Assembly (NCBI GenBank): GCA_003971905.1
Contig: RSEE01000084.1
Coordinates: 124,001 to 188,000 of the forward strand
Source: Moniliella sp. 'wahieum'
Taxonomy: Eukaryota
DNA length: 64,000 nucleotides
Direction: 5' to 3'
Shown one piece after another: positions 1-64,000 of this stretch. Position numbers and translations under genes: made by a program. The notes under the pieces were generated by a model. That model worked only from the letters and a program-made list of their open reading frames with translations. It searched no databases and was not told where the DNA came from. The stretch's first letter is position 1, and each line of letters opens with the position of its first letter.

Positions 1-1667
1 CTTTGTGATCCCTATGCTCCGAGACCCCCTGGGACTGGTTGATAGACCCCCGCGGGACTCCTCGTCATCACGATCGTTGTCTAGCTGGCCCGAAGACCCG
101 GCGGGGAAGATGTGTAGAAGCTGGAAGCTGGGCCGATATATAATTTTGGCCCATTCCCGTTGTTGTAGGCACTGGAGGTGGCTCTCCCGTTAGCGGACCG
201 AAAGCATCAATCCGTCGCGGGTCGAGAATATCCGTTGCATTTAGAGAAGGGTTCATACTGGCGTTTGCGACTGCCTGGCGGTGCTCCGAGCACTCTGGGC
301 AGTTAGTGATTAAACATTCAGACGCCGATCCGTGTGGGAGCAATCGCTCGGTTGAAATGGTAGATGGATCCTCAGGCACGCGATGAATCGCCCTGCTTCC
401 TACGGAACGATTGGCCCTATCAGGACGAGTGTGCTGTGCTCCTCCCAGAGCCAACCCTTCCAAGACTGTCGCCGCATTATCCACGTCGGTAGCTTGACTG
501 TTTGGGGCCAAACGTGGAGCGTGGGGCTTGCGAGGACGCCCACGCGAAGCCATCTGGTAGTTGTTCAAGCCGTACGGGACAGAAGGTAAGTGAGGGATGG
601 GATCCTTTCTTCGGCTTGCGCCTCTGACCGTCTGCACTTCATTCAACTCAACGGTTAAGGAGGCAACGTGTTTCTCCAACTGAGAGATGCGCGCATGGGC
701 CCAAGCCAACTCGTCCAGGCGCTCAGACAAGGGCACCTGTCCGGATGGTTGTGGGGGAGGAGGATATGCTTGTACCGTAGGGATCATAGACGAGCTTGAA
801 GGAAAGTCGTGGTGCACCGAAGAGCGTTCTTGTGTTGCTATTGGCGAGGCCCACTGTTGGCTGTGATCTGCAAATGAAGAATGGGTACGGGAGAAAACAG
901 TCGCGATGACGAGCTGTTGTCCCAGGAAAATGGGCGCTCTCGGTGGGTTCCACGAATCCACTGAATCAACTTGAGTTGAATGGGTCGTGATGACTCGAAC
1001 CAGCGGTCTTGACCGCCGGAACTAACGGATGGTGGGGGTGCCTGATGCAGGTAATCAAATTGGTCAAGCGGTTGTGATAGGGGAGGTACGAATGATGAGA
1101 CCCATGCTCCTGAGAGGGGGATGCGTGGGTCCAAACCCTGTTTTGCTCGTACCCATGCTGCCAGGGGTCTTGAAGAGGGCCCCAGGGCGAACATCGGCAG
1201 GATACTCCCGGCACTCGTCCACCTCAAAGAGCGGGAAGACAATGTGATTCTTAAAAGGAACAATGCGGCAGGTGTCCGCGTCGCCGCGCTTGCTGCACTG
1301 GTCACAGGGTACGGATCGGGAACATTTGATCTTGCGCTCCCTGGAGCAGTGGAAACCAAAGGTACCACAGAGACCATGTAAGGAATTAGTAAAAAGTGGC
1401 GAAAGAATCATCGAACTGCAAGACATACTGACAATGGGTACAACTGAGCGTCAACCGATTTCGTTTCTTCCGGCGTGGCTGCAGGGAGTCGGGACCATTC
1501 TGATCAGTGCCGGCTACAGCTTCATGCGGCGCCCGTGATGGAGCAAGCAAGGCTGGGTCGGTAGACGCGTTAGATGCACCGGGCAATAACCCATCATAGC
1601 CTGGAGCTTCGTCAGGAAGTGGATGGAAGGTCTGGTCGAGGGAGTGGGCGGAGCGGTGGGCGTTCAT
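1..1667 (-). CDS. Zn(II)2Cys6 fungal transcription factor, 5' part; continues beyond the left edge
   Basis: Exon 1 ends RRKKRNRLTLSCTHC. An 88-nt intron at 1341-1428 (GTATGT...TACTAAT...CAG) joins it to (Q)ERKIKCSRSVPCDQCSKRGDADTC, giving a complete C-x2-C-x6-C-x5-C-x2-C-x8-C binuclear cluster. Downstream ORF 68-961 has a coiled-coil-like segment (LDELAWAHARISQLEKHVASL). Confidence 0.85.
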
Positions 1668-3011
1668 GGTGGCGAAGATGGGTGTTCAGGGGTGTAGAGG
1701 GGCTTAGAGGGACGTAGAGGCGTGGCGTAGAGGGGCGTAGAGGGGAATAATAGAGGGTGTAGGGGGTGTAGGGGGTGGCGATGGAAGGACGAGATCAAGA
1801 GCAAAAAGTCCAAGGCCTCAGGCGAAGGAGGCGATTCTTCCACAGAAGGGAGGGCGTCGAGGGGGTTGCTCTGTCGCAAGCAAGAGCCAAACTCAATTCC
1901 AACACAAAAAGCGCCTGGAGAAACCTAGTTGATGCTTCAAGGAAGTTTCAATGAGCGTCACGAAAGAGCGTGGCTTAAAGGTGGAAGCTGGAGCTGGCCC
2001 GTGAGACTGAGCTGAGAGAGCTGATGCTGATGAGAACGACTGCTGCGGCGTTTACGCGTTAGGCACAGCCCCCCAAAGGCTGTTCAAGCTTTACGCTTCA
2101 AGCGCTTGTCATAATCGTGTCATCGACGCGTGTAGCTTGTGAGACGCTGGCTCAATGCGCTCAATATCCAAGATCCCAGGCTTTCAGCAGCCAGCCTCAG
2201 CGCCTCAGCAGGCCGCAGCCTGAAAGGGTCATACAGAGCAGCTTGAAGCTTGAGGTAATGTATACACTCAGTAACTGAGTAGTTTGCTTGAACAGTACTG
2301 GCGGTCGTCACAGTGATTCACTACTACTGTCACCGTGACTACTCGGTCGCTGTCTGTGTACTGTGGCCGTCGGGGGTGACGCGGACGCGTGACGCTTGTG
2401 ATAAATAGTAGAGCGACAAGTGTGTTTACAGGTGTGTTTACCACTTAATGGTGACATGGGTGACTTGTGACAGTAGTAGTGGCTGGCTACACTCGTATAT
2501 ATGGCAGGAAAGCTTGAGAAGCTTGAAGATCAAAGGTTTCCGGTTTCCGGTTAGTATTTAATGATCGATTAGTAACTAGTGGCTATCCTCCCCACTGTTA
2601 CATGTTAACGGACAACCCCGGTCTATACTCTCCCCGGTGATCGAGGTGATCGCGACTACTCGTCCTCACCCATCGATCGTCCTGCAGGTGCATTTTGCCC
2701 TCATCGATCATCGATCTCATCGGGCTTCAGATCCTTCAGAGCCCGATTCTTTCACAGAGTGAGACTGTGTTCAGTGACTAGTGACTAGTGAAGCTTGAAG
2801 GTAGTGACCGTTGAACGTTTTGACTAGTGACTAGTGACTATTTATACTTAGATCTTATAAGCAGAACAATAGCCATCTACGAGTTACTCTCGTAGTTCTA
2901 ATAGTTACCGGTTATCCGGTAAGCTTGAAGCCCTCTAATAGACGAGAAAACCAGCGGGCCTACAGCCCGGTCACCCAGCTTAGTGCTGGGCCCAGCTGGG
3001 TGCTGCGTCGC

Positions 3012-3093
3012 CAGCCACACCGTTCCACCATCGCCACCTTAGCCACCGTTCCCCCTTCGCCACCTCAGCGCTTTTAGCCACGGTTCCCCCTTC
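3012..3093. repeat. Three imperfect ~26-bp direct repeats (AGCCACCGTTCCCCCTTCGCCACCT-like)
   Basis: Read directly: agccacaccgttccaccatcgccacct / tagccaccgttcccccttcgccacct / agccacggttcccccttct. Confidence 0.6.
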
Positions 3094-5210
3094 TATAGAG
3101 ATACAGCGTGTTTAAAGTGACTAGGTGCATGATTGATGATTAAATTTTAAAGTGATTATCGATTATCACTAGTAATTATAGTAACTAGTAACTAGTAACT
3201 GGTAATTGATCATCTCGATCGATCATCGAAGTATCCAACGCGTTCAACACGTTCAACGTTCAACGTTCATGAACGCGCCAGACCAGAGGGCCAAGCCCCC
3301 CCCAACTCCGTCCATGAGATCTGAGATTGCATGATAATCGATCTAATCGAAAATCGAAAATCGATAAGGCCTAAGGCCTGAGATTCTGAGACCTTAGCGG
3401 CTTATAGCGCTTAGCCTCACAAAAGCGTGAAGCTAACTTGAAGCCTATATCATGATGCAGGAGTGCCATGGTCGAAGGCGGGAAGGCGTGCCGGGCTGAA
3501 CCTACGTGCCCTCTTCGCCTTCCTCGCACCTCGTCAAATCCTGCTCCCACAGGCGCACAATTAAAAGCTAAATAGAGGAATATGGCCCGGCTACGCCGGG
3601 AGTATACAGGCGCGATGCTCTCTATCCGACATCCTAACAGAACTCTCGCTCCCAACCCCTCGCAGTCACGGCCGTAGAGCGGTCGTGCCATGTCGGTATC
3701 CAAAGCGACCATAGACCCTGCCGTAATTTGGCTGCTCTCGCTCCCATTTCCAATTTGTTCGTCCGCAGCGTCTCGCTCTTTCCCTGTTCTTCCGCTCCGC
3801 ATCATATCTTCTGCTCTTGCTTTTCTTCCCCACGAACAATTGCCACATTCCTCTCGACTCTGGTCTGCCTTCAACTTCACCGCTCGTCGGTCACCGATCA
3901 CCGGTTTCGCCTTAGAGCCTTTTAGCCCCGACTGTGACAGAACCCACGTAGGGGATCCTTATAGGGTTGGCGACCACAGTCGCCCCTTTTGCCTGTTGAT
4001 ATTCTCTGTCTCCTACTTCCATCACACCGTTTAGGACAGTAGCGTAGGCGATCGATTGCGGGCGAGAGATAGGCGTTGGTGGTAGGAAGCAGGACAAGGG
4101 TTACATATGTTATAGGAGAAGGCTACTAGTCGTTGGTTTACGCTGGCGGTATATTTGCGCGCATCAGCAGTCCACGGAGCCCGCGGAGCCTCGGGGCTGA
4201 TGAGGTCGGAAGTGCACCGCGATCGGTGAAGCCAGCCACCGAGGACCTCTCCAGTGTGGACTGTTTCCTTTCCATAAGTCCCTTGTCTCTCTCCACACGT
4301 TCTTTTTCTTTCCCCGTTCTCTATCTACTGCGTTGTTTTCTCTTATTAGTATTAGTCCCTGGCTACACATATGGAATGGACTGTGGCTCTCCCCGACGAT
4401 GAAGAGATCCGTTATTGGTGTCTCTCCATCTTCTTTGTCACTTCGATCAATCCAAGCAACTCCTCTGGTTTTCCCCTCTGCTCTCCCCCTTCATCTTGCC
4501 TTCCATTGTTATATCCTTCTCTCAGCTCCAGCTTATCACAACTGCTCAGTGTTTAGAGCGCCTCAGTTCCCAGTCTTTGGGATTTTCAGTCTCAGCTTCA
4601 GTAGCCTTGGCTTCAGTCTTCTGGTTTCTGTTGCCACGTCGTCACCCCAACACAGGTGGCTGGCATGATTAGTATAGTTGGGAAAGCAACTGACCTTACT
4701 TAGAGGCGCCGCGCGCAGACCCAAGGCTACGTATCCACCCATTGTCTCAATGCGTGTACTGCCCTTTTCGCCACTACCTCTCCACCCCCTTCCCTTCCCT
4801 CTCGCTCACTTCGTGACTTCATTACCACTCGTCGCTAACTGCTCTGTGCTTTAGAGACTAAGTGTCTCCCAGGTCAGAACGTTTACGCGTCGCTAAAGAT
4901 CCCGTTCCAATCCCTGAGTCAAAAATTGACAATCACAACAGCATAGAGAAGAGAGAATCTCAACATGTATAAATTGGAAAACGGCTGTAGCATCGACCCG
5001 TCTTTCACCTGCCCTCGCTCTCTGACAATAACAAGGGGCGAAGAGGAAGGTGAACGGATCAAGTATATACCGGAGCATATACTGATTGACGCAGGAAAGA
5101 GCGTACCATTCATCGCAAACCCGCTGTGGGAATCAGCAGCTCGTATAACCCCCCCACGGCTACACTGGCAGATGACATGTGCCACCTTAGACGAAATCGG
5201 TCTGATGAGC

Positions 5211-7287
5211 TCACAAAGCCCCCAAAGCGTGGGCCAGCTGCTTGAACCGGAAGGAGCCCAAGCCTGCCGAAGCGTCGTACCCCGGAAGGGCCCTGGTCCC
5301 AACATACATCACCCCCCAATCGTGGGGGGTCGGGTTGGGGATGCAACCAAAGGAACCGCCGTGCTGAATGTCATGGAATACTTTAGTGCGTATTTTATGC
5401 GAGTAGAGCATAGGGTGCACCCAGCCAAGACGCGACTTGCCCTTGCGTACCAGCGCATCGTTTACCAGCGACAAGATGGCAGCCGTGGTGGGCGTCGAGG
5501 CAGACGTGCCTCCGATCCCGTTCACCATCCCGCCCACAACGATATCGGCCCACCAGCCGTTCATGGTCAGATCGGGGTAGACACGGCCAGTCTGGTTGTA
5601 CATGTAGGAAGGTTCGGCGGGGGAGAGGAAGCGATGCGAGGCTGCAGTTGGCGCACAAGTTGTTCCTGATACTTTGCTTGCGTCAGGGGGAAGATGTTGG
5701 AACGGCCGGCCCCCGAGTAAAAGCCCAACATCTGGCCTCCAGGAAGATGGCTGACATTGGTCATGACTTCACCTTCGGCAATCCCGTTAAACCCACGGTT
5801 GGCCCCACAGCCAGAACGTAGGGGCATGTAACAGGGTAAAGCGGCACAAATGGATGGGCCCCCATCGGCCGCACACCACTCCCTCGCCGCGTACCCAAAG
5901 CCGCCGTGCCATGATCCCGCTTGACGCGGCGATCGTCGTTCCCAAAGCCGACAATTTCTTAGCCGCATTGCACATGGTCTGAGCACCCGAAGCGGTCATG
6001 CCGTGTTCGTTCGACGTGTAGGAAATGGACACCACGCCAGGCCGCTGCGTCTGGCCGCCCTCGTAGAGCAGCCAGTCAAAGGCCTGGAGGAAAATGTCTT
6101 GCGGATTGTTGGCCGGGCCGACGTTGACGTAGTTGGTCCGAAGGGGCCAGGACTGGCCGACGACTACAATGAGAGAAAACGGGGCGAGAAAAAAAGAAGG
6201 GAAAAGAGCCAAGTCAGGATGTGTACGAATGGGAACACAAGAACAAGTAATACCAACGTACCCAGCTGAATGTCCGTCTGCGCTTCGCTCGTGGGTTTCG
6301 ACATATTGGTGGAAGCACCGTAGATGTCCTGAATGGGAATCTGGTAACCGGCCGCCTCGGGACGGAACAATTTAAGATACGTCGTCAGGTCCTGTTGGTT
6401 GGCATTATGGCCAAGGTAACCAAAGATGGTGACATCAGGTGAACCGTCATAGACGTCGGGCGTGAGGTTCTCCGTGTAATCGTACGTGCCATAGTAGTGA
6501 CGCAGGCAGTCAGCCGGAATTAATTGCTCGGAACATCCAGTCAGTTCAAGGGTGAGGTTCTGTTTGGATCCGAAGTTCCCGCTGTTGCCAGTCGCGTTGA
6601 CACTTGCGCTGGGCCCGGATGAGGCTTCGGTGGTGCCTTGCGAGGACCAACACCGTTGGCACTAGTGATGCGTTTGCTGTGCTTACTGGGCCTAGTGGGG
6701 GCGGCCAGGTCGGCACGTTTGTTGGTCTGGAGGTGCTCGGGAGCGCGAACGATCGAGCGGCGCGTGATGGGGAAGTCGGCCAGGTGGGAAACATGGGCCA
6801 CGGCCTCATCGAGGTGGTCGGGGATGTGGACAGCATGGGACTTGAGTGTGTGAGTAGTGCCACGGAACTTGTACAGGTGCAGTTTGGTGCCGGGGAACAT
6901 GTCCTTGACCGTCTTGGCCGTCGTCTTGACTTTGACTTGATCCTGGTGGGGCGACCAAACCAATGAATTGCCCGAGACACCATGTGCATCGAGGTGCTTC
7001 TGCACGGCCTCGATGTGGTGCGGCTTGGGGCGCACGTACTTGCCCAACTCTTCGTCGGTCAGCCAGGGCAGGTTACGGTTGAGAGAGATTTCGTGCATCT
7101 TTTTGTCCAGGCCAGCATCGTCGCCCGAGGGAAGGTAGATGGTGAACTCCATATTGTGCTGATTGTGGGTTTCAGTGGTAGGGGAGATGTACTTGTACGC
7201 GCCTGGGTGGACCTTAGCGCCACCGAGCACACGGGCGCCCAGGACGGCCGAGGAGGCAGCCAGGAGGAGAACACATCGTGTAAGCAT
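5211..7287 (-). CDS. Secreted S53 (sedolisin / tripeptidyl-peptidase-like) serine peptidase with pro-domain
   Basis: Signal peptide MLTRCVLLLAASSAVLGA and a pro-kumamolisin-like region (WLTDEELGKYVRP). Catalytic-type motifs: EAQTDIQL (E-x3-D), VVSISY, AASSG(D)HG (split by a 1-bp indel), GRVYPDL, GGTSASTP and the C-terminal GYDASAGLGS. Probable intron at about 6150-6261; several frameshifts. Confidence 0.9.
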
Positions 7288-7344
7288 TCTGGTGGGGGGT
7301 GGGGGAGAGAAGATAGGCAAAGACCGTGGGGGGCAAAGAACGTG

Positions 7345-7455
7345 AGGGAAGAGGGAAGAGGGAAGAGGGAAGAGGAAAGAGGAAAGAGGGAAGAGGGAAG
7401 AGGGAAGAGGGAAGAGGGAAGGGGGGTGGGGGAGGGAGGGAGGGAGGGAGGGAGG
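7345..7455. repeat. Polypurine microsatellite (GGGAAGA)n followed by (GGGA)n, upstream of the S53 peptidase
   Basis: Visible 7-mer tandem array of about 10 copies; it forms a pyrimidine tract on the peptidase sense strand. Confidence 0.85.
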
Positions 7456-9663
7456 ATGGAGGCGGTGGAAAACGAGATGCGCGGATGGTTGGCGCCCTTC
7501 TTAAATGAGTGCATGTTACATAGAGAGGCACAGTAGTGTGCAATGAAATGGCTTTTGGCTTGGCCAAGTGCTGGGAGTGGTGAGGCCTCAGAGGAAGCAG
7601 AGAGGAACACACCAGCTGCCCCGCATACTGCTTGCCCGTCTGTCTGGCTTGGCAAGCTGTAACATGTAACAAGTCGTAGCTCCGTCCCGAGTACTGAGAC
7701 TGTGAGTAATTCTCAGGCCGCAGTACGCTAGTGGTTCATGATGCATGACATGTGACACGCACCCACAATGCGGGGTTAGCGCAGTGCGCCTGTGTGCAGG
7801 TGGAACATGGACGATGGATGATGCATGACATGTGACACAGGCGGCATGCCACCCCACGCTGGCGCTGACAGGTGACCGGTGACCGGTGACAGGTGACTGA
7901 CGACACTGCCCAGGTGCACACGGCAGGGGGGGCAGGTACATGCAGTGACCAGGAACTAGAGACATGCCACTGGGCCTGCTACAGACGTCCCGAGTCTTCG
8001 CTCGGTCCTCTACACACGGTACTCAGTCTGAGTCCAGCTACTCCCTATCGCTCGTCGCTCCAACAGCGCATCAACCCAAGGTAATGAGATGAGTCTCACA
8101 CAATGTACGTGCCCACACATGCACTCTCTCCTGGGAGCCATGGTTGGCATGCGTCTCACTTCTTCTCCGCTCTTCGCCTTCAACATGCAACCCAACCACC
8201 CCGCACCGTAGTCGTCCAAAACAATCTTGGCAGCCGATAAGATCAGGGTCCTTCCGCTTCCACCGGATTCCCCGCTGCGGGTATCGTGCCAGCATGCCTA
8301 CACCCCCTGCTCCCTCCTTTCTCTCCTGTGCACTCACTGTGTGTGTGTGCCTATCCTTCGACCTCCTATATGATATGCCGATACCCCCAGACCTAACTAC
8401 TCTGGTTAAAATTCATCATTTCCGCCGGCTCGTTATAGGTCAACACATATACTCTGGCTGAGCCAACTGGAGTTGTTCTATAGTACACGTCTCCTTTTGC
8501 CTCTTTTTCGCATATATCACACACATATGCATCCCACATATATATACTCAGTACTCAGTACTCATCCAACAAAGTGTTTATAGCATCGAAACGCTGCAAT
8601 ATGTGGACAGTCCTCTCTCTAACTACTAGTATCCTTGTGCTTCAAAAGCCAAGCCCCGACCATTCATTATCGTATCCTGCGAATATAAGCCACATGCCAG
8701 AGGAACCCTCACATGTCACAGCTCCTCAAGCTTCAATCAGTGGTTCTGGCCTTCCTACACTACTAGTATACTGAGCGACGGTATTAAGGATGAAGAGAAG
8801 GAGCATCTGCGCTTGAAGAGCCCAGAAAAAAACAGGTATGAACTATAAAGGAGCGGAAAAAAATGAGCTGACTCACAAGTGACTGTGGGAGCCTGTGCGG
8901 TTCTACGACGGATATCAACATGAGTTTCGCCCATTCACCGTGGGTTCCACGTCAGTCCTGACACCTTTTAGGCAGAAGAAACAACCGCATAGATAGAACT
9001 GTTATAGTAGTACGCATACAACGATCCGATCAGCACTTACTTTCGGCGGCCTGGGGCCCCCATTGATCTCTCAGGTCCCAAACGCGATAAGAAGTGACAC
9101 CGGGTCCTATTATCGGATGTGTCTAGCAAATGTGACAGCCCATTTTTTAGAAGCCCCTAGCTCCCTAACGAGGTTTCGACTGATCTACCTGGAACTTTGA
9201 GTACGTGGAATCGATATCATGCATCATGTGGTATTTCGACCAGAGAAAGGGAAAGTAGTGTTCGGATTGATATAGGCACTGCAGCGTTCCTTTGTTCAGG
9301 TATCAATCCTTAAGCTCTGGAAAGGGTATTATGAATACTACGGCGGAAACTGAGTAATACTATAAATGGAGAGTCGCCTGAGTTATGAGTATATCCTCAG
9401 GCCTGAGCCTCACGGGTCTCTCAATGCCACAGGCTGCTTAGAAATAGCATCTTCAACGCCTTTTACTCTACCAGCTTAGCGCTGCCTGAGCGGGATTCTT
9501 GCTGTTGTAACTATGCTCTTCGTATAGGCGCTATGCTCACCTCCGTGGGTGGCGTCATGATGAAGCACCATTGTCGACCAAGTCTTATTCAGATCCAACG
9601 GCAGTGACGAGGTGCAGGAGCAAGCGGCTTAGAGTTGGCCCCGGGGAAAGTCAGGATGGAGGA

Positions 9664-11103
9664 CACAGGCGGGCCATAAAAATTGAATTATGTGGATAAA
9701 TGTGGGGTTGGAACATCTCGGACGTTGATCCGCGGTGATCGAGTTGATCAGCTGGGTCAGCGGAGCGGCGCGGGAGGCGACGTGCCAGAGACCCTCGGAC
9801 GCTTGTCGCGATAGAGGTGTTGCGCTGAAACTACGTCTCATCTTCCGGCCTTTCACGGGATAATCGCCGGTACCCTTCGGCTCCGCCCCGCGATGAGTGG
9901 AGTGGGACGCAGGACAGCCATCTTCATCTGGCTCCATTTTCCGGCAAGTAGACGCCTACGTGCACACGCACATTATGCGGATGATCAGCAAAGCGTCGCC
10001 CACGGCCCAATCTCCACACGTCTCTTCGATGAGAGCCGCAGTTCGGGCTGACGGGTCGGGGTTGCACACCTCCCTTTGTCCTGGCTACTGACGACTGACG
10101 ACTGACGACTGATACCGAACCTATATCCATTATCCTCATCGACACTACGCAATGCATGTCCATTGGCTACTCGCTTCAATCACTCGGTTACTAGTCATTA
10201 GTCACTGTCCGAGTCGTCGCTGTTGACCGTTGTCCCTCTCTCCTCCGACCATGACCACGGCAGGTGTTTTTTCTTCTTGACCCGCTTGTCCCACAGGTGC
10301 ATGGCATCGTTCGTTGCAAGCCTCTGGGCCATGTCTTTGCTCCACGCCTTGGCGCTCAGTTCGGGGGACTTCCAGCTGATCCTCAAGTCCATGTGCGACC
10401 GGTGGTGTGGTGGGCTTCGCATAGCGTATGCCCCTTCAATATTCAATACCACAGCCACTTTTTCATTCTTGGCCTTAGCGTGAGATGCCCCTGGGCTGAA
10501 GTATACTATCTCGTTTCGTTCTCCCCGTGACTGGGTTCTTCTCGTAGTTGTGCACCAGTATTTTCTGGCCGTCTTGCTCTATCATCCACTTGTTGGTGCA
10601 GGCGTGCTGAAGAGGCGCCTCACTGTCAACATCCTGTGGTCAATGTCCCCCCAGTGTCAGTACTTGACGAGCAATTGTACCGCAGGTCGGATTCAGTACT
10701 CATCCGTACTCGCCGTGAGTAGGGCAAACTCTTCAGGCGCATCATCATCATCGATCTCGCGAGCAAAATGCGACAGCCTGAGCGATGCGTATAGCCCGAG
10801 CGATGCGTGCTGCCCGTGACGATGTACGGCCCATGCTCGACCCAGGCAGCCTTCTCGTCCCGCGGGTCTTGCCCAGTCGGGAGGACCTTGCCAATAACAA
10901 AGTCAGCGGAAAGGCACTGTACTCGGCCGACTTCTGGTCGATAGTCAAGTTCATCCCCACACCGATCATCTCGCTTGTGGCGATAACAGTCGCCTTGTCC
11001 ACCAGGTACTGTGCCCGTACCTTGACACAGTCCGTCAGCTGGAAACGGCCCAGATCCTCGACCGTGAGCTCATTGTACCACACCCATCTTTGGTCCTTGG
11101 CTA
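9664..11103 (-). mobile_element. Degenerate 3' portion of a CACTA/CMC-like DNA transposon, in inverted orientation relative to the copy at 11943-17051
   Basis: The reverse complement aligns along its length with about 15755-17051 (GRFQLTDCVKVRAQYLVDK vs GRFQLADRVKVRAQYLVGK; MRSPPHHRSHMDLRISWKSP vs MRSPPHHKPHMDLRISWKSP) and shares the intron and 3' sequence. It ends in a TIR-like CACAGGCGGGCCATAAAAATTGAA at 9664. Confidence 0.8.
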
Positions 11104-12026
11104 CTCAACCTGCGGCAGGGACAGCGCGGGGCACGTCAAAAAGATCTTTCTATTATATTCCGCTGGTCTGCCTCGAATGGGTTCAGCTCGATGGCCTTGG
11201 CCCTTTTTGTCTTCGGTAAAGCAAATTCCTTCCGGAACGACGAGCGAGTGGGGAGACAGGCGGCTTCTCACCCTTATTCTCGAATATGTCCATGTCGGCG
11301 ACACAAGAGGAGCAGAAAAGAAGAGTCATTGGACGCTGGGGTCCCTGTTGCCCGTCGCGGCACGTTCTTGGTCGTATGCAGCATTCATGTTAACCTGGAT
11401 AGCGTGATCCACCTGCCTCTCGAGGTGTGTTGGATCTGCTATTTGCTTTGCTTCACACCTCCTGAGAGTACACACAAAATCTGTTCGGCATGGTTGCGGT
11501 TTTGGAAATCGGCCCCGCAACATATACGGCACCACAGAAGGGGGCTATTGGACTGTGAGGGCACCGTCGGCACCGAGGTGTGGTTTCCAGCTGGGTTGTC
11601 CGCTACCTCTATAACTGCGTGAACAAGGGGGATGAGAACAATCGGCCGATCCGATATCCCGTCGACCCTCTTGAAACCTGTCTTGCCCCAGATCCTGAGC
11701 AGAAATGCCGGTCCGCGGCGAGATGTATGCGACGGATTAACAGAGATGTACTGGACCTGGCGCAGAAGGGCCTCAAACGCGCACACTTCCTCAATGCCCA
11801 GCTTGACACTCACTTTGTGTCAACGCGTGTCGACTAGCACCGTCGGTCACCAGCAGCTCAATGAGTATAATAGTGACCATGAGATGTATGAGATGGGGTG
11901 ACATGGTGATAGTATGATAAATTGAGTGGGGCCTAGCGCCTACACGGGCGCTGGTGAAAAATTAATATTTGCTTAGATGACCACATCACCCAAAAATGAG
12001 TAAATTTTTACGAATATTACCTTGGC

Positions 12027-12193
12027 ACTTTGGCCACATGAGGTTAAGCGCTTTGGCCCAAGAGATCAAGCGCTTTGGCCACATGAGATCAAGCGCTTTG
12101 ACCACATGAGATCAAGCGCTTTGGCCACATGCGTTCAATGGCTTTGGCCACATGCGCTCAAGCGCTTAGCCCAAATGCGCCCAAACGCTTAGC
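12027..12193. repeat. Subterminal minisatellite, about 7 copies of a 23-bp unit (GCTTTGGCCACATGAGATCAAGC)
   Basis: Tandem copies read directly, about 85 bp inside the left TIR. The units abut with no unique spacers. Confidence 0.9.
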
Positions 12194-14619
12194 TGTTGAT
12201 TGGATGCGTGCTTGTAGGCTTTCTAACCGGCTGGTTGGATGGGGCTGGCATCGATCCAGAACTACTAGATTTATAGGCAGGGTAGGTATTTTTTAGGTAT
12301 AGAATGCATTCGAAGATCGCTGGGAAGCGATGACACGGCAACCACTGTTAGGTGTGACGTCAGACGGAAGCACCACAACGTAGTAGAGCAGCGAGCGGTT
12401 CAAAAAGTGGCAGGTTAGTGTGAGGGGAGTGTGCACTAGGGAGACGCTGGCCAAGTCAGCAGCAGCATAGGGTTAGCGAGAGACACAGAAAATGTGCGAC
12501 GGACTCACGGGTCAGGCGATGAAGACGGCCAGTAGCGAGGGCAAGCGGGATGAAGTCGGAATGTACACTGATAGGGCGAACAAGGTTAGGAACAGCGTTG
12601 GCATATAACACAAGGGACTTACGACCGCGAAACAGGTCAGGTGAGTTGAGGCGAGCAAGGCGAGATGAACCAACCGTGGGATTCCGTGCATGCAGCAGCT
12701 GGGCAGACAGTGTCAGTGGGCAGGATATAACTTCAAGCGCGAAGTACGGGGGACGTACGATAGCAAAAGGCAGACCAGCCAAGCGAGAGAACCACAGTCG
12801 AGTCAAAAAGTGAGAAGACGGACAAGGGTGGGCCGAAGGCGAGCGAAACGGTGCATGCACGTCACGCATGCGACCCACAAGGTCAGCAGAAGTGAGGGGA
12901 ATGCGGAGGAAGCGGGCACGTACGATGACACTGCGGACCAGAGGTGAAACGAGGGCAAGATGACCCGCGAGGGGGAGTCTGTGTAGGCGGGGTCAGCAAC
13001 AGAGCTCTGGCGGGCAAAAGAACACGTACGACAAAAGCAATGCAGACAGTGAGAGGGGGACGGGGCGAGAGGCAGAGGGGGCGTCCAACAGCGATACTGA
13101 CGAGGCGAGGAGGACGGAGTGTGGCGGGAGAGGTGCAAGCAGCAACGATGGTGATATTGATGGCCAGGGGAAGAAGATGGTGCTTTTGCGCCGTGGCACA
13201 GAGCACTCTGCGATGTGTTGGCTGCAGAGATGGGATACTGGTTGCTACGGGCGCAATGAGAGGGGCGGTGGTGAAGAGACAGGATGCAACCACAGAGGAG
13301 CAGGAGGTTAAAAGGAGGCGCGCGTGTGGCGCAGCCAATCTGTGCGCACAGGCCAATCTGGGCCACGCCAGGGGCCTAGGTAAGCTATAGTATATATGTC
13401 TAACGCCTCAACACTAGCGGCCCCCTGCAGCAGTGTTCGAGGGTCTAATCATCTCAATCAAGAGCGCCATTTTGACTTTGCCTATTTGCGACTTGCTGTG
13501 GTACTAGTTGTCTGTTTCGACGGTGACTGGCTTCATCGAACGCGGCGCACTTGCGGCCTCTCTAGCCCCGAGACTCCAAGGGCTCCCCGAAGATTGCTGA
13601 TGCGCGCGTAAGTCAACGACTAGTAGCCTTGTCCAGTAGCCCTCGTCCTGCTTCCTACCACCAACGCCTATCTCTCGCCCGCAATCGATCGCCTACGCTA
13701 CTGTCCCAAACGCTTCAGCATCCATTGCGGTCTCCATAACCGGGTGAATCGCTATACAGGTCACGATTATCCTCACTTGAGCTTTACTAGTGACTAGTGA
13801 CCTATGGTGTTACATCAAGTGTTACGTCAAGCTTCAAGTGAATGGGCACCACATGACTTTTTACAAGCTGGGGCGAAGCCCCAGCTGCCCGGGCCGTAGG
13901 CCCGGTGGTCGCCTTGTGACTTGTTATGTTCAACGTTCACGCAAGATGCACCAAAGTGCTTGCGATATACGGTGAGACGAACCGCATCAGTATGGTCTGT
14001 GTGTTTCGACCAGGGGCTATCGTCCCTGATCGAGGTGAAGGAGCTCCGGTGTTGTAACCATTCCATTTAGCTTTTGTGTTGGCTTTGTCCATGATCTCCG
14101 CAGCCCTAAGGTATATAGCCTCTGTGGCTCTTTCATGCTCCCTTGCATTAGGCGTGTCGTTGGCTGGCGTATTCGACCATCACACTGCCAACACTATAGT
14201 GCTACCGCATCACCCATCAGGGTGGCCATCTGGACTGCTCCACTCTCATCTTCAGATAGGGGATCACGAATGTAATACGCCTTGGAAGAGCATCAACGAA
14301 GCGGGAGAGCGTGCGTCTCTGGGAGAGGGGGCAAGTTTTAATGTTAGAGGGGACAAGGGTTAAGGTTAGAGAGGGCCGCGATCGTCTGCCGGACCTGTGA
14401 CAAAAAAAGCACCCAGCAATCCATATCATATGTACAACCCATCTCGCCCATAGTTTTACCAAGTCGCCACCGCCATGTTTCGACGTCGGCTCACCAAAAT
14501 GCCGACCGATGGAACGAGCCGCACGCGTGCACAATAGGACAGACGCATCTGCTGTACCTTTTCCCGCGGCCTGGTTCACGATGAAGCAGGACGAGAGGTT
14601 GCTGTACCAGTTCCCTGCT

Positions 14620-16652
14620 TGCCCAGTTCGACCGATGTCCGGTTTCATGCACTCAAGCACACGAAGGTGCGCAGGTACAGCCAAAACGTGGTGCTGGGTG
14701 CGAGGATGGGGGCCAATCACGCCATTGACGAGGTGGCCGAAGATGCGAGCATGCCCCAGCCACCTGACGCATGCTCGCCTTCCCCTGTGCTTCCCGTGCC
14801 TCCTCGCCTGTAGACACTACCATGGCCGAGGACGACTTATGCCAGACGTAGCCCAGTGTTTCCTATGGACCACCCTCAAGAGCCCACGGGCGTGTCCTTT
14901 GCCGCCCGTGGGCGCATGACAACCCGCTCGGCGCCCCGAATGAGCGTGTCGAGCAAATCCGCAACCAAGAGACTGATATTCATCAGCGATCTCAACACGG
15001 AGGGCATCCCTGGCGCAGAGGGCACCAATATCCGAGCTAGGGGTTTGTTGGCTAACCTAAAGACTGGGGTTGGGAAGGATGTGCGCTCTATGCTTGTGGC
15101 TCTCCCATTCGCGGCACTCCCCATCCTCGAGACCGGAAAAAAGAGGCCAACGATGAGAAGGAGTTCACGTTTCCGGTTCCGCTTTATGACGCTATCGTCG
15201 CGGCAGCCGACCTGCATGGTTTGCTTTCCAGGACATGGTACCCGGCTGCCGGGCAGGCCAGGGCGCAGTTCATGGTACGTCCCACAGCCTTGGTTGATAT
15301 ACGGGTTTAGACGCTGACATGCCTGTTATGGCTGGAATAGTACCGGGCGACCCAGACTGCATACCGACTGATCGAACGCCTTTCGAGACTCGGCCCCGAC
15401 AGCGCCATGGTCGCGACACGACCGAAGCTCCATCTCCTCCTGGCGCATACGTCTGATGCGCTCAAATTGTTCGGCCCTCTCCAGAACACGGACTCTGCCA
15501 GATTCGAGGGTCGCGTGAAGCACATCCGTGCGTCCGTTGCCCATTGCAACTTCCAGAACCTCCCGCGTGACACCTTGTACAACGTTATGGTCGCAGAGAA
15601 GATTCTGCACCACTCTTCACCGGGGTACGATGTGTCTAGTGACGGCTCGGTGGTGGATCGGCCTGGGGCTCCTCCCGGGGTGCTGGAGCAAGGGAAGGAA
15701 GAGCCCGACTACAACTCTGATGGCATGGCGATTCCACGAGTGGTGCTGGCCCCAGCCAAGAACCAATCCTCGGTGGGTTGCAACAACCTCACCGACGAGG
15801 AGCTGGGTCGTTTCCAGTTGGCGGACCGTGTCAAGGTGCGGGCGCAGTACCTGGTGGGCAAGGCGGCTGTTATCGCTACAGGGGAGATGATCCGTGTGGG
15901 GATGAACGTGACGATCGGCCAGAAGTCGGCCGAGTACAGCGCGTCCGCCGACTTTGTTATTGGCAAAATCCTCCGGATTGGGCGCGATCCGTTGGATGAG
16001 AAGGCTGCCTGGGTCGGGTACAGGCCGTACATCATCACGGGTAGCACGCATCGCTCAGGCTGCCGCATTGTCCGCGAACTCGATGATGGTGATGCTCCTG
16101 AAGAGTTTGCCCTATTGACGGTGAGCACCGATGAGTGCTGAATCCTCCGGCTGCGTGACGATTGCTCATCAAGTACTGACACTGGGACATTCACCACAGG
16201 ATGTTGGCAGCGAGGCGCCTCTCCAGCACGCCTGCACCAAGAAGTGCATGATAGAGCAGGACGGCCAGAAAGTACTGGTGCACAACTACGAGAAGGACCC
16301 GATCTCGGGGGAGAACGAGGCGATTGAGTACTTCATCCCGGCGGCGTCTCATTTTAAAGCCAAGAACGGGAAGCGGCTGGTATTGAACGAATACGCTATG
16401 CGAAGTCCACCACACCACAAGCCGCACATGGACTTGAGGATCAGCTGGAAGTCCCCCAAACTGAGCGCCAACGCGCTGAGCAAAGACGTGGCCCAGAGGA
16501 TTGCAACGAACGGTGCCATGCACCTGTGGGACAAGCGCGCCAAGAAGAAAGCACCTGCCGTGGCTGCTGTCGAGGAGGGGGCAAGAGCGACGACTCTTCG
16601 GACAGTGACAGTGATTGATGCGAGAACCAAATGGACATGCATTGCGCGATGA
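14620..16652 (+). pseudogene. Transposase-like coding remnant (fungal CACTA/CMC type), frameshifted and lacking a recognisable N-terminus
   Basis: Motifs GKDVRSMLVALPF, RPKLHLLLAH...LFGP...RFEGRVKHIR...NFQNLPRD (H-x-x-x-x-H / GP / FE pattern of CACTA-type transposase C-terminal regions) and LQHAC. A phase-0 intron at 16121-16199 (GTGAGC...CTGAC...CAG) joins ORFs 15407 and 16131 in frame. Confidence 0.65.
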
Positions 16653-17602
16653 GGATGAGTATAGGTTTGGTGGCAGTCGTCAGTCATCAGTAGCCAGGCC
16701 ACAGGGTGGTGCGCATCCCGGACCCATCAGCCGGAACCTCTCGAGACGTGAGATCTGAGATGGGGCCATGGGCGGCGCTTTGATATGATGCGAAGCTTCT
16801 TTTGCCGGCGAACGAGCCAGGTGACGGATAACAGTCATGCGTCCCATGCGCAGGGGCATGGCCGAAGCGAAGGGGCGGTTATGGAGTAAGAGGCCAGACG
16901 GTGAGGCGTGGGTTGCAGCCCCAAATGCCTGTCGCCACAAGCGTCGGGTTTCTGCCACCGGCCTCTTCAGCCCCACTCCGCTTATCCAGCCCATCTACCC
17001 ATTTTCCAATCCCGCCATGACCCATGTTTCAATTTTTCACACCCGCCCGTGTACTATTAATGAGCACATGACCGTGGCATGGCGCATCATAACCTTGCAA
17101 CAAGAATGTTTTGTGCGAGAGCGGTGGAACCATATAATGGACCATTGGATATCGGCGGACACATTACCAAGACCCAAACATGGCGGTGGGCTTGGCGCCG
17201 TGTCTGTATCAAGAAGTCTGTGTTACATGTCAACGTTGAAGGGCTGTAGGCGCTGCAGTTTGCGAATGAAATGAGGGATTCGAAATCGAATGTTGCACAT
17301 TGAGCATTGAACATTGGACGTTGAACATTGAATATTGAATGGAGGCAACCCTAGTGCTCCACCCCTCAGACAGACGTTCGAGTGGGTTCGGTCAGGAGCG
17401 GGGCATTACGTCATTGCGTCATTAATCATTCATGGGCAGCAACGTGGCCGCGGCCGGATGGACCCAGAGCACGAACGCGTCAACACGCACGTGCCGCAGC
17501 CCGCATTCGATCGTCATCCAAGTCCTCCCTTCTTGCCTCTCGGGACCAGCGCCGCCGCCACCGCCACGACCACCACCGCGTCCGTCGCTGCTTCCGCCCA
17601 CG

Positions 17603-19589
17603 ATGGCCTCCCACCTGGCCGCCAATGTATACCACGAGCGGCAAGAGCCTGGGTCGATGCTGTGCGCTCAGCATGCCATCAACAATCTGGTCCAGCACCC
17701 CGCCATGGATGCCAGCCAGCTTGCTTCCATTGCCCAAGTGCTCGACGCCCACGAGGAGGAGGAGCTGGGCGCTGAGGCTGTGCAGCCGCACGCGCTGCTG
17801 ACCCCCGAACTGCCAACATGGACGACACAGGCTTCTTTTCTGTCGCCGTGATTGAGACTGCGCTTCAGGCGTGGGGGCTGCGTCTCGAGCGCCTCGCAGC
17901 GCCTTCCATGGCCCATGTCCGTACCGAGCCTCAGCTGCAGCTGGCCTTCTTGCTCAACCTCGAGTCCCACTGGTTCACCTACCGCTCCTTTGGATCAGCC
18001 AACCAGTTCTGGTTCAACCTCAACTCCTTCCTCCCCTCCCCCCAGCCCATCGGGCCACTCTACCTCTCGGAACTGCTGCGTGCTTCCGAGGCCGAGCGAT
18101 ATACCGTTTTTGTCGTCATTCCCGACTCGGATGAGGCAGCACATGCCTTCCACCACACTACGGCCGATGAGCTGGCGGATCTATTCCAACCACCGGGACA
18201 GCCAGCTGAATCGGCGGCGCATGCCGGACCATCACAACGATCTACCAACCCCTCGGGCGGTGCTAGTCCCATCGATCTGACTGGGTCGGACCAGGAAGAC
18301 TGGGAACTGCAGGCTGCGCTCCAAGCTAGTTTGGCCGACGCCCAGTTTCCCCATCGTGGTTCCGATGTAGGTACTGGACCGATTCCCGCTGCTGTTGCTA
18401 CTCCTCCAAGTGGTCCTACGGCAGAAAGGCATCCAACCTCCCCTCCTCGGGCCCAACGGCGGCGGGAGAAGGCGCAACCGCCGACGCAGCAGCACTGACC
18501 TCCCCGACTCGGATGGACCGGGTGGAGATGAGGATGCCATGATGCCCAGCTCGATCCGACCGATTTCGATGAACCGGCGTCGGAGCTCAGCACGACAGGT
18601 GCTGAGCTTGTCCTCCTCCGAGGCATCCACCAGCATGGGTGCCGGTACCTCCCTCTCCACTCGTGCGTCTCGAAGGGGCACCGGGATGGATCTGGGGCAG
18701 AGTGTAGAGAGGGAGGAGGATCGATTGGCGGATCTCTTGTCCAGTTCTGCCCGGTCTCCCTTTGCTCACCCGCGGTGCGTAGGACGGTGCAGGGCGGGCA
18801 GAGTGACTCGGACGTAGAGCATGTGGACCTGAGTACCACTGCTCGTTCAGAGGAAAGGTCTGGGGAGCCAACCGGTTCGGCTCCTGTGGGCTCGTCAAGC
18901 AGTGACCAACGTCGTCTCCGTCAACGAAGACGCAATGGACGGGGCGAGAGGGCTCGGGATCTGTTCGAGGAGCAAGATACGGCTCAGCAGATGGGCGGCA
19001 GGGTATGATGACGTTGATTTTGATGACCTCGAGGAGGCGAACGACACGTTTGCGGATATGCAACAGGCCATGTGGGACCGTGTCGCTGCCCAGTTTGCAG
19101 CGGCCGACCGAGCGTATGGAGCGGAAAGTGGGGCGGATCGGTCCCTAGTCCCCGAAACCTCGTTCAGCACCTCCAATGATCGGACATACGATGACGAAGA
19201 TGCCGCTCTCCAAGCCGCTTTGGCCGCTAGTATGGGCGATACAAGTGCTCTGGAGCGTTTGCAGACCGATCCATCTCACGCCGCGCTGGTTAGCCAGCAA
19301 GACGATTTGCCACCAGCCTACGTGCTTCGGAAGCTGGCAGTGGATCCGGCAGTCCAGCCACTGGCTCGGTCTCGGGCCAGGCTCCGCGGATGTGTTGCGC
19401 ATCGCCCAAATGAGGGCAGAAGCAGCAGCTGCAGCTCAGCGCGAGGCAGCTGGGGTGGCCTCTATCCCGGAGCCCAGTTTGCCGGCCAAGGCGGAAGCGG
19501 CAAGCCAGGCGGCCTCGGGTACGGAAGAGGATGAGGAAGACGTTTCTCCTGAAGAAATGCGCCGGCGGCGCCTAGCACGGTTTGGGTGA
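17603..19589 (+). CDS. Ataxin-3 / Machado-Joseph-type deubiquitinase (Josephin domain + UIMs)
   Basis: VYHERQEPGSMLCAQHAINNL (catalytic Cys), MDDTGFFSV, HWFT (His), WFNLNS (Asn). UIM-like EDWELQAALQASL and DEDAALQAALAASM. C-terminal SPEEMRRRRLARFG*. Several 1-bp frameshifts. Confidence 0.92.
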
Positions 19590-19995
19590 AGCCATTCCTA
19601 GGAGTCAGACTAATACCACCTCTGATCTACCCTATCGATCCCAATATCTGAGATTGAAGCTTGGATAACAGGTCCAGTGTGTAGTTGACAATGTAGAGCG
19701 ATCACAAAAGGTTCATGCGTGGAGTTGTCGACAAGTAGCAAGCCGAACAAATGTAAAGTTGAGGGGTATGAGCCAGAGTGCGAGGGGGCTTCGACGAGAA
19801 GCAAGATAATCGATCAATCCAAAGAAAGCACTTTGCAAAACGAGCACTGGGCGAAACGTTACTTTTTCCGAGAATGCTAAATGGAAGAGTCAGAGAATTA
19901 GGCAACAGCATTGAAAAGGAGAGTGGGTGCGTTGACTTACTCGTTTTCCTTTCTTGCTGTCATTCCTTCCCCGAGAGAGGGAGCCTAAGACCTTG

Positions 19996-22900
19996 CTACG
20001 CCGGGCCTTGACCTCCAGCTCTGGTTCCGAGGGGGAAGATGGCGGTCAGCAGGAGCAGGCTCTTCCGGTGAAGAACGATCGAGCGGGGCAGCATCCAGCC
20101 AGCAGCAGCGGGTGAGTTGGGCGCAATCGGGGCCACCACTCCCGCCTCCGGACCTTCCAGGGGCGAACTTGCGCGTGCCCCAGGCGAAGAGGACATCTCT
20201 GCAGCCCTAGCGAGGGGTAAAGGTACTGGTGAAGACGGACCTTGGGCAAGGGCAGATGAAGCTGGGGGCGAAGAGCCTGGGTCCGAAGGAATCAAACTCT
20301 GTTCCGATCGAGTCGAAGATTTGCCCTTGCTCTTTTGGTCCAAATCTTGTTGTTGTCGCTCAGTGAGGACTTGCTTGAGCCACATGCGTCTGTATTCCCC
20401 GTCTTCCATAGCCAGCAGTTCCTCATGCGAGCCTTGCTCGACCTTGCGGCCATCCTTAATGAAGAAGATCACGTTCGAGTTGATCGTTGTTGACAGACGG
20501 TGGGCAATAGAAAGAGAAGTGCGGCCCTGCAGTAGGTGTGCAGTGCATATTGCAGTTGCTTCTCCGTCGCAGAGTCGAGCGAACTGGATGCTTCATCCAG
20601 CATAAGAAGGGGCGCATTCCGTAAGAAAGCACGAGCCAACGCGACTCGTTGAATCTCGCCTCCGGACAATCGAAACCCCGCTCCCCAACGACTGTATCAA
20701 GCCCAGGGGGAAACGCGCGATTCGATCCCAGATCTGCGCGTGCCGAGCAGCTGCGATCACCTCCTCGACCGAAGCCCCTGGCCGGCCGTAGGAAATGTTC
20801 TGCAGGATGGTCGCGTTGAACAGAGACGGGTCTTGTTGCACCACGCCCCAGGCTTGACGGAGCGAGCGAAGAGTGACGTTGCGGATGTCCTGACCATCAA
20901 TCAAGATTTGGCCACGTTGAGGGTGATAGAAACGTAGAAGCAAACGCATGATTGTCGACTTTCCCGAACCCGATGGCCCCGCAAGCCCGCAAGCAGAGTG
21001 GGCGGGAAGGGTGAAGTTGAGCCCTTCCAAGGCATAGATTTGTTCAACGTGACTCTCGTCAGACCCAGGGGGGCGTGGATAGGTGAAGTACACATCACGA
21101 AATTCAATCACCCCGTCTGTCACAACCAGATCCTTGGCCCCCGGTACGTCCCCCACGTCCGAGTTCAGCGCCAACAGATCCAACAGCTTTTCCGAATCGG
21201 TCATGTTTTGCTGCGCCGCCGTATAGTAGGCCATGGAGGAGGTAATTGGTGTATAGAGTTGAACGAGGTACGCCGTGAACTGGACAAACTGGGCTGGGGT
21301 CGCTTTACCTTGCACAACGTGGGCGACAATGAGGTAGGTAATCAACATGCCAGAGCAGAGAATGCACTGCTGGACCCAGTTGAGGAGGCCGAGGGACAAG
21401 GTCACGATCCGCTGTGATTGGAGGTAGCGGGACAATGCTGAGCCATATCGACGCGATTCATACGGTTCGTTGGCAAAGGTGGCTACCGTGTGCCAGCAGA
21501 GAAGTGCGTCGGTGTGGATTGAACGAGCTTTGCTGTCGAGGCTGTTCATCTCGCGTCGTAGGCCAGCGCGCCAGGACGACATGTTGACACTGACAATAAT
21601 GTTGCACGCCGTGACAAGAAGCAAAACAGCACTGACGCCAATAGAGTAAACGTGAGCGCACCACGCCACCGCGACCCCGATATCTAGGATGATCGGGACA
21701 CCATCGTACATCAGTCTTCGGAAGAGATCATCAATAGCCGATCCACGGTCAAGCACGCGGAGCAGTTCGCCCGTGTTGCGGTGCGCATGAAAGCTCATGG
21801 GGAGCTGCATAATGTGATCAAACGCAAGGATACCGAGTTGATAGGAGGTGTGAACCCCAAGACTAAACCAGGGGATCCGCTGGACAAACAGCATGGTCGA
21901 CTGGGTCAGGCGCAATGCCACATAGGTGGTGATAGCAGTCCATGGGATTGATGTCGCCCCACTCAGTTCTCCCACAATATGGCCAAGAGCAAGGGGAGTG
22001 TAGAAGTTGATTACTCGGTTGAAGAGAAGCATGAGGATCGAGAGACCGACATAGAGTTGCAACCGCAGCTCCTTGGGCCACAGATACGGAAATAGTTTCC
22101 AGAGCCGTTTGAAAAATACGTGTGAGGAAGGTGGGCTTAGAGGAAAGTTGAGGGGGAGGTGCAGCGTCGGCCTTGTTGTCTGGACTTGGGACGAAGAACC
22201 AGCCGCCCCGTACCCTGGATTAAAGCCTGGGGGGGTAAAAGGACATCGCCCTCGGTGGGCTCCTCAATGTCTGCGTTGGCAGCGGCTTCAGCTGCAGGCA
22301 CAAAGTCGACTCTGTCACGCGACAAGAAAAGCAATACAATAGGGTAGACAAGCAGGAAGCGGATGGCAAGCAGGACCAATTGGGGGACAGCCCACTCCAA
22401 CGTGTCTTCGGGGTCCTTTGGGTCGCTGGGGGATGCACGAGCGGAGAGAAGGGCAATGAAGAGGATCGCGTCAGTTACCATGCCCACCAATGCCCCAACG
22501 ACGACTTTGCCGCGCCCATAGTCCCCTTGGCAGTGACGAGTACGCTCCTCGAAAAGAATGGCCAGTGCCGTGGTGACTGAGGCCAAGGCGCCCCCCATGC
22601 TTGGAGGTCGAGAGCATGCCACAGAGGCAGGTCCGGCTGCCAGACCCGCGTGTTGCCAAAGGGGAAAAATGGCACGGAGCACCACAAGGGCGCCTGATAT
22701 GACATAGCTTGTGGCCACAACGAGAAGGGCGACCAGCGTCCAGACTCGGCGGCGGCTGCGAACGAGGACAATGACCGGGATCGGGCCTGGGGCGGCGTCG
22801 AGACCAGTGCCGGCGGGGGGGGGAGCAGCGCCGGAGGAGGATGCCAGGGCGGATTGGGAAGCTCTCCGGGAGACAGAAGCTGCGATCTGGGCATGAGACT

Positions 22901-23088
22901 CGGCGTCACAGGACGGGAACGCTGGCGAAGCGGGTGAGGCAGGATGCACATACAGCATGTGCCAACCGCCGCAGCGGCACGCGCACACACGTGGCGAAGA
23001 CGGTGGCGAGCAGCAGGAGGGCCTGTGCGGAGCGCACGCGGAAGAGCAGGGCCGAGCTGCTGGCGAACACGGCGAGCATGGGCTCCAT
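19996..23088 (-). CDS. HMT1: Half-size ABC transporter of the HMT1/ABCB6 type, with N-terminal hydrophobic extension
   Basis: ABC membrane domain ([17 protein letters not shown]), Walker [10 protein letters not shown], signature [13 protein letters not shown], Walker [21 protein letters not shown]. Extra N-terminal TM segments as in HMT1. Probable intron at about 22886-22992. The 3' end is uncertain and may extend toward 19611. Confidence 0.85.
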
Positions 23089-23239
23089 CGCGGGGGGATG
23101 GCGGAGCAGGCGCGGGAGGAGGCGGTTGGCGGGATCAGCGATCGGCGGCCAGCGCTGCATGCTCCGGCGGCGCGACAAGTGAGCCGAGGGCGGCCAGTGA
23201 CTGCCAGCGGGCTGCTTGTCTGGTCGGCGCCTCGACGTG

Positions 23240-23257
23240 GCCCTGAAATTTCAGGGC
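23240..23257. promoter_or_regulatory. Perfect 18-bp palindrome GCCCTGAAATTTCAGGGC in the divergent ABC transporter / PI-PLC promoter
   Basis: The sequence is its own reverse complement and lies between divergent ATGs at 23088 and 23494. A regulatory role is inferred only. Confidence 0.35.
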
Positions 23258-23493
23258 TGCCCGTTTCAACGTTCAACATTCAACTGGCAGCCTGAATGTT
23301 TCAACTGGGCAGGTGGGCGGGTGGTGTGGTAAGCGCTTACTCGCGACGACCAGCAACGCCAGCAGCCACAAAGCCTCCCGCCCAGAGCCGTCCCGCCCGT
23401 TAGTACCCGGCGCACGGACCAGCACACAGCCTCGGGGGATGCACATCCCCCCCCCACCGGCCCGTGCGCCACCCCCCCCCCCCCACCGCCCCC

Positions 23494-24901
23494 ATGTCGA
23501 GCACCCATCCCTGGCGGCATTGGCTCCGTCCACTCCGACACCGGCTCTGGCTCCGGCCATGGCTTCCACGCCCGCCCCGCCGACTCCCACCCGCACGCCA
23601 TCCCGCTCGTCTTCCACAACCGCACCGCCCACCCGCTCATCGTCACCCTTGCTGGCGCCGCCAGCCCGCCGCCTCGCTCGCCGCTGCTGCCACCTCCCAG
23701 ATCGAGCTCAGCCCCGACTCCAAGGCTGCCGAGGGTGGTGGCCGAGGTCTCCGTCTCGAGCCCGCACGGGGCGACGGTGCTGCAGCTGGAGACCAAGGCG
23801 CAGGCCAAGTGGTTCAACAATGCTGCCCCTGCCAACGGCCAACATGAATGGATGCAAGTCGAGACCAAGACGGCGACCGCCCCAAGTGTTGCGGTGCAGA
23901 CGCGTCCCGGGCTTGGCGAGTCCCTCGAGGTGCACGTCCTCCTTTTTAACCAGGTCCATTCCGCCGCTTGGATGGCACAGCTGCCCGACGCGACGCCGCT
24001 TAGTGCGCTCTGCCTTCCGGGCACCCACGAGTCTCTTTCGCGTGTGGCTACCCCATCTCCGCTTGCCAGTCGTCCGGCGCGACGGTGACCAAGCAGCTGC
24101 AGGACGGTATCCGCTTCCTCGACGTGCGCGTGACTGCGAAACCTCCCGGGGGCGGTTGATGACGCGCAGGTCGCCCCCAAGGAGCAGAAGCTCTATGCCT
24201 ACCACGGAATCCAAGATCAAAGATTGAACTGGGCGAGGCGCTGGAGAAGGTATATGCGTTCCTTGCTGGACCGGGCAAGGGGGAGTGCGTTTTTGTTTCG
24301 ATGAAACCCGAGGCGGATGCGCGGGTGATGCAAGAGTGTTTTGAACAGGTGTACCTGGCGCCCAACAAGTCCAAGTGGTTTTTAGAGACCAAGGTACCCA
24401 CCCTGGGCGAAGCACGGGGCAAACTGATCCTCATTTCTCGATATGGATCGTCGGGGACCAACCGGGTGGGATCCATCCCCCCATTTGGCCCAACTCCTCC
24501 AAAGAAATTCTCCTAACGATCTTCCCAGTGGGCAGAAGGTGGTCACCCAGGACTGGTATGGGATCGGCACCATGGGTGGGTTGGGTGAAAAGTTGAGTTG
24601 ATCAAGTCCCTCTTGAACCAGGTTGGCTCGGACCCTGCCACACTGGGGTGAACTTTGTATCAGTAGCTTCCCTACCGCTCGCCTTGCCTCCCTACGCAGC
24701 CAACGGGGCCATGTGGTACAAGGGCCTCAATGCGCGTCTGCGGGACTATGGGCGGACTTGCATTTGTCCCAGGCCACCGGTGGCGAAACACACCATCAGG
24801 CGACATTGCCTCGGCTGATGGCCACTTTTGTCCTGGACTTCTATGAGCACGAGCCGGGATTTGGTTCAACTGCTGTTCCAAAGCAACTTTGTCCCGTGAC
24901 G
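23494..24901 (+). CDS. Phosphatidylinositol-specific phospholipase C, X-domain (bacterial-like PI-PLC fold)
   Basis: WMAQLPDATPLSALCLPGTHES (first catalytic His), QLQDGIRFLDVRV, LYAYHG (second His), ECVFVSMKPE, VPTLGEARGKLILISRY, VLDFYE. Frameshifted; ends approximate. Confidence 0.88.
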
Positions 24902-25606
24902 GTAAGCGTCCTGTCGAGCATCTCTGTCTTATTTTTTCCGTTCCCTTCCCTATCGTTTCTTCCGCCCTCATGTCCTTTTTTAATGGCATTGCTTTGGAGC
25001 CAAAAGGGGGAGGCAGCGTGGGTGTGTTGGAAAGACACATAGGTGCTCAAGGCGCCTTCCCGTGCCGACCACATCAAAATTTGGGGTTATGTGGTTACTT
25101 GCATATTGCCCATCTCGTTCGGTTGCCAACAAAAGGGCAACATTCCGTGGGGGAAGATGCCAGGCGAAAAAAAGGACACAGGTGATATAGCAACTGCGTC
25201 GTCAACGCGCAGACCGAGCATTGGTATTGAGTACTGAGTCGTCTGCCGGGAGTGGAAACCTGGAAGTCCATTGAAGCATCGTTTATGGGATCTACAAGAT
25301 GTCTGTGGTAGATTGCAACTGCCGTTCGCGTTGAAGGTTGGTTGACGCTGGAGCCGCAGACCACAGATCGAATGTGCGTGCTAGTATACTGACAGGCATC
25401 TACTCCACCTTTTTCTCCTGTCCTGTCTGTCGTCAGATGTTTGGACAATGGTGTACGTTAGATTGCCGTTCCCATGGCCACGGGCAATCGGGGTGAGGGG
25501 CAACTGGATGCGAGACTGAGGATCGATGAGGAGAGAGAGAATGCCATGAACGGGCGCGGTGGTGTCAGGAGTGCCAAAGACACGAGCGCCGGGACGGCGG
25601 CTAAGG

Positions 25607-28010
25607 TTACTTTTGGCGTTGCTTGAGCTGGCTCAGCGCGCCATTGGAACGGACCATGCAGCTGGTCTGGAGCGAGTACTTGCCCCTTCGCTTGTCGCCC
25701 AAATTCTTGCCGCTGATCACCAAGTCGAACTGCTCCCGCGCCTGGTCCAGCAGACCCTGCGCCGCATACATATTGCCCAGCTCAAACGTCGCATAGTACA
25801 TCAGGTACGGATCGGTCAAGCTCGGTCCCAGCGCCACCACACGCTGCAACAGCGACTCCACCTCGTCCCCCGCACGCATCTCCTCCGCCTCGGAGCGAAA
25901 GGGAAACCGGGCTGGCTCTGAAGCTTCCACCACCGTCCCGGGCAGCGGCCAGAGGGTCATGCTTAGACTCACCCCACGCAGGAACAACACCAGCGCCAGA
26001 TCGTCCAGGTGCGCTTGTTCGGGTGATTCGGTGCCACCCACAGGGTAGCGCGACGGGTCGTTCTGGTGCGCCTGCACATGGGCCATCGCACGGTCAAGGA
26101 CGGGAAGGTGGTACTCTTGGAACGTCGCAACAGGTGTGTGCTTGAAGGTTTGCAGAATGTATTGCAGCTCCATCCCTGGCAGGAGCAACTGCCCCCCGCG
26201 CCGCACAAACTGCTCTGCCTTGCGCACCACAAACTTATCCAGCGGCACCGACTTGCCCGCCAATTTCTTGCTGTAGTCGGGTGTAGCCGCCATGACGCGG
26301 ATGATGTTGTCGGTTGTCGCCTCGTCCGGATGGGAGGCGGTGAAGTACTCGTACATGCACACTGCGACCGAGTAGTTGTAGCCTGCCTTGGACCAGTTGG
26401 TCTGGGAACGCAGCTGCTTGAAAATCGGCAGCGCTTCGTCCCATTCGGCCAGACAAAGGTGGGAAAGACAAAGGTCCCACAGGATCATGTGCTGGAACTG
26501 CACGTACCGATCTTGCACCTCCAATGTACTTTGCAAAGCCCCGATGGCTTGCTTAGGCTGGGCTTGGGCCAACCGCAGGCGCGCGACAAAGTACCGCGGG
26601 AAAAACCCGTGAGGGAAGCGCTGCAGGTTGAACGCAACGATCCGGCGAGCCAAAGGCAAGTCCAGCCCAGGCAAGGGCGCATAGTTGGAGAAAATCAGGT
26701 GATACGCACACAGCAGCTGATCCGTCAACATGCGCCGAATCCCGTCGTCTTCAGCGGAAATGCCAGCTTGGGGATCCAATGTGCTCAGGTCCCAGTTCAC
26801 ACTCGAAGCCGAATCCTCCGGTTGGATTTCCAGCCGCCGGCAAGGCCAAGCAGGCGAAGACCTTCAAGGCAATCCCCCGTGTACCCCACCACCTCCATGG
26901 CCTTGAGCACTTTGCCTGGTAGCATGCCGAGGAGCATGCTTAACAGACCGTTGCCGAGGTAGACCCCCGAGCGGAAATCTTCGTCTACCCCGGTTCGCTC
27001 CGCCCGCGTCCCGTGTCCGTGCTTTGCCGCTTCATCTGCTTGCTCGAGGAACTTGAGCAGCGACCGGTAGCTCGCGTATACCGACCGAAGATTCAGTGTT
27101 TCGCTCATCAGGCCCAACACATCCCCCGAGCTGAGGATCGAGAGCACCGAGCGCAGCAGCAGAATCTCGGCATGAATCAGCTCAGCATGCCGTTGCACCT
27201 GGCTCATATGCTTCAGCGAGCTGGCACGCACGCCACCGCCCCGTTCAAACAAACCTGCCCATCGACGTTAGACCACCGGTCACGCTCCCCGTCACACCTT
27301 GGTGCGAGGTGCCGCGGCGCACGAGCTGAACATATGCATCGTGTCCTTACAGTGTGATAATGCTTCCTGTACATCCTCCTCCTCAAATCCCTACCTTCGA
27401 AGTCAGCATCGCGTCCTCTCCGTTTTCCTCATTCACAATCCGAGGGTTAGGGGGGGGAAGTGGGGGTAGATAGATATACGTACCATACACGCCTTGAGGA
27501 AAACGACAAACGCTTCTCCCAGGCCAAAGTACATCTTCTGGTCTGCTTGGGACTGGAGGATGCGTTCCGACTCATCAAACTCTGAATTGAAAAACAAGCT
27601 GAGGGCGTGGCGGACGAGGCGGATGTCTTCTCGCAGCTCGGCATCGGACTGCATCACTTTCTCGGCGTCAGCTGCTGCACCCGTTTCGCCTTGCCTCGTG
27701 CATACGCCGCCTGCGCGCGCGCGCGCTCGTGTCGTGCATGAAGCTTGGCGTGGACATGGTGCTCCTTGCTATGGTGCGCGGTGGTATGGTGCTCCTTCTC
27801 ATCTGACCTGGTGGGTGAGGAAACCCGTGCGGAGTGCCGCTTGGGGGAAGAAGGCAGCCGTTGCGGAGAGACAGCCCTTGGAGTGGAGTCATCGTGCGCC
27901 TCCATCTCCTGCATCGGGGCAGGGGAGGAGGAACGGGGCGCAATAGCGCCGCCGAGCGGGAGAAACTCAGCTGTGGAGGGGAGTGGATTGGGAGCCGGCA
28001 CAGCCGGCAC
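25607..28010 (-). CDS. IML2: IML2 / TTC39-family TPR protein
   Basis: HALSLFFNSEFDESE, HAELIHAEILLLRSVL, NLRSVYASY, FRSGVYLGNGLLSMLLGMLP, GYTGD, NWSKAGYNY, KLAGKSVPLDKFVVRKA, KYSLQ. Intron near 27400-27483. The start is uncertain and could lie as far up as about 28428. Confidence 0.8.
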
Positions 28011-29318
28011 AGCTCGCCGAGCAAGTCTGGGGGGTGAAGAAGACGCAAGTAGAAGCTGTCGCCTTGGGAGAGGGAGCTAGCGCCGGTGCTGGAACGAGGG
28101 ATGTGGCAGGAGGTGAGGCGGGAGGGGGGCGGGAGGGGAGGCGGGTGCCGGTGCCGGTGCCGGTGCTGCTGCAGCTGGCTCGATATTACTGGGGGGAGGC
28201 GTAGGCCGGGGTGGCGGCGGCGAAGCGCATTGAACTCCTCTTGGGCTTGCTTCTTGTAGTCCAGCCGCCGCTGTGCCGAGAGGGCGGGGGAGACACAGTG
28301 CGAGAGGCGAGACGAGCGCACTCGAGCGCCGGCCCTGGGCAGTGCGGGGGAGACGCGGCCAAAGGTGTTAGCTGAGGCTGAGGCTCAGGCTCAGGCTCCA
28401 GCTCAGGCTTCAGCTCAGCTCAGGCTCCATCAGGCAAGGGGGCTTGGATGGGGGCGGGAGCTGGGGTGCGATGTCTGCAGAGGAGACCCGGCTATGGCGG
28501 ATGGATGCAGGCGAGGAGGGGCCTGCGGCTGCGGCGGGAGAGGGCGACGGGGACAGCGGCGACGGGGTCAGCGGGCCGGAGTGCTGGCGGGGTGCTGACG
28601 AGAGAGAGGGCGGGGGAGCTGAGCATCGACGCGGGCACGTCCAGCCCCTTTTCGCGCGAGGGCTTGACGCTGAGCCGGCGCCAGAGGGTGCGGACGCCGC
28701 GCTTGTTGGGGGACTCGCCTGCCATCGTCCAGGTGGAGGAAGGGACAAGGACGAGTGGGCGGGGGAATTAATCGGCGGCCACCTCACTCTCTGTCACAAT
28801 TGTTCATCAGCCCAGGCCTTGCAGCTGCGGGTACGTCATGTTAACATCTTGCAAGCGGAGTGGTCAGCTGAGCTGCGCACGCTGAGTTCTGCCTCAGCGC
28901 GGCGTCGCGTAGGACCATGCTCTCGGCGTCTCATGGCTACTTTGAGTAGCCCCTTGTTGAGGGTCTGTGGCTTGCGGCCTTTAGCTCTTCCAACACTTCT
29001 GTGTCGGTCGGTTCCCGCGTCGCCCCCACACAGTTGGCACTTCAATATGATTGACTCTGGGATATGGCAATTCCACAGCACTCTGCACTGCTCGTCTCCG
29101 AGCAAACTGGCCAGGCCGCCGCACATGACACATGTTTACTTGGAGAAGGGCACCTAGCGAATATTGGACGCAATGCCTACTGTTATTGAACCCGCCACAT
29201 TGTCACCACCCACCGCAACTGGACGGCCATGGCTCTCGGTCCAATCATAAGATGCACCTTCGGGGGGGCCAGAACTCTCTCTGCCAGTGGCTCGCCCTCG
29301 CTCAAAAAAAACATACTC

Positions 29319-29561
29319 TGCTAGAGGGTATGCTAGGGTTCACCTGCACTCTCTCCAATGGATCGGTGATGCTCGCTGGTTCGGGTGATTCGAACCTTGC
29401 GTGGCCAACGCCACCCCTTTGTCTGTTCCGACTTGCTTGCTTGACTCTTATCTTCTTCCCTTCAGCTTGCTTGAAGGACTTGTGGCTAACCCCTGCCTTC
29501 TTGCACGCCTTGAAGCTTATCTCTCGTGCTGCCCATAGCGTTTCCCAGCTGCAGTCTAGCA
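29319..29561 (+). repeat. 5' LTR (243 bp)
   Basis: Inverted termini TGCTAGA...TCTAGCA; matches 35420-35665. Confidence 0.95.
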
Positions 29562-30391
29562 GGTTTGTCGCCCTTATCTTCTGCCTCGCGCATTCTGCGC
29601 ACCCGGTTTCCTCGCCTGATGACATTGTGGAAGCGTATGTTCGTCGTGGCGAGTTTAACCCCAACTCTCAAGACGGGATGGCTCCTGGCAAGACAGCGAA
29701 ATGGCCGGCTTTTCGCATCAAGCACACGATTGGTGCTTGGTCTGGACTGAACACCATCCTGTGGGACGTTGACGTGGATGTCGCTGCCGATTTCATCCAG
29801 GACGTCATTCCTACCATTCGCCCTGGGGTATCCCGGGAAGGGCATAGCCTCCCCGGCCCCTGGTTCTGCAGTGGCAGACAAGGACTCTATTGTGGCTGAT
29901 ATCATTACCGACTACAATAAGGGCCATGGTGGCGAAAACTTCTTGCTCACACACGACCGACTTCTATGTTGCCTACGTCTTTTATACCAAGTCTCATCGC
30001 TTCTCCACCTTTGAGGACTTGCAGAAGGCAATCTTTCGCCATCTCAAGGCAGTGCGTAATGCTTGGAAACTGTACGAGGACAATAAGGCTTCCAAACATC
30101 GTGTTGCTCAGAAGCGTCGTGCCATGCGCGACATGCTCCTCGACCCAGAGGACCCGCTCCAACTACCGAATCTGACGATGAACTTCAGCTTCTGACCGCT
30201 CGAGTCAGTACTGAGTCAGTGCACCGTATTGACCTTTGGGCACCCCCGAAGTTCTGTTCCGACTGACAGTGGTATGGCTTTTGCTCATGACCCGTCGGCT
30301 GCTTTGCCGTCGGTGACCGTCCCTTCTGTGGAGCGTATCAGCGAGCGGGCCCCGTCTGCTCGCACGGTGACTATCGAGGCAGCCCAAGTGG

Positions 30392-33300
30392 GTGGATGCA
30401 CCGCGTCTAGTCCAGGGACACATGAATTTCGATGTTATGACATTGGCGAAGCGTGACGCGTGCTTTTGCTTCCTCTCCTCTGACACCTCTGGTGCATGGT
30501 CCGAGCAAAATGACCCGTTGGCTGTTCTTCGCTGGCTGCAGGGCCTCCGTACTCGTTTGGCCATCATTTATCACGACTTTGCTTCGATCTTGGCCGGAAC
30601 AATGGAGGTGCCGCCGGGGTGCACTCTCAGATCGTTTGCGCAACTGATGACGCTGGTGTCGCCTGCCCTCGCGTCCTACATTTCGCGCCTCGCGACCACA
30701 ACGTCTCCCATTCTTGACTCGGTTCCGGACTTCTTGTCGTGCTTGTTCGCGGAAGTACGTCTTTCTACGCCCAGCGTCTCTGAACTACAGCTGTCGGTGC
30801 ACCAGACGGAATGGATCCCAATGCAGAACCCGGCTAGGCCCTGACGCGCGCTGGCTCGATTCCATCCAAGTTCTGACCCTCTTGGGGTACTCCACCTGGG
30901 ACCCTGCACGTGTGATGTCCAGTTTGGAAGCCCTTTTCCGGCGTGGTGATTCGTATCGGCCGCTGATTTTCGCGGGGCTACCTCCCGGACAGCGTGTGAC
31001 CGTGGCACACGTCAATTCTGTCTTGGGGGACTTGCAGTCGTTGGCCCGGGCCAACTTCGTCATGGACTATCTAACGGATTGCGTCCATCTCGGTACCTAC
31101 GGTTGAATCTTTGGCTGTTGATGTCTCTACCCTCCCGTTAATTCGGGGACCACGGGACTGCTTGGGAACGCAGACATGTCTCTGGCAGCGCAGCTACGCG
31201 ATGGGGGTTGCGGCTGTCTGCTGGAATTGCCGCCAGCCTGGACATATCGCTGCCAACTGCCCGGCGCCGCGTCAGGACAACCGCATTTCTACCCGTGGTA
31301 CGTCAGGATGGAATCGCACCCTCCCTGGCAGGACGGAACACGAATACCAACCGTGCGCCCCCAGCAGCATGCTGTTGCGCGTTGCTTCAAGCCTTGGCGC
31401 ACGGCTTAACGGTAATGGATCTCTCCGTCTCAGAGGAGGATGGGCAGCCTGCCGCGGGGTTTGATGATATCGAATAGGGGTGCGCGCGGGGTGAGGCTCT
31501 CTATCCTCGCAGAGGACTTGTTGAGCGCATTGTTTACCACTCGCCCAGGACGCGCGCCCCTTCTTTCCCCCCCTTCTTCTTCTAACAACATCCCATCTCC
31601 ACCTTGCTCCACACCTCGCTCGGCTGAATTTATCTTTGACAGCGGAGCCTCCCATCGCCTTGTCAATGATGCAAGCTTGGCGAAAAACTTCGTGCCTCCC
31701 TCCCGTCCCACCTCGGTAGTCACTGCAGGGGGCAGAAACTGCCGGTCGCTGGGGTGAATGGACCTACGCCTCCTACAATATGATCCATCCCAGCGCAAGT
31801 GGGAGGCGCTTCACTTAATGGGGTTATGCTGGTACCTGACCTCATTACTAATCTCCTCAGTACCCAAGGGTGGCAGCCACGGGTGGGAGTACGCTATTTC
31901 GGGACCATGAGGTGGTGTTTTTCACCAAGAATGGCACTTCCCTCGGGGTTCCACTGAAGGGCACCTACCCCAGAGCGGAAATGGTAGTGTGCACGGATGA
32001 CTGCCAGGTGGAAGGTGCAGTATTAGCGTTCCCTATTCTCTCGGAGACTGAGGATGACTCTTTGAATGATCCTGATGACCAGTTGCGGGACAAACTCTTT
32101 TCCTCGGCCTGTAGCTGAGACTCCAGCCCCCGACTTGACGCGCGCGTCAGCTTGGTTGTGGCACCTTCGGCTTGGCCATGCCGGCGCTGAGGCCGTGAAC
32201 ACACGTCTACGGCCAGCAAAGGGGGATCTTGGCCGCCTTCGTTTCCTGAGTTTTCTTCCTGCGATGTTTGCCGTACGGCCAAGTCGCGAGCCCGGCGGGG
32301 GATGATTCTCGTCTCATCTTGGCCCGCCTCGACCTGGTGTCAGCTGATGTGGTGGGCCCTTGGATGAGCCAGATGCTTTGCAGCACAAGGTACCTTGGCA
32401 CTACATTCTTGTCGTGGTGGCAATTACAGTGGCATGACCTGGGTCTGGCCGTTGAAGGACAAGGCCAGTGCTGCACCCTGCCTCATTCAGTGGGCTACCT
32501 TAATTCATCGCGAAACAGAAAAACATCCAAAAGAATTACGTGTGGCCAAGGCGAATTATGGACTAATGAGGTCAAGACATGGGCTGCTCGTTCAGGTTGC
32601 CTTTTGACAGCTTCTCCTACTCAAGATCCACAGGGAACGCCGTCGCAGAGCGAATGAACCAAGAGATTGGAGAATTGTCCCGTTGTCTCATGCACCACGC
32701 CCAGTTGCCGGGGCGGTTTTGGCCCTATGCTGCGACGCACGCCGGATACATTCACAACCGCCTCGCCAGCAAAGCATGCTGGAAGACGCCGTATGAACTG
32801 TGGACGGGCCAACCCCCCACTCTGTCTGCTCTGCGGGTGTTTGGTTGCACTGCTTGGGTTGTGCGCATGTGGGAATCGACGTGCCTGGACACAAGCTAGT
32901 GAACTCAGCGGCAAATACCTCGCTCCACACGTGCCGTTCGAGGGGTACCTGGGTTACAGTGACCTGCCGGGCCAAGTCAAAGGTCATCGTGTTTGGGTCG
33001 AGGTGTTGGACCGTATCGTGACAGTTTACGATGTGCATTTTGCTGAGGGAGAGTCGGGTCGGCTGGAGCAGCCGCGCCTCCAGGACGATTATTACGTGAT
33101 ATCCCCTTGATCCCCTTGCTCAACCCTATCCCACAGCAGTGGGTGAAGATGGTATTGCTGGTGACATTCCCCTCCTTCCTCCGCGGCGTCCACCCACCCG
33201 GACCGCCGGGCCTTACACCCCCCTCCCCTACACACCCGGGAGGACATCGCCCGCGCGGAGTTCCGGGCGCATGCTCGACGTGACCAAGCGTGAGCGTGAA

Positions 33301-35163
33301 GCTGATCCACCAGCAGTCGTTGACGCGCCCAGGAAGCGTGCTCGATCGGCTCTTGCTGTGGAGCTGGCAGTCGAACTTGATGCTGTGGACCTGGCTCCTG
33401 TCCCAGGGGGGCTGCTTGCGCAGGTCACTCTTGGCCTTGCCCATTTTGCTGCCGGGATGTTGCATGGTCCGGTGGCCACCGGCGGAGCCTACGCGACCCA
33501 GGCCCTGCATGCAGTTGCCGTGGTGCAGGACACACTAGCGCTCACAGCACAGGGCGTGGCCTTTCGCGTACAAGAGGAGCGTAGCGCCGATGGCGAGCTG
33601 CTTGAACCCCTGTCGTTTCAAGAGGCATGCCAGCGACCAGACTGGCCCGTCTGGCATGCTGCCATGGTTAAGGAGGTGAACAAGATGCGGGAACTCGCGG
33701 TTTTTGAGCTCGTGGATCGGCCTGCCAATGTTCCTGTTCTCCGGTGCCAGTGGGTGTTTAAAGCGAAGCTGGATGACACTCGTCAGGTTACCAAGCACAA
33801 AGCCCGTCTCGTTGCCGATGGACGGACCCAGGTTCAAGGAGTGAACTTTGACGAGGTTTTTGCTCCCGTTGTCAGGAGTGAGACCATCCGGGTCTTGCTC
33901 TCCTTGGCGTGTCGTTTTGGCCTGCATGTCCATCAAATGGATGTGGAGGCGGCATACTTACATGCGGCAGTTGACACTGAGGTTTACATGGCCATCCCGC
34001 CTGGCTTCAGGGGTCCTGACACGGAGGGCAAGTGCTGGAAGTTGCTCAAGGGTGTTTACGGCCTACGCCAGGGGGGCAAGCTTTTCCACGACCATCTGGA
34101 TGGGGTGTTCTTACGTCTCGGCTACCACCGGTTGCAAGGGGAACCGTGTGTATATCTTCGCGGCCAGGGCAGTGCTTTGGTTCTGGTGGCCTGCTTTGTG
34201 GATGATACTGTTTGGGCCTGTGCCGACTTGACGCGCTTGCAAGAGGCCAAGCGCCAATTTGCCAAGCAATTGCCCGTGACTGATGGCGGCCCTGTCAGCT
34301 ACTTGTTAGGGGTGAAGGTGGAGTATGATCAAGCAGCCCGTACCTGCTTCCTCAGCCAGCGGGGATACGTGGAGGGTGTGCTTGCGCATTATGGGGAAAA
34401 GCTAACCTCACCTCCCAGCCCTCGACCTGCTCGCCCGGCGCATCTACTACCTTTCTCGGGCCAGGCCAGTGATGCGGATCGTCGTCAGTATGCGGGGCTT
34501 ATTGGTCACCTTGGCTTCGCTGCCCTTAACACCCGCCCTGACATTGCTCAAGCTGTGGGCGTGTGTGGTCGCTTCATGGCTAACCCGGGACCAGATCACT
34601 TCAATGCCGCGTTTCAGGTCCTACGCTTTCTTCGTCGCTCACCGGGAAAAGGTCTCCATTTCTCCTTTCACGCTGATGCGCCGTTGCTAAATGGGTTTAG
34701 CGATGCCGACTGGGCGGGGTGCCCGGCGAACCGGCGTTCGACCTCTGGGTATGTTTTCTTTGTGGCTGGCAATTTGGTTTCTTGGTCGTCGCGGCAGCAA
34801 CTCATGGTCACACTCTCGAGCACCGAAGCGGAATATGTTGCCCTGGCTCATGCGGCCAAGGAAGCAGTGTGGCTCAGGCTGTTGCTCCGGGAAATCTTAC
34901 CACATGAGGAGGTGGTGCCCACCATCTTCACTGACTCTCTCGGCGCCCGCAAGCTGGCCGAGGGCCACATCATTCACAAGCGCTCGAAGCACATCGATTT
35001 GCGGCACCACTTTCTGAGGGAACTCATTGCCGCCAACGTGCTCCTCTTGGCGCAAGTGGCGGGGGTGCACAATCCGGCTGACATGTTCACCAAGACGATC
35101 TCGGGCCGCGCAGTCGACGCTAGGGCGGAGCAACTTGGTCTGCGTGGTGGCGGTGGCAGCTAA
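30392..35163 (+). CDS. Copia gag-pol polyprotein; frameshifted in the assembly, with RT/RNase H intact in ORF 33139-35163
   Basis: CCHC knuckle at about 31219-31260, DSGAS at about 31637, integrase at about 32150-33030, RT-RNase H in the 674-aa ORF. Start approximate. Confidence 0.9.
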
Positions 35164-35419
35164 CCACGTTGGGCTCCGGAGCCCTTCTTTCTCTCAAGAC
35201 CGGTTTCTTTTCTTTCGTCTTGGCTTTCTCATCTACACAAATTAAATCGCAGCGGGACTGGGTTTTTTTTTCTCGCATCCACGATGCGTTTGTTTTACCA
35301 GTTCCTGCTCACCAGAACAAATACATGTTTGGCGCTCGCGGCCGTGAATCATTTCTCCCTTTCGTCTCGATGTTCTTTGGCCTCACCACCTTTGGCCTGG
35401 CGAGCTCACCGAGGGGGGC

Positions 35420-35665
35420 TGCTAGAGGGTAGTGCTAGGGTTCACCTGCACTCTCTCCAATGGATCGGTGATGCTCGCTGGTTCGGGTGATTCGAACCTT
35501 GCGTGGCCAACGCCACCCCTTTGTCTGTTCCGACTTGCTTGCTTGACTCTTATCTTCTTCCCTTCAGCTTGCTTGAAGGACTTGTGGCTAACTGCCCTGC
35601 CTTCTTGCACGCCTTGAAGCTTATCTCTCGTGCTGCCCATAGCGTTTCCCAGCTGCAGTCTAGCA
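35420..35665 (+). repeat. 3' LTR (246 bp)
   Basis: Same sequence as the 5' LTR apart from two small indels (1 bp and 2 bp); preceded by the polypurine tract. Confidence 0.95.
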
Positions 35666-36445
35666 ACGTCATCCTCGCCCTGACCGCCACCTTCAAGCAT
35701 AGATGGCCTTGGGACGCACAGTAAGTCACACACATAGCTCGCATGTGCATGAACATCGTAATGTCGACGCTGATGACATGGATGGCCTCGCTTCTCTTTC
35801 CGATGGCGCAAAGCAGTCCGTTGTCATCCATATCTTCGAACGTCGAACCATCGTAGGCACCAGTCAGCCATGTGCCGCGTCGACGCGCAGCCTAACTTTG
35901 CCTGGACTTTGAACGTTCAACTTGAAACTTAAGCGTTCAACGTTCAAACGTTCAACACCAGTCGATTTAATGATCAGTCCTTCCCCGACGTGTGTCCCTC
36001 CCGTCCCCAGTTCCATGCCCGGGACCCGAAGTTGGGAGAAGATCAGGTGTACGACCCACGGTAGCACCGGCCTAGACTCAGGCTCTGCATTCCTTTGTTC
36101 TTATTAACTTACATTCTGTCTCCCTCCAACCCGTCAGAGCTCACGCGGAACTAAAAACTCCGCCCTCCTCCGCTGTCGGATGGCGCACAACAGCGAGGCG
36201 CCAAGGAGGGCTGTAAATCTATTTTGGTAGAAGCAAAGGAGTGCACGCAGAGGAGCTGTCGCTGTACTGTTTAGTTGGCGTATTACCTCGTTTAATGGGA
36301 GAACACGACAAACATTAATTCCCCATGGTGTTGTTCGCCACCATAGTATCTGACGATGGCTTATTTTCAGAGATCGGAGGCTGATACGCCACGGGGGTGC
36401 AGTGAACAAAGTATCAAAGTAGCCAGGTGCGTCTCTGACCCAGCC

Positions 36446-39235
36446 TTAGTGCCGGGCTTGGGTAACGTCGTGTCCCGACGACCAGACCAAATCCAGTTCC
36501 TCGCGCAACGTTTGTTCGCGGAAGCGGAGGCGAATGGACGGGATGTTGGATTTGGACACCACGTTCCCACGTGGGCCTGGGAGGTAAAACTTGTTGCCCA
36601 ACCAATGCCGTTTGATCTCCATCTCCCAGCCCGATTGCAGCACCGAGTTGCGCGCCAACTCGCACATGTCCGACGCACGCAGTTTGTAAATCTGCGTTGC
36701 GACGCTGTACTCTTCCAGCAACGGCTCTTTGGATAGATGGAACTGCAATGGGTCGTCCGTCGACAGGGACACGTTCATCCCCAGCTTGAGGAAAGTGGGG
36801 AACGGGTTACGTTCGTACGAGAGGAACAGCGCATTGTTCGACAGCGGCGACATGGCCAACCCAATTTGCTTGAGGTAGTAGAGGTACTGTAGCGTCGGTA
36901 CCTTGCGCAGCTGGATGCCATGCGAAATCGATTGTGAGGTCAGGAAGGTCGCGGCCAAGTGGTCCGGGTCGCCCGCCTCCCCAGCATGGGGGCGCAGTAC
37001 AAACGTATCTGCTCGCCGTCAGTACTTGACACGGTCGACGCAAAAAAGGGGAACGCAAAACGTACTATACCCGCATGTGCCGCCACTGGTTGAGGGTGGA
37101 GATGTTGGCGTACATAAAGTAGGCCCAGTAGGAGTATGGCGGAGAGGACAGTCCGTCCCACTCCGACGGACGGGGGAACTTGTTATGGACCCTGCGCTCC
37201 GGCTTGGACTCATCATCAACCAAATCAAACCCGACCACACGTTGGAGGAAGACATGCAACTTGGGGTAAGCAGAGGGGTCATGTGTCGCCTCAAAGAGCG
37301 GCCCAAAGACATCTGTAGAAATCCCAGTCAGGTTTCGTAAACGTTCCCAAGAATGCAGATGGGCACGTACTGTCGATCACATCATCAAAGTTGTCCACCG
37401 TCCCGTTGGCCTTGTAGACATCGTACAAGCGTGGAACTTGGATTAGCCAACGCACATTTGGGGAAAATAGATCATTGTCCACAACCCAGGCAGCAAGTTT
37501 GTTCCATTCCTCCTTGTTGCGGCCATAAATGGAGAGGCGGTATTGTCATCTGATACTTGGAGGCCTCGAGATCCGCCATTAGCTCCTTGGTGATCTCCGC
37601 AGGTAGCGGCCATGAATCAAGTTGTCGGTTTGAGAAAAATCTCACGAAGACGCGACTCACCGAGCGGGTTGTACTTGAGGTTGAATTTGTCAAAGCGGTG
37701 GAAAGCGTCCTGGTGGGCATGCATGTCCAGCGTGTCAATCGAAAGATCGTACGCCGTCAGACCAAGCGACTCGAACACTTGTTCCAAAGTGAGTTTGTGA
37801 CCATCACGGAAGATGACCACATCGTCCGGATGACGCTTGATCTTGGCTTTGATGAACCGGAGTAGGTGCTTCTGGTTCATCGAGGCTGAGTGGTGAATAT
37901 GCGTGTCGACCTTGCGCACATTGTAGAAGTCACGGTGGGGAACTTTCTTCATCCCATCCAACTCGCGATACTCGTTCAAGAGAGTGTACAAGTTCCACTT
38001 GGCTTCGAGGTACTTGAGCCTGCGCCAAGCAAAGGAGCGGGTTGGACCATCCGCAACAATGTTTAAGAGAAAATCCAGATCCTTGTAGTATTGCCGCATG
38101 GTGATCGCTGCAAAAAGTGGTTTGGCCTCCTTGCCGACCGACTCGGGGGCCTGTTCATCAAACACCTGGAATACCCCGTCCACCCTTCGGAATGTAATCG
38201 GCCTTCCTTGGCGGGTGTGCTTGGTAGGGAAGCGCATGAACTTCATGTCGAACTTACCAGGTACGCTACCAGTGGCAGTGAGCAGCTGGCTCGCAGCATT
38301 GGCGTTGGCCGGGGAAGCGGGCGCGATGGCGGGAGGAAGGGGATTGACCGCTGTGGGACGAACACAAAGGAGGAGCTGGAGCAGGGTGGAAGTTTTCCCA
38401 GTGAGGTCGGGGTGGGGCGGGATAGATTCTCCACGGTTTGAGAGCGGGCTTGTCCCCGGAGCCGTCGGACCAATAATCATCGTCGGGCGAATAGGCAAGA
38501 GAACACCCATCAACATATACTTCCTTCTCCTTCTTGTAGTCCTGGTTGGCCTTGCCCGCCCCTGGCTGAGCATTGAATTGCTCCACATATTCAGCGTCCC
38601 AATTCTTTGGATTCTCCTCCCAGTGAGCCTGATGAGAAGCCAGCATATACTTGTCCCGAAGCTCGAGGCACTGTTGTAAGCTGGTGTAGAGCTCCGCCAG
38701 TTCCGACGAAATAGGGGCAGGGACGGACGAGTGGCCTTCGGCCGCGCCTGTGCCTAAGCTGGCTAGTCGAGCAGCCGCATCCGCAGGAGACGCCGCAAAC
38801 TCTCCTTTCCCATCTTTAGAGGAACTGACAGAAGGTTCATAATTGTCTTCTTCTTCGTCCTTCTCACCCCCGACAAGGGAATACGACGAGCGACTCATGC
38901 CCCAATGTTCGTCTGCCACCTCGTGTCGTAGTTATTCTCGGCGAGTTCTTCTTCCAACAGGTGGCGGGTGGGGGCGCTTCGATGGCCAAACAAGTGAGGG
39001 GCCGGAACAGGGCCTTCGACACTCTCTCCAAGTCTCGGTTTCTCTCCTGAGGGGACAGGTGAGAGAGCATCATGGCTGCATGAGAATGGGCGCTTGCGGC
39101 GGAGCTGGACAGCTCGGGGAAACTGTCCTCGGGTGGGGATGCAGCTCCTGGCATGGTCCACGGGGCCGATGGCGTTTCTCGCGTGGGGGTCACGTCGCCT
39201 GGCGTTGCATCGCCCGAAAGGACAGCAGCGTACAT
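36446..39235 (-). CDS. AMD1: AMP deaminase
   Basis: [117 protein letters not shown]. Two short introns near 37010-37067 and 37313-37371; frameshifts present. Confidence 0.96.
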
Positions 39236-42200
39236 GGTGATAGACGCAAGTGGTGGGGGGGGGGAATGGAGCCAATTCCAGCTTGTCGGATCAATTTGAT
39301 CAATGCAAAATGGTTTGCCTTGTGGTCTGCGGCGGGGAGAGCGAAGAGATAAGCTAACCGAGGGCAGAGGCCCCGTCACCAGCAGTCACATGCACATGCC
39401 ACATGCCATACGACAGCGGCCGTGTCAAGCTTCAAGCAGCAAGTTTAAATACCAATCGAATTATTGCAAGCAATAATCATGACCCCATAAATCGATGACG
39501 TAGTGAATTCCTACGCCTGAGCTGAGCGCGTCGGTGCATTGGCCGGTGCCCATGGCCCGTTCAAAACGTTCAACACGTTCACCCTCCCTTCCATCTTCAC
39601 CTAACCAGCTAATCCAGCCTGAACGGAACGCCTGAACCTCACTACAGATAGTAGCAGGGAGGCACTGTTCTACCTCTTCCGGGCTCCTCCGAATCGGACC
39701 ATCACTGTCGACATGGTCTTCTCTCTTCCTTGCTGTGACGGTGGCCATATGCACACCGATTCGCCTCATTACGTCTGCGGGAAAGTCGCGACTGGAATTT
39801 CACTACGTGCTAGACTACTGTGAGGATTGCCGCCGGTCGTGGTTTGACAATAAGGTGCACGACCAACTGAGGCAGAATAAGTACCTACGTTTGCCAATCC
39901 TAAGTTTGATAGCATTTTGCCCTTCAGGTACGCTCCTTACTATATGGCGGTACTGTACTTCGGCACCAAGCTTCGCCGCTGGCTTCAGTCCATATGTAAT
40001 TGAGAGGGCGAGCTGGACAACAATGTGCTGTGGCCGTCAGAATTGTAACCACTGCACTTTGAAGGATTGGGACAGAAAGGAGAGGTAATTCTTGCGTACC
40101 GGAAGGTGGCACACGAGCTAAGCCTGGCTAAGCCTGTTACACGCCGGATGAGTGAGCCTAGTACAGTAAGCGCGTACTTTATTCGCAACTTGCTGCCTTC
40201 GCTGGCGTACCCTTAGGCCTCACAGCTGTGCTGGATAACCGATAAGATCTAAGATCCCAGTCCAGAATGATTTTAAGGGTGGGAGAGGCTGTGACGAGAA
40301 AGGTGGAACGCATTGGCATATTCAGGAAACTGCTTCTCACCGAGAGCGAACCAGACGAAGACACCAGTAACCAAAAGGTCGGTGGAAGAGGGTCACCTGA
40401 AGAAAAGCAACGTGCGAACGGTCACGTGGACTCGCTTTGAGAAACGATATACCTTTGGGAGCTTCTAGCAAGGATGGTGTGCCAGGAGGTGCTCGTAGAA
40501 GGGAGACAGACACTGGTGGCACTTGTGTGGCCGCCGGTGACCGGTTACCGGATACGCGGTTACATCGGTTCCGCGTTACACGGCTATGGCGGCCGGTGAT
40601 ATTTGATGCCGATGATACATGGCAACTGGACCCTACTGGACCCCGGCGCCGGTCCTCTTCTGCATATTTTGCCGGCAACGTGGGGATCAGAGAGCAGGGG
40701 GGCAGCGCAAGGACAGCACACTCAAGGTGGCGGCGGACTAGCAGCGATGGTCGACGGTCTGCGGTGGCCTGCTGCCTCCTACGGCTCCTCGCCACCTGTG
40801 GGCCCTGCGTTTGCCCGGGCGGGGGGCTTGGCTGGGCCAGCGTGGCAAGGGGGCAGGAAGAGTAATCGATTGCTCAGCGCTGATGCGCTCATGCGAATCC
40901 AACCCTTGAAACATCCGATCCGTAAGCCGTGGCCGCCATCATGCATCAGGCTGGGAAGGGTCTGGAAGGGCTGGCGCTGGGACAAACACGCGGGTGCACT
41001 GCGCAGTACAGGGACGCGCTCGATCGATGGCCAGGATGATTCATAGACTAGATCATCGATAGAATCGTCAGGTATCGATCATCCGCCCCCGCCCTCTCAC
41101 AGCATTCGGTTTGGCGCTCTCCATCGCCTGCCATCGCCTGCGATAGTCAGAAGAGAGACGAGCGTCCTGTAGCCCCTCTGCCGCTCCCCGTTCACCCCGC
41201 GTCCATCATGCAACGTGGTCGCTCTTGCTCGCTCTGTCTGAGCGCTCATCCAGGCGGCCGTTTTTCGGCTTTTGAACTCAGACTGCGTACTGGTACTGAG
41301 TACTGACGTACTAAGTTGCATCCACCAGCGTATTCTCCGATGGCACCCGGCCTCAAGCTTCAAGCCCCATTAGCGCGTCAGCGTTGAACAACGTTGAGCC
41401 GCTGAGCTTCAACGATCAGCTTGGGCGCTCACTCAGCCACACCCCATATACTCCCCCCACGCATATTCTTTTCTACTCGCCACAGTTGTACGGTCAGTCC
41501 GGCATACCACTCACTATACTACACTGCATCATTCGCCAGCAGACATGCGATCTCGCGCCCCTCGTTTTCCGCGCGCCGCAACGGCCATACTAGCCAATTA
41601 AAACATCCCCCCCAGCACGATCACTTCAACGCTCTCTCTGTGTACCCCCTTTCGCCCTTGCGACATCCGAGCCATCCAGCCCCTCACGAGTATCATGTAA
41701 CACTCGAGTAACCGCACCCCACTCGCGTTTATGTGGCTGCGCTAGTGCCGCACTTGTCCCCCCCGCCCGCACCCCAGCTCCTTTCCGAACAGTGCAACGG
41801 ATGGTTCCGCATGCGCATCCCCCTTCCCTCTCATTCCCTTGCCTTCCACCACCTGTCTTCATTCTCACCTGGCCCCACCCCCGTCTTGTCCGATCGGAGC
41901 CTATACACTGCCCTGCATTCCTGACCGGAGCCCCCCCCTGTCCTTGGCTGTAACATCCCCCAACTCTTCGTATCAACTCATTGCCACCTGTCTGCATCTC
42001 CAGCGAGCTCTCGGTCGTCTGGCAGCCCACGATCTTCGTTTACTCCCCCCTCCACCCCCCCCTTGAATGGGCCAGCTCTTCCATCGGCCATTAATCACCC
42101 CATCTCGTGATTGCTACAGTACGTGCGGTACCTCTTCCCTTTCATCTCCGGAGACCAAGGGGCTTGCAAACCAGCATACTAACTTCCACGGATGCTGATT

Positions 42201-42303
42201 ATAACCACAAAGGAGCGCCCCCTCCGCTTCCTCCTCTAAACGCACTCGACACATTGGTTGCTTCCCTGTTGCTGCCCCGCCATACCACCTGTGCCTCATA
42301 TTA

Positions 42304-45250
42304 TGGCATCCATCGCCCCCGCCGAAGAGGGTGAGCTGTTGTCGCAGCTTCTCAGCTCCGACGAGATCCAGTCTCTTCTCGCGGCTACAGACTATGCTGA
42401 CGACGCTCTTCCGTTTGATTCCACCAACTGCGACCCATTTTCTATTCATCAGCCGGCTGTGCTGCCCCCGACCCGACCCAGCCGGACAAACTCCTTCGAT
42501 CCCACATCCTGTTACCTTTTCCACTCGAACCACTCGATCCAGCACCCACAATGCCAATGCCAGCATGCTTTTCCCCGTACTTCACCCCACCGATAATCTT
42601 GTACCTAGCGCTGCCAATCCCATGGCACACTAGCCAGTTCGTCTGCTCCATTTGCCGCCTCCCCTGTTCGCGTCTCCGGCTCTCCCTCCCCCCAGAGAGC
42701 AGATACCACGCCCAAATTTTTGCCCACCACATGTCCCATCTCAACTCGCACGACGGGCGCAACCAGAAGAAAGATAGGGTGGGCGCCTTGCTCGGTGATT
42801 GTGCTCCGATGAGCGTGCCAACCATCAGCTGGACATTGCCCTCCTCGTCCTCGTCCTCCTCCAACCGGGATCCTAGCCTCGACGACATGCTGCCTCTCCT
42901 TACAAGCGATGCTGCTCCCAAGATGACACTGCAAGAACGACGGAGGATGGCACGTCTGCGCGAGGCACGCGGCAATCTCCGGCATTCTCTCCAAACCCGC
43001 ACCAACACTCAAGTAACGACCAGCAGGAGGCTCGGCCGCGGGGCATTCCCCACCCACTGTCCAGTTCGTTCGGATCTACCAATCCGTCCATTGCACCTCT
43101 CAAGTACCCACCCCCTTCACCTGGATGGCAGAGCGAGCGCCCGTTCCGCCCGACGAAGATGAACCTCCGATTCGATGGACGAACTTGGACTTGCACAGTA
43201 CCTGGACCTCCTTCCGGCGGCCGTACCTCAGCCGCGCTTCCATTCCAGTCCAGCACCACCAACGTCTGGTCTCTTACTGACGGAGCAAGTTCGGCACACA
43301 GTACCTTGATCCCCACTCCGTCGGATTACGTCTCCATTCGCCTGCCCCACTTAACGGGGGTTGACCAGGAAAGGTATACCGACCGAGGCATACTCGTTGC
43401 TCGTGGTATAGGCACTCTGTCGGGGACTGGGAATGGAAAGGGGGCGGAGATCGAGACGGATACAGATCCGAAGACGGGACGAGAATGAGAATGGAGGCAG
43501 GGCCCAAGCAGGAAGCTGGAATTGCAAATGGGACTGAGGGTGGAGGCTGGATCGGTGCATTCGATCCGTTGAACGCACTGTTAGAGGTCGCCTCTCGCCG
43601 CCATCCAGTGATCGACTTGGGTCCCGTCCGTTTCAGCGGCGTTTACGGTGGCGGACGTGACGCTGCCAGACCATCCAATTGTGTATTGCAGCGACTCCTT
43701 CCTCCACTTGACGGGCTACGAGCGTCACGAAGTGATCGGGAAGAACGCGCGGTTCCTCCAGGCACCCAGTGGGCTGATGAGCAAAGGCGAGGTTCGCACC
43801 ACCACCGACCCTGCTGCTGTCGTCCATCCTCCCACCACCTGATGAAGCTGGAGGAGTGCCAGGCAAGTTTGATCAACTACCGTAAAGGCGGTGCTCCGTT
43901 TCTCAATTTGGTCACGCTCGTACCCATCCCATGGGAGGGGGTACCGGGGTCAAATACGTGGTAGGCTTCCAAGTCCCTCTTTGGCTCAAGGGGAAAATGG
44001 CATACTAGAGAGCAAGGAAGCCAGTACTCTCTCGCATCCGTCTCCCCTCGCACCCTTGCTTGAGAGGCGGCCTCTCCTCTCCAAACGGAGCCCAATCGGT
44101 GGCGAGCGTTGTGCGGCCAACGGAAGTAAACCCGTTTGAATGGGCAAGTCAACTGGTGGACCCATGGGCGGTGATCAACGGTCGTTCGGTGGTGCAGATG
44201 CTGTATCCAGAAGAAGAGGCGCCCCCCTCGGTCAAGCAGGAACATTGGTCTCGCGTGGTGGTGGAGAACACGCCAGACGTTCTTTTTTGTCCTTTCAATC
44301 AAGGCGTTTCTCCTCTCCCCACGCATCGAGCGTCAGACGGGATGGAGCCACGTGGAACTGAGCGGCAAGTCGATTGGAAATTATATGCACCCCGCCGATG
44401 TGGTTCCGGTCTTTCGCCAGCTAAAGGACGCTATTCTTCGAACGTGACCTCCAAGGAAGTCCATTTGCTATTCCGAATGAAAGTAAACGGAGAGTCGGAC
44501 TTAAGTGGATCGAGTCTGTCGGCCGAGTTCACATGGAGACGGGCAAAATGAAAGTCGTTATTCTCTCCGGTCGACCACGGGAGATTGAGCATGTACCACC
44601 TCAGGCATGAGTCGGGTTACTTCCTCCTCCGAGCCAGGGTTCTGGATGCGCCTGTCCAAACAAACCGGCCTCCTCTTGGCTGTAACTGCTCCGGTGATAC
44701 ATTTTCTGAGACTGAGTCCTGGTCAATTGATGGGCAAGTCGGTCAAGGACCTGGTTCCCGGCCCCAGGGCTGAGGCCCTCCTCGCCGCCCTTCAACATGG
44801 AGAGCAGTCGGTGGTTCAGCACGGCCTGCTCGATCGACTGGGGCGGAAAGTGACCGTACTGTCGCAAGTATACCCCTCTGTGGGCGCAACGAGCGTCTGG
44901 GTTCACATTCGTGGTTCCCACCCCGACTCGGTCGTAAGCGAGGACAGTGTGTATAATACAGCGCGCCCTTTCACTTCCTACAGGACGGAGCTGCCTTCGA
45001 ATGTGCTGCCAGAGTTTGATCCCATTGCTCTTCCAGCTGGCCATATGAACTCCAACGGCTCCGTTTGCTGAACAAGAAGCTGCGGCAAGAGGTGCAGACG
45101 ACGTATTCGCGACGGCTCAAGACCTTACCGATTTGGGCTGAGAACCAGAAGAAAGCCTCTTCCTGCCCCTCTGGAAGAGGAGGATCTGCAAGAGCTGTTG
45201 ATGACCCTTCCTGTTGCCACTTCGCTCGCCGAGGAGGAGGAGCCGATAAT
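42304..45250 (+). CDS. WC-1: White Collar-1-like LOV/PAS protein, basidiomycete type with no GATA zinc finger seen
   Basis: IDLGPV...[40 protein letters not shown] (LOV), [29 protein letters not shown] (VVENTPDV...[15 protein letters not shown]...VHLLFRM), PAS-C-like region and C-terminal [21 protein letters not shown]. Ends approximate. Confidence 0.88.
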
Positions 45251-46450
45251 CAAGCGAGGGCGAAACGGCCTTCACGCAGGCATGGGACGAAGAGAGGGAT
45301 GCAAACAAGATGGATGGCTTTTCAATGCTCGCCAGCGTCAGTTCCGATCCACTTCCGTGTGACTCTTCTTCCACCCACACCCGCACCACCTTTGATCCTC
45401 TCCTCCCCTCCCGCGCTCCCAGTAGTTTTTCAACGGTATACACATCTCTCACAGATTGCCAAATCCCGATCAAAACTGCCCCTCCACTTACCCCTCCCCT
45501 CCCCTCTTCAGGCCTTGATTTGTTTGGCTCAGTACAAGGACACCGTCTCTCTCCTGACATCACAGGAACTTTTCCCCTCTCCCCTCTTTTTCTCCTTATT
45601 CTCCTTATACATCCTCTGCGTCTCTTTGCACTTGCGGCGACAACAGGTACCCCTCTCTTCCACAATCCGCTTCCTTGACTCAGCAGGGTATTGGTTGTAT
45701 GGAGAGGAGTCTCCTCCGTCTGTACCCCCTACATACTAGCCTGTGCTCTCTTCTCTGTCTTTTCTGTTTGCGTGCCTTTTGCCTTTGTCCACCTACCGTT
45801 AATACCATCAGTCTGCAATTCGCGTTTTTTTCCAGCGGGAAGCCTCCTCACCGGGACCTGTGCTAGAGAGGCATCTCGTTGCATTCCACGACATTGTCAC
45901 AGGGCGAGCAGCAGCTGGGGTAGGCAGCAGTGTCATATGCCAACATGTCAAGGGAAATGCTTCCTGTGACTCCTGCGCTAGTTCCCCTCTGACACAGTTA
46001 CTATTAGTACGGTCAACGTAACTGGCACAAGGGCGAAAAGGTTACAACTGGCAGGCGGTCGGTGACCCAATCGTGAGTATTTTGGCTTGTGAGGCTCACA
46101 TGTGAGAGTATGAGAGTGTGAGGCCGGCAGTGGGTTACGCGGTTGCGCCGGCTACGCTTCTGTATAGAAAAGCGCGACTCTGCAGATGCGCCACCGCCGC
46201 CAGACGGATCGTGTGATGAGCGTTGGAAGCGTCGCGGGAACGCGTGAACGTTCAAGTTATCAAGTTCAAGTTCAAGTTCAACACTTTGCGGTAGGCTCAG
46301 CGCGCGCCCAGCGCTGCTCAGCGCCCGACGCGGATCAATTCACACTCCGCTCAGAAGCTTTTTCAACAGCCTGGCCGCCTCACCGCCACCTGCTGCCAGC
46401 CGGAGCGCGGTGGACTTGGACCAACGCCTGCCCGCCGTCTGCCCCCCCAC

Positions 46451-49100
46451 ATGCCCTCCTCCGCCTCGACCACGTCAGTGGACCAGCCCCCCAGCCCCGC
46501 CTCCGGAGGCTCCCCCTCCAGCCGCTCCGATCGCCCGCGCAGCAGCCTCACCAGCACCGGCACCAGTGCCGGTACCTTCCTCTTCGACCCGGGCACAGAG
46601 AGTACTGGCCACCGCACCGGCAATCGCACTGCCTCCTCTGGCCTCCATCTCTTATCCCACCACGTCGGATGACGAACCGTTCACCTTCGCCTATGCCGCT
46701 CGTGTCTCCCGCTCCTCTCTCCTGTCGGATAGGGTCCAGGGCGCAGAACGCTCCCCCTCCCCGCCGCAGCCAAAAAGCCAGCCCTCGTCTTCTGCCCGTC
46801 GGCCTCCCGAGCCTGCTGAACCTGCCGATGCTGACAAGCCTGATTGCGCCCCTCTGGTCGTACGCCTTTGCATGTCCGGGACCCACACGGGTCGCCACAG
46901 CCCATGGCCTGGGGGCCTATTTTTGGGCGGTCATCACTGATCCAACCACGGGAGAACCCTTCTTTGCCAACCCCACACGGGCGAGTGCCGCTGGGAAGTG
47001 CCGAGTGGCACGCTTGTCCTGCCCCCACCGCCGGACGGTGCCTGGCTTGAATTCTTTGACCCCCATCGCGGCCGGCCGTACTACCACAACTCCGAGTCGA
47101 GCGTGACGCAGTGGGACCGGCCCAGGGGCCTGGTCATCCCAATGACCGCTATTCAGGAAGTTGCCCACCTGCCTGACCATCTGGCGGTGGACTCGCATAC
47201 GTCGTTGCTGGTCCCCAGGTCGGACAGTGTGCGGCCGCCTTCGACGCTCTCTTCTCCCAACCTTCCTCTTTCCTGCCTCGGCCGAGCGGGTTGCCCACCC
47301 GACCCCGCTCGCACCGGTCCACCTCCCCTCCGGGCCCTCCACAAGGGCGCCGAACTAAGAACCGGCCTCGAGCGTCCGCGCCCCCGCTTACTCACCCCGC
47401 CTCGCATTCGGGAGCTCCGAGCGCCTCCATCGAACCCATCAGCTTTGCTGCTCAGATCACCAGTGCGATGCTCCGCGCACCCAGCAAAGGTACCTCGCCT
47501 GTCCCGGCGCGGTCCTCACCTTCTCTTTCCACGACCCCTACTCCCTGGGCGGTCTATGCAGCTCAAACGTTTTCAGAACAGCGGTCTGGTCTCTTCCGCT
47601 TGCGTCGTAAGATCCCGCTGGACCAGCTTAGAGCGTGGCAGCGCGAGCCCATCGTTGCCCCGCTGTTGGAGTCCACACCCCGACACCAAGTTCGCGAGGC
47701 GAACACCATGTTTAAGATTATTCTGCGCGTCTGCGGGGACCGAACCGCAGGCGTGCTCGGCGCCCAGGCTAGCCTCCTCGATGAGCTCTGTTGGTTGGTG
47801 GAGACCAGCCTTGCCAACAAAGGGTTGAGAGACGAAGTGGTACGCCCTCTGCCCCTCGCGTTGCTATGTTTAAGGGCCCTTCTAACTTTGCTGGGTAGTT
47901 TGTCCAACTCATCAAGCAGCTCACTCATAATCCTTCCACCGATTCTGCCTTCCGGGCGTGGCAGATGCTCAATGTGTTGCTGATCACCGGTTTCCCGCCG
48001 TCTGCCGCGTTACAGCGTCCGATGGCAGTGTGGATTGAGGGACAGGTGAGCAGCCTCCCCCCCCGCTCCGAAGGAACAGCAATGCGGACCGTAATAAGTG
48101 CCTGTGAAGCGCGCCTGGCCGCCGCCGCCTACCATGGTCCCCGAGCCCACGCCCCCAGTATGGACGCAATTGTCGCTGCCTTGGAAAGCCCCTTTAACCC
48201 TTGTGTCTTTGGGCTCAGCCTTGAGGCAGCCATGAAGACCCAAGCGCAAGTCTACCCGAAGGCGCAGGTCCCTGTTGTGCTCTCCTTCTGTGCTGACGCT
48301 ATGCTTGCTCTCGATGCCCCGCACACCAAGGGCATGTGGGCCTGGCCCCCGCCCCAAGAGCAAGTGGAAGAGTTGCGGTGCCGCATCGATCGGGGGACGT
48401 ACGCCTTGGCTGGCTTGCCATCTGACCCGCGCCTACCGGGAGCCGTGCTGCTTGCCTATCTAGCTGAGCTGACACCCGCCTTGCTTCCGCCGGAAGTGAC
48501 GGAGCAAGACACCTCTTCCCCCCGTAGCTTGAACCGCGTCGTGGCATCCTTGCCGACCTTGTCACGAAGAGTTTTGCTCTTTCTCATCAGCTTCCTTCAA
48601 CTCTTCACACTTCCGGACGCAGTCCGTTTGTCTGGTGTCTCACCCGCCCAGTTGGCCCGTACTTTTGCCCCGGCTCTGTTTGGCCCGACCGTCCCTGCGT
48701 CCCAGGAGGCGCAGATAACGTTCCTACAACAGGCACTGGCCCAGCTCGACTGTACATTGGATAAGGAGTATGTGCCTGTGCATGGGCGTGGACCCCAGGA
48801 GCCTTCCCTCCCCGACGCAGCGGCGCCCGTGCACGTCTTCCATCCGGTACGGGGACTGGGCCCAGGGCAACCAACCCGCCTGGCCCCCACGCTCGAAGTC
48901 GAATCGGCTACGTCGGAGGGCGAGAGCAGCGTCGCGGGCTATCAGGCTGGTGGTGCGGCCCATGCCTCCTATCCTCTTTCTTCGTCCAACCTGCGCAGCT
49001 TGATTTCCAAGCTCACGCACAGGAACAGTACGAGCTCCAAACCCTCGCCCAGAGCCAGCGGACCTCTCGCCTGGTCCTGGATGGCTTTGTGCATGGCCTG
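46451..49100 (+). CDS. WW + MyTH4 + RhoGAP-like protein (ARHGAP39/Vilse architecture)
   Basis: Two WW-like modules (FWAVITDPTTGEPFFANP...CRW; WLEFFDPHRGRPYYHN...TQWDRP), MyTH4 (RAWQREPI...LRDEV / CQLIKQLTHNP; intron at about 47840-47898) and a RhoGAP-like domain (VFGLSLE...VPVVLSFCA...LPTLSRRVLLFLISFLQLF...LARTFAPALF). Confidence 0.82.
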
Positions 49101-49617
49101 CCCACCCTGGCCAGCACCTCCCTTGAAGTTGAGGACGGAAGCAGCAGGCGAGTACGGCGTGAGAGTGTTGGCTAGGTGTCAACTGTTTGGCTGGGTTCGT
49201 GGGGCCCTCTGTAGCGTGCACCATCTTGGACTGATCCTGCACATGTGACCATCAGGGGGACATACCTGACTCGCGCGTGACCTTGTGCGGTGGTGACCCT
49301 TTTTGCATTTGCCTTTTCCCTACCTCGATCATGATCCCATTTCCCCCTTCAAAATCCCTCTGCTTTTCTGTCGTGTTTTGGCGGGCCTTGCTCCGGCCTG
49401 GGCCCCCTCATTTGGTACCTTTCTTTTTTTCTTTGGCCACCTTACCCTTGGCCCCAATGGATTCGAGTTGTTACCCTCTCTCTTTCTCCCCTCTCTCCCC
49501 CGTACTTCTACTTGGACTACCACTCCGTCCTGGTGTATCTCCGCCCCGCCATGGACCACTCCAAAAATGCATATCACTGCCCTTAAGGGCGGGACGACTG
49601 GACGATCTGGTCCGATG

Positions 49618-50624
49618 CTATGCGGCGAGTTGAGAGAGGTATTTGGTTACAGTCACGGTGGCCGTCACGGTGGCGGTGGGCAAAGGGTGATCGAACGCCG
49701 GTGCGCTCGTAGGTGGTGTCATGGCCGTCGACGCATTGAACTCTGACCAGGACTCGTAGAGATAGAGCAGCCAAAGAGCAAAAACAGCCCTGCGCCTCCG
49801 AGTGTCACGTGGCGCACACTGATCCTCGCCGCTAGCCAGCTGCCCATGGTAACGGCTGCCATGGTGCAACGCAGTGTCCAGCAATGGTGCCGATCGAGAC
49901 GAGGATGACGTTGTGGGCGGCGGCGAGGGCAATGGTGGCGATCTGGCTGCGGTCCCCCCACTCGCCAAGGAAGGTGAGCACGAGTGCCTGGGCATAGGTC
50001 GGGCTCGACACGAGCGCCAACAGTGCGCGCACACGCCCGGTCAACGTAGGTGGCGCCCGTCGGGAAGGCGAAGCAGGACGAGAGACACGTGCCTGACCTT
50101 CCTCCAAATCGTGCATGCCTACCGCTTCGACCGAATCCGTGTCGAGCTCCCGCGCCGTCTCTTTCCATTCCTCGGCCAATTCCGATCCGTCCATCTCACG
50201 TGCCTCCCGCACCATCTTGAGCCCAAACACAAAGAACAGCAGCGAGGCCAGAAGTGTCGTAGCCGACTTGGGCAGCAGCGCAGGGAAGGCAGCACCCATC
50301 ACGGCCGACAGGATCGACATGAGTGCCAAGGCGGTGAAGGCGCCAGAAAAGACAACCCAGGGCGCACGGCGCATGGCGAGAATGGCGGCAATCAGAAAGG
50401 TCTTGTCGCCAATCTCGGAAAACTGGGGGGGGGGGGGTAGGTCAGGTCAGGCGGGAGGGAGCCCAGGGAAAGCGGCGGAGACGACGTACGATGATCATGA
50501 CAAAGCTGCTCCAGACGGCGCGTGGGTCGTTGGACCAGGTCTGGTCAAGGCGCGCGGCGAGGGAGACCCACTCGGCGCCATCGAGCGGGGAGGCTGCAGC
50601 CGGGGCGAGCGCAGCATCGGCCAT
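49618..50624 (-). CDS. GDT1: GDT1/TMEM165 (UPF0016) Ca2+/Mn2+ transporter
   Basis: Both family motifs are present: SEIGDKTF and GEWGDRSQ. Hydrophobic TM clusters; intron at about 50423-50489. Confidence 0.93.
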
Positions 50625-50920
50625 CGCTGCGGACGAGAAGGAGGCGGTGGTGGTGCCGCTGGGACGGCGTGGGCGGCGGTGAGCGACGGGTGAGCGGGAC
50701 AAACTCGAGCAACGAAACGAAACGAAACGTTGACGTTTGACTTTTGACTTTCCACGTCAGATGCAACTTTCAAATGCGCCGCTCTGCTCGCCCGCCGGCC
50801 GCCGTCCGCCGCGCCATTCCGCCCCGCCCCCATCTCGGCTTTCATGCGGGCCCGGCCGCACTCAGAGCCGAGCAGTGCAGCCCCGCAACCATCCAGCGCC
50901 TCTCCTTCCCCGCCTCCCCC

Positions 50921-53314
50921 ATGTCGTGGGTCCTCAGCTCCCTCGCTGGCTTCGTCCAGCGCCGGCGACGCGCCCTTTTCTTCACCACCAGTGTGGTGGG
51001 CGGCGTGTATGTGGTGGGCAAGTACGCGCTGGACCGGGTGCGCGATGCCCAGCAGCGTCTCGTCGCCGAGCGGCGCGACAAGGAGAACCTGCGCCGCCGT
51101 TTTGCCCAGAACCAGGACGACTGCACCTTTACTGCCTTGGCCCTGCTCCCCGCCCTGGCCGCCCAGATGTTGCGTCGCTCAACGTCGAGGCCATCACCTC
51201 GGCCTTGCAGCGCAAAAAGACTCGTCCCCCCGTCTCGGCCCCACAAAATGGCACCCTGCCCGCCGGCCAACAGCCTCCTCCTCCTCCCTCGCCGATCGCA
51301 AGGAGCCCCCCCCGGTGCTGTGACGGAGGAAGCGGCCACCCCTGCCGTGCCGCTTGCGGCACAGACTCCTGCCTCCGTCTCAGACGATGTCAAAGCCAAG
51401 GTAGATGACAGCACGGCCAAGGAGACGCCTGCACCGGCTGAGTCTGTTTCTGAAGAAAAAACGCCTTCCCCGGACAAGACGGTCCTGGATCCTCTTCCCG
51501 TAAAAGCTGCCGCAAAAGAACTCGTGGACGATGAAACGACAGCAGAGCCTGCTCTTCAGGAATCTGACCCTACCGCGCTATCCGCTGACCATTCCCCGGC
51601 CAACGAAACCGAGACGCATGTAACGAAGGATCCTGCTACTGAGGACGCGGAGGAGCGTAGTAAGGGAGGTCCGGTTCCGAAGGATCCCGTTTCCGATGAT
51701 GCTGAAACGAAGGAGTCGCTTGCCGAGGAGTCGGATCGGAAGGAGCCTACTACCGAGGATCAGGAAACGAAGCCGTTGGCTGCCGAAGATCTTGGTACCA
51801 AGGCATCGGATACCTCGGGCCCTGAAACGAAGAGGCCTGATGCACAAGAACCTTTGTTTACGGAGGTACCCACCGGTCCGGAAGCTTCTAGCGCCTCAGA
51901 GCCGACGTCCACCCTTCCCAATCATGAGGGCGGGGGACGCCCGTGGAAAGGGCCAACGGCCATACTGATTCTGAGGAGAAGACTTCCACCGAGCATGAAA
52001 AGACTCCAGAAGACACATCAAATGCCCCCGATCAAGGGGCCAGCGAAGTGCCGGTTGAATCTGACCCAGGGCTGGATGAAGAGGAGAAGGCGCGCGCTGA
52101 AGCTGCTGCCCGAGCAGAAGCTGAGGCGGAGCGGGAAGCAGCCGAAGCAGCCAAGCTTAAAGAACGACAAGAAACCCTCGCTCTTTGGAACGAATTGAAG
52201 GTGGTCTCGCTCAGTCAGGCGGTGACGAGGTGTATGGGATTGTGCTGCTGACGCTTCAGACCCATATCATGCTCAACTTGATTGGACGATACTCTTACCT
52301 CGCCTCGGTTGTGGCCATGGGCGAGAACCCCCCGCAGGATGCGGACGATATGGAGGACGAAGCGTTGCAAGCGGCGTTTGGAACAGCAGAGCGTCAGATG
52401 GCTCCTTCCGAGGAAGCATCGGTCGGCATTAACCCACACACGGAACGGATTTATCTTACTTTTTCCTGGTGGCTTCTCCATCGTGGTTGGCATCGCATGG
52501 CGGACCGGGTACGCACCGCGGTGGAAAGCACGTTTGGCCAACTCTCCATCATGAACCTCATGTCGTGGCATGAGTTTGACCGCATGCTCCGTTCGGTGCG
52601 AAGGAAAGTGGAGTACGATGTTCTGCCCCCGCTGGAGCAAGAGGCATATGCCTCTGGCCTATCCGCATGGGGGGAAGATTTGCACTCCTCCGCTCTGTCC
52701 GAGGTTTCAGGTACCACGCGCGCTCCCGCCGGCTCCTGGCCAAGAGGAGAACGTACGTTGTCTTCTGAGATGCGGGCGAGCAGTACACTAACCACTGGGG
52801 TGGGATGTAGGTTTCTCGATGTGCTCTTCCCAACCACTGTAGCGGAAGAGACGGAGGTGGTGACTGAGGTGCGGGTTACCCTTCTGCTGAAGCGGAGCGG
52901 GTGCTTCTCGCAGACCCGGCGTTGCACGCGCTGCTCAACGAGAGCAAGGATCTCGTAGAATCTCCCGACTTCCGATTGGTCCAGCGCTTGGCTCTTGACG
53001 CTGCCTTCACTGTCTTGCGCAACGGGACCCGGGGCACGTTCGGTCTTCCTCCGCTGACGGAGGAAGGGATGGAGCCGCCGCTCCCGCTCGACTCGAATCG
53101 CCGCTTCCATGAACTTACCCCCGAGGAAGAGAGCATGTTCTTCACCACGGGCGCAGGCAAGCGCGTCAAGCTCGCCAACCTTTTCCCCGTTGTGGCCAAG
53201 CTGAGCAAGCTTGCATTTCAGGGCACCCCCAACGAGTATGTGGAAGCCGTGACGGGGGTGAAAGAGCTGCGGGCGTTCAGCGCGGTCATCTACTCTTCCT
53301 GGCCCAAGGCCTAG
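50921..53314 (+). CDS. PEX3: Peroxin-3
   Basis: N-terminal basic patch plus TM, KENLRRRFAQNQDDCTFT, LWNELK, HIMLNLIGRYSYL, YLTFSWWLLHRGW, ESKDLVESPDF, NEYV...ELRAFSAVIYSSW. A long acidic low-complexity insert sits in the middle. Confidence 0.93.
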
Positions 53315-53373
53315 TCGTCTAGCCTACCCTTTCCTTACTCCCAAAACTGCCATGGCCAGAGATTCAGCCTGTT

Positions 53374-54919
53374 TTATCGATGATTCCCAGTAAAGTACTT
53401 GTTGATTGAAGCAATGGAGTCGACGTGAGTTGAAACGTCGAGCCGTTGAATTAGAAAAAGAGCAAGAGAAAAACAGAAACAGCTACTCTTCCCATTGGTG
53501 GCATAGATCTCCCTTCCCAACTCATGAACGCACTTGAGAAAGTACCGCAAGTCTTCTGGGTCCACACCGGGGGTGATCCCGTGCCCAAGATTAGCAATGT
53601 AAGCGCCCGAACCACCAAAGCCTCCGCGTTTGGCCCGCAGCATCTTGTCCACTTGGTCCCGGATCGCGTGTTTGCCCGCAAAGAGAACACTGGGATCCAA
53701 GTTGCCCTGGAGGGCAATCCGGTGACCACTGGTCGCTCTATCGAGAGCACATTCTCCTTACCGATGCCCGAGGGCACGCCGGCTGCTTGCTCCGAGACTG
53801 GCGTCCCACTTCCCGATGGTTTGTCCGATAAACGGGGGGAACCACCACGGTGCAAGACGCTGCGCGTTGCGCCTGCTACGGCCGACGCCGCCGTCCGACC
53901 CCGCGCGGCCGGTCCCAGCGTCGTGAGGTCCACAATGTTTCGTGCCACGCCCGGCTGCACCGTCCAATCGAGACTGAGCACGTCAAAGCCCGACTTGGCC
54001 ATTTCGGGCAACGAGTGGTTCCCGGCGCCCTTGGTGTAGAGGATCATGGGGATGGCCCGGCGCGACTCGAGCGAAAGCGCATCTTTCACCCCGGCCGCAA
54101 TGGCGCGGAGATAGGGGAGGCTAAACGTGCGGAAATCCGAGGGAGTCAGTGTACCGGCCCAAGAATCAAACACTTGCAGCACCTGCGCGCCCGCGCGCAC
54201 TTGTTCCACCAAAAAGTTGATGCAGACATCGGTGATTCGTTCCAGCAGCGCTTTGCTTTCTTCGGGGTGAGCCCAGATCCAGCGCTTGGCCAGGTCAAAT
54301 TCTTTCGCTCCACCGCCCTCGATCATGTACGTCATCAAGGTCCAGGGCGCGCCACACAACCCGATCAGCGGCACGCGGCCCTCGAGCTTTTTGCGCACCA
54401 AGGTGATCGTCTCCAGCACGTAGCCCAGTTCCTTGCGCACATCCACTTTTTTCCGCAGCCGCTCCATGTCGGCCGGAACCAGGAGCGGCTCGGGGAACAG
54501 AGGGCCTTTTCCCGGTACCATCTCCAATTCCATCCCCATTGCCTGAGGCACGACGAGAATGTCGGAAAAGATGATGGCGGCATCGAGCAGGTCGTGGTAC
54601 CGCCGCAAGGGCTGCAGCGTAATCTCGGCCGCCAACGAGGGGGTGCGGCAGCACTCGAAGAAATCATGGCGTTCCCGCAGCTCGCGAAACTCGGGCAGGT
54701 AGCGTCCGCCTGCCGCATCACCCACACAGGCGGCCGCTCTGTCCGCTCTCCACGGGCAGCACGGATGAGGAGATCGTTTTTGAGCTTGGGAAAGTCGGTC
54801 GGCCCGTCGTCGACCGAGAGCGGAGGCGGTTTCTCCTTTTTGGTGGTGAACGCGTTGAGCTGTTTGCGGAGCGCAGCCGACGTGGCGCCAATGGCGCCCT
54901 GCTTTTCCTTGGGCGGCAT
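53374..54919 (-). CDS. HEM12: Uroporphyrinogen decarboxylase
   Basis: FPKLKNDLLIRAARGE..PPVWVMRQAGRYLPEF, DAAIIFSDILVVP, GAPWTLMTYMIEGGG, QVFDSWAG, LDWT, LQGNLDP, YIANLGHGI. Exact stop uncertain because of indels. Confidence 0.96.
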
Positions 54920-56817
54920 GGCGGCGCAGAGAAGACCGAGGAACGCGAGGATGAGACGGGCGAGAGCAAGACAAGAGAAGGTGGTGAGAAGGGATAGGAG
55001 CAGGGGTGCGCCCCCTAAGTGGGCCTGCCTGGGCCTGCCAAGGCCGGTTGAAAGGGCGTGCTGCCGATCGGGAGAGACGGGTGATTACATCATCATCGAG
55101 CTGGGTGGCTGCCAACTGCGATGAGTGATGGCCCAGCCGTTTCTTGGCAGCGGTAGAAGCTCGTACGACGCGTCGCTTCTGTCTGTCAAGCTTCATGTGA
55201 AGCTTCATGTGACGGCCTACATTCGGTGATCCATCCACTCGTATCCACTCGCACCCACTCCCATCCACTCACACCCACTCGGATCTGCAGGCACCGAGAC
55301 TGGCCCTGGCCGGGCCCAGGCCACTTGACCCCAGACCGAACTCTCCCTACACAGCCACCACCACCGCCACCGCCATCGCACCTCCATAGTGGCCTGGTCG
55401 GCCGACCAGGCCTCGTACACACCCATCAAAAATATCCATCCCAATGCTGCGCCCCCACTCTGCCGACGCTGCGCACGCTGCCTCGTAGTCCATCTCGGGC
55501 AGAGAGCCTGGAGGGACAGATGCCGGCAAGGCAAGTGCGCAGCGATGCGTGTGTGCGTGTTGCGTGTGTGCCCGTGTGCTGAGTGTCAATGAGCGGATGC
55601 TAGCTTGTGTACTCTTCGGGCAAGCGGCCATTCACCTTGACCGCATACAATCCCGGCACGCGTTCTCTGGGAGGTGCATGTCAGTATGCGCTCGTGGCCG
55701 CCTTAGCGCAGACCGATCGGAGACGCACCAATATGCTGCCACTTGGCCACCCAGCTCTGCTCCGGGTTGGCCATGCAATCAGACCATCGTAGTTGGTGCG
55801 TGGTGTTCTCGCCCACCGTGTCCCAAGGCCCTGCAGGACAGGACCCTCGCAGTTGGGGCAGCCGCGCGCATGGTAGTCGCGGCCATCTGAACGAACTGGC
55901 AGCGCAGACACGCGCGCAGCTTGGGATCTCGCGTTGGTGGCCATGGCGTGGGCGGTGGGGTGGGCCAGGGCTGCGGGCCAGTGAGTGGCGTTGGGGAGAT
56001 GGGATGGGGGTGGGCTGGGGGGATGGGGAGGTGGGACGAGAGGCAGAAAACTGAAATGGCAAAAACAGTTCCGAGCACGTGACCTGGAAGGGGGTAATTC
56101 CGCGGTGGGTACATACCGCTTCTGCGGGCTGCAACGAAGGCATATATGGCTGCGGCTGTCGCTACAGGGGCGCTGCACTGGAAGCAGGAACAGATGACGT
56201 CACATCGGGTGGCGAGTGCTTGGCTCTGTGCGCGTTGGGCTGTAAGGCACCGAGATGTCCGCTGTCAGGGGGAGCGAGGAGCGGGCATGCGGGATGGGTG
56301 ATGCATGATGGGTTATGGGTGGGTTATGTGGATGCCCTGCAGCCTGGTGGATGGATGGATGGATGGATCTGCTTGCTGGGGGGGTGCGGAACCCCCAAGG
56401 CCCGAGGATGGATGACCGATGATTAATGATTAATGACCGGTGACCGATCGATGGCAGCGATCACCAGTCACCGATGCGTGGGGCGGCATCCACACAGGCA
56501 TCCGCCCGCTGTGGGCGATGGATGAGGCCGATGCGGCCGCTGATGGGTGCCGATGAGGCCGATGATTAAGGCCGATGCGGCCCGCCTGGCTGCCCCTCGC
56601 CCAACGACACACCAGCGCACGCACGTCCACGCAGCACTTGTGCTCCCTTGCACCCAGGTCGTGCCCCGCTGAGCCCCGCCCCCAACCGCCCCACACCCCC
56701 GCCTTCACCATCCACCCACTCCATCGCCCCCATCCCCGCCCCCCCGTCCGACCCCAGACCCAACCGCCCGACAGCACACCCACGCTGTCGTTGCCCCCAC
56801 ATCCCCCCCCCCCCCCA

Positions 56818-57791
56818 ATGAGCAGCTCGCCCTCCTTCACCACCATCCCCACCTCCCCCACCTCCCCCGAGGAGAGGCAGCCCCAAGTGCTCCCCGTCCT
56901 GTCCGCCGTCGAGGCTGCCAAGCGTGCCGCTGCCTATGCCGCTGTCGATGCCCAAATCCTGCCCCATCACCGCGCCATTGGCATCGGCAGTGGCTCTACC
57001 CGTGCCCTACGTCGTGGAGCGCATTCTCCAGCAGGGCCCCAGCGTCAACCGCCGCCGTATTTTTATTCCGACCGGCTTCCAGTCCAAGCGTCTCATCCTT
57101 GCTGCCGGTCTCTCCCTCTCCGACCCAGACGCTGTCACCCGCCTCGACGTGGACATTGACGGCGCAGACGAGTGCGACCACCAGCTGAATTGCATCAAGG
57201 GCGGCGGAGCGTGTCAGTTGCGAGAAAAAGTGCTGGCGGAAATGGCAGATACGTTTGTGGTCGTTGCGACAGCCGCAAGAACGCCGAGGTGCTCGGCACC
57301 AATTGGGTTCGCGGCGTACCAATCGAGGTGGTTCCGTTTGCCCTGAGCTTGGTCATGACCCAACTCGTCGCAGCAGGTTCTATTGAACCTACCCTGCGCA
57401 TGGCCAAGATGAAGGCTGGCCCTGTCGTGTCGGACAACGGGTACGTCCCTCCCCGCCGCTGCACCCGCGCCCCAACCTGTCTCTTACTCGTTTTTTTTTT
57501 TTTTTTCTGTTGATCGACTAACTTATTTACCAGCAACCTGATCATCGACGCCCCCTTCCCGCGGGAACGGATGGCCGAACCTGGCGCGCTGCTTCACCAA
57601 CTCAAAGCCATGACGGGTGTGGTGGAGTGGGGCTGTTTGTGGGTCATGCAAGGCAGCTACTTTGGCAGCGAAGACGGGACAGTGACCATCAAGTTGGCCA
57701 ATGGGACAGTCCATCGGGCATTCAAGTCAAGGTCGGCCAATTGCCCGACTTTCCAGATGCGCAGGCCTACGCTCCGCTTGCTCCTCTGTAG
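56818..57791 (+). CDS. RKI1: Ribose-5-phosphate isomerase A
   Basis: EAAKRAAA, IGIGSGST, IPTGFQS, DGADE..LNCIKGGGAC..REKV, VPIEVVP, KAGPVVSDNG|N. Intron at 57441-57533 (GTACGT...CTAAC...CAG). 3' end approximate. Confidence 0.95.
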
Positions 57792-58612
57792 CCTCTGTGC
57801 CGTGCCTGGTTCGGGTTCCGCGTCAAGTTCCAGATACGCGCATGCCCATTTGCCAGCTCCTCAGGCCTCAACCCCCCCCCCCCCACATTCACCCCCTGTC
57901 ATTCTCTCCGCCTCCAAGGTGTGCCCATGCGCTTTTCCTGTGCTCAGTCCAGCGCACCGGGCCACTTGCCCACGGGTTACTCTTGTGCCTGTCATTAATG
58001 TCATTGTCTTCTGTGTTGAATAATAATAGGCAGGCGGAAGGAACGGGAAAATAGACCAACGAGGTGGCTTGCTGGCCACGGCAGAGCGGAAAAGGCAAAG
58101 AGCTACCGGATAAGTCGGTCACGGGTCACGGGTATTCAAAAGCGAAGTTGCAAGCTTCATGTCAAGGCGGCCTGGTCTACTCGTCAGCGCGTCAGCAAGG
58201 TGAGCTTCAAGGTGCTGGCGCTTAAGCTTGAGCTGAGCTTGAGCTTGGGTCTGAGTTTGAATCGCATCTGTGGTAGGCGATCCCTGGGTACGGATCGTGA
58301 CCGATTAAAGGCTGTCAGACCGGTCGACATACTATCTGAGTAGCTGGCGGAAGGGTGTATGATGAGTATACTTGTGCAGAGGTCCGTGATGTCAAGGCGT
58401 GTGCGTGTAATGCATAATGTGTAATGGATGCCGCCCACCCTTCTCTCATGCGGGTGCTTGCTTCCTTCTTGCACAGTGTGGGGCTGGCACAGGAGCCAGC
58501 ACCTCCGAACGGTTCTGAACATCTTACCCCGCCTTCCACATACCCATCGGGTGAGTCTCAAAGGATCCCAATACAGGGTGGGGATAATTATTCGTTGAAA
58601 AATAGCAAAAAG

Positions 58613-58708
58613 TGACTTCGCCCGGGCTCGAACCGGGGACCTTATCCGTTAGCATGAGCCAGGAGCCAATGTTAAGGATACGTGATAAACCAACTACACC
58701 ACGATGCC
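58613..58708 (-). tRNA. tRNA-Val(AAC) with a ~21-nt canonical intron
   Basis: Reverse complement: GGCATCG TGGTGTAGTTGGTTTATCAC G TATCC TT AAC A [intron] C GGATA AGGTC CCCGG TTCGAGC CCGGG CGAAGTC A. A and B boxes present, stems pair (one A:A mismatch in the acceptor stem), and oligo-T terminators follow. Confidence 0.93.
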
Positions 58709-59336
58709 ATTGGGGAGAAATTGCTGCCCCGTTTCAGCAGACAAAACGGAGGGAAGTTATAAACGGTGCTACAGGGTTTCCTTGGTCCAGATGTTGTGTG
58801 TTGCCGCGATTTCCATCAATAACAATGTGGGGAGACCCACTGTGTCCAGGCACTGGCGCCGTTGTTGCCAGCAAGTACTGACGGGCTCTATTCACCAACA
58901 GGACTGGACTAGAGCCTACCCGCGCGCTGGTTGATTTCATGGAAATGGACTGTTGCTGCTGTGTTTTTTTGCGCGCTTCCGCCGAATCGCTGGCCCAGGT
59001 GCTGTTGCCCCTTGTGGACGTCGCCTATACCGTACGCCTTCCCCTGGGCCCCGCTGGGACGAGAGGCAGACTAGCAATGCACCCAGTCGTCGTCTCTTTT
59101 GCCGCCACGAAGAGTATTCATATGCGCTTCGTATATACGAAGGCACGGCGGGTGCAATGTTGCAATCGAGATGGGGCGGGTGGGTAGATGTTATCGATAT
59201 CGGATGGTGACGACATGACGTGCACACTGCCTCACTGCCTCCGCCCACCGTCACAGCAGGGCTGATTAACCTTTAATCAGCCCGTCGCTCCATCCACCAA
59301 CCGCCGCGCCCCCCCCCCCACCGCCCCCAGCCCACC

Positions 59337-61891
59337 ATGAGCGCCGTCCCGTCGTCCAGCACTTCCGCCTCCACGCCCACGCCCTCCTCCTCCTCCACGC
59401 CCACCCGCCCAGCACTCCCATCCCTCCCTCCTCCGCACCTCCGTCTGGCCCGCCCACCCTGGGCTCCCCTGCCTTGGCCACCGCCCCTGCCCCTGCCCAA
59501 CCGTCGACAGTCTCCCCCGGACGAGCCACGCCGACTCCCCATTCCGCACGTCCGTTATACAGCCGTTCCAACCCCCTCGGCTCCGTCGGCAGTCCGCGCC
59601 GCTGGCCGGGCTCGTCGCTTCGCCCGCAATCCGTCTCGGGGTTCAATGCGTCCGCTTCCCCCCCTGGCCCGTCGCGGGCCAGCTCAGCATCTAGCTTTGC
59701 CCCCTGGGACTTCCCCCCGTCCCCGTGCCACCCAGCGCGCTGCGCACTCGCGCCACTCGAGTCTGAGCATGGCACGAGCTGCCCCCAACCCACACCCGAA
59801 CACACACCTGCTGCCCCGGGCAGCGGGCCACCAAATTTGAAGAGACCAAGGCAGTGTCGTTTACGTGGGTGATCAGTGATGTGGCGCTGTTGCGGGACGA
59901 GGTAGAGCATTCTTCCGCCCCGGGGGCCGGGGTCGATGCGACGCCCTCCAGCTCGTCGTCTTCGCTCGAGTCAGAGGAGGAGGCGACGGCCGTCGGCGCT
60001 GTCGTCCGAGCACGATGCTGATGCATCACCCGATCTGTGTCGGCTGGAGCCGGGCGGAGCGAAGTCTGGTCCACCGAGCCCGTCTTTGGTGATGGACAGT
60101 GGAAGCTGGAGCTGGTGCGGCGTCAGACGGTCATCTCCGAGCCACGCGGGCACACACTCACAGTTCCATTCCCATCCCTGCGCCCGGGTTCATGAGCGCC
60201 AGCGCGTTCCGGCCCAAACGATCCCCCACCAAGCACCACAAGCGCAAGACAGTCACCACGCTGAGCGTCTACCTGACCAACTGCGACTTGGAAAAGCCTC
60301 TTCCTGCACTCAAGCGTAAGCCCTCCACCGTTCCCATCCCCTCCCGGCCCGTTGGTCCGGTGACAGCATCCATCATGGTGGGGTCCGGCCGCTGTCGGCG
60401 CTGCCCTCCCAAGCGGCGGGAGCGGCGTTCTCGATCCCTCGCCTTACCTGCACCAATCGTTTCACACCTTCACCTTTAGTCACGAGGCCGAGTACTTTGC
60501 CTGCCACGAAATCCCGCCGCTGTCGAAACTGTTGGAGCATCCCGACGTGCGACGCCAAGACGCTGTGGCACTCACCATCAATATCGTCACGGGTGCCGGT
60601 GCGGCGCCCGCGCCGGAGCATGGCCCGGCGCAGTGCTGTTCCCGCAACCCGACACGCGCTATGTCGCCAACCATTCTGGATGCGCTGGGCAGTCTGCTAG
60701 ATTGTCCGCGTTCGGGCGACGTGTGCATCCGCACGCGCGAGCGCGGTGTCGCCTACCTCCCCCTGGGATGGAGTGCACGACAAAGTGCGCGCTTACAGAC
60801 GAGGTCCGGCAGCGCGCCAAAGCGGCCGCCGAACCTTCCGAACCTTCCTACCCGGCGGACGAGACCGACACGGTGCCCCAGGAATGGTCCGCCCAGCTCC
60901 CTCTGCCCAAGGTGGAGGAGACTGTAGTTCTTCCCTATCCTCTTGGCAACGAACGCCCCCTGCTCCGATGGAGGGAGAAGCTGAAGCGGTACTGGTGGTG
61001 CGAGACCGTGTGATCTGGGCCCACAGCGCCATCCTCAAAGCTCGCTCCAAGTACTTTGCGACCATGTTGGACAGTGCATTTGCCGAAGGCGAAGGTGGCA
61101 GCCGTGGGGTGCACGAGCTGCATGTGGTGGATGCCGACTATGCGACCATGTACTGGCTTTTGCGCTACTTGTACGTCGAACACGTCGAGTTTACCCCTAC
61201 GGAAGAGGCCAAGGAGGCTTGTGGCAACGTGGATCACTGCCTGGCGCTAGGACCTGCGCTGGACGGGGCGCAAGGCAGCTTCCTGGTAGATTGGACCCCG
61301 GTTGAAGCACTGGAGTGGGTGAGCAAGTATACTGATGCCATGCCCTACGAGTGGGAAGTGTCTTCCCCTCCCACGGCGAGCGACCTGGATGGGCCATCGG
61401 AAGAGGAGTGCCGCTGGACGCCGGAGCCAGAGTGGGGCGGGTCAGCCTCGGTCATAGGAACCGGAAGGCAAGCGGACCCTCATGCCCATCCGTGTGCACC
61501 TCCTCTGCCGCCGCCCGCTTCGGCATTGACAATGTACCGCCTGGCGCATCGGTATGGGGAAGCGCGTTTGCTCTCCGCCGCCGAGCAACATGTACTGCAC
61601 CATCTTACGCCCAGCACAGCATTCCGCGTATTCTTGGCCACGCGCTTCTTTGCCTCGCTGCATGATGGGTTAAACGGTTTGTGTACGACAATTGGCCCGC
61701 TGTCGCCGAGTCGCGTGAGTTTGAACGGTGCTGTGACGAGGTGTCGCAGGGTGAGGTACGTGCTGCTCCCTCTGACCTTAACTTTTGGCTCGGCCAAACG
61801 AGAACTAACCCAGTCGTCGCAGTGGGGCCCCGACGCCGGACGGACCTTGCACTCGTTTATGAAGAGCCTGGTGAGTCCCGTGCACATGTAG
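59337..61891 (+). CDS. BTB/POZ domain protein (putative Cullin-3 adaptor)
   Basis: LGSLLDCPRSGDVCI, RVIWAHSAILKARSKYFATMLDSAFAEG, DADYATMYWLLRYLY, ASALTMYRLAHRY. Intron at about 61757-61822. The N-terminal part is low-complexity and frameshifted. Confidence 0.82.
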
Positions 61892-62686
61892 CACTCCACA
61901 CCCTATGGAAATTCGTTCAGGTGGACCGCTTGGTGTGCCAGCTCCACAAGGCCCAAGAAGTATGTGGCGTCACACAACAGAGGGTACGCGCATCTGGATA
62001 CCATCTTCTGGCATTGCATTTCTGTTTGGACAGATCTCGTTTTCCCTTCTCTCCTCCTTTTTGTTTTCCCCCTGAGACCATGGTTGGTTGGGTCTACCCC
62101 CATCATTCACCTTCATGACAGCGCTCTCCCATCCACCTCCGATGTCAGGGAAGGCGCTTCTGCTTTCCTCTGTTTTGTTTGTTCCTATGCCCTGATCATA
62201 TTCCTTCTGTTTTATACACGACTCTCCCATGTTTTTCTCGGTCTATGCGACATCATCATTATATACGTAGAAGAGCTCTGGTCTTCCTTCCTGATTTCTC
62301 CTTTTCCCTAGGCTCTATCATCGACCACCCCCCGTACCAGTGGCTATGAGATGGAACTATTGAGGCGAGCTCTGACAGCCTCAACTAGAGGTTTGCCCGA
62401 CTCCCCCAATCCCGATAAAAAGAACTGCATACAAACAACCACAGTTGCCACTTTTGATATATCGCTCACGAAACCAAGGATGTTTTGTCACAACTGCATG
62501 GTGGTACGCAGGACCTCCAAATTGTTGGAGGGTAGTGCTATAGGGTTCCCCTGCACGGCCCTCAGTTGTATATCAACGATGACGCCCGCCATAGCCGGTT
62601 GGAAGGATTGCGCTCGGGAAGGCTGTGCACCGGCCTGCTCGCTCCATCTCCATCCTCTCTCTCCTCTCTCTCCTCTCCTTCGGACG

Positions 62687-63030
62687 TTGCTTGAAGACTT
62701 GTGGCTCACCAGTTTGCCTTCCCGCCTTGTCGGAAGGCTGCTTTGCAGCTGTTGGTCCATAGTTCGCGAGTCCTCCCCACTGTTGCACCTCTCGCAAATA
62801 AGGACTCCTCAAGAACAGGTGTGCAATGAGAAGCTCAGCACGATTTTCATCTGGGTGTGCTAACCCTATATAGAAAAGAACCCTTTCGGTAGTGTAACTG
62901 TACCGCGCGGCGCTTATATATCCTCCAGCCTTCCATAACCCACTGCTTGTGATTGTCACCAGTTGCAAAGCAGCATAACCGGCATGATGCATAACCGTAC
63001 ACACCGCCCAGAAGATAGGGTGTGGGTCGA
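62687..63030 (+). mobile_element. Highly decayed relic related to the copia element
   Basis: TTGCTTGAAGACTTGTGGCTCACCAGTTTGCCTTC resembles the LTR segment TTGCTTGAAGGACTTGTGGCTAACTGCCCTGCCTTC. Downstream fragments TPQEQVCNEKLSTI, GMMHNRT and RVWVE echo integrase motifs in the right order. Confidence 0.4.
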
Positions 63031-64000
63031 GTGAAGCTGGCCGGATTGCATACTGGACAAGCCGTTGGATAAGGGACCATTGGTGACGATGAGGAGACGA
63101 CATGAACAGGTCTGTTGGTGGTGCCTGTGGTGAAGAGTTACAGGGCGAGAAGAAGCGGGTATAGCGTACAGTGTGGAGAGAGTGGGTGGCGCAAGAGTTG
63201 AAGGTTGGTCAGTCTGGAAGAATGCGTTCAATCGTGAAGCAGGGAGAACGGAGGAGGCTAGTCACGGGAGGAGGGCTGTGATGAAAACATCAACAGAAGC
63301 AGCAAACCAAAACGTAGGAGAACCGTTGAGCTTGCTATCGCGTGAACTCACTCGCAACCAGCGTATATGTTGTCATGCTAATTAAGCAAGCCCGGGGTTA
63401 AAGGAGCCAACATGGAATGGCACCCCCGAGTCGAAGGACACCGGGTCGAAGCTCACAGCACACACAGATGGAAGTTATTCCTCCATCGGTCCATGTTGAT
63501 CATGGTCACGATCTGCCTTGACGCTACATTGTGGGATCAAATACCTATGATCCAGCAGGGATCTGATGTATACGTACACAGTAGTTTTGGAGTAGGTTGA
63601 TGCGTCCTGTGGTCGCGATCAGGCAGGTAGTTTCATGAAGAGAGGTGGTTGCCTGGGGAACGCAGAGGGAAGAGAGGAATAATGAATATATGACTCTGTG
63701 TGGGGTCAGAGGAGAACAAAATGCGGTTCAAGCGAGCTGATGCTTTCACATACAGTCTCTCTTCAGGTTCAAGTCTCTTTCTCCTTGATACAGTCGAGCT
63801 TCTTCCCTGATTGTCAGGGTCACTAAATACTATAGTGAGGACAGTCAGCTCTAGATGTCCCCATCTCCCTCCTCTCCCAACAGCCTCAAAACTCAACCCT
63901 TTTCCGGCGTTACAGGTAGATCTCGATTTGGATATACCATTGAAGAAATCATAACAAGCAGATCAACCCCCACACTAACAAAAGGAGCTGGTATTGTTAC

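Follow-up and report, generated by a model that had tools for sequence, protein, structure and literature searches.

LOV photochemistry is defined by the adduct formed between a Cys residue and the flavin. Signalling can also take place without it: Cys-less variants of VVD and YF1 are described as signalling via the neutral semiquinone of the flavin (Yee et al. 2015, PMC4682037). The same description mentions some 70 LOV-like entries that lack the Cys naturally and carry Ala, His, or Pro in its place, as well as a natural Cys-less BAT domain that showed poor photoreduction, and the methods given there name nine residues besides the Cys by which a LOV domain is defined. The LOV-PAS-PAS architecture of White Collar proteins does not occur among the natural Cys-less examples of Supplementary Data 1 of PMC4682037; one 'PAS_9-PAS_3' and 18 'PAS_9' entries are present, for which identifiers are listed and organisms are not given. 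Adduct-free signalling has so far been known mainly from engineered proteins and from one poorly photoreducing archaeal domain. In the smut fungus U. maydis, the motif of Wco1 reads GKNCRFLQ, while the product of um02052 is described as lacking this whole motif (Brych et al. 2015, PMC4831468). A literature search, with most subscription journals outside its coverage, brought up no description of a WC-1 that naturally lacks the Cys.

The gene described here lies in a stretch of 64,000 nucleotides of assembly GCA_003971905.1, which is called the window below. It has the LOV-PAS-PAS layout of U. maydis Wco1 and Cryptococcus neoformans Bwc1, which are of the basidiomycete type without a zinc finger; no GATA finger was found in the window gene, and its motif begins with G-K-N, as does that reported for Wco1. 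Unlike these two proteins, it carries Ala instead of the adduct-forming Cys, contains nine frame breaks as assembled, and sits on a longer terminal branch. With the Cys-less LOV* proteins, including VVD C108A and YF1 C62A, it shares all LOV signature residues but the Cys, and Ala is among the natural replacements that Yee et al. mention. Semiquinone signalling has been demonstrated for the engineered VVD C108A and YF1 C62A, according to the same account. The product of um02052, compared by its published description, is likewise WC-1-like, comes from the same subphylum, and would not be expected to form an adduct; it lacks the whole motif, whereas the window gene lacks only the Cys and groups with canonical WC-1 proteins. 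The locus is presented as a lead and not as an established natural Cys-less photoreceptor.

Identity and architecture of the gene

The closest protein, P0011 (2037 residues, motif GRNCRFLQ), is 70 % identical to the window sequence over the N-terminal half of the LOV domain and collinear with positions 42917-45115, which were covered in pieces by tblastn with P0011. The peptide that follows the ATG at 42303 is similar to the N-terminus of P0011. The gene, its domains, and its signature codons are located as follows:

42303..45400, + strand: White Collar-1 (Wco1/Bwc1-type) gene, with its ATG at 42303 and an approximate 3' end, the C-terminal region being of low complexity and uncertain frame
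43560..44010, + strand: LOV domain, FAD-type with WC-1/VVD loop, over three reading frames (PAS_9 matches in two frames, frameshift-aware alignment to P0011, 20 relatives)
43747..43749, + strand: Ala codon GCG at the adduct-Cys position (direct reading; all 20 aligned WC-1 relatives have Cys)
43875-43877 and 43905-43907, + strand: signature Asn codons (alignment with 20 relatives)
43970-43972, + strand: signature Gln codon (alignment with 20 relatives)
44286..44604, + strand: PAS-B domain, in three frames (PAS_3, E 1.1e-4; alignment to relatives)
44607..44960, + strand: PAS-C domain, in one frame (PAS, E 4.3e-4; 38 % identity to P0011 over 143 residues)

The domain order along 43612-45068, PAS_9 (LOV) followed by PAS_3/PAS and PAS, is collinear with P0011 and corresponds to the LOV-PAS-PAS layout of WC-1. 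An exhaustive, profile-free protein search with the N-terminal half of the LOV domain gave 6350 proteins at E <= 0.001. The full-length matches in a single stretch were fungal WC-1 proteins, and the named WC-1 matches include proteins of Mycena, Marasmiellus, Heliocybe, Ganoderma, Tulasnella, Tilletia horrida, and Ceraceosorus. A word-indexed search of longer proteins with the PAS-C piece returned 2283 candidates, none of which reached E <= 0.001. No close sequenced relative was present in the collections searched, and the 28 loci obtained when metagenomes were scanned with the N-terminal LOV half included no close copy, the best showing 62 % identity to part of the query.

In a maximum likelihood tree of 20 rows, the window gene and P0011 are sisters (100/100) inside a clade of seven rows (100/100) that also contains the WC-1 proteins of Tilletia horrida and Ceraceosorus; the other six members of this clade all bear the Cys. 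The terminal branch of the window gene (1.03) is about twice that of its sister P0011 (0.54). The neighbouring AMP deaminase is most like the enzymes of Tilletiaria, Thecaphora, Ustilago, and Ceraceosorus (66-71 %). No GATA finger was matched among 63 open reading frames of the + strand at E up to 0.1, a search that a frame-split finger could escape, and a WC-2-type finger had no match among the scanned reading frames of the 64-kb window. PF00320 is absent from the basidiomycete relatives and present in those from Mucoromycota, so the result for the + strand fits a basidiomycete WC-1, also as this is described for U. maydis (Brych et al. 2015, PMC4831468). Judged by its sequence, the gene is a White Collar-1 orthologue of the Ustilaginomycotina (smut) lineage or of one close to it; the WC-1 identity put forward in a first-pass annotation of this DNA is borne out by the LOV and two PAS domains and by the fully supported clade with Tilletia horrida and Ceraceosorus.

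The LOV domain and its Ala codon

Positions 43738-43761 of the + strand read ggg aag aac GCG cgg ttc ctc cag, which translates as G-K-N-A-R-F-L-Q. The adduct-forming Cys of G-x-N-C-R-F-L-Q is thus absent and replaced by Ala; an alignment with orthologues, which the first-pass annotation had proposed as a check, has Cys at this position in all 20 relatives. The statement that the motif lies in frame holds across an open stretch of 76 codons (43612-43839) and fails beyond it, where TGA TGA (43840-43845) follows inside the range 43640-43930 that had been assigned to the LOV domain. This open stretch matches positions 7-44 of Pfam PAS_9 (E 4.6e-8), while PAS_9 positions 58-88 are found in another frame, in the open reading frame 43365-43961, and the G-F-Q strand in the third.

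After these frames had been followed, the rest of the LOV motif indeed proved to be conserved, as had been claimed: all nine other signature residues are present, namely G, N, R, F, L, and Q of the motif, two Asn residues, and one Gln (alignment with 20 relatives). The Asn pair presumably belongs to the G-beta and H-beta strands and the Gln to the I-beta strand. In the same alignment no relocated Cys was found near the flavin, all Cys residues of the LOV domain also occurring in relatives. Compared with solved structures, the NARFLQ stretch is most similar to phototropin LOV2 chains (E of about 2e-13), and the top two of these are engineered Cys-to-Ala forms of phototropin LOV2 that likewise read NARFLQ. 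Yee et al. (2015) treat as Cys-less LOV* those domains in which the Cys is absent and at least nine of the other 10 residues occur; in the window gene the Cys is absent and the nine residues named by these authors are all there.

A Cys-less WC-1 could be a light-blind partner, encoded by an intact and expressed gene and acting as a scaffold or as a WC-2 partner with a dark function, possibly beside a second, canonical WC-1. Neurospora WC-1 lacking its LOV domain reportedly keeps its dark functions. A further precedent is offered by U. maydis, where um02052, a second wc-1-like gene, is described as having no LOV motif and as occurring beside a functional Wco1 (Brych et al. 2015, PMC4831468). 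The window gene, however, falls within the clade of canonical, Cys-bearing WC-1 proteins and not on a separate paralogue branch, in a tree that did not include um02052. Moreover, retention of all nine flavin-contact residues is not to be expected of a PAS domain whose role is purely structural, and the motif has been lost from um02052 according to its description. Such a light-blind role is considered quite unlikely.

Frame breaks in the gene and in its neighbours

When P0011 was aligned with the window in segments, by means of a custom frameshift- and intron-aware protein-to-DNA aligner, the open reading frame of WC-1 was found not to be intact in the assembly. There are nine frame breaks in 1556 nt (43560-45115), one every 40-420 nt, spread across the three PAS domains, with four of the nine inside the LOV domain; the intact in-frame domain of the first-pass annotation is not what the assembly contains. 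Eight of the breaks are net deletions. They are listed here together with the stop codons that follow from the second:

43629, + strand: break 1, net -2, between L-G-P-V and the S-A-A-F-T-V-A-D strand, at an Asp invariant in relatives (alignment to P0011 and relatives)
43828..43829, + strand: break 2, net -1, within C-rich sequence (alignment to P0011)
43840..43845, + strand: TGA TGA in the NARFLQ frame, a consequence of the break at 43828-43829
43935..43936, + strand: break 3, net -1, adjoining runs of G5 and G4 (alignment to P0011)
43976..43980, + strand: break 4, net -1, directly after G-F-Q-V, at an Asp invariant in relatives (alignment to P0011 and relatives)
44285..44288, + strand: break 5, net +1, in a T6 run where PAS-B begins (alignment to P0011)
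44433..44458, + strand: break 6, 26 nt between matched PAS-B segments in different frames (alignment to P0011 and relatives)
44483..44484, + strand: break 7, net -1 (alignment to P0011)
44605..44606, + strand: break 8, net -1, between PAS-B and PAS-C (alignment to P0011)
45024..45025, + strand: break 9, net -1, ahead of the conserved S-S-W-x-Y-E-L motif (alignment to P0011)

Introns were considered as the source of the nine frame changes and rejected, the matched segments lying 0-26 nt apart as against the 54-59 nt of the GT..AG introns in the AMP deaminase gene; break 6 is not an intron because its gap of 26 nt is too short. In the WC-1 linker (44058-44210) there is a further frame change, which is either a break or an intron.

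Six neighbouring genes served as controls. Pfam profile coordinates were mapped onto all open reading frames of these genes and the junctions were read, and for the AMP deaminase the orthologue P0198 was aligned. Across roughly 7.8 kb of their conserved coding sequence, ten frame breaks were found, all of them net deletions and several of them interrupting motifs that are invariant in essential enzymes:

17790 (near): Josephin, one break, at a junction without an intron-sized gap
20700 (near): ABC transporter, two breaks within 60 nt, at junctions without an intron-sized gap
37543..38370, - strand: AMP deaminase, four exon breaks, at 38370, 37631, 37602, and 37543 (alignment to P0198)
52228 (near): Pex3, one break, at a junction without an intron-sized gap
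54689..54707, - strand: uroporphyrinogen decarboxylase, one G lost from a G run in the M-R-Q-A-G-R-Y motif (profile mapping, junction reading)
57265..57280, + strand: ribose-5-phosphate isomerase, a loss of one base (profile mapping, junction reading)

Besides its four exon breaks, the AMP deaminase gene has three GT..AG introns; three further events beside these introns were aligner artefacts, split codons not being modelled. No frame break was seen in the Iml2 gene by mapping of profile coordinates. As the essential enzymes encoded next to WC-1 cannot all be pseudogenes, the breaks in their genes mean that the assembly has lost bases: it is a deletion-prone draft. Clusters of breaks also occur outside WC-1, with three in 90 nt in the AMP deaminase gene and two in 60 nt in that of the ABC transporter. 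The density in WC-1 (about 5.8 per kb, nine in 1.56 kb) is nevertheless about four times that in the neighbours (about 1.3 per kb).

Poor local sequence quality, with a break every 40-420 nt, could also mean that the Ala codon was created by the assembly, through loss of a T and gain of a G or through miscalls, and that the true gene encodes Cys. The observed bases would indeed follow from AAC TGC CGG if one base were deleted and another inserted three bases away. As the first-pass annotation correctly stated, GCG is not reached from TGC or TGT by a single base error in frame: it differs from both by three bases, so that three substitutions, or a deletion together with an insertion, are required. 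Over WC-1 and its neighbours, 18 of the 19 inferred indel events are net deletions, the sole net insertion being that in the T6 run, which makes a compensating insertion outside a homopolymer, beside a deletion and exactly at a functional codon, very improbable. Errors of the substitution type were also looked for, in the AMP deaminase. Of its 82 columns that are invariant in 120 orthologues and occupied by a residue in the window, 80 are kept and both misses are at frame breaks, so no substitution-type discrepancy was seen at the 80 assessable positions. Among the columns conserved at 97 % or more, 120 of 125 are kept; of the five others, two coincide with breaks and three are conservative replacements, which may be real. 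With errors dominated by deletions and none of the substitution type, an in-frame change from TGC to GCG as an artefact is highly improbable, and the GCG codon is, with a high degree of confidence drawn from these comparisons, likely to be real in the DNA.

Constraint, possible decay, and proposed adduct-free signalling

The breaks may also have a biological component. In a decaying gene, blue-light sensing via WC-1 would have been lost together with the Cys, and some of the nine breaks would be real, on top of assembly errors. The fourfold break density points in this direction, as do the terminal branch of about twice the length of the sister's and the loss of the key catalytic residue. In a leave-one-out comparison, 91 % of the conserved columns of the LOV domain and 84 % of those of PAS-B/C were kept in the window gene, against 87-100 % and 86-100 % in the relatives, which places its scores lowest or near-lowest in the family. 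PAS-B has in addition undergone small in-frame losses, of two residues and of one residue, relative to all relatives.

Several observations stand against decay. Once the frames are corrected, the roughly 1.45 kb of the LOV, PAS-B, and PAS-C segments is free of stop codons, whereas neutral decay over the extra branch length would, by our estimate, predict well over ten. The WC-1 lineage would thus have been under selection for most of this extra branch, which leaves room for a recent death of the gene. Within the LOV domain, 32 of the 37 columns invariant in the 20 relatives are kept; of the five others, one is the Cys, two coincide with breaks, one falls outside the piece that was translated, and one is a Gly-to-Ala change in a linker. 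All nine other LOV signature residues are retained, and a change of three bases in one codon could not arise in a brief neutral phase that spared the rest of the domain. The breaks, which are net losses of one or two bases beside short runs, are alike in genes that must function. Decay is accordingly regarded as somewhat unlikely.

The explanation favoured here, albeit tentatively and with a probability that falls a little short of even, combines a WC-1 orthologue, breaks that are mostly or all assembly errors, a real Ala codon, a retained LOV domain that binds flavin and is incapable of adduct formation, and signalling through the semiquinone. The draft assembly would miss a base or two in every few hundred, and most or all of the breaks in WC-1 would be errors of the kind found in the neighbouring genes. 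The shortest path from TGY to GCG would lead via Gly or Ser to GCC and end with a silent change; it would take at least two steps that change the amino acid and one silent step, and every intermediate would be incapable of forming the adduct. Three hits in one codon, with the other flavin contacts fixed, suggest that the domain has long been functional without the Cys, and since these contacts have been kept, its role would be flavin-dependent rather than purely structural. The lineage may thus have long maintained a flavin-binding, adduct-incapable LOV domain under purifying selection.

The Cys-less WC-1 would then still bind FAD and pair with WC-2, and could respond to light or to the redox state when its flavin is photoreduced to the neutral semiquinone. 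This species would be protonated at N5, as in the Cys adduct, with Cys-less VVD and YF1 as a precedent by analogy. The natural Cys-less BAT domain studied by Yee et al. photoreduced poorly, and this counts against the favoured explanation. The narrower proposition that the gene is the sole WC-1 of the species, is functional, and signals without an adduct via the flavin neutral semiquinone is clearly unlikely on present evidence. If it were true, the White Collar family would gain its first natural blue-light photoreceptor of this kind, a eukaryotic transcription factor working without the flavin-cysteinyl adduct, and nature would have supplied a test of LOV signalling that needs no adduct.

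In conclusion, the Ala codon at the WC-1 adduct site is probably real, as far as comparison with relatives and neighbouring genes can tell, and the gene is broken as assembled. From the proposal of a natural Cys-less fungal WC-1, the WC-1 identity and the Ala in place of a Cys found in 20 of 20 relatives have stood, with an artefact unlikely, while the intact reading frame has not. Inferences from single codons of GCA_003971905.1 are unsafe before the assembly has been polished because essential genes nearby carry the same kind of breaks. If the flavin contacts have been kept and the Cys was lost long ago, the fungus would provide a natural eukaryotic system for semiquinone signalling in vivo. 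Such a system would address how light is coupled to the cellular redox state, as well as the fate of light-regulated UV protection and development in a fungus of this kind.

A Copia-type element and a long Pex3 insertion

One open frame in the window encodes a reverse transcriptase:

33100-35160, + strand, Copia-type reverse transcriptase (687 codons; RVT_2, E 1e-57)

Directly upstream of it, both ORFs of at least 135 codons (32250-32654 and 32658-33107) lack a Pfam match and thus an integrase match, for which reason this element may be truncated or broken. At 51175-51979 (+ strand), the parts of the Pex3 gene that match Pfam profile positions 76 and 92 are separated by approximately 800 nt of serine-rich sequence of low complexity, an insertion that is unusually long for the Pex3 family.

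Fungal-looking proteins under a fern label

Two proteins from the database searches, P0196 and P0144, both from outside the window, are labelled as originating from the fern Adiantum nelumboides and are fungal in appearance. One is an AMP deaminase and the best match (71 %) of the AMP deaminase gene of the window, while the other is WC-1-like and was placed among Ustilaginomycotina fungi in the WC-1 tree. Judged from these sequences, the A. nelumboides assembly appears to be contaminated with DNA of a fungus related to Moniliella sp. 'wahieum'.

Base losses and assembly quality

Conserved motifs of housekeeping genes have lost one or two bases at sites spread across the whole window. In approximately 7.8 kb, 10 such losses were counted, all 10 being net deletions; examples are:

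17776-17800, + strand, Josephin, base loss
20672-20722, - strand, ABC transporter, base losses
37543-37631, - strand, AMP deaminase, base losses
52227-52230, + strand, Pex3, base loss
54689-54707, - strand, uroporphyrinogen decarboxylase, base loss
57265-57280, + strand, ribose-5-phosphate isomerase, base loss

Downstream of WC-1 lies a further gene:

46941-49245, + strand, gene with WW, MyTH4, and RhoGAP domains

As its MyTH4 match begins, with the first residue of the ORF, at profile position 19 and the ORF that overlaps it upstream is read in a different frame, an additional candidate frame break is suggested near 47900.

The Moniliella sp. 'wahieum' assembly is deletion-prone. Therefore, wherever a finding from this genome depends on a reading frame, a stop codon, or the identity of one codon, it must be checked against reads.
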